A stretch of DNA of 64,000 bases from Octopus sinensis (GCF_006345805.1 NW_021835993.1:186001-250000), one strand, 5' to 3'. Positions 1-64,000 are shown, numbered from the stretch's first letter. Numbers and translations are program-made. The notes: a model not told the origin generated them from the letters alone.

Positions 1-540
1 TGAGAGGAAACAAAATTGCATCGACCGGAGGAATCAATCTCCCGAACTTGAGGAATCTGTACTTGGTATTTGAAGGGTTCCAATGTAGGCTGCCAACAGA
101 CTGACTGACCTGACCGACGTGGATTGTCTTTCCAGTTTGCAGACCCTCCATCTGAGGGACAACAGTCAACTGAGCAACTTGAATGGATTGTCGGGGTCAC
201 TCTCTTCTCTCCATACCCTCAATTTGCGGTTTGCTCGAATGTTCATGTCAGATCGACTGACGTGTCCACTTTCGCAGAAATAGTCAAATTGGAACAGCTT
301 AGAGCACTAAAAAAACTAACGCTTAGCGGTACCCCAAACTTGTTTATTTTCAGAGACCCCAATCGCAAGCGAGCCTACTTACCGTGCGGAAGTCCTCTCC
401 TACATCAAGAGTCTTGCGACGTTGGACAAAGACAATATAACCGAGGACGAGGTTTTGGAAGCCCAGGAAATCAGGAATCTGAGAATGGAGGAGGACGCTC
501 TCTCAGAAGTCATAATATTTCTTTATTTAGTTAGACCGAG
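1..540 (+). CDS. LRRC23: LRR protein, LRRC23-like (3' part; 5' end outside window; 3' end approximate)
   Basis: Removing mini-introns at 66-88 (23 nt), 229-251 (23 nt) and 329-353 (25 nt) gives LRGNKI..NLRNLYL-AANRL..LQTLHLRDN..LHTLNLR-STDV..LKKLTLS-ETPIASEPTYRAEVLSYIKSLATLDKDNITEDEVLEAQEIR. This is SDS22-type LRRs plus an LRR cap resembling LRRC23. Confidence 0.6.
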
Positions 541-1330
541 CCACCTAAGGACATTGAGGCATGACACATTCTCAAATCAAACTAACACGTTTTAAAGTAA
601 TAAAATTAGTTCAGTTGAGGAGAGTCCCCTTTTGAAGAAAGGAAACGTTCTCCTTCAATTAGTAGTGGCCCACACTTGGTCATAAACAGGTCAATTAATT
701 AGTCTTTTGATGAGACAAATCAAAGCATTTGTTTACACTTGTATTATATTGTTCAGATTAAGGTTATTTATGATTGTTCTAATTATTCGAGTTGTTCTTA
801 GAATTAATTTGAATTGACGTTAATTTATTTGTTGGAATAATATATAATGACTCATAAAAATGGATCAGCTAATAAAATTAATGCAAATTCCATTAATTAT
901 ACATTTTAATTATGTGTCGATCTTTGTAATTACAATTTGAGATTTGCTGTAGGTCAGGTGATAAAGAGACCATTTTCTGGCACATTGGTTTCGTGACATT
1001 GTGAATTTATCGCCCAATTATGGTTGTCTAGCAATACCCAAAACAATGCCCGAATTTTATAATATCAAGGAATCGAGCCGTCAATCAGTCTGCTTCCGCA
1101 AACCGCATGGGAGTTACTGAATATTGGTTTATGGTTTCGATTTGGCAAAAGCAACCCTCATTTGAGGAGAGAAGCGGAAGGCATCAATTCATGATTAATT
1201 GGAAACATTTCAAAGAAAACTCGCATTGTCGTGCTGTCAATACATTGCCATTGGCGTTAATTGCGTTTCTCGCTTTCGAATAAGCACTCTGCGCGTTCGC
1301 GTGATTTGAATATTGTTTTTTCTTCCTCTC

Positions 1331-3930
1331 ATGTGGTATATCTTTCTCCTCTGTCCTGGTTTCTCTACGGCAGTCCTAGTCTACTCCGTCCGGGAGGAGT
1401 TGCCAGTCGGCACCGTCATAGGCAATGTCTTTGAGGATCTTCGACTCGAAAATTCAGAATCTAGCCAATTAACATATGGAATATTCGAGAACTCTGCGGC
1501 AGGAGATCTTTTTGAAATCGACAAAACTGGCAATTTGATTACACTGGAAAGAATCGACCGGGAAGGAGTTTGTTCAGGATCTGCTGACGAATGTTTTGTT
1601 TTTCTTAGAGTTCTCATCGGTTTTTCGAATGGCAGGACCAACATTGCCGATTTAAAGGTGAAGATAACGGATATAAACGACAACAACCCGACTTTCGACC
1701 CTCCCTCCCTTACTGTTGATGTCCTAGAGTCGTCTAATATTGGGGAATTGATCCCAATCAAGTCCGCTGAGGATCGTGACTCCAAAGAATATGGAATCAC
1801 GGAGTACAGAATTCTGAACAAATCAGAAATTCCATTTTCTCTGAAAAAGAGGGAAACTCATTTATATTTGGAGTTGTTGCAGAAACTTGACCGTGAATCT
1901 CATCAGTCTTACTTTTTCGAAATTGTCGCCCAGGACAGTGGAGGGCAAGTGGGAGTGTTGAACGTGACGGTTAATATTTTGGACGAGAATGACAATGTCC
2001 CCACTTTTGTCCGCCAGATTTTCACGTTTTATGTTTCGGAAAACGCGCCTGTGGGGTATGTCGTAGGCCGAGTCGAGGCCACGGACCCCGATGAAGGAAT
2101 AAACGCACTCATTCACTACAAAGTCGACTCTCGTGCCAACCCGAAAGTTGCAAAATTTTTCCAAGTCGATCAAAACTCTGGGAAGGTGATTTTATCGGCA
2201 AGACTCGACTACGAGAAGATAAACTACTTTGAATTTCCAGTGGTGGCCTACAATCCTACGAAAAGTGGGATGCAGGCCACAGCATACATTTCTGTGTTCG
2301 TGGTCGATTTCAACGACAACAAGCCCCAGATTACCCTTCTTGGGAGCAGCACTCTTTCTGTCGCAGAAAATAGTCCAGATGGGACTGTTATCGGGAATTT
2401 GTTTGTTTCGGATGCCGACTCTGACTCAAATGGGCAATTCGAATGCACCGTCAACGACAATCGATTTAAACTAGCAACTTCAAGATCTGGAGGACTCTTG
2501 CTTATAAAACGTGGCACTTTAGACAGAGAAGAGTCGGATAAAATCGAAATGTTAATAATTTGTCAAGACAAAGGTGTACCTACTTTATTCTCTTCTGAAA
2601 AGCTTGTGATTGAAATATTGGACTCGAACGACAATCCGCCAGTATTTGAACAAGCCTCTTATACTTGCTACGTAATCGAAAATGCAATTATTCAAAATGC
2701 AATTCTCAATGTAAAGGCGACAGACATTGATGCAGGAGTAAATGGAGAAATCAAATATTTTCTGAAGAATGGGACTCAATTCGGTTTTTCGATTGACCCA
2801 GACAGCGGGGATGTCTATCTCGGAACAAGTCTCGATCGGGAGTCACAGTCTTCCTACAGTCTAGAGGTGGTAGCAGTCGACGGAGGAGTGCCGCAGTTGT
2901 CTGCCTCCGTCATTCTACAAGTGTGGGTGGTTGATCAAAATGATTCGCCACCCGAGTTCGAAAGGCGCGAGTACTATTTCCGCGTCTTGAAAAATACACC
3001 AATCGGAGAGAAAATTGGCTCAATATTTGCATTGGATCCTGATTTGAATTCCCAGACCGAATATTCGATTGATTCTGCTTACTTCCAAGTGGACAAAAAC
3101 ACAGGAACTATTTATTTGAACAGGCCTCTCCGCAAGGCCTTCTCACATGAAGCAACAATAATTGCGAAGGACGTCGACAAACCCAATTTGATGGACACTG
3201 CCAAAATCGTAGTAAATGTGTTCGAAGAGAATCCTCCCGAAATACTGTTTCCCAATTCCCAGCAAAATCATTTTCCCCTGAACTGTCGTGCCTCGGTCGG
3301 CACCCAAATATTTCGAATTACAATACGTGACCCGATTCTGGGCCCACTTACTTATGAAATTGACGAACCTGAATATTTTTCAGTAAACAAAACAGGTTCA
3401 GTCAGGCTGGCAAAAAGTCTGGACTTTGTGGGTGCTGTCGAATTCTCCATTAAAGTGACCGACAGTGGAATTCCTCCGCTATTCTCTATAACCAATGCAA
3501 CTGTCCAAGTTATGTGCGAGACGCCATTTCTCTCCACAAATTCACTCAACCTGATGGCGGGGATCCTCACGATTATTGTTTTCGGAATGGTGATTCTCGT
3601 CCTTGTGTTTTTACGGAAAAATGCGATTAACAAAAAACCCAGTGAAATGACGAGTTTCCTTGCCACTCAAACTCCGCAATTTCCAGTTGTCAGACTGCAA
3701 ATATTTTAGATTTTGATTGACAACGGGGATGTCGGAAGAAACCAAAAAACCAAACTAAATTTGCCCAAAAAATCGGAAATAGGTATTTGCTCATTTTAGT
3801 TTCATGCAACACCTGATTTATGTCCCAATTAGTTATAGTGCATTAATAATGTGTATTTCATGTTTGGCAGATCTTCAACTGGAGTCGTGGACCAGGAAAA
3901 AGGGAGAAATTTTAAAATCTGTGATCGTTT
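1331..3930 (+). CDS. Protocadherin with 7 cadherin repeats, a TM helix and a short spliced cytoplasmic tail (3' end uncertain)
   Basis: Signal peptide, repeated DxNDNxPxF, LDRE and AxDxD motifs, and TM segment LMAGILTIIVFGMVILVLVFL. Ectodomain and TM lie in one ~2.35-kb exon. Probable mini-intron near 3686-3709. Confidence 0.95.
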
Positions 3931-4238
3931 AATTTGAAAATCATTTTATTTTGAAATTAATAAAATCGATGGCGATAGGGCTTTAATGCAATGAGTTGAT
4001 ACGTGTTTGTTTATATTCAGTGTTTGTTATCACAAATAACTGGATACATAAATAAACCCCATCCTTATATTGGGACTTGCTGTTATTTTGCGTAACTACT
4101 CAGATTTACCTTTTCGTGATACAAAAAACCGGACTCCAACTTTTGTAATATTTTTTGTAATTGAATTTATTAATATTTCACTAAAGTCTAAAAACAATTA
4201 TTTAAAAAATAATACTTAATAAAATAAATGACTAAATA

Positions 4239-6046
4239 ATGAAGTTGTGTTTTGTGTCTTCCTTATTATCGAATAATAAAATTGTGTTTTTTAATTTAAA
4301 CATTTCAGACCAATTTACGACATCGTTGTTTTAGCCAAAAAAGCAACAGAGCTACGGTTTTCTCAGGATTGTTAACCAAAAGAAACTTATCCGTGGGAAT
4401 CATTTGTGGAACACTCGGAATTGTGTGGGCCTACAACGATGTTATTCAAAATTATATTAATTCTGACTATTTGAACAACACCCCGCTTGCAAAACTCCCC
4501 ATTAACAAATCAATCGACAAAAGTGGACTTCTCCACGAAAAAACTCAGGAAATATCACGTGAGGAGCTCAATTCAGTGAGTCTGAGTATATCCGAGGCCG
4601 AGGATTCAGTGGCCTGCCTCGATGACCACAACGAAGCCTACAAAAACATTCTCATGGACGATCCAAATATCAAGGATTTGGTGAGAGTTTTGAGGAATCG
4701 TCGATCTGCCATGACTGAGGCAGCGGGGAAACTCAAAGCTGCCAGGTCCAGTCACATATTTTGTTGTAGGATTTGCTGTGCCAATTACTCGACCAATGGG
4801 GAGAAATGTGGGGGAGTTGATATTTCGGGACTCCAAGACAAACTGGCCACCATTCAGCAGTCGGTCTCCCCTTTCAATTTTATTTTAGTTTGTGAAAATA
4901 AGGTCAGATGGGATTGAGTTGGAAAACAAGTTATCGCAAAAGTCGAGGGAATATTTGTGTTCTGTCATAAATGGGAGTCATCCAGACTCTTCTCTTGTGG
5001 AAGAGGCCCTCCAATTAATGTTGAGTCTGCAAATCCAACAATCCACCGATGGCTGCACTGTGGAGTCCAGACTGGCCAGCAAATTAGCAAAAGACGCCAG
5101 AAATCTAAAAAACGAGCGAGACAAGTCACTAAGAAGAGTGAATGAACGGGAGGTGGAGTGTTTCAGTCAAAGAAGGAAGGAATTGACCGAACAAGCAGAT
5201 TTCGCGTTCAGAAAGGATTTGAGAGAAATGAAAGAGGAGATAGAAAGTTCAGCCAATGCACAACTGCCCATAACTCTACAAAGAGAAGAAATCACTCTGA
5301 GGAAATCAGGGGAGGTGTATTTACAGGATCGGGCGTCTGAACGGGATGAGTTGTGTAAAAATGAATTGAATGGGAGAGAAAGCCTATTGGACGGGAGGCA
5401 TCTCTCATGGCAGGTGATGAGGCAGTTTTGTTATACCAGAGAGGGCTCGAATGAGAGGTGAGACAATTGACTGGCTCAAATTGACGGGGATATGCAGCAG
5501 GGCTATTAGGGGGTTGCACTTTGATAGTGAGGTCTATGAATTGGTCCACTTGGGTTTGATATTGCAGGCACTCGAGGAAATGGTTAATGCAACGTCGGAC
5601 GTCCCTTTTGCCGACACTGTTCTGAGGTCGATTGGGCCAGAACTGCACACTTATAAAGAGGTGGAGGAAAGGTAGTTCGTGTGGAGTAAACTTGTAGTTT
5701 CTGGGCCAAGAGTAGAGCTAGTTGGAGAGTTGCTTCACTAAATACGAGATTTGGGTTTTTTGAGTATATGATGGGGGTGGTGGAGTCATTCATTGTGGTG
5801 GAGTATATCACGGATGTGGAAAATGTAAGGGAAGGGGACATGTATGGGCATCTGGCATGTGCTAGAGAGTGCATGAGGAGGGGAGATATTGCGAGTGCAG
5901 TCAGGATATCAGGAAATATGATAGGGGAGGCTGGGTTTGTCATGGCTCCTTGGGTTGAGCAGGCTGTTAAGTTTCTGGAGAGGAAGCAAGCACTGACTAA
6001 TATTAATGCATATGCTCGAATGTGTGTGCTGAGTACTGTTGATTGA
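4239..6046 (+). CDS. IMMT: MICOS subunit Mic60 / mitofilin
   Basis: ATG at 4239; intron 4284-4308 joins a targeting-like N-terminus in frame to the TM segment LSVGIICGTLGIVWAY. A long coiled coil follows, then a C-terminal mitofilin-like domain (ARECMRRGDIASAVR..WVEQAVKFLERKQAL). Several 24-25 nt introns. Confidence 0.8.
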
Positions 6047-6299
6047 TATATTTTATTCCTTTCTTTTAATATACTAATTCTCCATGACCCACTCTGAAAA
6101 CAGTCGAACACGGCTTAAATCAAATCTCACGGAGATAAGAGGTGGAAATTAAATGCACAATAACTTAAAATGATCAAATCTAGCATTTAAAATTGTAAAA
6201 TCTATAACTTGAAATAATGATCAATCACAGCCCGCTGTGTATTGAGTGGTACCTTCCGCGTAACACGGGTCGACATTGACTCTACTTTTTTGTGTCTTT

Positions 6300-7680
6300 G
6301 ATAATTCCGTCAAATCACTTGCTAAATTTTTTTTAATTATCTTAAGTTGAATGTGTCAAGACATTCTGCCAGCACTCTTTTTGCATTTCCATATTGCAAA
6401 TAATTTTATCTTCAAATCTTTCAATTTTTTCGGATTTTGCAATAATTTAGTCTTCATCATCGACCAATCATGCTTAATCGGATATCGATGCTTATTGGCA
6501 CCGATCGTGTCAAGCGTATAATTTTCTGTTAGGAATCTTTTTTGGCCATCCTAGGCCCAGTAGATTGCGTAGTTGTTTTCTGTGAAACGTGTCCATTTTA
6601 TGTAATGTACATTGCAGAGGTTAAAACTCTCCGGTACATCATGTTCTCACTATCACCAAGTAATGATCCTAATTTCTTTTTTTTCCTCCAATTTTCATCA
6701 ATATATTTCGATTCCTTTGCGATTCTTACATGTTCAGTCTTTTCTTGATTAACGTGCAAACACCATCTCTCAAATTCGTTTGGAATTTTCTTCAAAACAG
6801 ATGCAAGTCCCTGATCATTTTCTGGCACAAAGTCTATGTCGTCTGCATATACAATTTCCATCGGCATCGATCCTTCTTACTTTGTTCTGAGATCTCTCAG
6901 TGCTGTCTTCGGTTATACTATTAATAGAACCGGAGATAGGGTTCCCCTGAGGTGTTCCAATTGTTGTTTCGATAGGATTTGATAACTCGGTTGTTTAATT
7001 TTTTAATTGCCAAGTCAGTTTCCTTTGGGGATATTGCTAAGTTCAGACTTCTTGGTGATTTGTCAAACGGTTCAAGGGTCGAGGTATCATTCTTGTTTAA
7101 AAGGCCTGAAAAATATTCGTCAATAATCCCAGTTTTTTCTTTATTATCCAATACATTTCTTCCTTGACTGTCGTGTACACTCCTTTCTTAGGTTGCACTC
7201 CTCTCTGCAAAAGGCGAGCAGCACGAAACATTTTCGTTCCGTATCTCATCCTCTCAATTTCACTGACACTTTCATGTATTTTTCTGACATAAATTTCCTT
7301 CTTCCTTTTTTGATCTTCCTGACAGCACAACTCCTTTCTCTTCGTAGCACGTTATAAGTATCAGGATCTGTGGTAGATTCCATTTTGAGTCTTATTTTCT
7401 TCTGTTTATCGGATAAAAGTTCAATTTCCTTATCGAATACTCCTTTGAATCCGGACGGTTTTTTTCCCAAGCACATATTTTCTTTATTCCTTCAGCCACT
7501 GAATCCCAAACCACTGCAGGGGGATTTTCCATATTTACGTTCATAATTTCTTTCTTAATTGCCATACAATAATTTTCGCGAGTCTTCTCACATAAACATA
7601 ATTGTTCCACCATAAAACGGTTTGTACTGATTTTTTTCTTTTGAACTCCATCTATTCCAAAGTATCTTTTCATTCTGAAT
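6300..7680 (-). mobile_element. Decayed APE-type (RTE-like) non-LTR retrotransposon: linker plus RT, internally deleted
   Basis: EIVYADDIDF..LHVNQEKTE..WRKKKKLGSLLGD in ORF 6598-6867. Upstream linker fragments (7097-7673) with many stops and frameshifts. Confidence 0.8.
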
Positions 7681-7689
7681 CTTACAACA

Positions 7690-8000
7690 AGCAGTTTATA
7701 ATTTGCCCACCTGAGATCAAAACACCCGAATCTGTGTCTTGCACGCTCAACCCATCAGAAGATGAAATCAACTTCTCAATTCAATCTTTTGGCAAAAGCA
7801 CCTGCGGCGGACTTGATGGCCTCCGCCCGGGGCACATCAAGAACTTCACCTCTCCCTCAACTGGCGAGGCAGGCAACTCTCTGATATCCGCTATAGCCGC
7901 TCTAATCGGCAAGATACTGAACGGGGATATCCCGCCGGATTGGACAGAGGGGACGGCAAACGCCCGGATGGGATAACTACCTCCCCATTCCGCTCACCTC
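7690..8000 (+). mobile_element. CRE-clade non-LTR RT fragment
   Basis: SFGKSTCGGLDGLRPGHIKNF..AGNSLISAIAALIGKILNG matches the GSAGGLDGLRPQHLKD segment typical of CRE RTs. Confidence 0.75.
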
Positions 8001-8099
8001 ATGCTTCATGAAAAACCTGGTACGGGGATCTTGCAAGGTGATTTCCTATTGCCCCAAATTATTTGTTTAGTAAGTAGACATAATTATTCTCGGAATTCA

Positions 8100-8215
8100 A
8101 CCGTTAAAAAAGATAGCTAAACTAATTAATGGCCTCGCGAGACACCCGGCCAGGCTAGCGAATGGCGAAGCCGTTCCCTCGGATCACAGCAATCGACAGA
8201 CGTTCCAGGAGCCCA
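8100..8215 (-). mobile_element. Short 3' end of a CRE element
   Basis: Translates as LLERLSIAVIRGNGFAIR. About 85 bp are nearly identical to 44028-44110. Confidence 0.8.
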
Positions 8216-8845
8216 TGTAGCGGGTAAAGTTAACCCAATCGGCATGGTTGTAGTCGTATGGGGACTGCTTTTCTGAAAGTGGATTTGACTTGGACTTGAC
8301 TATTGACTATGGTCCCTCTCTAAGTCGTAGATTACCTTCGATTAGTCAATGACACCAGGTTAGCAGAGCAAAGAGTCAGGTCGGGAAAAGTAAGTTTGTC
8401 CTTTCTCTTGTGTAGGGTTCTTGTGTTCAAAGACAGATTGATAAGAATGACGAGGTTATCAAGTTGCTCAAGCAGGGACTTTCCTCTCGAGTCAAGTGTT
8501 TGTGACTTAAGCCACTGCGGGTGCTTTGCATTCAGGTTCCCGCAAATAAGAAAGTTTTAAGCTTGTCAACCGGGAGGAAATCTGAGTAAAACTTTTCGGG
8601 CATAATCCAATTGGTGGAATGTACATATTGCAAATAAGTAAATTTCCAACTAGAGTAGGTATGGTAATTGCAGAAGCCTCCAGGCATCCGTTTCGGTTAA
8701 GTTTAGCGTTAATGAATGCGGAACTTTCCTGGTAGTTGATATCCTTCTTAATGAGAGTCATAAGACCGGTTCCGCATTCATAAGACTTGTCAGAAAAATT
8801 ACCAGCATCGTTAAAAGTATCGAAGAAACCTCTTACGCAGACCAT
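8216..8845 (-). mobile_element. APE endonuclease fragment of another LINE family
   Basis: GTGLMTLIKKDINY..LEASAITI..LLICNMYIPP, followed by DHSPI-like and YDYNHADW-like motifs. Confidence 0.7.
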
Positions 8846-9216
8846 TTACATTGTTTTTAGGCTTTAATATTTGTTTTAATATTTTAACTAAAATTTTGCG
8901 AGCTTTCTCTCATCATCTTAGGCTCTAAAAATGTCTTTGTTCATTAAGCATGTTATTCCCTCTCAGTTTTGGCGGGTACATTGGTCAAGAGATATATGAT
9001 TCCTGCTTCCGTTTAAAATTTCAAATAACACCAAACATTAAACAAAAAAATAAAGAACATCCAGAAGCTCCAGAAAACAAATTTCTCGGTGCGCTCTCTG
9101 ACAAAAAGAAAGCACCAAAACCAATGACGCAATCGACAATACAACTTGAATGTTTAATCATATCCCTTCTTACCAATAAAAATCCTGAAAATGGAAATTT
9201 TATTTAATAGATATAT

Positions 9217-11266
9217 CTACTCAATCTCGGAGGGTTTCTGATTTAAAAAACACCCACTCAGTGTGAGAGCCGAGAGGAAGAGAATCCCCGATCCAATATA
9301 AAAAGTAGTGGTCACTCCGATAGACTCGACAGATTTGCCTAAAATAAGACAAAGCATCCACCAAATCCAATAATCCCCAAAATGTAGCCAATCCCCTTGA
9401 TAAACATGTGAATTGTCAAGGCGGGTGTGAGTTTCCTTATTCCAAGCACATTGCAGAATATCAGGGAAGGGTTGTAGAAAATTGCACCTAGCAATGACCA
9501 TTTGAAAGTCAAACCATAGCAAAGTCCATACGCCAAACAGACGAGGACCATTGCAGGCAAAGACCCTCTCAGAATGGGCATGAGGAGTAGACTAACAAAT
9601 ATCAAGTAGAATGCCGCCCGGTTATATGAAAACACGTCTACTAATTTCCCGACTATGAAGCCACTGACAAGTCTGGAAACCATTCCACCGATGCCTCAAG
9701 GTAATAATGAGATAATTACCCATAACCGATATGAGGATATCCCCGTGTTTGCAGGTATCGTTTGTAAGCTGAATCATAAATAAATAAGGTATCAAAACGA
9801 CAAAGAACATGATAAAAGAGGCCACGTAGAATCGCACAATAAAATTTGAATTCCAAATGGACCTGTCAAAAAACATATCAGTCCTAGGACGGTTATGGAT
9901 GACATCATCCAAAGAGGGAATATTGATAAGACTGCGTATATCATGTTCGTTGTGAATAACTCCCATTTCCTGTAAACTTTGTCGACTTGCAACGTGAAAA
10001 AGTTCCAATTTGTTAAAAGGACTCAACACAATTCGTTTAATCCACTTCACTAATAGTTTTTTGGCCTTTTCTGTCACGCACTCAGAAACATTCTTTTGGA
10101 CAAATTTTGTTCTAAACAAATCGCCTTCACTTGCACTGATTAATGACTTGTCCGCCACTTTGTTCTCCATCAGGCGAATGAGTCGACTTAACAGTTCTGG
10201 GAAGTTGTTGCTGTCTCGCCGTATTGCTCTTATTTTGCTGTACGTACTTCCCTCACATGTGGTAGAGATGGCAGTAAGACAAGAAATGTTTCCATGAGAA
10301 TATTCCGGCCTTTCCATCTTTTTCTGACAAGTCGTCAGTCCGCTTATGATCTTGTCGGCAATCGATTTGGTAGGTTTAGCGAGGAATGGGTGACTGGGAA
10401 TGTCTCCGAGTGACCAGTGGTATGTCCTACTCTATTTAACTAAAATTCACGTTTGATGTTGAAATGAATTTTCTGTTTCCAGACTTTCAATTGAAGAGGA
10501 GACCAATTTTATTGACTGGTGAGGGGAGAGAATTTCGAGCTGTTTTGCTTGTTCGGGTAGAGAGAGTGGTTTCATTGCGAGAGAGGCAGGAATAGAGAGT
10601 GTTACCAGTGCTGCCACTATGAGAAGAGTGCCAGTCCAGTTATATTTGTGAAGAGCACTCGATAGGAGGACAGGGAAGACACTCGAACCAAAACTAGACC
10701 CCATGCTCGAAAGTCCCAAAGCTATTGGTCTCCGTCGATCAAAATAGAAGCCCACCATGACCTGGGCACTGAGTGATAGTGTGCAGAAAGCAATCCCTAA
10801 CATTTATAAGCATGGCCTCACCCGGAAATATTCCTAGAGTGAAAAACAGGACGACAATATTTGATACAAAATATGAAGAAATAAAGGCCGCAGACGCAAG
10901 AACTGCAGATAGTAAGCAGATCGGCCGCACTCCGAAACGGTCGAGAAGAAATCCAATCAAAGGTCCTGGTATAGGGGGTTGGATCGAACCTGAGGCGTAT
11001 GTGAGGGAGTACATAATCGAAATAATCAAGGATACTGTTGAAAGAGACACATCGAAGGTGGTTTTAATTTTTGGAATTAATACTCCAATTCCACCGAGAA
11101 TTCCGTCCACAATCGTATTGAAAATGAATGCTGCGGACACAATCACCCATCCCCACCCTCCGTCAGGTGGAAGGGGAAGAGATACCATATTTGCTATAAG
11201 TTCCCGTTCTAATTGAAATTCTTCTGGAAACTGCAGCTGTCCAATTTCATCGAACGTGTCTTCCAT
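9217..11266 (-). CDS. Monocarboxylate transporter family (SLC16/MCT) MFS transporter
   Basis: N-terminal PPDGGWGWVIVSAAF, FLLDRFGVR, FYFDRRRPIALGLSSMGSSFG, a large central loop and C-terminal TM segments. Multiple mini-introns. Confidence 0.92.
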
Positions 11267-11619
11267 GATAAATAACAAGAATCGGCTTGCGGCATTATTA
11301 AAAAATTGCATTATTTCAACGTAAAATGGTCGACCGCAAACACGCATGTCCAAGCACGGTCATTGATTAGATAATGAAAGTCGGACCGAAACATCGCTTC
11401 CAGACGCCTGCCACTTCGTACAATCGCCGTGGAGACGAGCGGCGTGATTGGGCCTCAGGAAAAGATGATTTTTCGTCGATCGTGAAGCACATTGGAAAGA
11501 AAACCAATGACTCTCGGGAAACCTGAAGTTCTTGTTAGCTCCCCTCGAGACACTTTTTAGTCTGAGACACATCTTCGTAAGTAAAGATTATTTATCACAA
11601 GTTCTCCGAAATTTAAAAG

Positions 11620-12485
11620 AATTCAGACATGGTCCATCGTATTAAGACTCTCAGTGGTCATGTTGAAGCGTCTGAAGAGACAATTAGCTTGAATCCTCCT
11701 GATCCTCGCATGTGATCGAAAAAATAAAGGCATCATTTTTTGTTATGAGCAGGAGATAGACTTTTTACCTGCTTTCTTTTTTCGCAGTGCTGATCATATT
11801 TTGGAAATTGAAAACTTTTAGCTGATCAAAACTCCAGTCACGTTCTTGTTATTGCCAAAATTAAAAATGCTTCAGGACTAAAAAAACTTTGATAGCATCC
11901 TACAAGCATCAGAACAGATCATGGTTGTTGAGAAGACCTAGAGGGAGAATTACCCATTCAGGTTCCAAAACTTCAAAAAATGATGTTTGGTGAAATGACG
12001 GTAGGTAAATATCCTGTTGAAACAGTTTGTCTAATGAAAAATACAGTGATTGCTACGGAAAATGATTTTAACTATGAAAAATTCTTTTACAAAGACGTAG
12101 CGCGTCGCGTTTTTAAAGATATTTTTTTTTAGGTTTCTATTGCGGCTGTTAAGACAGCTTATACGGAACATGGAAAAGCAGTCATTGCTTTAACAACAAT
12201 TAAGTTCACAGCATGTGTGAGGTTCGCTTTGGTCGTAAGATGCCAATTATTTCCATTACTCCAGAAGAAAGCACCTATCACCAATTGACTTTTTGTTGAG
12301 TACCTGTTCATACTCCTGTTGAAAGTGTAAAACAAAGAATGGCTATAGCAATTTGCTTTGCTCTGCAATATAGAATTCTTCACTACGAAGATCTTATCGT
12401 TGTCACTTTTGACAATCCTTTTAGTGTAAGCGGAACTACCGATATGATACTTGTTGATAAAATTGGAGATGTCCTGGTCCTGGGA
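11620..12485 (+). pseudogene. pyk: Decayed bacterial-type pyruvate kinase (Chlamydiae-like)
   Basis: Collinear broken frames: EQEIDF..RSADHILEI..HVLVIAKIKNASG..NFDSILQAS..QVPKLQKMM..GEMTVGKYPVETV..DFNYEKFF..AVKTAY..MPIISITPEESTYHQL..DLIVVTFDNPFSVSGTTDMILVDKIGDVLV. No introns, many indels. Confidence 0.85.
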
Positions 12486-12489
12486 TTGT

Positions 12490-13310
12490 TACTAAGAATA
12501 GTCTTAGAAGAATTCCGAGAGGCGGCTGGAAATTTATTGCAAGCAAGTACAACGAACGATACTCAAAGAACATAAACTTATCTGATGTCAAGAAACTGAT
12601 GATTCCAAAGAAGGCCGATAAAGCTAGAACGATCACCCAAAAGCAAGAAAACGTAGCACATTTGAACGTGGAAATTTCTAAATTCAAAGCTTGTCTTGAG
12701 GATTTAAATATACAAATTGAGAAAGTGAAAGGTATTCCAAGAGAGTCTCGGAAACTAACTCCTAAGATACAGAGGAAATTCATTAAACTGGAAATAATCC
12801 AAGTGCTAAATTCGGCATTTATTATATTATTAAGTCTACTCCCCATAGAAGCATCGAGAAGATTTCGCAATCACCGTATCTGTCCTTAACTTATAAAATT
12901 AGGACTAATTCTAACTGAGTTGAAGCTACGGAAAAAAATGGGAATCACTTTCAAGGTCGAGGTCGAGAAATGCCACAAATACGATCTATTGGCAGGGGAG
13001 ATGTCCATTCTTTACGACGCTCAAGTGAAAATAATTTCACTGATTTTGACTTGGGACGGGCTCGTTTCCAAGTTTTTTAAGAACTACATTGAAAAGTTGG
13101 CTATCGAAGACGGAACTCAAACTTATATACAGTCAGTTGTGTTGAAGAAAATACTGGAGAGCATGATTGTTGAGCACAGGCACGGGATCAGAATCACTGT
13201 TGAGGAGATAATGGATGTTATTTATTTATTTATTAAATCACCAAGACCACGGTAAAAACCGAACAAACGTCACGTGATCTTGATGCACTCAACCAGGGAC
13301 CTCATCCTTA
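12490..13310 (+). mobile_element. R4/Dong-like non-LTR element remnant: N-terminal piece fused to the C-terminal REL endonuclease end
   Basis: GIT..VEVEKCHKYDLLAGEM..KIISLILTWDGLVSKF..QTYIQSVVLKKILESM. The RT portion is deleted. Confidence 0.75.
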
Positions 13311-13399
13311 TGTTAAAAATAATTTATATATTTTCTTATTAGTAATTATAAATTGAAAATCCAGTTAAGTATTCATTTGTTTTTATATAAAATTCCTCG

Positions 13400-14440
13400 G
13401 ATTTTCTTGTTTTTATTGAGCGGATTAAAACTTAGATTAAAATATTTGTAATTACCTTCTATGAAAATGATGATAAGAAGCGAAACAGCAACCGATGAGC
13501 CCAAAAATATATAAAAATCTACAATTTCATTTAATTAAACAGACATTTAATTTCTACTTTATTTTTTTTCTGTGGTGTTTTCATTGAATCTGGATCCGTT
13601 ATCTCTAGTGAACTAATATTTTGTTTCCATTCCATCAGTTCTGATCCGATTCTGTATAAGGCGATTTCACCATCTTCGTTCTCAGGAAGATATTCTCCAT
13701 GTCTCTCGAAGGATTTATTTATATAATAAATTTCCGTTGGTCCGTTAGGTAGTTTGAATTCTAAGGATAGATAAATTTCTTCTAATTTCGAATTCCATAA
13801 TTCTATAGAAACGGGATCTAATTATGAGTATAGAAATGTATCACAATCTTCGATTTCTTTACAAAGTGCGTAGTCGTCGATATAAATACAGACACGAGCC
13901 AACCTGAAATCATAGTCCATTGTTTCCACGTAGAAATTAAAAAAATTGTTTTGATAGTAGACAATTTCGAGTTTTTTTAGAACATAAGGAAAAACTATTT
14001 TTAATCTTGTATAAAATACCAAAATATAACTTGGCGTAATTTACAGATATCCAATATCTGAACACAAAATTATCAGCTTCTTCAATTTTGACTGTATTAC
14101 TAGGACACACATATGCATATTCAGTTCCGTTTTTCATCTTTAAATTATATATTCAACATATAAACCATTATTATGTTGCCTTTAGTTAAATGTCCAAACA
14201 TTTTCCGTTCAAAACAAGCTTCAAGGCTTCCGTTTTTGTCTATATAAAAATTTGCGTGTGGATATTCTATACTATATTTCCAAATCTCAAACCAGTGTAA
14301 TAAATATGATATTCATTATGACCACAAAACCGTGTTACATACTGATGGGAATTGTGATATAATTCTTCACGTACTTCTAAGAATAAAATTTTATTTAACA
14401 ATTTTAACCATTACGATTAAAACAATTTGGATCATCGAAC
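13400..14440 (-). CDS. Unknown AT-rich, probably single-pass membrane protein gene (boundaries approximate)
   Basis: Consecutive ORF pieces joined by candidate mini-introns; C-terminal hydrophobic helix FYIFLGSSVAVSLLIIIFIE. Confidence 0.4.
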
Positions 14441-14659
14441 ATGTTTTCATTCTCCCAAAACAGTAATTCTAATAAAAACTGATTGTAAACAAATTACCTT
14501 TGTACATAATAGAAGTTGAAAACAGTAATATTACAACAAACATTTTAACAATCACGAGATAAATAAGTTATCTGTACTTTTATAGATGCCATTTTGTTTC
14601 CTAAAACGCGCAACGGTTTCTGCAATATATTCCTGCAATGGTTTCTGCAATAGATCAAT

Positions 14660-15476
14660 ATAACTGGAACAATCCAACGCCAATTAATTTAGTTGGAATG
14701 GCAATTGGAGATGGTCTTTGTGATCCGTATAATGTATGTTAATTGAGCTATAAAAAAGATGTTTGACTATGGAACGTATCTATATAATATTGGATTTATT
14801 TTTGATAATCAAATTGGAAAATTTGACAAATTAAATTTTTTGGCACGTCAGAACATTGAAGCTGGAAATTTTTATCGAAGCAGTGAGGTTTCTTTTATTA
14901 AATAAACGAAGTATTTTGATGAAATATTTGACCTATTCTATGAACTAACTGGTCTTACTGACTATTATAATTATATACTCGACGTGGTTTTAGTTCAATA
15001 ATTCAAAGTTTAGGAAGTTCCCTATCAAAATTATATTAATTTTGTAAGCAACAATTCTCGTCGATTTAACGCAGGAAATTTAACATTTTGTGATTACTGT
15101 GTTCTTCCCAATCCGAAATTATATGAAGATATCCCCAAATCAATGGCCTCCACAATACAAAACATCCTCAATGCAGGCTATAAAGTGATTTAATTATTAT
15201 TATCAGACTCTCTTTTATTCCGGACAAGTTGACGTAATCGTCCCCTATATTGCGACCAGTGCATTTTTAAGAGAACTTAATTGGATTGGAAAAGAAGAAT
15301 TTTCAAATGCTCCTCAGCAAATTTGGTACTCGACAAACGGCTCTAGAGTGAATGGATATTATAAAACTGCTGGAAATTTAATGCAGGTAATTGTGAGAGA
15401 TTCTGGACATATGGTTCCAACGGATCAACCAGAAGCAGGAGTCGAAATGCTCAAACTTTTCATCTATGGATTCTAA
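14660..15476 (+). pseudogene. CPVL: Serine carboxypeptidase (CPVL-like, S10), C-terminal half only
   Basis: INLVGMAIGDGLCDP..TLFYSGQVDVIV..LNWIGKEEF..VIVRDSGHMVPTDQP, with introns of 22-29 nt. No GESYAG nucleophile segment was found upstream. Confidence 0.8.
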
Positions 15477-15689
15477 TTAATTATTTATTTCTGGTTTCTG
15501 GTTTATACTAACATATTTTGTTACTGATTACTAAACAATTTTCTGATAATTTTTTGCATGAATTATGCGAAAAATGAAGAGCGATGAAAGTGAGGAACTA
15601 ATAGCAATTGTTTTGTTTGTAATAATATGAATTGTTCAATTTTTTTATTTTAGCTAAAAAAATTCTATTTAATAATCCATTCCCAATCA

Positions 15690-16800
15690 AATATAATTTC
15701 AATATTTGTTCACCAATTTGAAATCGATCGTCCCTGGGTAAATAAACAGTTTTCTATCAGAATCTGTTATGAAATCCCCTGCAACAGACATTCCATCTTC
15801 TTTCGTATCTAGTGTGGGTTGGAAATCATGTTTCCCGGTTTGTTCAAAAGTCACTTTGATTTCTCATCATGAAACCATTCGTTTTAAACAAAAATGGGAC
15901 GAAATTATACTTTTCGGTAAAAACAGCGGTATTTCGATTTTTTTGAACCTTAGGTCAGATAATGGCATGTCCGGCAGTTGTCAACTAACTTTTGCAAATC
16001 TTTTTTCCGAGTATCCCATAAAATGATTTCTCCAAATCACCTGCCTACTTACTCAATTCCAACGTCAAAAACTATTAAATAAATCCAGCTTATTATTAAA
16101 AAATAAGTATGATTCAAAAGTATTAATAGCCTCAAATGATGAAATGGACAGAATAGCTCGAATGTCATTTCAAATAAGAGGACCAACAATCCAACAAGTC
16201 TTAATCAAATGAATAAATATATCACGAGCAATTAAATAAGCACACTTCAGCAAATGGGACTCGTCAATAAAATAACAAGAGTGCAAAATGATTAAAAAAA
16301 TATAAAAGAAGACACCGAACTATAATATTCAGACATAACAGATTATTGCAAACAGATTAGACGGCTCAGCCACCTGTCTTTACAGATACGCAATACAAGA
16401 AGAACAAATATTCCTAATTCTATAAATATGTACAAAAACCGACGTGACATTGACCACAAACGAGTGGTTGAGGGCTCTTTTGATAGAAAATGTCTCAAGT
16501 CTCCTACGGAAGCCCGGTTTTTACTCAAGTCAACCCCTTCAAGTCTGTTTCGAAAAAGAATGGCATCGTAAAGAGCAACAGTCAACCCTGAAAGGATGTC
16601 TTGTGTTGAAAGAGTCTCCTCCTTGGATCAGTCCGGGAACTGAAGGAAATGCATTAGTAGTATTCCTGCAGGGCAATACCATCATATCCGCGTTATTCAC
16701 AACATCTTCAAAATAAAGTCTCATATTTTCTCAAAGATACGGTCCCGTAAATTTAAAACACGTATCAGTACAACACACCTACTACTTATTACCTACATGA
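15690..16800 (-). CDS. Possible unknown intron-containing gene with hydrophobic segments
   Basis: Open frames (e.g. 16343-16585) separated by GT-AG mini-intron candidates. No family recognised. Confidence 0.3.
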
Positions 16801-16974
16801 GACTGCAGTTTATTGCATTTCACAAAAACATGATAATTTGCATCTCGGCATGTCTAATGCTTGAAAAATTAAAGTCCGAATTTTGTTAAACTAATTTTTC
16901 TGATGCGATAACAAATTGAAAATTAAATTAATCGTGGCCCAAATTATCTTTGATGCAAGTCTTTTATTAAAAAA

Positions 16975-19202
16975 TTATTCAAAATCAGCAGATGCCCACA
17001 TTCCAAGTCTATGAGCCTTAGCCTCATCCTGAGCCAGAAAGTAGTCGTGGGCAAACTGTTGAAATATGTGAACACTGACAGAACACAGTCCTAGTCTGAC
17101 CATCTCCAACCCAAAGTCCCTCCTCTCCCCTTCCAGAAGAGTGAACATGACAACATAGGTGACTCGGTCAGTCTCCTTCACAATGTCAATCAGACAGTTA
17201 TCCTCAGTCTCCTTGGCCATATTCCTCACAACACAGGAAACAAATGTCTGATTATACTCCACAAAGGCCAGTCTGCATTTCACACACAGTGGGGGATAGT
17301 CCTGCAAATGTGTGGGCAGACCACGCACATGACTGGACATGGACAAGTCCATCTGCTAACAATACACCCACAACCAAGACATAGCCATAGTCGATGAAAT
17401 ACAGTCGCATTTCATTTGTCGACTGGTCGACCGACTCGACTCTCGTTCGGTACCAATTCAAGTCACATCTGGCCCTCACAACACACAGAGAGTTGATTGT
17501 GAGTTGACCAAGAGGGAGGAAAAAGAACTTGCTCTTGTCAATGGGGTTCAACTCTCTCATGGTCTCCTCAATCACCGTCACTACAACACTCACAGAAATG
17601 GTCACAATTCGTCACTCTCTGCAGGTAGAACTCGTCCTCCTTTATGTACGACAGACACATTTCCAACATCCTTCTGTCCGCCTGCTTGGGGAATCTTCCC
17701 AGATCTTATACAAGTGAGAGGACATTTAGTTGCTTCATTCTGGCCACTCTTTGGGCATTCCTCATGTCTTCATCTTTATTGGAGCCTGCAGTGAGGAAAG
17801 CCAGTCCATTCTCCACCAAAGACATGGCCAGTCCCCTCCCTTCCACGCTCACCCAACCAATAAGGAATCCATAATTATCCACCCTAACCACCCTCACGTC
17901 CACCTCCTTATTCGTCACCAAATTCCTGACAAACTCGACCCCCCTCATCCTCACACAGTCCGGGGATTTGGGACACCTCACTCCGTCCAGCAACAGTTTG
18001 ACTCGGTAGTGGTCCCTCACTGTGAGAATGGTCAGACTGGATCCGTAAATGACCTGTTCTATCCACGCCTTAAACCACCCTATCTTCTCAAACCGCGGAA
18101 ACAGTGATTTGACTTCAAAAATGTCCTACCAATTGCCCACCCAAAACAACATGTGTCAAATCGATCAATTTATCAGTCACATTCCACATTCCTAGCTGGG
18201 AGTCTCTGCCTATTCTGTGGGTCACACAGGAAATGTACTTCTGTGCTTGGGAGTACTCTGGGTGGGCTGGAGATAGCGATACAGCCAGTCCTTTCTGAAG
18301 GAGACTGATGGCTACATCACTTTTCTAAGATAAATATGCCACTGTGACACATTTAGCAAAACAGTGGCAAGAAAAGTGCCATTTTTGGTAATCCAAGCAA
18401 AGCGGACAGTCACCTTCCTCTGCAAAAGACGAGCCACCATAAACGCCTTGGCTTGTTCCTCCCAGTCAGTACAAAACCAGTACATTCAACAGTCGGGGAC
18501 TACACACACGTATTCCGTAGAGAGTGACATAAACATACTGCCAGTCCTCTAACAACAGAATTCTCATTTTGGATGCATTCACGACGTGTTCGACCAAACC
18601 TACCAATCAGGCCAAATTAGACCAGAACAGTCCCTTCCTTGTCTGGCCAGCAAGAAGGACTGACTGTCCTCCACCACCCACAGTACTCGCCGCACAATCG
18701 CCTGGGAGAGACCCCCCCAGCGACCTCGCCCGGCTTGTCTGGCCTCCTCCTGACAGGCCAACATCGCCCTGTACTCCCCACTGCCATATTAACACACATC
18801 ACCAGTCGGCCGCCTTCCCGACCAGTCGACGGACTGATGACAGGCCAGACAGGACTACTCGTTGGTTGATGCTCTGCCCACCTCCCAGGTGGAGGGTCAC
18901 CAGTTCTGTCTCCTGCAGTCCTCCCTCCCGTTTGACGGACACTCGTTTATTCAGACTGAGGGATCGGAGGAATTCACGTGCTTCCCAGGCAAAGGGCTCG
19001 TCTGGCTGGAATGATTTGAGAACTCACTGAATTGGTCGATTCCATGGCCAGTTTAGGGGAGATGACGTTGTATAATAATACTTTCCGAGGGACAGCACTA
19101 GGGGAGGACGTTTCTTGGAGGATTACTGTATTTCCGCTTAATACCTACCCCTATTAGACACGTAACCACTTGCTTCACAACAAGGTGGATGTGTTTATTC
19201 AT
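16975..19202 (-). CDS. SND1: Tudor-SN (staphylococcal nuclease and Tudor domain protein), shortened
   Basis: MNKHIHLVVKQ|VLSGNTVI..DEPFAWEAREFLR (SN1); VEHVVNASKMRILLL (SN2); WIEQVIYGSSL..LLLDGVRCP (SN4); WYRTRVESV..LYFIDYG (Tudor); AQDEAKAHRLGMW (SN5). Confidence 0.9.
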
Positions 19203-19270
19203 ATTAATTAATTTAAAATTAATTGTTTTAACAACTAAATAAATAAAATATTAAAAACATAATTGTTGTG

Positions 19271-19976
19271 ATGGATATCAACTACATACAAGGACAAGAA
19301 GAAGGAGACCAGAAAATGAACAACCTCTACGTGTCCTATGGCACAGTCTACTCAGCAGCCAAAAACGCCTTGCTGACCCGCCTGTCCCTCCTCTGCGGGG
19401 TCAATCAAGGCCCTCAGGACTTCAAAAACACAGTCTCCACCTACCTCCAAAGTACCCCACCCCCACCACACAGGAAACCCCAACTCCCAAGACCGCCTCC
19501 TCACCGTGAGACGAAAAACCGACAGCGCGGAAAACGTGTGCTACGTCATCCATCACGGAATCGCGGATTCCCTGCCCGACATGCCCCACGTGATGTCCCG
19601 GTCGATCACGCAATGTCGAGGGGACCTAAAAATAGTCAAATTCCTGGAGGAAATTGGATTTGAGTATTCACGGAGGTTAATCCGCAGACACACGGCGGAC
19701 TACATCACGGAAGGACAGGTCGTGTGGTGGGGGACTGTCAAAATATCCATCTACCGGATTATCCCCGTTGGTCCCCCTCTCTTAGAGTAGTCCAAGTCTC
19801 ACTCCCTTCATGACTTCACTGAGTCTGTGGTGGTGGAGATCTCCGTGGTGGGGGAGGAGGATGCCTGTGGGGTGCTCAAACATGTGATCGACGGCCTCTC
19901 TCCGTGTGTGAGTGTTGTGTATTCTAGACTGGTCGACTTTTATAACTTTGGGAAGGATTCGTTGATATTTGGATAG
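19271..19976 (+). CDS. MED18: Mediator subunit 18
   Basis: LYVSYGTV..LLTRLSLLC..; KFLEEIGFEY..WGTVKISIYRI..; VVEISVV..LSP|LVDF. Collinear with the remembered MED18 pattern LIHRLRGLC / FLMEMGF / KIMVYKI / LVELSVV. Confidence 0.8.
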
Positions 19977-20027
19977 TTTTAATGACTATTTATATTCACA
20001 AAATGCAGATAAATTTGCTTAGTTATG

Positions 20028-20680
20028 TCATTTTCTTTTGAGGAATTGTTTTAATTCGTTTTCTTCATTGCCCACGTAGGTGTCACGTGGGAGTGTTGTG
20101 AGGGAAAAGTAGTGGTAGCTCTTTGTGGTAGAGTTGTCCTCTCTTTTGATCTTCCGGGGGACCACAAAGGGGAGGTCCGTGAAGGCATAACTGAGCCTCT
20201 TCTCTGGCTTGAACTCAAAATTCTCCTCAGCCACACTCCCACGAGAAGAACACTCGGACAGGTGGAGAGTGAAGGCCGAGGTGTCCTCACTCAGAGAGGT
20301 CTCTGACGATTTGGGACTGTCGGGTGGCTGGGTGACCGCCTTTGATCTATGAATGGTGAGAGAGGAGGACAGTTCTTCCAGTCTGCGAGTCTGTGACCTC
20401 GTCTGCACGTGGGAGTCCCGCCCGTCGTCTGCACTCTCAGGACACCCAAACCCTGGAGGTGTTTGAGCAGCCAAATGTAGCTCTCGATGATGTCCTTTAG
20501 TGACGTGAGGGCGGGAAACTCGTCTTCCGACACTTCCGAGAGTGACTTGCACTCTGTTTTGAATGTTCGACACGTTTTTTTGCAGTCTATTTCGTGGAGG
20601 TAGTCAGAATAGGGGTATTTAGTTATATTATACCCAATACTAGCTGTGCCATTTTGTTATTGGAGACCATTTCCTAGGGG
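20028..20680 (-). CDS. Unknown protein with mini-introns
   Basis: YSDYLHEIDCKKRVEH../ ..LKDIIESYIWLLKHLQ, then the intron gtttgggtgtcctgagagtgcag, then DDGRDSHVQ... in frame to the stop at 20028. Confidence 0.55.
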
Positions 20681-21959
20681 TTATTGGGGCATGGTAACTA
20701 GTGTGATAGGGAAAATGCGACCGCAATTCGGAAGGTCATTTTATTCAAATGTTCAAATCAAGATTTAAATAAATTAATTACAATTTAATAGATATCAATA
20801 TTTCTTTGTTCTAATATTTTGTATATATTTATTAAGATTTTGAATATTTTCCATAAAAGATTATTTTTTAAGAGGATAATTCAGCAGATTTATGTTAACT
20901 GAAGAATCAAAACCAGATTTTTAAGTGTAAATCGAGTTGTTTGTCTACAATTCAAATAATTATTTCAAAATTTTAGTCTTTTGGAAAAACATTTTGGTCA
21001 TACTTTGCTTAGTTAGACATTTTGAAATGAAACAATCAAGGAGCCTCTTTTCTATTTTTGTTTTTTAATTTGGGCCTTGACCGGCCAGGCCGAGGTTAGA
21101 AAGAAGCATCATTTTGAAAGTTTATTGACCAAAACGTGTCGGAACAAGTGTTTTCCAGACAAGAAATGCGTCCTGTCGTTTTATGTCTTGAGGTCTAAGT
21201 TGATAAGTTCCAGCTGAGTTCAAAAATAGACACCAAACTGGAATATAATATGTAATTAGAACTGCAATTAGGAAATACAAGCCTGCTTAGAATATTTGTC
21301 ATACTTTTCAAATCCAGTATAACACAAACTGTCCTTCTATTTACAAAACAAAGTCACGATGATAACACAACACGCTTGGGTCCATGTTTGGATTCATTTT
21401 CACAAAATGAGATCTTAAAAACCCACCAATTAGCAGTGGCTGAAAATCCCTTCTTGAACGCATTATTAAGAATTTAATTGATCAGCCTTGACCGCCCTCG
21501 CTTGAAGGAGAGGAATGGATCAGAGAAAAATCCCGTAAAGTAGGATACCTCTGGTGAACTCTCAGGGTTATTTTCAACGACGACATACACCTGCGAATCA
21601 CTCAAATGAAGAGTCCTCCTTTGCCAAGGAAGTGTTTGAGCATCCAGCTCATTTTTCTTAACCATTTGCTGTTGTACACCCCTACTGGGCAAACGAGTCG
21701 TCATAGTAGAACTAAGTCTCCTATTCTCTTCATACAAATACCCTTTTAAGAGTCCCTTGTTCTCGGACAATTCACAAAACACATCAAAACATCTTTTTTG
21801 AAGAGTCCCATGTCCTCGAACTCGCTGGAACGAGTTAAAGACACAGCTTCTTAGGCATTGGTCGACTATTCCCTCCCGGAGCCTCCTTCTTCTTGCCAGG
21901 AGTGACCACATATTCCGTAATTAAATTGTTAATTTCAGTGTGCCGGGGAAATCGACCGG

Positions 21960-22230
21960 CATTCATTCTACAAAACAGAGCCCAAAGGCGTTAACTTTAG
22001 TCCCACAACGGCAGGGGTGAGGTTTGCAGACAGGAAGTCCAAGGAGATTGCAGATACCCAAACGGAGTGAATCCCTATCGAGGACAGTATCTAAAAGCGG
22101 AGAAGAGAGTACATTAGGCTGGGAATCTGAGTATGGCTGATAGGCGGAACGGAGACAAGCCAGTCTGTGTTGGTCGAGGAGCGGTTCCAAGTCATCTGAA
22201 GATCGACGGCAAAGAATTTTGTCCAATCCC
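21960..22230 (-). mobile_element. CRE element fragment (zinc-knuckle region)
   Basis: DQHRLACLRSA..DTVLDRDSLRLGICNLLGLPVCKPHPCRCG. Confidence 0.85.
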
Positions 22231-22399
22231 GCTGAGAAATGACATAAAAAATTAATTCCATTTAACCTTGAATTTCAAACAACAATAGAGATATATACAG
22301 AACGTTTTTTGATTTAACAAAAATAATTTCGTTATTTCGTAAAATTTTCATTTCCGAATTTTAAAGCTTCAAGTACATGGATTAATTCTTTTAAGAATA

Positions 22400-22830
22400 A
22401 ATTTGAAAAAAAATCTCGTACTATATCAAAAGCAATTAGTCAATTCTGTATTTTTATATAAAAGCCATGCTGACTTTTTATCGAAAATTTCATCTAATGA
22501 TCTCAAAGATGAAAAAATCAGAAATTTTAAACTAGTTGATGTAATACCATTGATAATTGAAGCGTGGTATGAAATTAAAAGAATAACAGTAACGAATTGC
22601 ATTGAAAAAGCATTTAACAATTGGGCAATCAGGACACTCCAGATGACTCTACTTTTAAGGAGGACTCTCCGGTTTCAGATGATGATGAAAATTGTACCTA
22701 TAAAAATTGCAACAACAATGATGAAGAATTTTTGAGAACAATTGAGTCCTATAAAGATTAGGATTAAGAGAATAAAAATGATGAAGATATAGAGAAAATT
22801 GATTTCTGTGATGCAATTAATCCAAAAATG
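22400..22830 (+). mobile_element. pogo/Tigger transposase C-terminal remnant
   Basis: LVDVIPLIIEAWYEIKRITVTNCIEKAF followed by an acidic tail. Confidence 0.6.
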
Positions 22831-22859
22831 TCAATTCCAGAAAAATGTTAACTAAGGTC

Positions 22860-22985
22860 AATAAGAAGAAGAACTGATGGCGATCTTGTTTCCCCTCACT
22901 ATTGCTTGGGACACGTTCTGGAGGAGCCATCTCGTCTCCAGAGGATTGTGTGTTCTCAAAGCCTTGAGACGTCCAATACACTTGA
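22860..22985 (-). mobile_element. Short CRE 3' end
   Basis: Reverse strand reads IGRLKALRTHNPLETRWLLQNVSQAIVRGNKIAISS. Confidence 0.75.
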
Positions 22986-23502
22986 GAAAATTATTTTAAT
23001 TTTTCGTTAAAAATACAATCCACTTTATTGCGAAAAACTCGACAGAAAACCGAAAATTAAAAGATGATACCTTCGATAAAAAATTACGTTAAAAATTGTT
23101 TTTAAATAAGAAAATTCAGATAAAAATCCAAACACAAACATTTCTCACAAAGAAAATGCAAGAGACTACTAAGACTTAACTTCTTGGCAAAATGAACACA
23201 AAATTTCAGACTAACTTTCTTTGAATATTAACTCGAAATGGCCACAGAAATAAAGACCAGTCTCAAATAAAATTTATTTATTTTATTTATTCATAAACCG
23301 TTCAGTAAAACTGGAGATAGACTTATCAGCCTTCCGCTGTAGGTTCGAGATCGTTTGCAGATTTGTTTTGAGATATGATCCCCAGGCAATACAAACATAG
23401 CCTCCGCCAAGTCGGTTTAACCGATCTAAGCGGATACAGTTATATCCCGGGAATGAGGGAGTAAGTGAGGAGAATGTCAATCTGGTTTATTGTCGTCTAG
23501 AT

Positions 23503-24725
23503 CAGCGGTTCTCAAATGCGGCCCCCGGGGCCGCATGCGGCCCGCAGGATTTTTTTTGCGGCCCCTCTAGAGTAACTAACTTTTTTAATTTTTTAATAAT
23601 GTTAAAATTTAATTATTTATTGATTGTTCCAAAGATATAACCGAAAATAGTTTCGATCAATTAATATGGCATCACTGCATAATTCACCAGAAAATCTTAT
23701 CGCCAAGTCCATTAAAATGGAACATGTTTCCAAAAAAGTCGTTAATATCGTTTATTGGATACGCTCAAAAGCGCTCAATCACCGATATTTTAAATCTTTT
23801 TTGGAAGAAGTTGATGCTGAGTATGGAGATGTTATTTTTCATACTGAAGTGAGGTGGTTAAGTCGTTCGAAATGCCTTAATATTTTATTAAAGGTTCTAT
23901 AAATTGCTTCCAGAAATTAAGGAGTTTACCAAAGACAGAGTAATTTTCGATGAACTTTACGATGAAAGATGGATTGCCGATTTGGCTTTTTATGTTGATT
24001 TAACCACGCATTTGTCGGATCTCAATGTTGAATTACAAGGAAAAGGCAAACTCTGTTATCAGGTATATGGATACATTTCTTTGTTTATCGAAAAATTATA
24101 TTTATGGATGACTTCCCTTAAAGAGGGAGATACATCTCATTTTTATTCACTATCTGAAAACAACGAAGGCGCTGCTTATGAAAAATACATATCCATAATT
24201 GGTGATTTAATTAATCAATTTGAAGCACGTTTTGGGGTACATTTATATAAATTTAATTTTTAGAATTTTAAAAAATTCCTTCCTTTAATGAAAATATTCG
24301 CAACTCCATTCAGCGTGGAAATTAAGGATGCGCCTGCAAAGTTTCAACTAGAACTCATTAATTTACAACATGATATAGAACTGGCGGCATTGTTCAAAAA
24401 AAGCGTCCATTATTAATTTTACGAATTAATTCCTCAAGACAAATTCAAAAATATAACACACAATGCATATATGAATATATCAATGTTTGGATCTACTTTT
24501 TATGCGAATCAATATTTAGGAAAATTTAGTCTGAAAATTTAGTTTAAAAAGTTAGTCTGAAATCATTTTCCTAACTCATTACCATCAGCAGTGGCTGCAC
24601 TTCGGATTGCAAGCGAGTTACCGGCTTGGAAAATATAAAAATATATAAAATATTTTTTGTGCGGCCCGCGAAGCTAATCTTAATTATCGATTTGGCCCTT
24701 GAGCTAAAAAGGTTGAGAACCCCTG
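23503..24725 (+). mobile_element. hAT (Charlie/SPIN group) element, internally deleted, with TIRs and TSD
   Basis: Termini CAGCGGTTCTCAA and TTGAGAACCCCTG; perfect 8-bp TSD GTCTAGAT at 23495-23502 and 24726-24733. Transposase reads HTEVRWLS..DLAFYVDLTTHL. Confidence 0.95.
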
Positions 24726-26479
24726 GTCTAGATAATTCCAGCTGGAAAGAGTGAATGGTTCTTTTCTTGAATCCTTTAGGAGCATTCTAGTAACAATGTA
24801 GTTAACAATGTTGTAAAACTTGTATGATTCTAAAACAAAATTATGAAATTCTAAGCAATCATTCGAAGCATAGTTATCAACTGAGTATGCTGAAATATTC
24901 ATAAAATGACTACAGCTTCAAGGACGACACAGTCTAGGGGTGATTGGGAGGAGAGGAGGGAGGGTGGTCAGTGAGGACTTGTATGATCTGAGTGTGTATA
25001 TGTGTGATTGGTATATTCCGACGGTCAATTCATTCGGGATTGAGGAGGAGATGAGAAGTAGGACGAGGGGATGTGTAGTTGTCAGTTCAAGTTCTCACAT
25101 TGGGAGGTTGTGGGGGAGGGGCGTGGAGATGATCGACTGGGTGACAAACATGTGAAGAAAGTTCGGCTGAGGAAGGGATTGGTTACTCAGGAATAGATTG
25201 TCGGGGATCCTAATAAGCAGAGGACGTTGGCTAGAAAAAAATAATTCACTATTTTGTATTCTTCATTATAATTAGATGCAAAAAAAAAATTAGATGCAAG
25301 TGTGCTAATTATGAATAATGGTATTAATATAGCATTTTACGCAGTTAAATCAAACAAAATCTACGTAACTTTCGCGGATTGAAAAAGGACCCAGTATTTT
25401 CTAGAGCTTGTAAACTCTGGCATGGATACATATTGGGCATTCCATCTAACACCTCACGCCAATGGGAATGGGATGATGTCTACAGTAAAGCTATAGTGGA
25501 AATATTGGATCAGCCGCACCCCACTCGTTTCGGTGGACCTGCTAGACCTGAAAATAATGCACCCCTCTTTTAGTCTGGAAGTTTTCTCGATAATAACTAT
25601 GTAAGAATTGGCGAGCAATGTGTATGCGAATTAATGCTTGTTTGGTGATCAACGCCGATGTAGTGCGTATCTTAACGTACTCCTCTTTTAGTCTGGAAAA
25701 TAAAATATGCCATCAAAGTCTAAGCCCCGTTTAGTGTAACAGTGATATTACTAGAATAGCACGCCATTAAGCAACACTGAACACGCTCAACTTGAACACA
25801 AAGCATCTTGGCAAATCAGAGGAACTTAATGAATATTGGACAACTCTCTCAATGCGACGGGGACTTTACCCGAGATAGTTTAAGCAATAAGCTTAGCAGT
25901 AACCTCGTATCAACACTTTGGTGGCATTTAAAGAATGGAGGAAAATATAAATATAGCTATAATCTATAAATTTTATATTTCATTATAAATTATTAAGTGC
26001 GTTTAATTAGATTTGCTTAATACTAAATTATCTATATTTAGAAAATCAAGAATAAATTTACAAAAAAATATTATCAAAGTTATAAATGTTTGAGTTGCAA
26101 TTAACAAGAACAATAAAGAAAACTAATATTCAAAGACAGAAACATTGCCATTCCACCTCCTGACAAGATGGGGGTTCTGGCTTAAGGTCACTACATACTA
26201 TTTAGAAAATCTGATCGGAGTTCAAATATTTTCGAATCATTCGCGGATGATGGATATCTACTTCGAACAGCTAAGGAAATTCTCAACAACCATGTGTTAG
26301 TTAGCAGTGTGACCTCTTCCGAAGCTATTCGAACATTTCGGCAAACTTTCTGCTCGGTTTAATGTTTCTCTAAGATAAAGAGTGTTCTAAGTCTTAGAAC
26401 GCCAAAAGAATGCTCCAAAAACTTTAGAATTCTGCTTAAAAAAAGCAAATGAGCATAATAACAAGACACTAAAAGTCAG

Positions 26480-28117
26480 TTATGCAGTGAGTGAACTGGT
26501 TGCTAAGGTGGGGAAGCCACATACAATTGCAGAACGTCTGGTGAAGCCAGCAATGTTGATCTGTGCTAAAGAACTGCTAGGAGAACAGGCTGCCAACATT
26601 CTACAAAAAATCCCATTGTCTAATGACACAGTGAAGAGAAGGCAATTGAAATGGCAGAAAACCTCGAGAAACAGCTTGTGGAAAAATTAAAAGTTTCTAA
26701 GTTCTCACTACAAATTGATGAGACAACAATCAACAATTCTGCCTTATTACTTACTTATGTCCGATATATTGATGCAATGGCAATTCATGAAGAAATGTTA
26801 TTTATAAAAAAGTTGATTGACACACGAAGCGACACTATATATGCGGCTGTTTACGACTATCTGTACGATAATGGGATCCCTCTGTCAAATCTGTTGCAGA
26901 TTGCAACAGACGGTGCCAGCGCTATGACCGGCAAACAGAATGGCTTTGTAGCTAAATTAAAAAAAGTTGCCCCTCATATATTGGCAATTCATTGCATCAT
27001 CCATCGAGAACATCTTTGTGCTAAATCTCTCAATGATGACATGGAACATGCATTGAAAGTCGCTGTTTCAACAGTGAATTTGTCAAAGCCAATGCTTTGC
27101 ATGACCGCCTATTTCAACATTTATGTGAACATGAGGACCACCAGAGACTCCTCATGCACACTGAAGTGAGATGGCTTTCCAAAGGAAATTCCCTAGTTCG
27201 TCTTGCTGAAATGTGGGATATGGTTCTTATTTTTGTTCATGACATGAAAACACAAGCTTGTAGCAAGAAGCAGAAAGATAAAGCTGAGACTTTGTTTTCA
27301 GTGATAAATAACAACGATACAAAGCAAGGATTTTTTACCTGGCTGACTTATTCGCACATGTCAACCAACTGAACATGACACTGCAAGGGCGAAATGCTAA
27401 TCTGATAGATAGTGCTGAGAAAGTACGCTCTTTTTTGAACAAGTTATGTCTCTGGAAGATGCATCTTCAAAAAAATGAATTTGCTTATTTTTGTAATTTT
27501 GCCAAAACTGCTCCGAGCTCAGAAGTAATCGCAAGCTGCACTGACCACTTGAAATGCTTGAAAGAAGATATGACTAGAAGATTTAAAGATATCATCGAAA
27601 TGAATCCGCCTAGTTGGATTATAGATATAGCACATTTTGACGTATTAAGTGAAAAAGACATTGATCCTATTATTGCTGGAGAACTTCTTGAACTGAAGGA
27701 GAACAAAGTATTAATGAAAAATATTGAAAGGGATGGCTTATATGGATGGATGAAAGTAGAATCGATTCATCCATTACTCTTTGAAAAAGTTGTTCCGTTT
27801 GTACTTGGCTTTCCCACCACTTGGTTGGTTGAGACAGGATTTTCTGCAACAAACGATTTACTCACAAAAAAACGCAATCAATTGCAGATTGAGAAGAGAG
27901 GAGACTTACGTTTGAGGTTGAACCAAGATCTGGAAATTCAACTTGACAAATTGATAGATAGACATCAAGAGCAGTGTAGTCATTGACATTTTAATAAGAT
28001 TTTTTATGTTAATAAAAATACTTTTTTGTTAATCAAAGTTTTATTAAAGGCAATGGGCCTGAGATTTTATATGACCCTGAAAATGGGCCTCAGGGAAAAA
28101 AAGGTTGAGAAACACTG
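26480..28117 (+). mobile_element. hAT (Buster/ZBED5-like) transposase, frameshifted, 5' end lost
   Basis: KPHTIAERLVKP, FSLQIDETT, ATDGASAM, HCIIHRE, HTEVRWLSKG and FPTTWLVETGFS motifs. Right terminus GGTTGAGAAACACTG ends at 28117. Confidence 0.92.
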
Positions 28118-28523
28118 TTCTAAGATTCAACAAAAATTTTCTAACAGAAAATATAGAAAATTATGTCTAACAAAAAGTTTTAGTGTTCTTATTTTTTTTA
28201 ATTTTTAGGGCATAAAGTTAAATTTTTAGGTTAATTTTGTATTTTTTAGGTTAAAATAATCGCCCTAGCTATCATGATTATTGATATCATGAATATTCGA
28301 TTGATTGACATTCTTATGGACTAACCAGTTAATAAATATAATAATCGCAATTTTGTACATTTTTTGTTAGTGTTTATTCAAATATTAAAAAACTATTAAA
28401 TAATACATTATAATTATTTGTGAATCTCATCAATTCTTGTGGTCACATAAATGGTACTTAATAACCCCATATTCGCAGAGCAAGTCCAAATTGAGTGCGG
28501 ACATCCAGTCAAAAAAGGATCAA

Positions 28524-30160
28524 ATGTCAACCACAGCCGACAAAATCTCCGATATCCTCCGAAGCCTGTCCGTGCCGTACAACAAATCAGTCAGACCAAT
28601 CGAGGCCAGCACAGGATTCAACATGCACTGCATGAGTCCCCTCAGTCCAACCCACATGGAACAAAAACCCTCAGTCCTCTTCATGGGCTCATATTCCGCC
28701 GGAAAAACCACAGCCATCAAATACCTCCTCCAATTGGACATTCCCGTCCTCCGCGTAGGCCCTGAACCCACCACGGACATGTTCCACGTCCTGACCTACG
28801 GAGAGAAGCAGGTGACGGTGGGCGGAGTCATCCTCATGAACGACCCCCACCTGGGCTTCCAGAATTTCTTCCCCTCCAACAAGGACATAGCCCGTCATTT
28901 CCAGCTGACGAGGGTGAATAACACATGTCTGCGGGCAATGGACATAATCGACAGTCCGGGGTTCCTGAGTGGGGAGAACATGGGGGATCAACGAGGGTAT
29001 GACCTGCCGGGAGTGTTGTGTGAGTTGGGGAAGCGGTGTACTCGAATGTACATGATGATGGACGTGTTCAAAGTGGACGTGTCCCCCGAGTGTAAGGAGT
29101 GTTTGAGGAAGATGAGGTCCATGATGGGCAAAATGCGACTCATCTTCAACAAGGCAGATTCAGTCAGTGATTTGAATCTGATTCGGCTGTATGGGGCCTT
29201 CATGTACCATTCGGGAATGGCAGTGTGTGCCCCCGAAGTGCCTCATGTCTTTATTTGCTCTTTGTGGGACAAACCATACAAACACGACACGTACAGGGAT
29301 TTGTTTGACTCGGAGAAACTTGAGTTGTTGAATGACCTGCAAATGTTGTCGGTTTACCACTATCCACACATTGTGGGGAATATGATCGAACGACTCAACT
29401 GCTTCCTCGTAATCCACCTGCTTATGTGTAGAGGTATTTGGTGGTTACAAGACAGTTCCGAAAAATTATGCCGTTTTTCAAAAAGGAGAAGAAAAAGCAG
29501 GAAATTGTGGCCAATTTCAGCACATTCTACAACGATGCCTTGCGGGATGAGGGAGTGATGGGGGGGGATATGATCGTCTACAACCTTGTGTTGGAGGCAG
29601 TGGTGGGACTGGCATGTGAGTGGTAGAAAGCGTTGGATGTGAATAATCTGCCCGAGTGTTGCAACAAGAAGAGTATGGACGTCATTCAGGCTATCCTTGT
29701 CAAGACTGTCCCCTCCGTGTTGGATAAGCTCAACGATGTTCTCAACGAGTTCAATCAGGATAAGATGGAGGGCGGGGTGTTTGGCATTGTCGACGCCTCC
29801 AATAAACTGTTGGAGCAGGAGGAGGAGAACAAGTTCAGACTTACCGAGAAGGACATTGAGAAGGCCGACGAGGTGTTTGCTACATTTACCACTGTTGGGG
29901 GGAAGGTGGATTCCACGCAAATCAAGCCAGTCATGCTCGAGTCCAAACTTCCCTACGAGTCGTTGGCCAAGGTGTGGGAGTTGTCTTGTTCTGCGTCCGA
30001 CGGGCGAATGGACATGTATGAGTGGAGGGTCGCCTCCTTCCTTATATCCTATGTCAAGAGTGGCAAGACTCTTCCAGATAGTCTGCCTCCCCATTTACGC
30101 CCGTCCTCTATGCGTCCTGAGTCTGACATTAGTTCGAATAGTTGGGGTGGACTTGGTTAA
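28524..30160 (+). CDS. EHD: EH-domain-containing dynamin-like ATPase (EHD/RME-1/Past1)
   Basis: KPSVLFMGSYSAGKTT, GPEPTTD, IIDSPGFLSG, RGYD, NKAD and a C-terminal EH domain (LAKVWELS). Mini-introns near 29425 and 29599. Confidence 0.93.
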
Positions 30161-30189
30161 TTTAATATATTTATTATATATTTTAACAC

Positions 30190-30720
30190 GGTTTTATCTT
30201 GGTTGTAATGTGAGGTTTTGGCAGATGCGGTAGATATAGTCGAAATACAAGTGTTGTTATCAACGAGACTATTTCGGCTGCGTTACAAGCAGCTGGGTTC
30301 CCGACAGAACTGGAACCCGTTGGGCTTGACCGTGGAGACGGTAAACGCCCAGATGGAGTCACCATTTTCCCGTGGAGTAATGGGAAATGCCTCGCGTGGG
30401 ACTCCACGTGCACAGACACCTTCTCAAAGACCAATATAGTTGACTCCGCGATCAGTCCAGGCTCAGCCGCTGAGAAGGCTGAGGCACATAAAGTTCAGAA
30501 ATATTCCAACCTGTTGGACAACTTCATCTTCTCCCCAATATCCGTAGAAACCTCCGGGGTCATGAGCCAAAAATCGTTCGAACTCGTCGGGAAAATCGGG
30601 AATCTGATCTCGAGAAGACGGAGAGAGCCTCGGGAGAAGCAATGGTTGTTCCAAAGAATATCCATTGCGATCCTGAGGGGCAACGTCTTCTCGATCATCA
30701 GTAGCTTTAGATTGTAATAA
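30190..30720 (-). mobile_element. CRE element 3' fragment (REL endonuclease), internally deleted
   Basis: ARHFPL..GKMVTPSG / FSPISVETSGVM..EPREKQWLFQRISIAILRGN. Confidence 0.88.
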
Positions 30721-31299
30721 TTATTTTCGGATATTTTCAAAAATTGTGGATTATTTCAGTGTTGTTATATTGCGAAAATACAACTTTTATGTTGAGTGGG
30801 GGGGCCTTATCTACAAAGTCTCCTGAACAGTGGTTAGTGTGTTGTATGAAGTTCGTGAAATGGCTACGGATTGTCGAAATAGTTGTCTATCCTTCCTTAT
30901 TCGCCATACAGTTTGTAAGTAACATAAAGTGAGGAAACAGCCTGAACAATTAAATATCGTGGAAATGTCTAGTCACTTTTGGAAAACGGTCTGAATTTAT
31001 ACTATTTCCATAAAAAACCTTTAGCTGGAAACAGGTTCTAAGTTGTTTTCGTTAAATGGCAATGTATTTGCGATTGTTAGCTTTAAAAACCATGCCTAAT
31101 ACATTTTGCTATTGAAATTAATAATTATAACTCCGATGTTTTAGTTGTAACATTATTTATCGATATTAAGTCTTTAGATGAGCAAGCGTCTTGGCTCCAA
31201 AAACACAGGAAATCTCAATGGCAATTGCCAAAAAGCACAAATTAAGTCTTTTATGTTTGATTTAAATTTCTTGCTGATAAATTAAACCAAATTGCTACT

Positions 31300-32720
31300 G
31301 AGATTAGACAAGCTATTAAACAATGAAACTTCTATTGTTTGCCAATTTTGGGATCGACAAAAAAACTATTTGTAATTAAACATCTTTTAAAAAGGATATT
31401 TTTTATTATCAAAGTCAAAACAGTCTCAGAAAAATTAGATAGGCAGCCGAACTCTGAAAAAACAATCCTATCTACAGAATTAACTATTCTGCTAAAATAT
31501 CATAAGCCATAAAACCGATTAATTTATATCTACCGGCTGGAAGCTTATTGCATAAACTCGTAAAAAATAAAATCAGTGGCTAATCACACGGTTGAGACAA
31601 TTCCAAAAATCCTCAAAAAAATCCACGACACACAAACAAATCATCTCTCATCTACAAAAAAATCACCTATAAAATGCATGAACACTCTCGACCAAGTGAA
31701 AGCAACTAAGTTTAAAATCCAAAAAAACAAAATCATGCGAAAACTAGGAAAAATTTCAGAAAATCCATGAAATAAAACTACAAAACCTTGCAAACGAAGT
31801 TGGAAGGTACAAGCAGGAAACGCAGATGAATGCAGTTGTAAAGATCCTAGCGCGAAAGATAAAATCCGAAAATATTAAAGTTTATGAAGAACTCGGAAAA
31901 CGCATTTACAACAACCAGAAACGCAAAGACATCATAGTTGATCACTTTGAAAAATATTTCAATTTTGGAAAAGGAAACGCTTTATTCATTTGACGGAGTC
32001 CTGAGAAAGCTATCATTATAAATAATTTTATCGGGAGTTATAAAGCCTATGACTAGGCTAAACAACTCAAAAACACCAGTCCTAGACAATATTAACCTAG
32101 AACTCATCAAACACACTCCTGAAGAGTTTCAAAAACGCACACTCATATTCTAAACAAAACGTTTAAGGAACACTTTAGAATTAACATTGGAATCAAAAAG
32201 TTAATACATAAAACGGAGAAGAAAAGAGGAAAGCTAACTAGCTTAAGACCAATCATACTACGCAGTTAACTGCACAAAATATTATCGCTAATCTCTGGCC
32301 AAAATGAATTTTTCCTGAATGATCAACTTATAATTTCGTTTGGAGCCACAAATGAATGTGTGCATCATGTCGAAAATATAAAGAGAAGTATTACATAAAG
32401 CGAATTGACCTATCTACACCATTTGACTCAATCAGAAGGTCAAGATGATACAAATATTAACACCATTACTCAAGAAAGATTACATTGAATAATTCGTTAT
32501 CTACTCTCCTCCACTCAAGTATTTATTAAGCTAAGAAAACAGAAATGAAGTGTTTGGAACGAATAAAGGAACCCACAAAGAAGACGCCTTGTTTCCGGTT
32601 TTGTTCATGGCATATCTGGAGGAATAATATCCCCATGAATATAACAGAAGTCATCTACGCAGATTATACAATATGTTCGTAAAAATCCAATTGTATAATA
32701 TGTTCGTAAAAATGGTCTTA
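31300..32720 (+). mobile_element. Highly decayed RTE-like LINE (linker plus RT)
   Basis: Remnants of LRPI, GTPQ and YADD-like motifs; same type as 6300-7680 and 34771-38050. Confidence 0.6.
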
Positions 32721-32944
32721 CTGTATAACTCCTTTATTCGGGCAGCCACAATGCAACCCTTCTACTCTACTAATGTTGCGGTATAGATATTAAAAAAATA
32801 ATATATTAAGTAATGGTAAGTCCATTCAGTAACCACACAATAAAAAAACTACTCAATGAATAAAAAATCGAATTTCTCAATTACACATGTTGCTAAATCA
32901 ATTTTAATCAAAGCGAAAATAATAAAAATCATTAAAAATAAATG

Positions 32945-34430
32945 TTATAGATTAGTTAGCAATATCCCCACCTCTTCTTTCCTTATAAAGTCGGTACCTA
33001 AAATACACAAAGAAACACTACATCATCACAACAAAAACAAAAGCGAAGAATCCAGTCAAAATAAGGAAGATGAGCCCCGGAAATATCTCAATTGTCAGCC
33101 TATAGATCTGCAGACCAAACGTATTTCCCCCCACAGCCGACAAACTCTGAATAATCATAATAATGGAAAAAATCCTTCCTGGTATGAGTCATCAAACAAA
33201 CCTTTCTCGTCATCGTCGACAAGCTTGACTAACATGGATCGAAGAATGGCCCCCGGGATTGTCTGGAGGGACAAGAACGCGACAGCTAAACATGTAAAGA
33301 AAGAACAACCAATGTAAATAAGCAAATTCTCTTTGACCAATCCAAAAAGAATGTATCCAGTAATATTGGACAGACAGGCGACGATGCCATAACTGGTATC
33401 GCGGAGTCTGGCCTGGCCGTCCTCGTTCTTGGCGAGGAGGAAGAGGGAGCTGAGAATGCCGAAAAGGAGTCCTCCGAGACTGGAAATGGTGATGACGATG
33501 GCATATTCCTTGTTGGTCATCACAAATGGGTCGGAAGTGAGAAACAAATAACTCACGGAGGTGAAGGCTAGAGAGATAACCACAACCAGTCACAATTGTA
33601 GGCCAGCATGGACAAGAAATAGCAAAACAAATACAGCAAAATCAACTTCCGATTGTCCCTCTTCTTGAACACGACTCCAAAGAGTTGTCTGAGTGGTGAA
33701 AACAACAAAACTTGAAAAAGCTTGTTTTTTCCTCGAGCAGAGAAGTGTTTGGGGAAATGTCGGGGATTGCCGCAAGTCCGTAGAAGGCGGCCAAAACGTA
33801 CAGCGCGAGGGATATGAAGAAAGACAGGTCGAGTTGTTTCAGGTCGGCGAGGTACCCGGCGATGTTGTTGGTGATGGAAGTGGCCAGGATGATAACCACC
33901 TCTGCGATGATCAGTCTCTTGGACAAAGTGCCGGGACTGGCCGTGACGGTGATGTAACTGAAACTGGTTTGAGTTAGCACGACGACACTTCCGAAAATGA
34001 AGGACACGATTGTGGAAATGTAAATGAAAACAAAATCGAGGTCGAATCGGACGATGAACATGAGGAACAAACACCCGCCTGAGGACCCCAGGATAGGCAG
34101 AGAGAGCGACTGCTTGAACCGCCCTTTATCAATTTGGATTCCCGACAGCAGGGTGGCCACCATGGGAATCGACACCATCAGGAAACTGTTTATTGTCAGC
34201 ACATTGTCAGCCAGTTTCTGCACATTTAGTCGTTTCATTCTGTTTATTGTGCTCATGTTTTTTTTGGAATGGAGGAATGAGCAGTCCCTGTATAACTGTT
34301 CGCATGATTTTTGGTAGATCAAGGCTTGGCGGGAGAACCCCTGGAGGTTTGCGGCCAATATTATTATAAAGAGAATTGGCTCAACGTAGGAGATGCGCTT
34401 GCCCCAGTTTGGCATTATTAAAATAATCAC
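32945..34430 (-). CDS. SLC46 (PCFT/HCP1-like) MFS transporter
   Basis: YVEPILF..QALIYQKSC..; frames joined by a 23-nt intron (gttttgttgttttcaccactcag) and a 26-nt intron (gtgactggttgtggttatctctctag); LRSMLVKLVDDDEK|GRIFSII at the C-terminus. Confidence 0.85.
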
Positions 34431-34770
34431 ATTTAATTTAAGAATTTATTTATTTTACATTTAAAAATTCTTTAAATTATAAAAAATAATTTAAATGCAT
34501 ATTATTAAAAACAGTTTTGAGTATAAATGATGATTAAAAAATTGCAGCAACTGGACTACGTCGACAATAAGAGCAGCTTGTCAGTATAAATAATTTAAGA
34601 AAATTAATGTCACAGGCTTGAAAGGACCCCCAGGCTTGAAGGGACCTACCCTAATTAGATATTTCATACACTTAATAATAAAAATATCGGTGACAATTAA
34701 TACCCAAATCTGCAACAAAATAAAGATTAATAAAACAAGTGTTGCATTCACATCAAGAGCTAACGTTCAA

Positions 34771-37700
34771 CTACCATTTACTAAGAATTTGTTTGGTTTT
34801 ATGTAGAATTATGGTTAGTAGCTTTTTGTCTTCAGATATGGAGTTCACGTCGTCTGCGTAGATTGTTTCTATCATATTATCATAAAGTGATCCAAGTTTG
34901 TTTCTTAATTCTCTCAAAACAGTTTCCAAGTATATAATGAATAAAATCGAGGATAGTAAGTCTCCTTGAGGACTTCCAGTATTATTAATAAAATTTTTAG
35001 ATTCTGTCATTCCAAGTGTTACACAGAGAAAAAAGTATTTGATTGAAGCTGCCGAATTATTTTTACAGTCTTCATCGACAATACTCATAAGGAAGTTGAG
35101 TAGTTTAATCCAATCAATGCTATCAAACGCTTTCCTGAGGTCAATTCTGAAAATATGGATCACGACTTTATACTTTTGACAAAGCGCAGCAAACCAACGA
35201 TGGTTCTATACTGCATTGGTAGTGGATCCTCCGGGTACAAAACCACTTTTTTCCAAAGACAAATATTGCTTGACTTGTTTGGTTATTTTTCAATGTGTGG
35301 CAGACACAACAGAACTATCGACTCAAGTTTCTCAGGTCACCACTTTGTTTTCTTGGATTTTGAATAGAAATTAATAATCCCTCGGCCAATGGGAGCCAAC
35401 AATGATGTCAAAAACAGCTGTTGAAAATTCCAACCATTATCATCGAACGTGAGTCAGGTAAATATTTCAAAATTTTGACTGGGACTTGGTCGTATCCCGG
35501 TGCGCGGTTGTTGTTTAGACAATCAAACGAGTTGATGACCTCATTATTTATGATCATATTTTTCAACAGACGTTTTTTGTCGATCTGTTTTTACTTGGAA
35601 TTGGTTTTCAAAATGACTTGCAATATGATCCTTTTTGTATTCCTTATTTAGAATAGAATGCCCTAGTTCAGTTGTTCTCAAACTGGGGCACACGAGATTC
35701 AATATTGTAGGTAATTCTTTATGAAGCTGTAAATAGATAATACAAAAAATTCTAATTTTACGATGTTTGATAAGTTTACTGATAACTTCTGCCATCTAAA
35801 ATTGAATAAAATAAAAATTTTAACATAAATTAACTTCCAATTGAGGAAAAAATTCTTTAATTTGGATAATAACAAGGTCAAAAACAGGGCGGCCAAGCTC
35901 GATCTGCGAGCACGGCGGGGCAGAAGTTAAAGTCCAGCGAGATCATCTGCCTCAGCCAAGAGGACTCGCAAGCATCCATTTTCTTCAGAGCAGTTAATAC
36001 TTGGATATACATTTCCAATTTATACTTGGATATATACCTGAAATTGATGAAATAGATTTTGAGCTTTTTATCAATCCTTTTACCATTAAAATGTATGGTT
36101 TAATCGAATTAATAAATTCTTACGAGTCAAAAACATTATTTGAATCTCCACCATTAATGCACTAGGACAGAGCCTAGTTCATCAAGAACGGTTATTCTGG
36201 CTTTTTTTCTTCAATTCAGTAACCGTACAGCTTTGTTCATTTCACCTTCAAAATGCAAAGATTCAATTTCACGGGCCATCGAATCAAGAGCGTTGATCCG
36301 TAGCTTCTTTACTTGTGTTTTAATTTGATGAAAAATTTTCTTCCGTTCCGTTTCTAGCTTTTTTTCTTTATCAAGTTGCAATTTCCAATGACAGGACGTA
36401 ATTATTTTTGCTTACGTAATAATGATTCAATGATCAAATATGCAGTTTTAGGCATTCATTTCGAAGAGAGATTTATCTTATAAATTTTTCTGCTGCACTT
36501 ACGAATATAGTGATCGTGTTTTTTAGTAATTTATCTGGGTACTCCTTTTGTGGAAGAGTAGCACTAACACACTTTTGAAATTTAATCCTCTTGGCTTCAT
36601 TCCAAATAAGTTCTGTCGTGGCGGGCCTTTATTTTGTTTGAACTGACTTTTTATAACGGCGGTATGTGATATTTTCTCTGTAGTAGGTAATTTGAGTGAC
36701 AAATTTGTTGTCGCTATATGTCGTATATCCTCAATATAAACGTGCGTCAATATGGGTAATCTCCAATTTTAGTCAATGTATAAATCTCGACGTATAAGCA
36801 ATAGATTTTAATTATTTTTTCATTTTTTATTAATTTAAGTTAATTTTAATGGGATTGTCTATTGGATTGTCTGGATTTTCATATTTTTTAAAGAATACAA
36901 ATTAAGCCGAAAAAACATATTTGTTAACTATTAGGAGCAGAAATTCTTGGAATATCTTCTCTTTATCAACTAACGAGGTCCGCCACCTGGATTCGTCCAA
37001 ATAAGACTCAAATAACGATCGCGATGTTCCTAAAATAAATTTACGAGTTTCACCAAATTGCCTTTTTAGCTTTCTCTTCGCTCGCATCCGTATGTTCTCA
37101 ATATTTTGAGTATGGATGGAGGGGTCCAAAGGGTCAACAAAATGCTCGGAGTGATTTATCACAGAATGTGAATAAATCCCTCTTCCAATCTGCGCAATCC
37201 CATTATAGGCTGCCCAACTATCAGTAATGATATGGGTGCCGGGAAGTACGCGTCGAACGATAACTTGATTAGGTGTTTCCGCTGTTCTGTCTAAAGGATA
37301 AAGGAAAAAAAACCTACAACTTCTTCAAAAAAGCACTTTCTAGTTTCCCTGTCTATTCCACCCAATACCAAATGGCCTGGTCGCCAATGACCTTGATGGT
37401 ACTTTCTGTAAAAAAATTTACACTCGTCGATTTCCACTATCGACTCTTGTAAAAATTAAAATTAAATGAATTACGTAATGTATCTTCATTAACCACGAGT
37501 TTTGGAATACATAACCAAATTGCGTTGTCCACGTTTCTTCTTGACTTAGATAAACGACAGCGTCTCTATTTGTGAGAATATAGGTCTTACTTTACAGCGA
37601 ACGCATTTCATTGTGTTAGAGATCAACCGCCTCTCTGACTAAAATTGGGGATTCGTCTCTATACGTCGAGATTTATACATTGACTAGAATTGGAGATTAC

Positions 37701-38050
37701 CCTTTCTTGAACCAGTCCACGTTGTTTTGTGTTTCGCAGAATGTTGAAAAGCAATGTTTAACAAACAGAATCCAAATGCTTTGCAAAATTCCAGGAGGAT
37801 ATCACAGGAGAAGTTTCTCACTCCTCTACAATGAGCTCCGAGGCTGAATTTAAAGTTACTTTTCTCCCAACCGTAGCATTCAAATCTCAGGCAATTAATA
37901 TAGTGGTAGTGTGTTGTAATTCAAAGCACACGGATTGGAGGACACAATAGTAATCATCAACTTCGTTATACGTCCCAAAACTTTAATTACGCTAAGTGTG
38001 TTACGCATACTCAACCTCAATTGAAGCACCAAATACGCCATTTACCATCC
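34771..38050 (-). mobile_element. RTE-like LINE remnant (APE 37703-38050, linker and RT 34771-36750), interrupted by a Merlin element
   Basis: DLNATVG..LLEFC..HKTTW on the right of the Merlin; DLRKAFDSI, SPQGDLLS and IYADDV on the left, in the same orientation. Confidence 0.75.
36754..37702 (-). mobile_element. Merlin (ISXO2/IS1595-like) DNA transposon, internally deleted
   Basis: 43-bp TIR GGGTAATCTCCAATT(T/C)TAGTCAATGTATAAATCTCGACGTATA with 1 mismatch. Transposase reads VEIDE..GGIDR..IITDSWAAY..NHSEHFVDP..HTQNIEN..YLDE. No TSD found. Confidence 0.9.
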
Positions 38051-38199
38051 AAACTTCATGTAAGTCGTTGACTAGAGATGAATAGACAGCGAAATGGTTT
38101 TTAATATAATTAATTTTGTATTTATACATTTTTTTGTTTCCTTGTCATTTTGTCATTATTGTTAAAGTATTTTCTACTGTTCTATGTTGAATAGATTCC

Positions 38200-38800
38200 T
38201 AAAATGAAAAATGCTTACAAAAAAAACGCGAAATATTCTAAAAAACGATCTTTTGCGGCCATCTTCAAAGATAGCAGGGCTACAATCTTAGGCATTAAAA
38301 AGGATGATCCTTTTTTAATAATGGAACTTATTTCAATTCTACAGAACATAAAAGTGATTTGAAAAGCTGAAAATCTTGATCTCAAAGTTTTCAAAATTTT
38401 TCAAAAATTGAGACTTAAAAAGTTCCTCTGTCTGGACCCACGATTAAGAAAATTGAATCCATGAAGTTTTTGCCGAAGAATGCTTTAAAAGGGAAATAAA
38501 TTTTTTTTATAATGGACCTGAATCAACGAACATCAATGATCCCCTCAGTGTGATTAATCAAAGGGAAGAAAATATATGTAAACATTCTCCAGAACTATTA
38601 AATGATTTTTATTCCGTATAGAAAAAAATAATGTCTAATTTATGGGAATAAATTGTTTGGAAAAAAGATTAGACATTACTTTAAAAAATTATAATTCATC
38701 AACTGTTTCTAAAATTATTCTTGACAAAAATATAGTTTAATACAAAAATATTAGTGAGCCTCGGTTTACGAAGTACTTCAAATCGAGGTCCGATTGTACT
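38200..38800 (+). mobile_element. pogo/Tigger (CENP-B HTH) remnant
   Basis: ENLDLKVFKIFQKLRLKKVPLSGPTIKK resembles the CENP-B-type ..KW..R...PISGP..K motif. Confidence 0.5.
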
Positions 38801-39370
38801 AACAATAGGATAAACATAAAATGAGGAACTTTTAGAAGGACTTCCAAAAACATCTGAACTCAATTCTATAAAGAGCTAGCAAAATAATCACATATATTGG
38901 TTGGTCTGTGTTATACTTGGGTATATACTTAATTGCCACAACGGATATTTGAGTCCCCGAGCAAAATTGTGGTCTCCTTGTCTTAAGTTTATTCAACACA
39001 CTGGGAGGGGAATATGGACAATCATTGCGACGAACCATCTGTTCTGACAATATTAAACTGTCTACCACAATGAAAGAATGGGAATTGCTTTCGAAACTTT
39101 AAACAAGTCCACGCCCAATCTTTGACGCATTTCTCGATTGACTTGAGATATTTCGAAAATAGTTAGCAATCACGCTGCTAAATTCGGTGACAGTCGTACA
39201 TGTTGGTACGGTGAGAATAATCTTTCCAAGTTCTATATAAGCCATCGTGGAAAAAACATGGATTTCCTATGCCTTTCTATAAAGACAAATCTGGTCTGAA
39301 AAGAGAATTAACTGAACACAGAAAATTTCTTATTCTGGCTTCTCTTGATTGGTAGAAAAGATAAAAGTTG

Positions 39371-39579
39371 CGCACAGAGTAATTGACAAACATTATATTT
39401 TTTGATATATCTGTAGAATGAGAGATTCCGGAGTACTTTGAGAGATCCCTCACCCCATAAAGGATGCTTCGACCGGATCGGGGACTGCTAAACCGGATAG
39501 AATGCCAAGCAAAAAGCAGAGGACTGAAAGGGTCATCCTGGTGAACAATCGCACAGAGTAATAGACAAACATTATATTT
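39371..39579 (-). repeat. 30-bp direct repeats flanking a 149-bp RT-like fragment
   Basis: CGCACAGAGTAAT(T/A)GACAAACATTATATTT at 39371-39400 and 39550-39579. The insert reads QDDPFSPLLF on the minus strand. Confidence 0.75.
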
Positions 39580-39621
39580 ATATTAAATTATTAATATTAT
39601 TTAAATTGTGTTCTCGTCGAT

Positions 39622-40137
39622 ATGATCTTAGTTTTGCTAAGCATAGTCTACCCTCTTTCCTCCACTGACATTCCCCCGTCCCCGAACAAAAACGTAAGGA
39701 TAATTAATTCTCACTCACAGACCGACTATTTTGTTCACCAAAGTCCCCAAATCTCCACGTTTCCTCAAACTGATATCCTTAGGCCACCTACCTGCTACTC
39801 CACATTTTTTTCTGTCACATTTCGTCAAGTTTTACAAACAGCAAAGACACGGGTTGGCACAGTTGGATTTAATTTTCAGATTCATTTGCTCGGATTTGCT
39901 GCATTCCTTTTTCTTGGAGTGTCGATCTTCTTGTATTTGAGAAAAAAGTCAATTTCCGAGCCGACAGACACAACTGATAGTCATGCTGATGATCTTGACA
40001 GAAAATGTTCAGATCCTGAAGGAGAGTACTCCTCTGCATTGAGTGCCCCCTTAATCATGGTCTGTGCACGTGTCCTGGATTGCATCAGACCTCGCAGGGG
40101 ACGTCGACAGAAAATGGTTTTGTGGACAAAAAAATAA
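39622..40137 (+). CDS. Small putative single-pass membrane protein
   Basis: Signal-like N-terminus and TM segment LLGFAAFLFLGVSIFLYL followed by RKK. Only the 3' part is copied at 59098-59301. Confidence 0.5.
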   Translation: MILVLLSIVYPLSSTDIPPSPNKNVRIINSHSQTDYFVHQSPQISTFPQTDILRPPTCYSTFFSVTFRQVLQTAKTRVGTVGFNFQIHLLGFAAFLFLGVSIFLYLRKKSISEPTDTTDSHADDLDRKCSDPEGEYSSALSAPLIMVCARVLDCIRPRRGRRQKMVLWTKK

Positions 40138-40910
40138 ATTCCTTCGGCCAACAGACTGATCCGCTTACACATTCGGGGTTCTTTGGGAAGAAAGAGGCAA
40201 AAGTGAGTGGAGAATGCGTGATGTGTTTAAAAGGAGGTTTTGTCCTTGTTGGATTCCTTTGGGGAGGTGAGGGATGTCATTTTGTCGGATTCCGTGACCA
40301 CCGAGGACGAGAAACGTAGGATATTTTTATTTGTCCCCGAATAGTCCAACTCCTCAAAAACGTGGCCAGAGATTTCTTGGACGTGAAAAAAGTAGACGAA
40401 TTGTTTGTGTTTAGTCCGCGGACAAACTCAGTTTGATGGAACGAAGACTTGGGGCGGCCGAGGACGCCCACGAGCGGGCAGTCCGAGAGAACATGGCACT
40501 CCGAGGTTGCCCTGTGCGGATTTTTCAGAAAAGAATGGACTGTTGCAGGCCCAGATGGACGGATTGAGGGCGGAGAAGCGACAACTGAGTCTGACAAGCG
40601 AATACCTTGGCAGAGAAAATGGTGTTTTGAAGAACCAGTTGGTTGAAAGAGTGCGAGGAGGTGAGACACCTGTCAGGAGGGAGGACGAGGAGTGTTTTGT
40701 ATGGCTGATTTAGTGTAGGGAATGTGTGGAGTGGAGAGTGCGATGTCTCAACTATTTGACTCAATTGCAGCGAAGTGAGATCAGAAACAACCAACTCACC
40801 AATTCGTAAGTGAATCTTTATTTACAGCAGATTACTCAAACTGGAAAGTGATCGTCGTCGAGACTGCATTTGACTATTATTTTGTCAAACTCGATAAAAT
40901 CTTGTGGTTT
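40080..40910 (+). CDS. Unknown coiled-coil protein (copy 1), mini-intron-split; start uncertain
   Basis: Introns at 40203-40233, ~40316-40344 and ~40394-40416 give EVLSLLDSFGE..KLQLLKNVARDFLDVKK|SADKLSLMERRL.. Confidence 0.55.
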
Positions 40911-41064
40911 TAATGTGAGTTTTTATGAGGAGAATAGTAATGCCTAGTCATCTGCAACATTTCCAAACAATCTTAAATTAATGTTAACTTTGATTAGTTT
41001 AGTGTGACTAAGTTTAAAAAGAATTAGTAAAATTAGTTTGGGCAATGATAATTAATTTGAGTTA

Positions 41065-42977
41065 ATGTTTTGTGACAGAATCGGCAGTGATGGGCCCGTC
41101 ACGTTCACAATCCAACAACACTCCAAAGACTTGGTGTGTCTGCTAACCTACGTCCGACGCAACTCCCAACTCTTTGACGTTCGACTCAAAGTGGAGGAAG
41201 TGGTCATCAACGCCCACAGAATAGTCCTCTGTGCCTGCTCCAATTACTTCAGGAAAATGTTTCTGTGCGGAATGGTCGAGTCCACGTCTGACGAGATACA
41301 TATTCAGAACGTGGATTCGAGGATAATGCAACTCATCGTGGACTACGCTTACACTGGGGAAATTCTCATTTCTTCACAAAACGTGGAAAGACTGTTGGCA
41401 GCCTCAGTCTTGCTGCAAGTCCAGGCAGTGACGGTCAGTTGCTGCACTTTTCTGGGGAATAAGATGACCCCCTTGAATTGCATGGCAATTGCTCGGTTTG
41501 CCACGACACACGCGTCCCCCGAATGTCAGGCTCTTTGGGAGAAGGCGGTCGAGTATTCCTTCACCAGGTTCTCAGAGGTCTCCAAGTCGGATGACTTTCT
41601 ACAACTCCCTGAAGAAGAACTCGTCCAAATCCTGACGAATGAACGACTGTTTACTCGTGTAAGAATGAGTGCTTATTCAAGTGCGAGTCGGAAGTGTTTT
41701 TTGCAGTTGTGGGGTGGATTGAAAGGGATTATCACACCCGTTTTGACAGATTCGACAGACTCATGTCCTTGGTCAACTTTGGCGGACTTCCTCTCACATT
41801 TCTCCGCAAACAACTCACCAATCCGCTCAAAACCACTCAGGTGTGTGTCATACACTCACTGCAGTCGCCCAAATGCAAGAACTACATTCAATCACTCATT
41901 TGGCGAATGGAGAACCCCGCCATCCCTCTTGATTGCTGTCACAGGGATGGACCCTTGAAGGTTATTTACGTGGTCGGGGGGTACAACGTCAAATCTATAT
42001 CCCTCTTTGAGTGCTTTTGTCTGTCCTCAAAACGCTGGTTCAGACTTCCGGACATTCCATCTATTCGAAGTGGGCTGTGTTGTGCCATGACCCACCAATA
42101 TTTGTATGTCATTGGCGGAAAAAACGGGAATTTCTTCCGCGGAACTGCCTTCAAGACTGTCTCTCGCTATGACCCGACTACAAATTGCTGGCAGGAGTGC
42201 TGCAGTATGCACGAGGGTCGGCACAGAGCAGGAGTGGGGGTAATCGACCATCAGATTTACATCACTGGGGGGTTGAGTGAGGTAGAACAACTCGCGTCTG
42301 TCGAAAAGTTGTTGTTTTGTTAACATTTGAGATATTCTCCCTCTGGGAACGTGTGGACGTGTGTGGCCTCCATGCCCAGTCCTCGGATTGGACATGGCTG
42401 TGCTGTCCTCTACAGACATCTCTACGCGGTGGGGGGAATCAGAGGGGACAGTCGCCTCAGTTCGGTCATTCGGTATTCTCCCGACGACGACGTGTGGACT
42501 GAGGTGGCTTCACTCAATTTCCCTCGAAGTGGAGCAGGTTGGGCATTACAATTCATGTTGAGCATGTTGTGCTACGTCCTCTCATATTTATGTGGTGGGG
42601 GATATGACGGGGAGAATATCATGTCTTCTGTGGAGAGGTACGACCCCCTCACGGACACCTGGAGTCTGATGTCCCCCATGCCCGTCCCTGTCAGCGGACT
42701 GGCCTGTACGGCAGTGTGTCCGGATATAATCTTTGCCTTTGGTGTGATCAGTGTCCACATTTTAGGTGGATATAATGGTCGGGAATTTGTCAATCATTTG
42801 CAAATTTATAATATTGAGAGTGATCAGTGGAGGAACCAGCCTACCGACAACTTTGGAAGGACGGGTCACGGCGTGATTGTTGGGGGGAGGCCTCAAATTA
42901 TTCACCAGTTGGTCTTTGTTGACTATTGTAGGATGAGGGGGCAGAATATTTATTACATGTGTGGTAGTATTAAATGA
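41065..42977 (+). CDS. KEAP1: BTB-BACK-Kelch protein, KEAP1-like (copy 1; 1-nt deletion near 42600)
   Basis: AHRIVLCACSNYF (BTB), CESEVFFAV (BACK) and Kelch repeats (IYVVGGY; YDP..W..M..R.RAGVGVID). Introns of 23-25 nt. Confidence 0.85.
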
Positions 42978-43499
42978 TTATTTAATCAAGTTATATTATG
43001 TATTTCCACTGATATGCGGTATTCCGCAGCCATTATATCATTTCTCTAAAATTCCAAGCCAAGTATTTACTGGTTAACTCACGACTGAGTATCTGGCTAT
43101 CCTCCTGCTTTGGTTTTAGTCGAATATTTAAGTAAAAGGAATTTGGACAGGAATTGGTAGGAAAATGTTTTTTGATTTACCTAACTTACTCCAATAGCGT
43201 TTATTTTACTCACCAGTTTGCAGTTAATTCAGTTTATTGCAGTTCACCTCGACCTAAAAAACATAGGAAATTCGTATAGACAAGACTTGGATTGACATTC
43301 CCGAGATGTTCTAATCCGAAGTTTACCAAATACATCGTATCTTTTGAATTACTAAACCGCATTACATTCAAGGGCTTTTCAATCCGGAAGAATTTTTCTC
43401 TTTGACTGCCATAGTTCTTAATGTTCAGCTTCTTGTACTTCAACTGCCCAACATATATTGTCGATATCTGTCAATTTATTAAAATCGCAAACTTAGGAT

Positions 43500-45200
43500 G
43501 TAACTACTCGATTCAGAGATTTGAATAAAACTGGTAATCTTTGAATTTATTATTCTACTTTTCATTTTTCAATAAATATCACTCCTTCCAACTTCCCCAT
43601 GAAAGTTTGCTTGCATTAGGTCTTCCTAGACATTCCTGGAAAAACATTACACAGATCATCGCTGGCTATGCCCACCGAGAGATCATACAAAAGATTGTCA
43701 ACTCTCATTGAAAAGAGGAAAAGAAGTGAGTTTGGGGCTCTTTCTATCTTCAAGGCTTGTGGCATCGTGTGAATTAAGCGGTCAATTTGATTTGTTGGTA
43801 TGAGGAGTTTGTCGTCCCTGAAGGCAAGGATAATTGATTAAATGTTCTTTTCTATATGTGAAGAAAGATCAGAACATGAGATCGGAAATCTTTATTATTA
43901 AAAGCTCGAATATTTGAATACTTATTTTTGACTAGTTCTAACAACGGACAAAACTTTTTTTTTTTTTTTATGAAAAAATTTAATTTATACAAACAAGACA
44001 AAAATTACAGATAGCTAAGTTAGTTAAAGGCCTCACGAGACACCCGACCAGCCGCGCGAATGGCGAAGACGTTCCCTCGGATCACAGCAATCGACAGACG
44101 TTCCAGGAGCCAAGAAAACTCTCTTGGATCGTGACTAGTCCTTGAAATCCGTCGACCGAGCGAGCGAAGGAAGCGGAGTGTCTTGGGACCGAAGATCCCG
44201 GAGGACTCAAGGCAATTGGAGTAAAGAGCAGCGAGTTGGACAGGTGGCCGTACTTGAGAATCTTTCGCTCCTCGGCCTGCCTGGAAGCGTGCCCAGGATT
44301 GGCGGCGGACAGCGCGAGATTTCCCAGCGAGAACGTGTCCGAGCAGTAGAATCCCAAATAAGGGATTTCCCCCTTATTTGGGATTCTACCTGTCGATGGA
44401 CAAAACTGTCGATGGCTCAATTTATTCGGAATTATTTTATTCACTATCATGATAACCACTCCCACAAATTCACAGTAAATATGCGCAAAGTGGTAGATGA
44501 TGCAATGAAACCTTGTCAAATCTCTACCCAAATAACTTTGAAGTGAATTCAACAAGGCTTTCTGTGGTCTTTAATACTTTGCGTCCCAGCAGTAGATATC
44601 CACGTGGTGTTTATCCCTTGCCTGATAGGGCCTCGTATTGTTAGGTAGTGGGAGAGGATTTTGATAGAGATCTGTTTGTCTAAATAAATCGTGTTGCATG
44701 CTCTCCAATTTTTCCGAAGCACGACTAATTTGATAAATGCTTTTTCTATTACAAGGAAATTTAAGTTGGTTTTGTAGTACTTTGAAACGATTCCGTCTCA
44801 CGTAAACACAATGGAGATTCTTTTCATTTTCACACAATTCCCAATTCTCACACGTCATCTTTATGGATTTTCTTCACGTGGACTTGTTTCACTAACTTTG
44901 CAAGTTTATGCCAATATCGATGAGTGTGCTCATGCTTGTCGGCTTAATAAAATATCCGGTTTGTTGTTTTCTAGTTCTGATTGTTGTATTCACTCTTACT
45001 TCGACAAACTCATTCGCCACAATAGATTTTGAGCTTTCTGGTCTTTCTTACTTTAAAATATAAGTATTCTCACTCATTGCTTTGGCAGTTAATTGTGTGT
45101 CCCCGTTTATTTTAGGTACCACGACCTTCAAAATATGGGCAATTCAAAAGATCAAAACTGTTTTCTGTCGTCAATTCGTATGGGCACAGAAAATAGACTG
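43500..45200 (-). mobile_element. Decayed hAT transposase remnant hosting the CRE insertion (limits approximate)
   Basis: FHCIIYH..VIMIVNKI..LSHRQFCPLLE resembles hAT HCIIHQ..IVNKIR..LNHRQF. Confidence 0.6.
43956..44397 (-). mobile_element. 5'-truncated CRE insertion with poly(A) tail and 10-bp TSD
   Basis: TSD GGACAAAACT at 43946-43955 and 44398-44407; T-run at 43956-43969 on the plus strand; REL motif WDFYCSDTF..AEERKILKY. The paralogous site at ~63107-63116 is empty. Confidence 0.95.
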
Positions 45201-45713
45201 ATTGACATTCCTGAGTTTGTGATTAAATTGATTCACGATTTGTCTATAACTAAAATCAATGAATTCTAGATGTAGACATGATATAATCAACTCTAAATTA
45301 TGCAGAGTCTTTGATCAAATGTATAATCTCTTCCGAATGCCATAACATTTGTATGAATGTTTTCATAAAGTCAATGAATACAACACTTAGACAGTTCGGG
45401 TTGGTTTATTAGAGGCAAAAACTTTATTTTTGTGGTTTAGAATGAGACTGAAGTGCCGATATTGAGGTTAACTGGATTGTCGAGATATCACAATTTGCGT
45501 GGATAGCGGAGGTTATAACATTATTGGCGCATTACATACAAATCGTAACTGAATTACGTGCGTAATAAACATGGAGGAGATGGTAATAACTGCTTTCCTG
45601 CATTATCAACAATATTCTGCTTAGTTGAGAAAGTTTAAATACGCTAATCTTATTTTGGACTACAAATATAAATTATTTTTTAAAAATTGTTTTTGTAGTG
45701 GAATATAGGCGTG

Positions 45714-46324
45714 ATGGAGTACACCAAGCTACTATATCAGGCAGCACTGAATGCGGCAGAGGACAAAGTGAGGCCATCTCTCCTCATAAACTATTAGAAA
45801 AAGCTCGCCCAACTAGAAATCAGGAGGACAAGCTCAACCCCGAACATCGAACGAAACGTGGTGCCAATTGGTAAACTCTGACAGCTCATATTCCAGGAAT
45901 CTTCAAAGGTCCTTATAGGCCGAAAGTTGGAAAGTCAAGGACGCACGTGGAAATTCCAAAATCTAAAAAAGGGGATCAAACAGACCCCAAACCAATGGAT
46001 TACGAATCTCTGCTTAAGCTGGCCAAGGAGCAACAGGAAGAAACGTTCAGTTCAAAAAAGGTGACCAAAGAGCAGAATAATAAAAAATCCGTTAAAATGC
46101 CGTCTAAAAAATCGAGAAAAAGTGAGAAAGAGAGAAACAAGAAAAAACCCAGGAGAACAAGCGCAAAAAAGAGCACTGGAGACATGAATTCATTCGAGTC
46201 GCTGATGGCAGAGGAGAGAAGAAGGTTTTGGTGGAATTAACGACTCTTTAGTATCCGCATTGGGATGATGGAAGACGCCCGAGAACTTTTGCTAGAGCAA
46301 AGGGCCAAAAGACGACGTAAATAG
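45714..46324 (+). CDS. SPTY2D1: SPT2 chromatin protein homolog, short
   Basis: PMDYESLLKLAKEQQ and the C-terminal FESLMAEERR|SIRIGMMED..ELLLEQ motif. Confidence 0.7.
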
Positions 46325-46724
46325 ATTTATCAATATATTTTTTGTTTATTTGTACAGTCTGAGTAGGTCAAGCCGCAATTGTATCATGGAAATGTTTAAA
46401 ATACAAATAGCCTCCTCCCAAACAAGTAAAAATGTGGCCTTGCTCATATTCGCATAACTTCATTTGTGTAAAACATATCAATCCCTTCCATTCATATAGT
46501 CCTTGTAGCTTTTTTATGGCTATAAAGCTGTCCATTCTGAACCTCCAATTTGAAAATTCTTTCGGGTTTCTACCTGCAGACGGTATATTTTACTTCCCCG
46601 GACTCTGTGTTGTACATAAAGACTGCGCTTTTGTCAGGAATTCCTAATCCACCTCCGTTTCCTTCTATTCTCAATTTTTTTAAACTTGACCTTGTACAAA
46701 AAAATGTAATCCGAAACTAATCTT

Positions 46725-46960
46725 TACGGACGGGAAGCTGACGCGATCGAGAAAGAGTTAGAGCGTACTATCGCCGGAGATATCCGCTCGAAAACCATCT
46801 CGATTCGCGGGCGTCGCCTGTGAGAGCAGATATGCGGAACCCGATCTCCTAAACGAAGCTGATTTCCTTTTCGCCCAAGGAACCGGAAGTCTCAACCGCG
46901 AATGGAAGGAATTGGAACTTCTCCGTAAGTGAGGAGTACTTGAGTACTTCTTCTATTCTT
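46725..46960 (-). mobile_element. CRE 3' end
   Basis: LKYSSLTEKFQFLPFAVETSGSLG..ISALTGDARE..ERISPAIVRSN. Confidence 0.85.
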
Positions 46961-47815
46961 AAACAGCCAATTTTTTGTTCTCTTTTTAGCTTATGTTTTT
47001 AAATTTTTTACTCTCATTTTAAAATTATTCGAAAAAGAAACCAGGTCTATAAATTATTTTATTACCAACTTTGGTCAGTTTAACATCTTTATCTTATTTT
47101 TAATCTATCACGGGAATAATATTTATCATTAATCTTATGTTAAGGTACATAAATCGGTCGGTTGGGTTTTGACCTAAACTCAAATGATGTAAAATTTTTG
47201 CATTGGTCGTTATGATTTCCTGTATAAAAAATTGCGATAAAAGCCGCAATTTTTTTCAGCTAAGTGTCCTCACTACATGCTAGATCCGCATGTTGATTGG
47301 CCACAGAAGTGTACTTTTCGTTGTCTTATTCTTTTTCTATGTTTGATGAGCATACTTTAGCACAACCGACCTCTCATTCCTTTTCAATAAATCACTTATC
47401 CACATGACTTTTAAAGAACTTTGAGACAACTCCATTGGAATAATTTGTTACTTTTACTTCATAGAGAACCCACAATTCGTTTGGAGGCAGGTCTTATTTG
47501 TGAAATTTTTTCACTTCAACTTGTTTTAACCGGTCTTGTGAGGTAATACCCACTTCGAATAAATGTCAGGTTTATTAAATTGAACTTTTTTTCCGGTCTT
47601 AATTGACTTGTCAACTCTGATTTCGACATTATTGGCGTTACCGAATGTCTTCAATTTCCTGCTTCGTTTAATTTTATACAAAAGATATTAGTAATAATGA
47701 AATTTATCAAATTAATTTTTGTGTTTTTTCTTGTCCCATAATTAATCTTAATTTAATTTAAAATTAGTAACACAAAATGATTATAAAAACTCATTCAATA
47801 AAATGCGTATGAACT

Positions 47816-48348
47816 ATGAACAACAAAACTAAACTGTCAGAAAAAGACATGCTAAGTTTGAAAAAGAAAATAGTCGTTAGATTATAAAGAGGCGTTCTCC
47901 CTCTTTGAGAAGGACTGCGAAGGCACAATCACCCAAAATGAACTTAAACACACAATCCGCGCACTCGGGCACATATTTTCGGAGGACGAATTCGCGGAAT
48001 TTATCATTAAACAAAACTTTCAAAGTTGAATTGTTTTTAGATATTGAGATAAAAACAACTTCAATTTCACCGAATTTGTGGAGATTATGTCCACTAAATT
48101 TGTCCCCAAAAGTCTGGAGAAATCCTACCGCGAAACATTTAAGTTTTTGGACAGATCGAACGACGGGATCATTTCCGCGGACGAACTCGCAAAAGCAATG
48201 CTTAAATTGGACATAAATCTAACTCCGGAAAATGTGATGAGAATGATTAGAGAAATTGACACCGACAACAGTGGCCTGATAGATCTCGAAGGTTGGCGTT
48301 TAGCTGTCTTTCTTAGAATTCCTCTCTCTAATGATGGCCAAACAATAA
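47816..48348 (+). CDS. Divergent calmodulin-like EF-hand protein
   Basis: MNNKTKLSEKDML|NYKEAFSLFEKDCEGTI..|NKNNFNFTEFVEIM..LDRSNDGIISADEL..IDTDNSGLIDLE|EFLSLM, with three introns of 24-25 nt. Confidence 0.88.
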
Positions 48349-48549
48349 TATTTTTATTGGTTTTTAATTGGATTAAATTTCAACAAAACTCACAATGAAT
48401 AAATTGATTAATGTTTAAGACTTTCTATACAGTTGATGTCATCGTTTTCAGGTCGTTTAGTTCTCGAACAAACATTTAATATTACACTAAAATTAAGATA
48501 TGTGAAAATTTGCACGGTTTCTAGCCAGTTGATAGGCGTTAAAATAATA

Positions 48550-49230
48550 TGAATGACTGGTTAATGCGCTTTGAAAATTCGTGTTGTTAAAACCATCGGC
48601 GATGAATTTAGTGAAAGAACTGGGAATTTATGATCAGTAGAGGTGTTGTTCGCGCCTGCATCGAAGAGGCTCAGAGCATTGGAAGAATGTTTGAATGACG
48701 TCATTAGAGGGAACAGAGAGATCCATCCGTAGTATGTGGCCGAAGAATGTCCATCGGGTTTTATAATAGATGTCTCAAGTTCTTTGGAAACAGAGTATAA
48801 GTTTTGGTTTTTGATCTTCATCGGATAGTGTATTTCCAGTAATGCCTTGAGATGCTTCCTGTGAAAAGCACTGAGATTTTCAACACATTTCTGATCCAGT
48901 CCTCATGTTTCTGAGTTGTATAGTATGATGGGCAGGATGAAAGTCTTGTAACAATGTACTTTTACGGGATTTGAGAGATGCACGTAACTAAACTATGTCG
49001 TTTAGCCTCTTCGGTGCCAATGTCGTCAACATCTTTTTTCATTAGACATTTTCTTAGTCACCAAGCAGTGACCCGACTTTTCTTGATCTCCTCCACATCT
49101 TGCCAGTAACTTTACTTTTTCGTGTGATAAACTCAGTCTTTTGTCCCTTCATTTTTAGTCATTCAGGTTTTCTGAAACAAAATCTATGTCGTCCGCATAT
49201 AGTAATTCTATAATAGAGGTCGGCTCAAAT
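48550..49230 (-). mobile_element. RTE-like LINE 3' remnant
   Basis: LLYADDIDF and ILYNSETWGL..AFHRKHLK..YPMKIKN. Confidence 0.75.
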
Positions 49231-49269
49231 TAAATCTATATTTTTACAATTAATTTCTCACGTGTTCGT

Positions 49270-49720
49270 TATTATGATTTATAATAATAAAAAATGAAGC
49301 AAAAGACTTATTTCTTTAATCCAATTGGACTGAAGAGTTTGCATTTGTCATAAATTCTAAAAACTTGGATGTTTAACGTCAACGTTTAAAAATTCAATAT
49401 TTATCAGACTTCTACTACTGCCAGTTTTATTTTTAGTCAAGTTAAAGCTACACCCGTGGTAAAAACATAGCAGAAGCTGTTATTAATTATTTTGATACTA
49501 ATCACATTTTATTGAATAAGATTGTTTAAATATCAACAAATGGTGCAAAGAACATGGTTGGATCTAAGAAAGGTTTTGTGACAATTTTGAGATATAAAAT
49601 TGAACATGAGATATAAATTTTCATTGTGTCACAAAGTTTTTTGTTCTCAAACATTTCCTGAAGATTGACATGGAGATTAAAACGATTGAGTTATCCTATA
49701 TTAAAGAAACTCTTTTATCG
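49270..49720 (+). mobile_element. Decayed hAT remnant
   Basis: WTEEFAF..; TRGKNI..; TNGAKNMVGSKKGFV. Confidence 0.6.
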
Positions 49721-50529
49721 ATAAATAAATCATTTCAGAACAGGTCAGAATTAAATAAAAAATTAAAGCAGAATCCATGATTTTAGAAAAGAAAAATCTA
49801 CTCTCATGTTTGTTACTTTTGATTGCAAAAACAGAAGATCTAAATTTTGCACCATTTGAAATAAAATATTTTTGAATTCAAGATGCAATTACTGGAATTA
49901 AAGAATAAGAATTATGGCCTAAAAGTTTATTCACCTAACCACCGAATAAAAAGAATTAGAAAAAAAATAATTGAAATAAGAATTAACTTAAAATATTCGT
50001 GCGGAAACACGAAATAGAAAGACAAGATTTATTAATATTTGATGTATGGAATAGCCTTCCTGAGGCATTTTATCTATTAAAAAATTCGCATTTGGAATTA
50101 TAACAATATTTAGATCAACCAATATTTGCAAAAATTCATTCTCAGAAATGAATTCAATAAAATCAAAATTGAGGAGTCACCTAACCGACAAAAAGTCTTA
50201 ATTTTTGTGTAAAATTAAAAATGACTAAACACTGTCAACTGAGATAAAGGGACAATCGTTGCATTAATTATTTAATACTTTCTATGTTTAAATTTTCTTT
50301 CATGTTTTCTTTACAAAATATTAATTCCTGTTTAAATAAAAAGTGACTCTTTTCCACAAAAAAGTTGCCGATTCCTGGCTATACTCATTGCTGGTGCATA
50401 TGCGTTAATGATCGTCAGAAGCTTTTTCTACGGCATTATCTGTAAAACTGATATCCTGTCATTGATTTTCCAGTATTTGTGAATTGAGCTGAGATGGCGC
50501 TTATTGATTGAAAATTCATGTCTATGGTG

Positions 50530-53100
50530 CAGGGTAGGCAAAATACGGCCCGCGGAGCAATCCAATCCGACCCGCATATAGATTTTTATATATTACCGAT
50601 AAAATAAATTTTTTAGATAAAATATTTAATTTGTACTTATGCTTTATGAATTAACATTTGATTCACGCTAATACTTTGTCATTTTAGAGGAAATCATTTG
50701 CTGTGGATGATTGCGTCGCCGTTTGGGAAAAGCTGGGATTGCCATTGCCATCTGATGTGACCTGCCAATCGGAGTGGACGTCGAAAGTCCACGCCAATAC
50801 GTTTTCATGCCTAAAGGAAACCATGGACCAGAGAAGGTTGGCTTGTTTACAAGCGGGCAGCCAGCCCCAAAGCGGCGCGTGGCTAAACTGTTACCCTTGT
50901 AATACAACTGGCTGCCTTCTTAATGATGAAGACGTAAGAATTGGAGTTTGTCTCCGCCTCGGTCTACGCGTCTATGAAAAACACCAATGCCGGTGCGGCA
51001 TGTGGACTGACGAGTTTGGATATCACTCCCTCTCTTGTCGAAACGGAATTGGACGTTCCTCACGGCATTCCGAACTGAACCAGATCATCTGTCGATCTCT
51101 TCGAACTGCTGGATTCCACACACAATTGGAACCTGCAGGGATTTTCGTAGAGGACGGCAGAAGACCCGATGGGATGACCACATTTCCATTCCAGAGGGGG
51201 AAGTGTCTGGTTTGGGACGTCACGTGTGTGAACTCCTTTTCCAATCAGAACATCAAATTATGCATCGAGAATCCTGGAGCCCCGTCTGAACGGGCAGAGA
51301 AGAGAAAAGCTGAGAAATACGCTGGAATTGGGAATGGGAGAGTGTTTTTCCCCTGGGTGTTGAGACGTCAGGAATACAGGGGCCTTCTACTCGGACCCTA
51401 CTCCAGCGCATTGCCTCATTAATCGAAAGGGTTACCGGCGACCCGTGTGAGCACCGGTATTTAATCGAAAGAATATCTATAGCAATAGTCAGAGGCAATA
51501 TTCTGGCTATCTGCCAATGACTATTTCTCTTTTGGTTTACATAAATAAAATATCAACTTTTATTGGTTGTGTATTCATCAATGAAACAAAATATAAAGTC
51601 GACAGCGAATGTCAAATTTTCAATGATTCTTGGAACCTTGATTATATCTTTTTTAAACATGATGGGAATCCTGTTTGCATGATTTGTTTTGACAGACTCT
51701 CTGTTAATAAAATTTCAAACATTTGGAGACATTCTGAATCATTTCATTCAGAATTTTTTCTAAATTTACCGGCTAAGAAAGAATTAATTAAGTTGAAAAA
51801 TTCAAACGCAAATTTGAAAGTCAAACTTTATTTTAAAAAAAAACCTTTTTCTGATGGCGAATTTGTGAAATAATTGTTATTGATTGCTGCTGATATTATT
51901 TTCCCTGAAAAAATGCAATTTGAACGATTAACTTTATCTCATAGAACTGTAATTTGACGTAGTGAAGAAATGTCACACGATGTCAAGATATCATTAAATA
52001 ATGCCTGCAAGGAATCGGAATATTTTTCAATTGCACTTGACAGTAGTACAGATGAGAAATACACAGCTCAGCTTGCTATTTTTTTTACACGGAGTAACAT
52101 CAAATTTTACTATTTTGAAGGTAACACAAAATTCTACTTTTTTAGAGTTTATAAAATTAATCCCTTTGCACGATACATTTAGCGGAAGTGATATTCTCGA
52201 TGTTGTTTTACAGATGCTGACAGAAATGAATATGGATATATCTAAACTTGTTGGAATTACAACAGAAGGAGCTCCCGCGATGATAGGAAACAAAAAGGGG
52301 GTGGTGACATTACTTCGGGAAAATAAAAAATTCGGGAAATATGGAAAAGTTAATAAAGATTCACTGTATTATTCACCAGAGGCCTTATGTGCGAAAATAT
52401 CATTACAACAAGACTTTATGGATATTGATGTAAAAATTGTTAACGTAATATTATCACGAGCCTTGTATCATCGTCAGTTTCAGCAGTTTTTGCTGGGTAT
52501 AGAATCCGAATATGGAGATCTAAAGTATTTTTCAAATGTTAGATGGCTGAGCAGGCGATCGATGTTGAAACGATTGTTTTCATTGCATAATGAAGTACGA
52601 TTATTCCTTGAAAGTAAATTTTGATGCTTCTATATTTCGTGATCCTGAATGGCTTGCCAAATTTGCATTTCTGGTTGACATTACTTCTCATCTTACTGAT
52701 CTGAATTTGAATTTACAAGGAAAAAATCTGCTGATACATGTATCATATTCTCACATTATTGCATTTGAAAATAAGATTAATTTGTGGATTTGTCAATTCA
52801 AAAATTGAAACTTTATTCATTTTCCAAATTTAAAGGAAACAAAATCAAATGATATATCCATTTTTTAGATGTCCTTATCGAATTGAAATCCCAATTTTCG
52901 TCTAGATTTTTGGACTTTAAAGCTCATACGAAAAATTTAAGATGTTTTCTATATCTTTCGATGTAGAAATCAATTCAGCGAATAAAATCTATTAATTGGA
53001 ACTTATAGATTTGCAGTCTGATCATGTTCTTAAAACGATTTTTTATTCAAATCCTTGTAGCATTGTGGAATTTTATGAGAAATATGTGGAAAATATCCGC
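50530..53100 (+). mobile_element. hAT (GTF2IRD2/SPIN-like) element, decayed, with a nested CRE
   Basis: 5' terminus CAGGGTAGGCAAAATACGGCCCGCG; KVDSECQIFN..PVCMIC; FSIALDSSTD; ITTEGAPAM; VRWLS. Right terminus not found. Confidence 0.88.
50690..51545 (+). mobile_element. 5'-truncated CRE element nested in the hAT
   Basis: RRLACLQAG..CRCG..HSLSC..RHSELN..RRPDGMT..LVWDVTC..AEKRKAEKY..ERISIAIVRGN. Confidence 0.92.
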
Positions 53101-53484
53101 TGTTAGTAAACCATTTCTAACCGACCCCTGTTTAGTGTATACGTTCCGGTTTTGGTAAGATTATTCTATATTATCCAACAATCACATCGAAATCCTTGTG
53201 AGCTTAGTTTCTTGAAGGTAAGCTACTAAAAATCCATAATAGATTAGTTCCTCAGTCCATTGTGTTCTTCGTAGTGAAGAGGGAATTTTTCTGACATGAA
53301 CGTCATTATACGAACTCTCCAGAATATGTATTATACAGTAGTGCAATAGAGAAGCGTCACCACCTTAACCTAAAAATGAGAGAGGTTCCTGGCCGAATCA
53401 TTCGACTAGTTCTGACGATTACCATCTGACTACGACAAAGACAATAAACAAATTGCAAGTCAATTAAATGATAGAAAACTGAAT

Positions 53485-54007
53485 TTAATTTCCCAGAGGT
53501 ATCTTGAGTAAAAGACGACTTTCTTTGATGTCACTAAGTTTGGTACAAAACTGTCCTACTCGAAAAGGGATTGGTGTTCCTCCCATTTAGTCCTCTCCAA
53601 ATAGCCGTCTTGTGCAGCAAACAACATTGTCCGGAGTTTGTGCATGCAGTCCGCCTGGTTGAGCGTTCTCCGTTCAGTGAGATCAGAGCGGACGACAAGT
53701 CTGTTCTCTCTGTCAATACGGGTAGGGAACTGCAGCAATGATTCTGTCGAAATACCATTTGGACTATTCTTTCGCTCAGTCTCTGATTCCCCCAGCTATT
53801 CAAGTCCATTCTTATCTCGACGGCTACCAATGTCAGAAGTGACTTACCGTGGGGGGACTTGGGGCAGTCGACCATTGTCTGTCCGTAGCGGAATTCCAAC
53901 TTATCTAATATGAGTGAGTAATGGTAACCGATGGGGATTTCTCCATTGAAAGAAGGGCACTGCATACAAAGCAGTCTTTTAAAACGTGAACCAAACCCAC
54001 TAAACAT
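53485..54007 (-). CDS. MRPL58: ICT1/MRPL58-like mitochondrial protein lacking the GGQ motif
   Basis: EIPI|DKLEFRY..H|AVEIRMDL..M|FPTRIDRENRLVVRSD..LNQADCMHKLRTML, matching the remembered ICT1 pattern IPLDRL..AEVRF..N.IN..GELIL.SE..RNLADC.QKIR.MI. Confidence 0.72.
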
Positions 54008-54050
54008 GATTATTATAATTCGTTCTATTAATATTTCAAAACAATTAATA

Positions 54051-54236
54051 ATGCAAGAAGTAGGTGGTGTGAACGAAAAATCAGACAGGAAGTATAATTT
54101 AATGACCGAGGACCCGTGGCAGAACATTCCCCCGTCCACCTACGAGGAAGCTCAGGAATATTTCCATCAAATTATGGACGAATATTCACATTCCCGAGCC
54201 AAAAGAAACCACAAATGGAAAAAACGATTCAATTAA
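54051..54236 (+). CDS. Small unknown protein, head-to-head with the ICT1-like gene
   Basis: The ORF fills the gap between ICT1-like and RanGAP and has a basic C-terminus. No family recognised. Confidence 0.4.
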   Translation: MQEVGGVNEKSDRKYNLMTEDPWQNIPPSTYEEAQEYFHQIMDEYSHSRAKRNHKWKKRFN

Positions 54237-54285
54237 CTGGCCTTTTCTTTCTTATCATTTAATTAACAACATTTGAATAAAAAAG

Positions 54286-55921
54286 TCAAATCCTTAACGA
54301 GGCAAACTTGCCCACAATGTCGGCCAATTCGTCCGTCCGAGTGAACTTGCTCCGATTTCTACAAATAGCCCGACACGACAACTTGGCAATGAAGACCTGA
54401 AACATTGGCACCAAATAAGGCGGAATGATGTCCCCAGACATGGACTTGCCTACCAATCCGAGAAAGCAGTCCAGTCGGCTGTGACTCAACACACTGACCT
54501 GATCCCCCTCAGACTGGAGTAAGCACACACACCCACCCGCAGTAGTCCACACATCACCAGAATGTCATTGGCATTACCCACGGCGACCTCCCTCGAAGAC
54601 ATGACGAGTAAGTGAGTGAGGACGTGGTCTATGTACAATTGAGGGACACTACTGAATATGGCCTGCTGTGTGGGGGGAGGGGGGCAGGCCTATGCACTCC
54701 TTCAACACCTCAATTCCCACAGAGGATGAGTCCCCCACCACTGCCTCCTCAAACTCGTCCTCACTGTCCAATTAAATGCATCCACAACTCGAATGGGCCA
54801 ATCTGGTCGGACTTGAAGCCAAGATGGAATAATTCCTCACGCACTTGCTCAATTCCGGCCTCCCCCAACTCATTCCCGTTCAAGTTGAGCCTTCCACCAA
54901 CAGGAGTCCCCCAAACCTCCAAAAAATGGAGTATGTGTGATGTGGACAGACCGCAGTGGCTAAAGTCCAGTGTCTAAACATATCACAACACCCAGACGTC
55001 GAAATGTGCTTCTGAATAGGAGAAGGCCAGTCCGAAGGCGGGGAAAGCAACTCCCGGGTAGTTATCACTGATATTCAACGACTTTAGTCTGTTCATTCCA
55101 TAAAGAGACTGACATGATTAGTGTGGTTAACCAAGGATAATAAAATGGCGCCCGTTTTGTGCATGTTGTTGTCAGAGACGTCCAGTGACTCCAACGTGGA
55201 GGACACCGAGGACAAGGCCAGGGACAAATGTCTGAATCCCTCGTCCACCACCGAATTTCCCTTCAACTCCAAATTTCTCAGCCTCTTTAGTCTCTAGCAC
55301 ATTCTGGGGGGAAATGAATACGGAAATAATTCTGCTCATTTTGGCCGCCCCAGCATCCCCCAGTCTGTTTCTGGAAATATGAAAATTGACAATTTCAGAG
55401 GACTGAGTGAGCCAATACTCGTCCAACATCTGGGAGTGGCCCACCAACCCAACCTTGGCACCCTCCGGTCCCAGTCCAGTGTTGTTGAGGTTGAGAGTCT
55501 CCAATTTGTGAAAGACCTTCGACTGGAAGTACTCCTGCAGTCCGGGAGTGCCAAAGGACCGATTGCGTTGTCGGACAAGTCGACCTCCCGAATGGACTGG
55601 ATGACTGACATGGACTGGCCGAGGAAGGTCTGGACTGATGGATGTGGCCTACCAGGGCTGCCGGGATCTCTGTGCTCGACCGGCGAGTGAACATGTTGGA
55701 CAGGTTGAGGACTCGCAGTGACTTGCAGTGAAGGAGGGCCTCCGAGATTTCCCTACAGGCATCGACGCTGTAGGAATTGCCGGAGAGACTGAGGGAGAGC
55801 AGAGTTGGACTGTTCTCTCGGATTTGCTCACATATTGGTTGTGCTGTCGATTAATTATATTTGTACCCTCCTCTACGGTGTTGATGAATGTTCCCGAGTC
55901 AAAACACAGAGTCTCACACAT
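54286..55921 (-). CDS. RANGAP1: Ran GTPase-activating protein 1
   Basis: LSGNSYSVDACREI..MFTRRSSTEIPAAL..REVDLSDNAIGP..LNLNNTGLGPEG..ISRNRLGDAGA. Confidence 0.9.
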
Positions 55922-55985
55922 GATATGAAATATTAGTCTAATTAATTCAAAGTTATATAAATATTAATATAATAAAAATTAAGTG

Positions 55986-56682
55986 ATGGAGTGTATCTCG
56001 TGCTATGTGTCTGAGAGTGACAGTCCTTCCAGCACGGAGGAGACGCCCCTCAAAATCCGTTCAGTTCCCCACGTGATCGGGAATTGGTCAGTGCACGTGT
56101 ATATAGACTGCACTCAATGGGGAGGGAGGAGAGTGGTCCCCCACAAGTGGGAATGCGTGGACAGTCCCCACATCAGTCTCTCTCGGACTGTCTACACGAC
56201 GAGGCAGTGCATCAACCCAATCTGCGAGTCCCTCCACCGGGCACTCTCCCTCCACTCACACTTCCACGTCAAACTCGACGACCAACTCACTTACTTCACC
56301 AACGACAGCCACAATCGGTTCCCAGAGAGTGCACATTCTTAGAGAGTTCGCCGCCCTGGTGGTTGTGGAGGGGACGCGGAGACTCGCCCAACTGGTGGGG
56401 GATGTGGACAGAGTATTCCACAAGTACCAATTGGAAGAATACTACCAAGTGAGGGGGACTGTCATGTTTGCAGGACCCGACCTTCCACGTCAGTCTACTG
56501 TGGAGGAACAGAGGAAGGAAGGACTATTGCCTGAATGGATATGAGGTGGTGGTGGACTGTTATGGTAGGACATGATTGGGGAGTATTTGGGGGAGGAGTA
56601 CTCCGTGAGGTATGTCCACGTCAAACTGGGTGGGAGACGACAATTTGTCATCCAATTGGCTACCAAACAGTCATTTGATTAA
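55986..56682 (+). CDS. USB1: U6 snRNA phosphodiesterase (2H family)
   Basis: RSVPHVIGNWSVHVY, HISLS (first HxS), VDRVFHKYQLEEYYQ|DPTFHVSL (second HxS). Confidence 0.88.
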
Positions 56683-56702
56683 TAGTTAATAACAATCCAA
56701 GA

Positions 56703-57874
56703 CTAGATAAGTAGAATAGAGAAGGCATCCATTATGTACTGGGCGTGAAGGAGGACACACAACCTGCTGGTACCCCACCCTTGACTTTGTCCCCAACTGG
56801 GAGGGCCACTTGGAGAACACATCCCAACAGTCCATTACGATCTTCCTAATCAGACAGAACTGATCCAGTTTGACACTATTCCGTAGCACAGTGGCACAGA
56901 AGGCGGAGTAGTCGTGTGAACTGGAATGAGACGGGAGGAATACAGATGGTAGCCCAGGGCAGTCCTCAACTCACCTGCATTGAGCACTACTCTGTCGGTC
57001 GAGTTGGCCGAGAAGAGGGAGACACATTCTGACACGTATTGCTTCAGTCGGACAAAGTCCTGCATGTTCAATTGGTCAGGACTTGGCTCGTGGGGAGTGA
57101 GGGATACCTGTGAGTGCAGAATCGCTTTACGAGTATCCGACATACACGCTCGTCGAATGGACGCTTGTCTGAGTTGACGAGTGCGCTCTGCAATTCTTGG
57201 ACGGATATCAATCCCGATCGGTTCACGTCGATCGACTGCATTTGGGCAACTAACCAATACAGTGAACCACGCCTCATAGGAGTCCTGGGAGTGTGAGGAG
57301 GCGGGATAGGCAGTCGGACCCCCCATGTAGTTCTGTTGAGGGTTTGGAAAGTTTGAGGTGGGATAGGCAGGCGGTCCTCCCATGTAGTTCTGTTGGGGGT
57401 TTGGAAAGTTCGAGGTATTTGGAGGGTTGGATGTAGAATAGGCAGATGGACCTCCCATGTAGTTTTGTTGGGGATTTGGCAGGTTCGAGTTGGGATAGCA
57501 GGCGGGCCTCCCATGTAGTTCGGTTGTGGGTTTGGTAGGTTTGAGGTAGAATAGGCAGATGGTCCTGGCATGTAGTTCTGTTGAGGGTTTGGGAGGTTTG
57601 AGGTAGAATAAGCAGATAGACCTGGAATGTAATTCTGTTGGGGGTTTGGGCAGTATGACTGGTTGGGGTTCTGGAATTGTCCGAAAAACTGTCCGTGCGG
57701 GGAAGGGGGCTGGTATGGGTAGTTATGCAGATTTGCTATAACTTAATTGCAAATGACTACATGTGTTGGGGTTGTCGTAGGCAAAGTTGTAGGGCTGAGT
57801 AGAGAGGGGAGTGAGTTGGGATTTCCACTTTGATTCCATTGGTTATCGTACGGGCCACCACCAGGATTATTCAT
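56703..57874 (-). CDS. PEF1: Penta-EF-hand protein (peflin/ALG-2 family) with a Pro/Gly/Asn-rich repeat N-terminus; 1-nt frameshift near 57500
   Basis: AWF..VDVNRSGLISVQELQSALVN..FDERVCR..LNMQDF..; upstream PNPQQNYMGGPPAYPTSNF repeats. Confidence 0.8.
57320..57650 (-). repeat. Coding minisatellite, ~57-bp unit, 5-6 copies
   Basis: The motif ..CAACAGAACTACATG(G/C)(G/C)AGG..CCTGCCTAT..CCTCAAAC.. recurs on the minus strand. Confidence 0.9.
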
Positions 57875-58379
57875 TGATATTTTAATAGATTTGATTTAAA
57901 TACACTTAATCATATCCAAACATCCAGGTGAAATAATAGAAAAACGAGGGTTGCAATTAATGAGAACTTTATGGAGGCGCAGTTTGCCAAATTCACAATT
58001 TTTCCTCCGTCGCCTAATGAGGGAGCTCTTGAAGCTACAAGAAGGCCTTTAAAGGCATCGAAGCTAAAAGGATACGGCAATAAATACGGGCCATATATCT
58101 TGAGGCATTTCCTTAGATCAGGAAACCTTCCATACAGCCCTGGGACTCTCTCCACACTCAAGTCGAAACATTCGAGGACATTTTTATCCGCCTAATATCA
58201 TTCCATTGGGGGCTCTCCAGCACCTCCTGAGGTTTGGAGAGGCTAAGAAGTGTGCACGTCCGTGGTCTGATGTTTAGGGCCGCAGGGAAAACTTAATATG
58301 ATCGTCAAAATATTTAATTGTGGGCGACATATGCCCTTTCGCCTGGGATCTGATTTTTACTCATTATTCGCAACAAATA

Positions 58380-58960
58380 TTCTGCCAAGTATTTTTTCTC
58401 AGAAATTTCGGTCTGAATAACTAAAAAAACTTTCAATTTTCAAAGAACATACTCGACATAGAATGATCCTAATCCTCTTTCTTCTTGATAAGTATTTCTT
58501 GCAGGTCGAAGATGTATTTGACGTTCCATTAATTTGGATAGAATTATTCTATCAACTACCTGAAACAAAATAGCAAGAGGATTTGAAGATAAGAATTTCT
58601 TTTGCCACTTAAGGATATTTGGTAATAATAGACAACTAAGTGGATCCATTGTCAAAATAGAGATAAACTATTAACCTACTCTATTCAGAATTTGCCAAAA
58701 CTTTATTGGCAGGTTCAACGGTCTTGTTTAAGTCAATCCAAACAGCAAACAACCATAATTCGTCATTTGATGCATAACAAAATCTCTTAGTCTCCATTCC
58801 ATTGTATCAACAGAATCAGTAGAGAAAAGGAATTGTTGAAAAAAGTGGTGTTGGCATTGTGGCTGAGTTTTCAAAACCATAATAAATCTGGACAAGTCCT
58901 GTCTTTTTATGGGTTTTATTGTATTTAGTGATGCAGTCGAGGAATGGGGATTGAGGAACA
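58380..58960 (-). mobile_element. CR1/L2-like LINE RT remnant
   Basis: FLFSTDSVD.. and LLPNILKW.. pieces resemble the pre-RT and RT-start region; heavily decayed. Confidence 0.5.
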
Positions 58961-59243
58961 CCACGACTAAATTTAATAAAATTATATTTTGATAGTGATT
59001 CAGTGATTGGTGAACGAATGGATTGTTGCTATAGCAACGTTATTATGGTTGACTGAATGGTGGTCATTGCAGGGATTGATGAATTTTTTGACTCGATTAT
59101 TTGAGAAAAAAGTCAATTTCCGAGCCGACAGACACAACTGATAGTCATGCTTATGATCTTGACAGAAAATGTTCAGATCCTAAAGGAGAGTACTCCTCTG
59201 CATTGAGTGCCCCCCTAATCATGGTCTGTGCACGTGTCCTGGA

Positions 59244-60075
59244 TTGCATCAGACCTCGCAGGGGACGTCGACAGAAAATGGTTTTGTGGACAAAAAAATA
59301 AATTCCTTCGGCCAACAGACTGATCCGCTTACACATTCGGGGTTCTTTGGGAAGAAAGAGGCAAAAGTGAGTGGAGAATGCGTGATGTGTTTAAAAGGAG
59401 GTTTGTCCTTGTTGGATTCCTTTGGGGAGGTGAGGGATGTCATTTTGTCGGATTCCGTGACCACCGAGGACGAGAAACGTAGGATATTTTTATTTGTCCC
59501 CGAATAGTCCAACTCCTCAAAAACGTGGCCAGAGATTTCTTGGACGTGAAAAAAGTAGACGAATTGTTTGTGTTTAGTCCGCGGACAAACTCAGTATGAT
59601 GGAACGAAGACTTGGGGCGGCCGAGGATGCCCACGAGCGGGCAGTCCGAGAAAACATGGCACTCCGAGGTTGCCCTCTGCGGATTTTTTAGAGGAGAATG
59701 GACTGTTGCAGGCCCAGATGGACGGATTGAGGGCGGAGAAGCAACAACTGAGTCTGAGAAGCGAATACCTTGGCAAAGAAAATGGTGTTTTGAAGAACCA
59801 GTTGGTTGAAAGAGTGCGAGGAGGTGAGACACCTGTCAGGAGGGAGGACGAGGAGTGTTTTGTATGGCTGATTTAGTGTAGGGAATGTGTGGAGTGGAGA
59901 GTGCGATGTCTCAACTATTTGACTCAATTGCAGCGAAGTGAGATCAGAAATAACCAACTCACCAATTCGTAAGTGAATCTTTATTTACAGCAGATTACTC
60001 AAACTGGAAAGTGATCGTCGTCGAGACTGCATTTGACTATTATTTTGTCAAATTCGATAAAATCTTGTGGTTTTA
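59244..60075 (+). CDS. Unknown coiled-coil protein (copy 2; 1 nt shorter than copy 1 near 59402)
   Basis: Paralog of 40080-40910. Confidence 0.5.
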
Positions 60076-60227
60076 ATGTGAGTTTTTATGAGGAGAATAG
60101 TAATGCCTAGTCATCTGCAACATTTCCAAACAATCTTAAATTAATGTTAACTTTGATTAGTTTAGTGTGACTAAGTTTAAAAAGAATTAGTAAAATTGGT
60201 TTGGGCAATGATAATTAATTTGAGTTA

Positions 60228-62141
60228 ATGTTTTGTGACAGAATCGGCAGTGATGGGCCCGTCACGTTCACAATCCAACAACACTCCAAAGACTTGGTGT
60301 GTCTGCTAACCTACGTCCGACGCAACTCCCAACTCTTTGACGTTCGACTCAAAGTGGAGGAAGTGGTCATCAACGCCCACAGAATAGTCCTCTGTGCCTG
60401 CTCCAATTACTTCAGGAAAATGTTTCTGTGTGGAATGGTCGAGTCCACGTCTGACGAGATACATATTCAGAACGTGGATTCGAGGATAATGCAACTCATC
60501 GTGGACTACGCTTACACTGGCGAAATTCTCATTTCTTCACAAAACGTGGAAAGACTGTTGGCAGCCTCAGTCTTGCTGCAAGTCCAGGCAGTGACGGCCA
60601 GTTGCTGCACTTTTCTGGGGAATAAGATGACCCCCTTGAATTGCATGGCAATTGCTCGGTTTGCCACAACACACGCGTCCCCCGAATGTCAGGCTCTTTG
60701 GGAGAAGGCGGTCGAGTATTCCTTCACCAGGTTCTCAGAGGTCTCCAAGTCGGATGACTTTCTACAACTCCCTGAAGAAGAACTCGTCCAAATCCTGACG
60801 AATGAACGACTGTTTACTCGTGTAAGAATGAGTGCTTATTCAAGTGCGAGTCGGAAGTGTTTTTTGCAGTTGTGGGGTGGATTGAAAGGGATTATCACAC
60901 CCGTTTTGACAGATTCGACAGACTCATGTCCTTGGTCAACTTTGGCGGACTTCCTCTCACATTTCTCCGCAAACAACTCACCAATCCGCTCAAAACCACT
61001 CAGGTGTGTGTCATACACTCACTGCAGTCGCCCAAATGCAAGAACTACATTCAATCACTCATTTGGCGAATGGAGAACCCCGCCATCCCTCTTGATTGCT
61101 GTCACAGGGATGGACCATTGAAGGTTATTTACGTGGTCGGGGGGTACAACGTCAAATCTATATCCCTCTTTGAGTGCTTTTGTCTGTCCTCAAAACGCTG
61201 GTTCAGACTTCCGGACATTCCATCTATTCGAAGTGGGCTGTGTTGTGCCATGACCCACCAATATTTGTACGTCATTGGCGGAAAAAACGGGAATTTCTTC
61301 CGCGGAACTGCCTTCAAGACTGTCTCTCGCTATGACCCGACTACAAATTGCTGGCAGGAGTGCTGCAGTATGCACGAGGGTCGGCACAGAGCAGGAGTGG
61401 GGGTAATCGACCATCAGATTTACATCACTGGGGGGTTGAGTGAGATAGAACAACTCGCGTCTGTCGAAAAGTTGTTGTTTTGTTAACATTTGAGATATTC
61501 CCCCTCTGGGAACGTGTGGACGTGTGTGGCCTCCATGCCCAGTCCTCGGATTGGACATGGCTGTGCTGTCCTCTACAGACATCTCTACGCGGTGGGGGGA
61601 ATCAGAGGGGACAGTCGCCTCAGTTCGGTCATTCGGTATTCTCCCGACGACGACGTGTGGACTGAGGTGGCTTCACTCAATTTCCCTCGAAGTGGAGCAG
61701 GTTGGGCATCACAATTAATTTTGAGCATGTTGTGCTACGTCCTCTCATATTTATGTGGTGGGGGGATATGACGGGGAGAATATCATGTCTTCTGTGGAGA
61801 GGTACGACCCCCTCACGGACACCTGGAGTCTGATGTCCCCCATGCCCGTCCCTGTCAGCGGACTGGCTTGTACGGCAGTGTGTCCGGATATAATCTTTGC
61901 CTTTGGTGTGATCAGTGTCCACATTTTAGGCGGATATAATGGTCGGGAATTTGTCAATCATTTGCAAATTTATAATATCGAGAGTGATCAGTGGAGGAAC
62001 CAGCCTACCGACAACTTTGGAAGGACGGGTCACGGCGTGATTGTTGGGGGGAGGCCTCAAATTATTCACCAGTTGGTCTTTGTCGACTATTGTAGGATGA
62101 GGGGGCAGAATATTTATTACATGTGTGGTAGTATTAAATGA
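60228..62141 (+). CDS. KEAP1: KEAP1-like BTB-BACK-Kelch protein (copy 2, in frame after splicing)
   Basis: After the intron at 61701-61725 it reads GAACCATSSHIYVVGGYD in frame. Confidence 0.87.
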
Positions 62142-64000
62142 TTATTTAATCAAGTTATATTATGTATTTCCACTGATATGCGGTATTCCGCAGCCATTAT
62201 ATCATTTCTCTAAAATTCCAAGCCAAGTATTTACTGGTTAACTCACGACTGAGTATCTGGCTATCCTCCTGCTTTGGTTTTAGTCGAATATTTAAGTAAA
62301 AGGAATTTGGACAGGAATTGGTAGGAAAATGTTTTTTGATTTACCTAACTTACTCCAATAGCGTTTATTTTACTCACCAGTTTGCAGTTAATTCAGTTTA
62401 TTGCAGTTCACCTCGACCTAAAAAACATAGGAAATTCGTATAGACAAGACTTGGATTGACATTCCCGAGATATCCTAATCCGAAGTTTACCAAATACATC
62501 GTATCTTTTGAGTTACTAAACCGCATTACATTCAAGGGCTTTTCAATCCGGAAGAATTTTTCTCTTTGACTGCCATAGTTCTTAATGTTCAGCTTCTTGT
62601 ACTTCAACTGCCCAACATATATTGTCGATATCTGTCAATTTATTAAAATCGCAAACTTAGGATGTAACTACTCGATTCAGAGATTTGAATAAAACTGGTA
62701 ATCTTTGAATTTATTATTCTACTTTTCATTTTTCATAAATATCACTCCTTCCCTTCCCCATGAAAGTCTGCTTGCATTAGGTCTTCCTAGACATTCCTGG
62801 AAAAACATTACACAGATCATCGCTGGCTATGCCCACCGAGAGATCATACAAAAGATTGTCAACTCTCATTGAAAAGAGGAAAAGAAGTGAGTTTGGGGCT
62901 CTTTCTATCTTCAAGGCTTGTGGCATCGTGTGAATTAAGCGGTCAATTTGATTTGTTGGTATGAGGAGTTTGTCGTCCCTGAAGGCAAGGATAATTGATT
63001 AAATGTTCTTTTCTATATGTGAAGAAAGATCAGAACATGAGATCGGAAATCTTTATTATTAAAAGCTCGAATATTTGAATACTTATTTTTGACTAGTTCT
63101 AACAACGGACAAAACTGTCGATGGCTTAATTCATTCGGAATTATTTTATTCACTATCATGATAACCACTCCCACACATTCACAGTAAATATGCGCAAAGT
63201 GGTAGATGATGCAATGAAACCTTGTCAAATCTCTACCCAAATAACTTTGAAGTGAATTCAACAAGGCTTTCTGTGGTCTTTAATACTTTGCGTCCCAGCA
63301 GTAGATATCCACGTGGTGTTTATCCCTTGCCTGATAGGGCCTCGTATTGTTAGGTAGTGGGAGAGGATTTTGATAGAGATCTGTTTGTCTAAATAAATCG
63401 TGTTGCATGCTCTCCAATTTTTCCGAAGCACGACTAATTTGATAAATGCTTTTTCTATTACAAGGAAATTTAAGTTGGTTTTGTAGTACTTTGAAACGAT
63501 TCCGTCTCACGTAAACACAATGGAGATTCTTTTCATTTTCACACAATTCCCAATTCTCACACGTCATCTTTATGGATTTTCTTCACGTGGACTTGTTTCA
63601 CTAACTTTGCAAGTTTATGCCAATATCGATGAGTGTGCTCATGCTCGTCGGCTTAATAAAATATCCGGTTTGTTGTTTTCTAGTTCTGATTGTATTCACT
63701 CTTACTTCGACAAACTCATTCGCCACAATAGATTTTGAGCTTTCTGGTCTTTCTTACTTTAAAATATAAGTATTCTCACTCATTGCTTTGGCAGTTAATT
63801 GTGTGTCCCCGTTTATTTTAGGTACCACGACCTTCAAAATATGGGCAATTCAAAAGATCAAAACTGTTTTCTGTCGTCAATTCGTATGGACACAGAAAAT
63901 AGACTGATTGACATTCCTGAGTTTGTGATTAAATTGATTCACGATTTGTCTATAACTAAAATCAATGAATTATAGATGTAGACATGATATAATCAACTCT

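What the first reader, a model, noticed from the sequence alone, without database searches (positions are those of the whole stretch)
11620..12485. Fossil bacterial (Chlamydiae-type) pyruvate kinase embedded in an animal chromosome
Seen: an intron-free, heavily mutated but collinear pyruvate kinase lying between intron-containing host genes. Knowledge: the ending ..VVT..NPFSVSGTTDMILVDKIGDVLV is bacterial-style, leading into a PEP-utilising tail, and is unlike animal PKM. Inference from memory: RSADHILEI, QVPKLQKMM, DFNY..FF, AVKTAY and YHQL resemble enzymes of environmental Chlamydiae (Parachlamydia/Simkania-like). The decay argues for an old endogenous insertion rather than contamination. 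It would be a footprint of an otherwise unrecorded intracellular symbiont.
Basis: partly seen in the sequence, partly recalled or inferred. Interest (0 to 1): 0.75.

Follow-up and report, generated by a model that had tools for sequence, protein, structure and literature searches.

The report
Dead chlamydial pyruvate kinase in octopus
A broken, non-functional piece of a pyruvate kinase gene from a Chlamydia-like bacterium (closest to the family Simkaniaceae) sits between normal genes in an Octopus chromosome, a genomic fossil showing that such a bacterium once had access to the octopus germ line.

Summary
Window 11699-12485 (+) holds a collinear, intron-free, truncated and frame-shifted pyruvate kinase (PK). 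It matches Pfam PK at 6e-13 and PK_C at 3.5e-12.

- **Host:** Octopus. A neighbouring ORF is 99% identical to an O. sinensis protocadherin. The flanks are an SLC16 monocarboxylate-transporter exon and transposon debris.
- **Integration:** the same pseudogene, with the same lesions and junctions, is in an independent O. sinensis assembly. It is therefore not contamination or a chimera.
- **Origin:** bacterial PKs match far better than animal PKM. Eleven of the 13 taxon-named best hits are Chlamydiae. The related bacterial contigs share a chlamydial uvrA-pyk arrangement.
- **Closest relatives:** the fossil forms an exclusive clade (200/200 NJ bootstraps) with two bacterial PKs. One comes from a genome whose PheS is most similar to Simkania. 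The fossil also shares a 1-residue insertion with two Simkaniaceae PKs and one unnamed PK.
- **Damage:** the N-terminal ~165 residues and the C-terminal tail are missing, and 48 core codons are deleted. There are 4 frameshifts and 2 stops. It has lost 37% of near-invariant residues, against 7% or less in real PKs.

It is a dead bacterial DNA insertion: a new example of a known kind.

The parts
11699..12485 (+). Pseudogene of a chlamydial-type pyruvate kinase. It corresponds to residues ~166-472 of a 483-aa PK plus the IGDVLVxG linker of long-form PKs.
   Evidence: Frameshift-aware alignment to P0002: 133/252 codons identical. HMM pieces are collinear over profile positions 170-476 of 477. Pfam PK and PK_C both match.
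11620..11698 (+). It could be a decayed end of the B domain, but the homology is not demonstrable.
   Evidence: hmmsearch E~3.3. The local alignment starts at 11699.
11808..11812 (+). Frameshift 1 (one base missing relative to the PK frame)
   Evidence: codon consuming 2 nt at 11810. The frame change is also seen between the pieces 11693-11818 and 11812-11889.
11876..11882 (+). Frameshift 2 (one extra base, in an A-run)
   Evidence: 4 nt consumed at 11878
11931..11936 (+). Frameshift 3 (one base missing)
   Evidence: 2 nt consumed at 11933
11986..11991 (+). Junction of an in-frame 48-codon deletion. It removes the RKC..KPVxTATQMLESM..RAEVSDVANA..MLS core of the active site (P0002 residues 263-310).
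   Evidence: (profile jumps from 262 to 309)
12130..12132 (+). In-frame stop codon TAG
12218..12223 (+). Frameshift 4 (one base missing)
   Evidence: 2 nt consumed at 12220
12297..12299 (+). In-frame stop codon TGA, next to a 2-codon deletion
12420..12485 (+). FSVSGTTDMILVDKIGDVLVLG: the end of PK_C plus the linker that, in long-form chlamydial PKs, leads into a ~110-aa PEP-utiliser-like tail. Homology stops here.
   Evidence: Tail HMM E=2e-7 for positions 1-23 only. Alignments to four long-form PKs all end at 12485. The motif occurs in 16/122 chlamydial-type PKs and 0/28 other bacteria.
12486..12598 (+). Unassigned spacer. The in-frame 'RIVL..EEFREAAGNLLQ' weakly resembles the tail segment 'rivvis..lkeaaGvvLQ', but not significantly.
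   Evidence: domain 2, score -1.3, about p=0.08 for this single segment
12599..13255 (+). Two ORFs (96 and 111 aa) that look like debris of a retroelement ORF. They bound the fossil on its 3' side.
   Evidence: Pfam gives nothing significant. The retroelement reading rests on my own recollection.
10739..11266 (-). First coding exon of a host SLC16 monocarboxylate-transporter-like gene. Its ATG lies ~430 bp from the fossil, in divergent orientation.
   Evidence: Pfam MFS_1. PDB MCT2 3.3e-13 and MCT1 5.8e-11.
11431..11522 (.). Site where the O. sinensis contig carries 1.6 kb of other sequence in place of these 90 bp (an indel or assembly difference just 5' of the fossil)
   Evidence: There is no PK remnant in that 1.6 kb.

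Best explanation
This is a non-functional fragment of bacterial DNA fixed in the nuclear genome of an Octopus (O. sinensis / O. vulgaris group). It derives from the pyk gene of an intracellular bacterium of the phylum Chlamydiae, most probably a member or close relative of the Simkaniaceae that carried the long form of PK with a C-terminal PEP-utiliser-like tail.

**Shown here**
- It is PK.
- It is of chlamydial type.
- It sits between host genes in two independent assemblies.
- It cannot encode an enzyme. The first ~165 residues and the tail are missing, the active-site core is deleted, and there are 4 frameshifts and 2 stops.
- It has evolved without constraint.

**Inferred**
- DNA released from a chlamydia living in, or next to, germ-line cells was captured at a chromosome break by end-joining. 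This is how Wolbachia DNA enters arthropod and nematode genomes.
- Only about 0.8 kb of one gene was captured or survives.
- It was probably dead on arrival and has since drifted by roughly 0.05-0.2 substitutions per site. That suggests tens of millions of years, but the rate is assumed.
- It now does nothing. At most it is passive sequence in the upstream region of the neighbouring transporter gene.
For: **PK identity:**

**Host and integration**
- ORF 1313-3709 is 99% identical to O. sinensis protocadherin-7-like.
- O. sinensis contig VCDQ01007225.1 is collinear with window 1-11431 (99.3%) and 11522-14615 (98.9%). This includes the whole fossil with the same stops.
- The two sequences differ by about 0.5-1% and a 1.6-kb indel, so they are separate assemblies.

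**Chlamydial origin**
- Named hits are mostly chlamydial.
- The genome scan gives 7e-56 and 1e-45 for Chlamydiae against 1e-26 or weaker for other bacteria.
- Identity is 44-50% to chlamydial-type PKs and 25-36% to other bacteria.
- The diagnostic motifs are present.
- The relatives P0001, P0002 and P0103 lie next to a giant uvrA in bacterial contigs.

**Closest lineage**
- Sister to P0002 in 198/200 bootstraps.
- The clade (fossil, P0002, repaired L084 PK) is exclusive in 200/200.
- The fossil shares 15 rare residues with P0002, against a median of 1 for other PKs.
- A one-residue insertion is shared only with P0002, P0076 (labelled Simkaniaceae) and P0013.
- The PheS of P0002's genome is 69-70% identical to Simkania sp. 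and S. negevensis.

**Loss of function and decay:**

**Single gene only:** no other gene from the related bacterial contigs is found in the window.

**No closer relative:** none exists among 1.84 billion representative proteins; the best is 49-51% identical.
Against: - The trees are neighbour-joining on 264 columns with a decayed, long-branch query. Without P0002, the position inside the chlamydial set is unresolved.
- The family assignment rests on one marker (PheS) of one metagenome-assembled genome, one database label (P0076) and a single indel.
- Two hits inside the chlamydial-type set are labelled 'Verrucomicrobia'. The clade may therefore not be strictly chlamydial, or those bins may be mislabelled.
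- The tail that would prove a long-form donor is absent.
- No reads were examined, and only one 64-kb window of the genome was seen.
- The age estimates disagree by about threefold: ~0.06 from stops and indels, ~0.2 from lost conserved residues.
Confidence: 0.85

Rival explanations
1. The gene was transferred whole, worked for a time as a host gene in an ancestor of octopuses or a wider molluscan group, and this locus is its later decayed and truncated remnant or a dead duplicate.
For: This cannot be excluded from one window. At least one eukaryote assembly (Acytostelium, P0049) carries a chlamydial-type PK on a 502-kb contig, so such genes may persist in eukaryotes.
Against: - No intact or near-identical PK from any mollusc appears among the best 120 hits or among 1.84 billion representatives (best 49-51% identity).
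- There are no introns, signal sequence or host-type features.
- Both ends are missing, and no remnant of them lies nearby.
Confidence: 0.1
2. The donor was not a chlamydia. It was another PVC bacterium, or the piece arrived indirectly through another eukaryote, a parasite or a virus that already carried a chlamydial-type PK.
For: Two 'Verrucomicrobia'-labelled MAG proteins (P0022, P0044) and the Acytostelium protein sit within the same PK set. The closest relatives are unnamed metagenomic sequences.
Against: - The three nearest relatives lie in bacterial contigs with a chlamydia-like uvrA-pyk arrangement.
- P0002's genome has a Simkania-like PheS.
- No plasmid match was found.
- No viral or other foreign genes lie beside the fragment.
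Confidence: 0.05
3. Assembly artefact: bacterial reads from an infected animal were mis-joined to host sequence.
For: None beyond the general frequency of such artefacts.
Against: - Two different assemblies have the same junctions and the same disabling mutations.
- The sequence is truncated, frame-shifted and has lost 37% of invariant residues. A live bacterium's glycolytic gene would not look like this.
- GC is 0.36, like the host, against 0.47-0.52 in related bacterial genes.
Confidence: 0.01

Closest known systems
Nuclear insertions of endosymbiont DNA in animals (for example Wolbachia-derived fragments in insects and filarial nematodes); the comparison is from established knowledge
   Same: - Intron-free bacterial sequence flanked by host genes and transposon debris.
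- Fragmentary, riddled with frameshifts and stops, and free of constraint.
- The donor belongs to an obligately intracellular group.
   Different: - The donor is chlamydial rather than alphaproteobacterial, and the host is a cephalopod.
- Only one ~0.8-kb gene fragment is visible here, not a multi-gene block.
- I found no paper in the held library that describes chlamydial insertions in cephalopods.
PK of the Simkaniaceae-like metagenome genome GCA_028279205.1 (P0002, contig JANQSR010000198.1) and of ENA contig ERZ25070167 ctg247526 (L084, P0103 plus the next ORF)
   Same: - 50% and 49% identity over 264 columns.
- Exclusive clade in 200/200 bootstraps.
- 15 shared rare residues with P0002.
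- A shared one-residue insertion with P0002.
   Different: - Those are intact or nearly intact bacterial genes next to uvrA.
- P0002 is the short form without the IGDVLVRG linker, whereas the L084 PK and the fossil are of the long-form type.
Long-form chlamydial PKs with a C-terminal PEP-utiliser-like tail (for example L003 Chlamydiae MAG OFTM140, 596 aa; L004 Parachlamydiales MAG SSF52, 598 aa; P0076 Simkaniaceae MAG)
   Same: The C-terminal PK_C end and the linker ..SGTTNMMLVESIGDVLVRG.. are conserved in the fossil as ..SGTTDMILVDKIGDVLVLG.
   Different: The ~110-residue tail itself is not detectable downstream of 12485.
Animal PKM/PKLR-type pyruvate kinases
   Same: Same enzyme superfamily and fold (Pfam PK and PK_C).
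   Different: The matches are much weaker (about 4e-11 against 1e-21 for bacterial PKs), and the chlamydial motifs are absent. This is not a decayed host PK paralogue.

Membership tests
Pyruvate kinase (Pfam PF00224 + PF02887) | Sequence match to the barrel domain and the C-terminal alpha/beta domain above the curated cut-offs | tested here: met
   PK 49 bits (cut-off 30) and PK_C 46.9 bits (cut-off 28)
Pyruvate kinase (functional enzyme) | Uninterrupted reading frame with a complete N-terminal barrel half, the B domain and the active-site core (..TATQMLESM..MLSGE..) | tested here: not met
   N-terminal ~165 aa absent, 48-codon core deletion, 4 frameshifts and 2 stops. It is a pseudogene, not an enzyme gene.
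Chlamydial-type PK clade | Best matches and tree position among PKs of Chlamydiae rather than other bacteria or eukaryotes | tested here: met
   A caveat is that 2 'Verrucomicrobia'-labelled MAG proteins lie in the same set.
Chlamydial-type PK clade | Signature motifs (RSxDH, LQKMM, DFxYxxFF, VKTAY, YHQL) | tested here: met
   All are present in the fossil. Each occurs in 64-118 of 122 chlamydial-type PKs and in 0-2 of 28 other bacterial PKs.
Chlamydial-type PK clade | Genomic neighbourhood uvrA-pyk(-rsmE-ybbR-cdaA), as in the related bacterial contigs | tested here: not met
   No neighbour gene is detectable anywhere in the window. This is expected for a single-gene fragment in a host genome.
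Simkaniaceae PK | Exclusive grouping with PKs from genomes assignable to Simkaniaceae | tested here: inconclusive
   - Exclusive clade with P0002 and L084 in 200/200 bootstraps.
- P0002's PheS is closest to Simkania.
- A clade of 6 taxa or fewer that also contains the labelled Simkaniaceae P0076 appears in only 54% of bootstraps.
- The indel is shared with P0002, P0076 and P0013.
- No PK from a cultured Simkaniaceae was available by name.
Long-form PK with PEP-utiliser-like tail | IGDVLVRG-type linker after PK_C | tested here: met
Long-form PK with PEP-utiliser-like tail | The ~110-aa tail domain itself | tested here: not met
   There is no significant match downstream of 12485 in any frame.
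Germ-line (endogenous) bacterial DNA insertion | Bacterial sequence physically continuous with host genes on both sides, reproducibly | tested here: met
   Two assemblies have identical junctions, and there are host genes on both sides.
Germ-line (endogenous) bacterial DNA insertion | Single reads spanning both junctions; presence in germ-line DNA of several individuals or species | not testable with these tools
   No read data or other cephalopod genomes could be reached. Three exact-ORF look-ups in public assemblies found nothing.
Animal PKM-type PK | Closest similarity to metazoan PKs | tested here: not met
   PKM E is about 4e-11 against 1.2e-21 for bacterial PK.

The most novel reading that the evidence does not exclude
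The fragment may be one visible piece of a larger, old set of Simkaniaceae-derived insertions scattered through octopod genomes. That would record a long-lasting, germ-line-associated chlamydial symbiont or pathogen of cephalopods. The association could then be dated by which cephalopod lineages share each insertion.
Probability: 0.2. Interest if true: 0.7.

Novelty: new member of a known kind. Interest (0 to 1): 0.5.

Why it matters
Transfers of bacterial DNA into animal germ lines are well documented for Wolbachia and a few other insect and nematode symbionts. For Chlamydiae and for molluscs they are, as far as I could find, essentially undocumented.

A fixed chlamydial fragment in an octopus chromosome is physical evidence that a Simkaniaceae-like bacterium once lived in or beside octopus germ cells. 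It also gives a locus, the MCT-PK junction, whose presence or absence across cephalopods could date that association.

It has no functional consequence as a gene. For genome annotators it shows that a 'bacterial' hit in a cephalopod assembly need not be contamination.

Tried and rejected
- **Other chlamydial genes in the window.** I ran tblastn with all ORFs of 80 aa or more from two related bacterial contigs. Only PK matched.
- **The missing N-terminal half.** I searched upstream, and in the extra 1.6 kb of the O. sinensis contig, and found nothing.
- **The PEP-utiliser-like tail downstream.** A tail HMM and frameshift-aware alignments to four long-form PKs found only the linker. The 'EEFREAAGNLLQ' resemblance is not significant.
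- **Independent read-level assemblies.** Three look-ups with exact ORF products were not on record.
- **DNA-level search of plasmids.** No match.
- **Rfam scan of the window.** Nothing at gathering thresholds.
- **Literature.** The closest relative's accession is not mentioned in any held paper. No paper on chlamydial transfer into, or chlamydiae of, cephalopods turned up.
- **Target-site duplication.** A 15-nt imperfect direct repeat brackets the fragment (11613-11627 and 12504-12518). By my own rough estimate about nine such pairs are expected by chance in 2.2 kb, the tool found nine families, and there is no poly(A). I therefore treat it as chance.
- **Long-branch attraction as the cause of the fossil+P0002 grouping.** This was a real worry, because either sequence alone is unplaced. 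It is largely answered by the shared rare residues, the shared indel and the 200/200 trio with the repaired L084 PK.
- **Names for the closest relatives via cluster look-up.** None carried a name.

Full report
**1. What is in the sequence**

Joined across frame changes, the translation matches Pfam PK (barrel, E=6.1e-13, profile positions 176-286 of 328) and PK_C (E=3.5e-12, 3-113 of 114). It also matches 313 database pyruvate kinases at E<=1e-5, the best at 3.5e-57.

An HMM built from 23 relatives finds seven collinear pieces on the + strand, covering profile positions 170-476 of 477:
- 11711-11815
- 11812-11889
- 11882-11938
- 11932-12129
- 12133-12285
- 12204-12296
- 12303-12476

A frameshift-aware alignment to the closest protein (P0002) runs from 11699 to 12464, covering residues 166-472 with 133 of 252 codons identical. 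It localises these lesions:
- frameshifts near 11810, 11878, 11933 and 12220
- in-frame stops TAG at 12130-12132 and TGA at 12297-12299
- a 2-codon deletion
- an in-frame 48-codon deletion at about 11988/11989, which removes the active-site core (..KPVxTATQMLESM..RAEVSDVANA..MLS)

The first ~165 residues of PK are missing. No trace of them lies upstream or in the extra sequence of a second assembly. Homology stops exactly at 12485.

**2. The host and the flanks**

ORF 1313-3709 is 99% identical to 'protocadherin-7-like [Octopus sinensis]'. That gene spans 7.9 kb for 963 aa, so it has introns.

On the minus strand, 10739-11266 is the first coding exon of an SLC16 monocarboxylate-transporter-like gene (Pfam MFS_1; PDB MCT2 3.3e-13). 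Its ATG is about 430 bp from the fossil, in divergent orientation.

Downstream, 12599-13255 holds two short ORFs that I take to be retroelement debris. That reading is from my own recollection; Pfam gives nothing significant.

The window also contains reverse-transcriptase and hAT-like fragments, and a 99%-identical 5-kb duplication carrying BTB-Kelch genes. This is ordinary octopus chromosome.

**3. It is integrated, not contamination**

The O. sinensis contig VCDQ01007225.1 (GCA_006345805.1) is collinear with window 1-11431 (99.3%) and 11522-14615 (98.9%). It carries the whole fossil with the same stops and deletion. Within the fossil the two differ by a single substitution and a few small indels, mostly in homopolymer runs.

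The two sequences differ by 0.5-1% and by a 1.6-kb indel at 11431-11522, so they are independent assemblies. A live bacterium's glycolytic gene would not be truncated, frame-shifted and missing its catalytic core. The fragment's GC (0.36) is host-like, whereas related bacterial pyk genes have 0.47-0.52.

**4. Where it came from**

- *Not animal.* Solved structures rank bacterial PKs (Geobacillus 1.2e-21, S. aureus, E. coli PykF) far above animal PKM (about 4e-11).
- *Named hits.* Eleven of the 13 taxon-named proteins among the best 120 are Chlamydiae, Chlamydiales, Chlamydiia, Rhabdochlamydiaceae or Simkaniaceae. The other two are MAG proteins labelled 'Verrucomicrobia'. One more named hit comes from the dictyostelid Acytostelium.
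- *Species-representative genomes.* The best matches are a Chlamydiae MAG (7e-56) and a Parachlamydiales MAG (1e-45). The best non-chlamydial match is 1e-26.
- *Identity.* Over 264 shared columns the fossil is 44-50% identical to chlamydial-type PKs and 25-36% identical to 28 other bacterial PKs.
RSxDH, LQKMM, DFxYxxFF, VKTAY and YHQL each occur in 64-118 of 122 chlamydial-type PKs and in 0-2 of the 28 others.
- *Synteny of relatives.* The relatives P0001, P0002 and P0103 lie in bacterial contigs beside a giant uvrA. I recognise this arrangement from Chlamydia (own knowledge).

**5. Which chlamydiae**

In neighbour-joining trees (Kimura distances, 142 taxa) the fossil is sister to P0002 in 198 of 200 bootstraps. 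Both are long branches, and each alone is unplaced within the set, so I tested for long-branch attraction:
- The fossil shares 15 residues that are rare (<10%) in the set with P0002, against a median of 1 for the other proteins.
- A one-residue insertion (FFYKDV-ARRVF) is shared only with P0002, P0076 (labelled Simkaniaceae) and the unnamed P0013, out of about 120 chlamydial-type PKs.
- I repaired a third relative that is split by a frameshift in a low-coverage contig (L084: P0103 plus the next ORF, 592 aa). With it added, the trio (fossil, P0002, L084) is an exclusive clade in 200 of 200 bootstraps.

The genome that carries P0002 has a PheS 69-70% identical to Simkania sp. and S. negevensis and 68% identical to Simkaniaceae MAGs. 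With P0076 included, on fewer columns, a clade of 6 taxa or fewer holding the fossil, P0002 and P0076 appears in 54% of bootstraps.

My conclusion is chlamydial with high confidence, and Simkaniaceae or near with moderate confidence. An exhaustive HMMER pass over 1.84 billion cluster representatives found nothing closer than 49-51% identity. The donor lineage itself is therefore unsampled.

**6. The tail**

Part of the chlamydial set (for example L003 at 596 aa, L004 at 598 aa, P0076 and L084) has a ~110-residue C-terminal extension that carries a PEP-utiliser Pfam hit. It is entered through the linker ..VESIGDVLVRG...

The fossil ends ..VDKIGDVLVLG, which matches that linker (E=2e-7). The motif occurs in 16 of 122 chlamydial-type PKs and 0 of 28 others. 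Nothing significant follows. The donor gene was therefore of the long form, but the tail was not captured or was later lost.

**7. How decayed, how old**

At the 59 columns that are at least 95% conserved in 112 chlamydial-type PKs, the fossil has lost 22 (37%). Real PKs tested the same way lose a median of 1.7% and at most 6.9%.

That corresponds to about 0.45 replacements per codon, or roughly 0.2 nucleotide substitutions per site without constraint. Two stops and six indels in ~760 bp suggest a lower figure, about 0.06 (my estimate). With an assumed neutral rate of 1-3e-9 per site per year, this gives tens of millions of years up to perhaps 200 million. The conversion is inference only.

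Much of the 50% difference from the nearest relative reflects an unsampled donor rather than decay.

**8. Mechanism**

Shown:
- a single-gene, intron-free, truncated bacterial fragment in host DNA
- no bacterial neighbours
- no poly(A)
- no convincing target-site duplication

Inferred:
- capture of free chlamydial DNA at a germ-line double-strand break by end-joining, as for Wolbachia insertions
- dead on arrival, or soon after
- neutral drift since

It has no plausible function as a gene.

**9. Novelty**

The kind of event, bacterial DNA fossils in animal genomes, is known. The donor phylum and the host class appear to be new. I found no paper on this in the held library, though most subscription literature is not searchable here.

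I rate it a new member of a known kind, with interest 0.5. It would rise if a genome-wide scan shows many fragments of the same lineage, or if the locus proves old and shared among cephalopods.

Noticed in passing
window 39934-45294 and 59098-64000: A segmental duplication ~19 kb apart at 99.0% identity (4.0 kb plus 0.9 kb blocks). Each copy carries a BTB-BACK-Kelch gene (41065-42977 and 60228-62141). The second copy runs off the window end.
   Followed up: partly
window 11431-11522 versus L083 20107-21726: Just 5' of the fossil, the O. sinensis contig has 1.6 kb where the window has 90 bp. The extra sequence contains a protein-kinase-like ORF fragment (..IIDFGSAG..YMAPE..) on the minus strand and no pyruvate-kinase remnant. 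This is either a structural polymorphism or an assembly difference.
   Followed up: partly
About nine such pairs are expected by chance in this 2.2 kb, and there is no poly(A), so it is probably chance.
   Followed up: partly
window 10739-11266 (-): The nearest host gene is a monocarboxylate (pyruvate/lactate-type) transporter homologue. A dead pyruvate kinase sits ~430 bp upstream of its start codon. This looks like a coincidence of function, with no evidence of any link.
   Followed up: no
L001 9496-11299 and L084 3935-5705: In two of the related bacterial contigs the pyk gene itself is split into two overlapping ORFs. The L084 contig name reads 1.99x coverage. These are probably sequencing frameshifts, but they could be pseudogenes in the bacteria.
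   Followed up: partly
P0049 (Acytostelium subglobosum, 502-kb contig): A dictyostelid assembly carries a chlamydial-type PK (35% identical to the fossil). It could be another transfer into a eukaryote or an endosymbiont contig.
   Followed up: no
window 5001-6000 and 57001-58000: Strong local GC skew (0.36 and 0.33). The second lies in a proline-rich repeat ORF (NYMGGPPAYP repeats, 56850-57571, minus strand).
   Followed up: no
window 22403-27986, 34771-35163, 50703-52624: Transposon debris: hAT-like ORFs and a reverse-transcriptase fragment (RVT_1, E=1.6e-14). No Rfam family reaches its gathering threshold anywhere in the window.
   Followed up: partly
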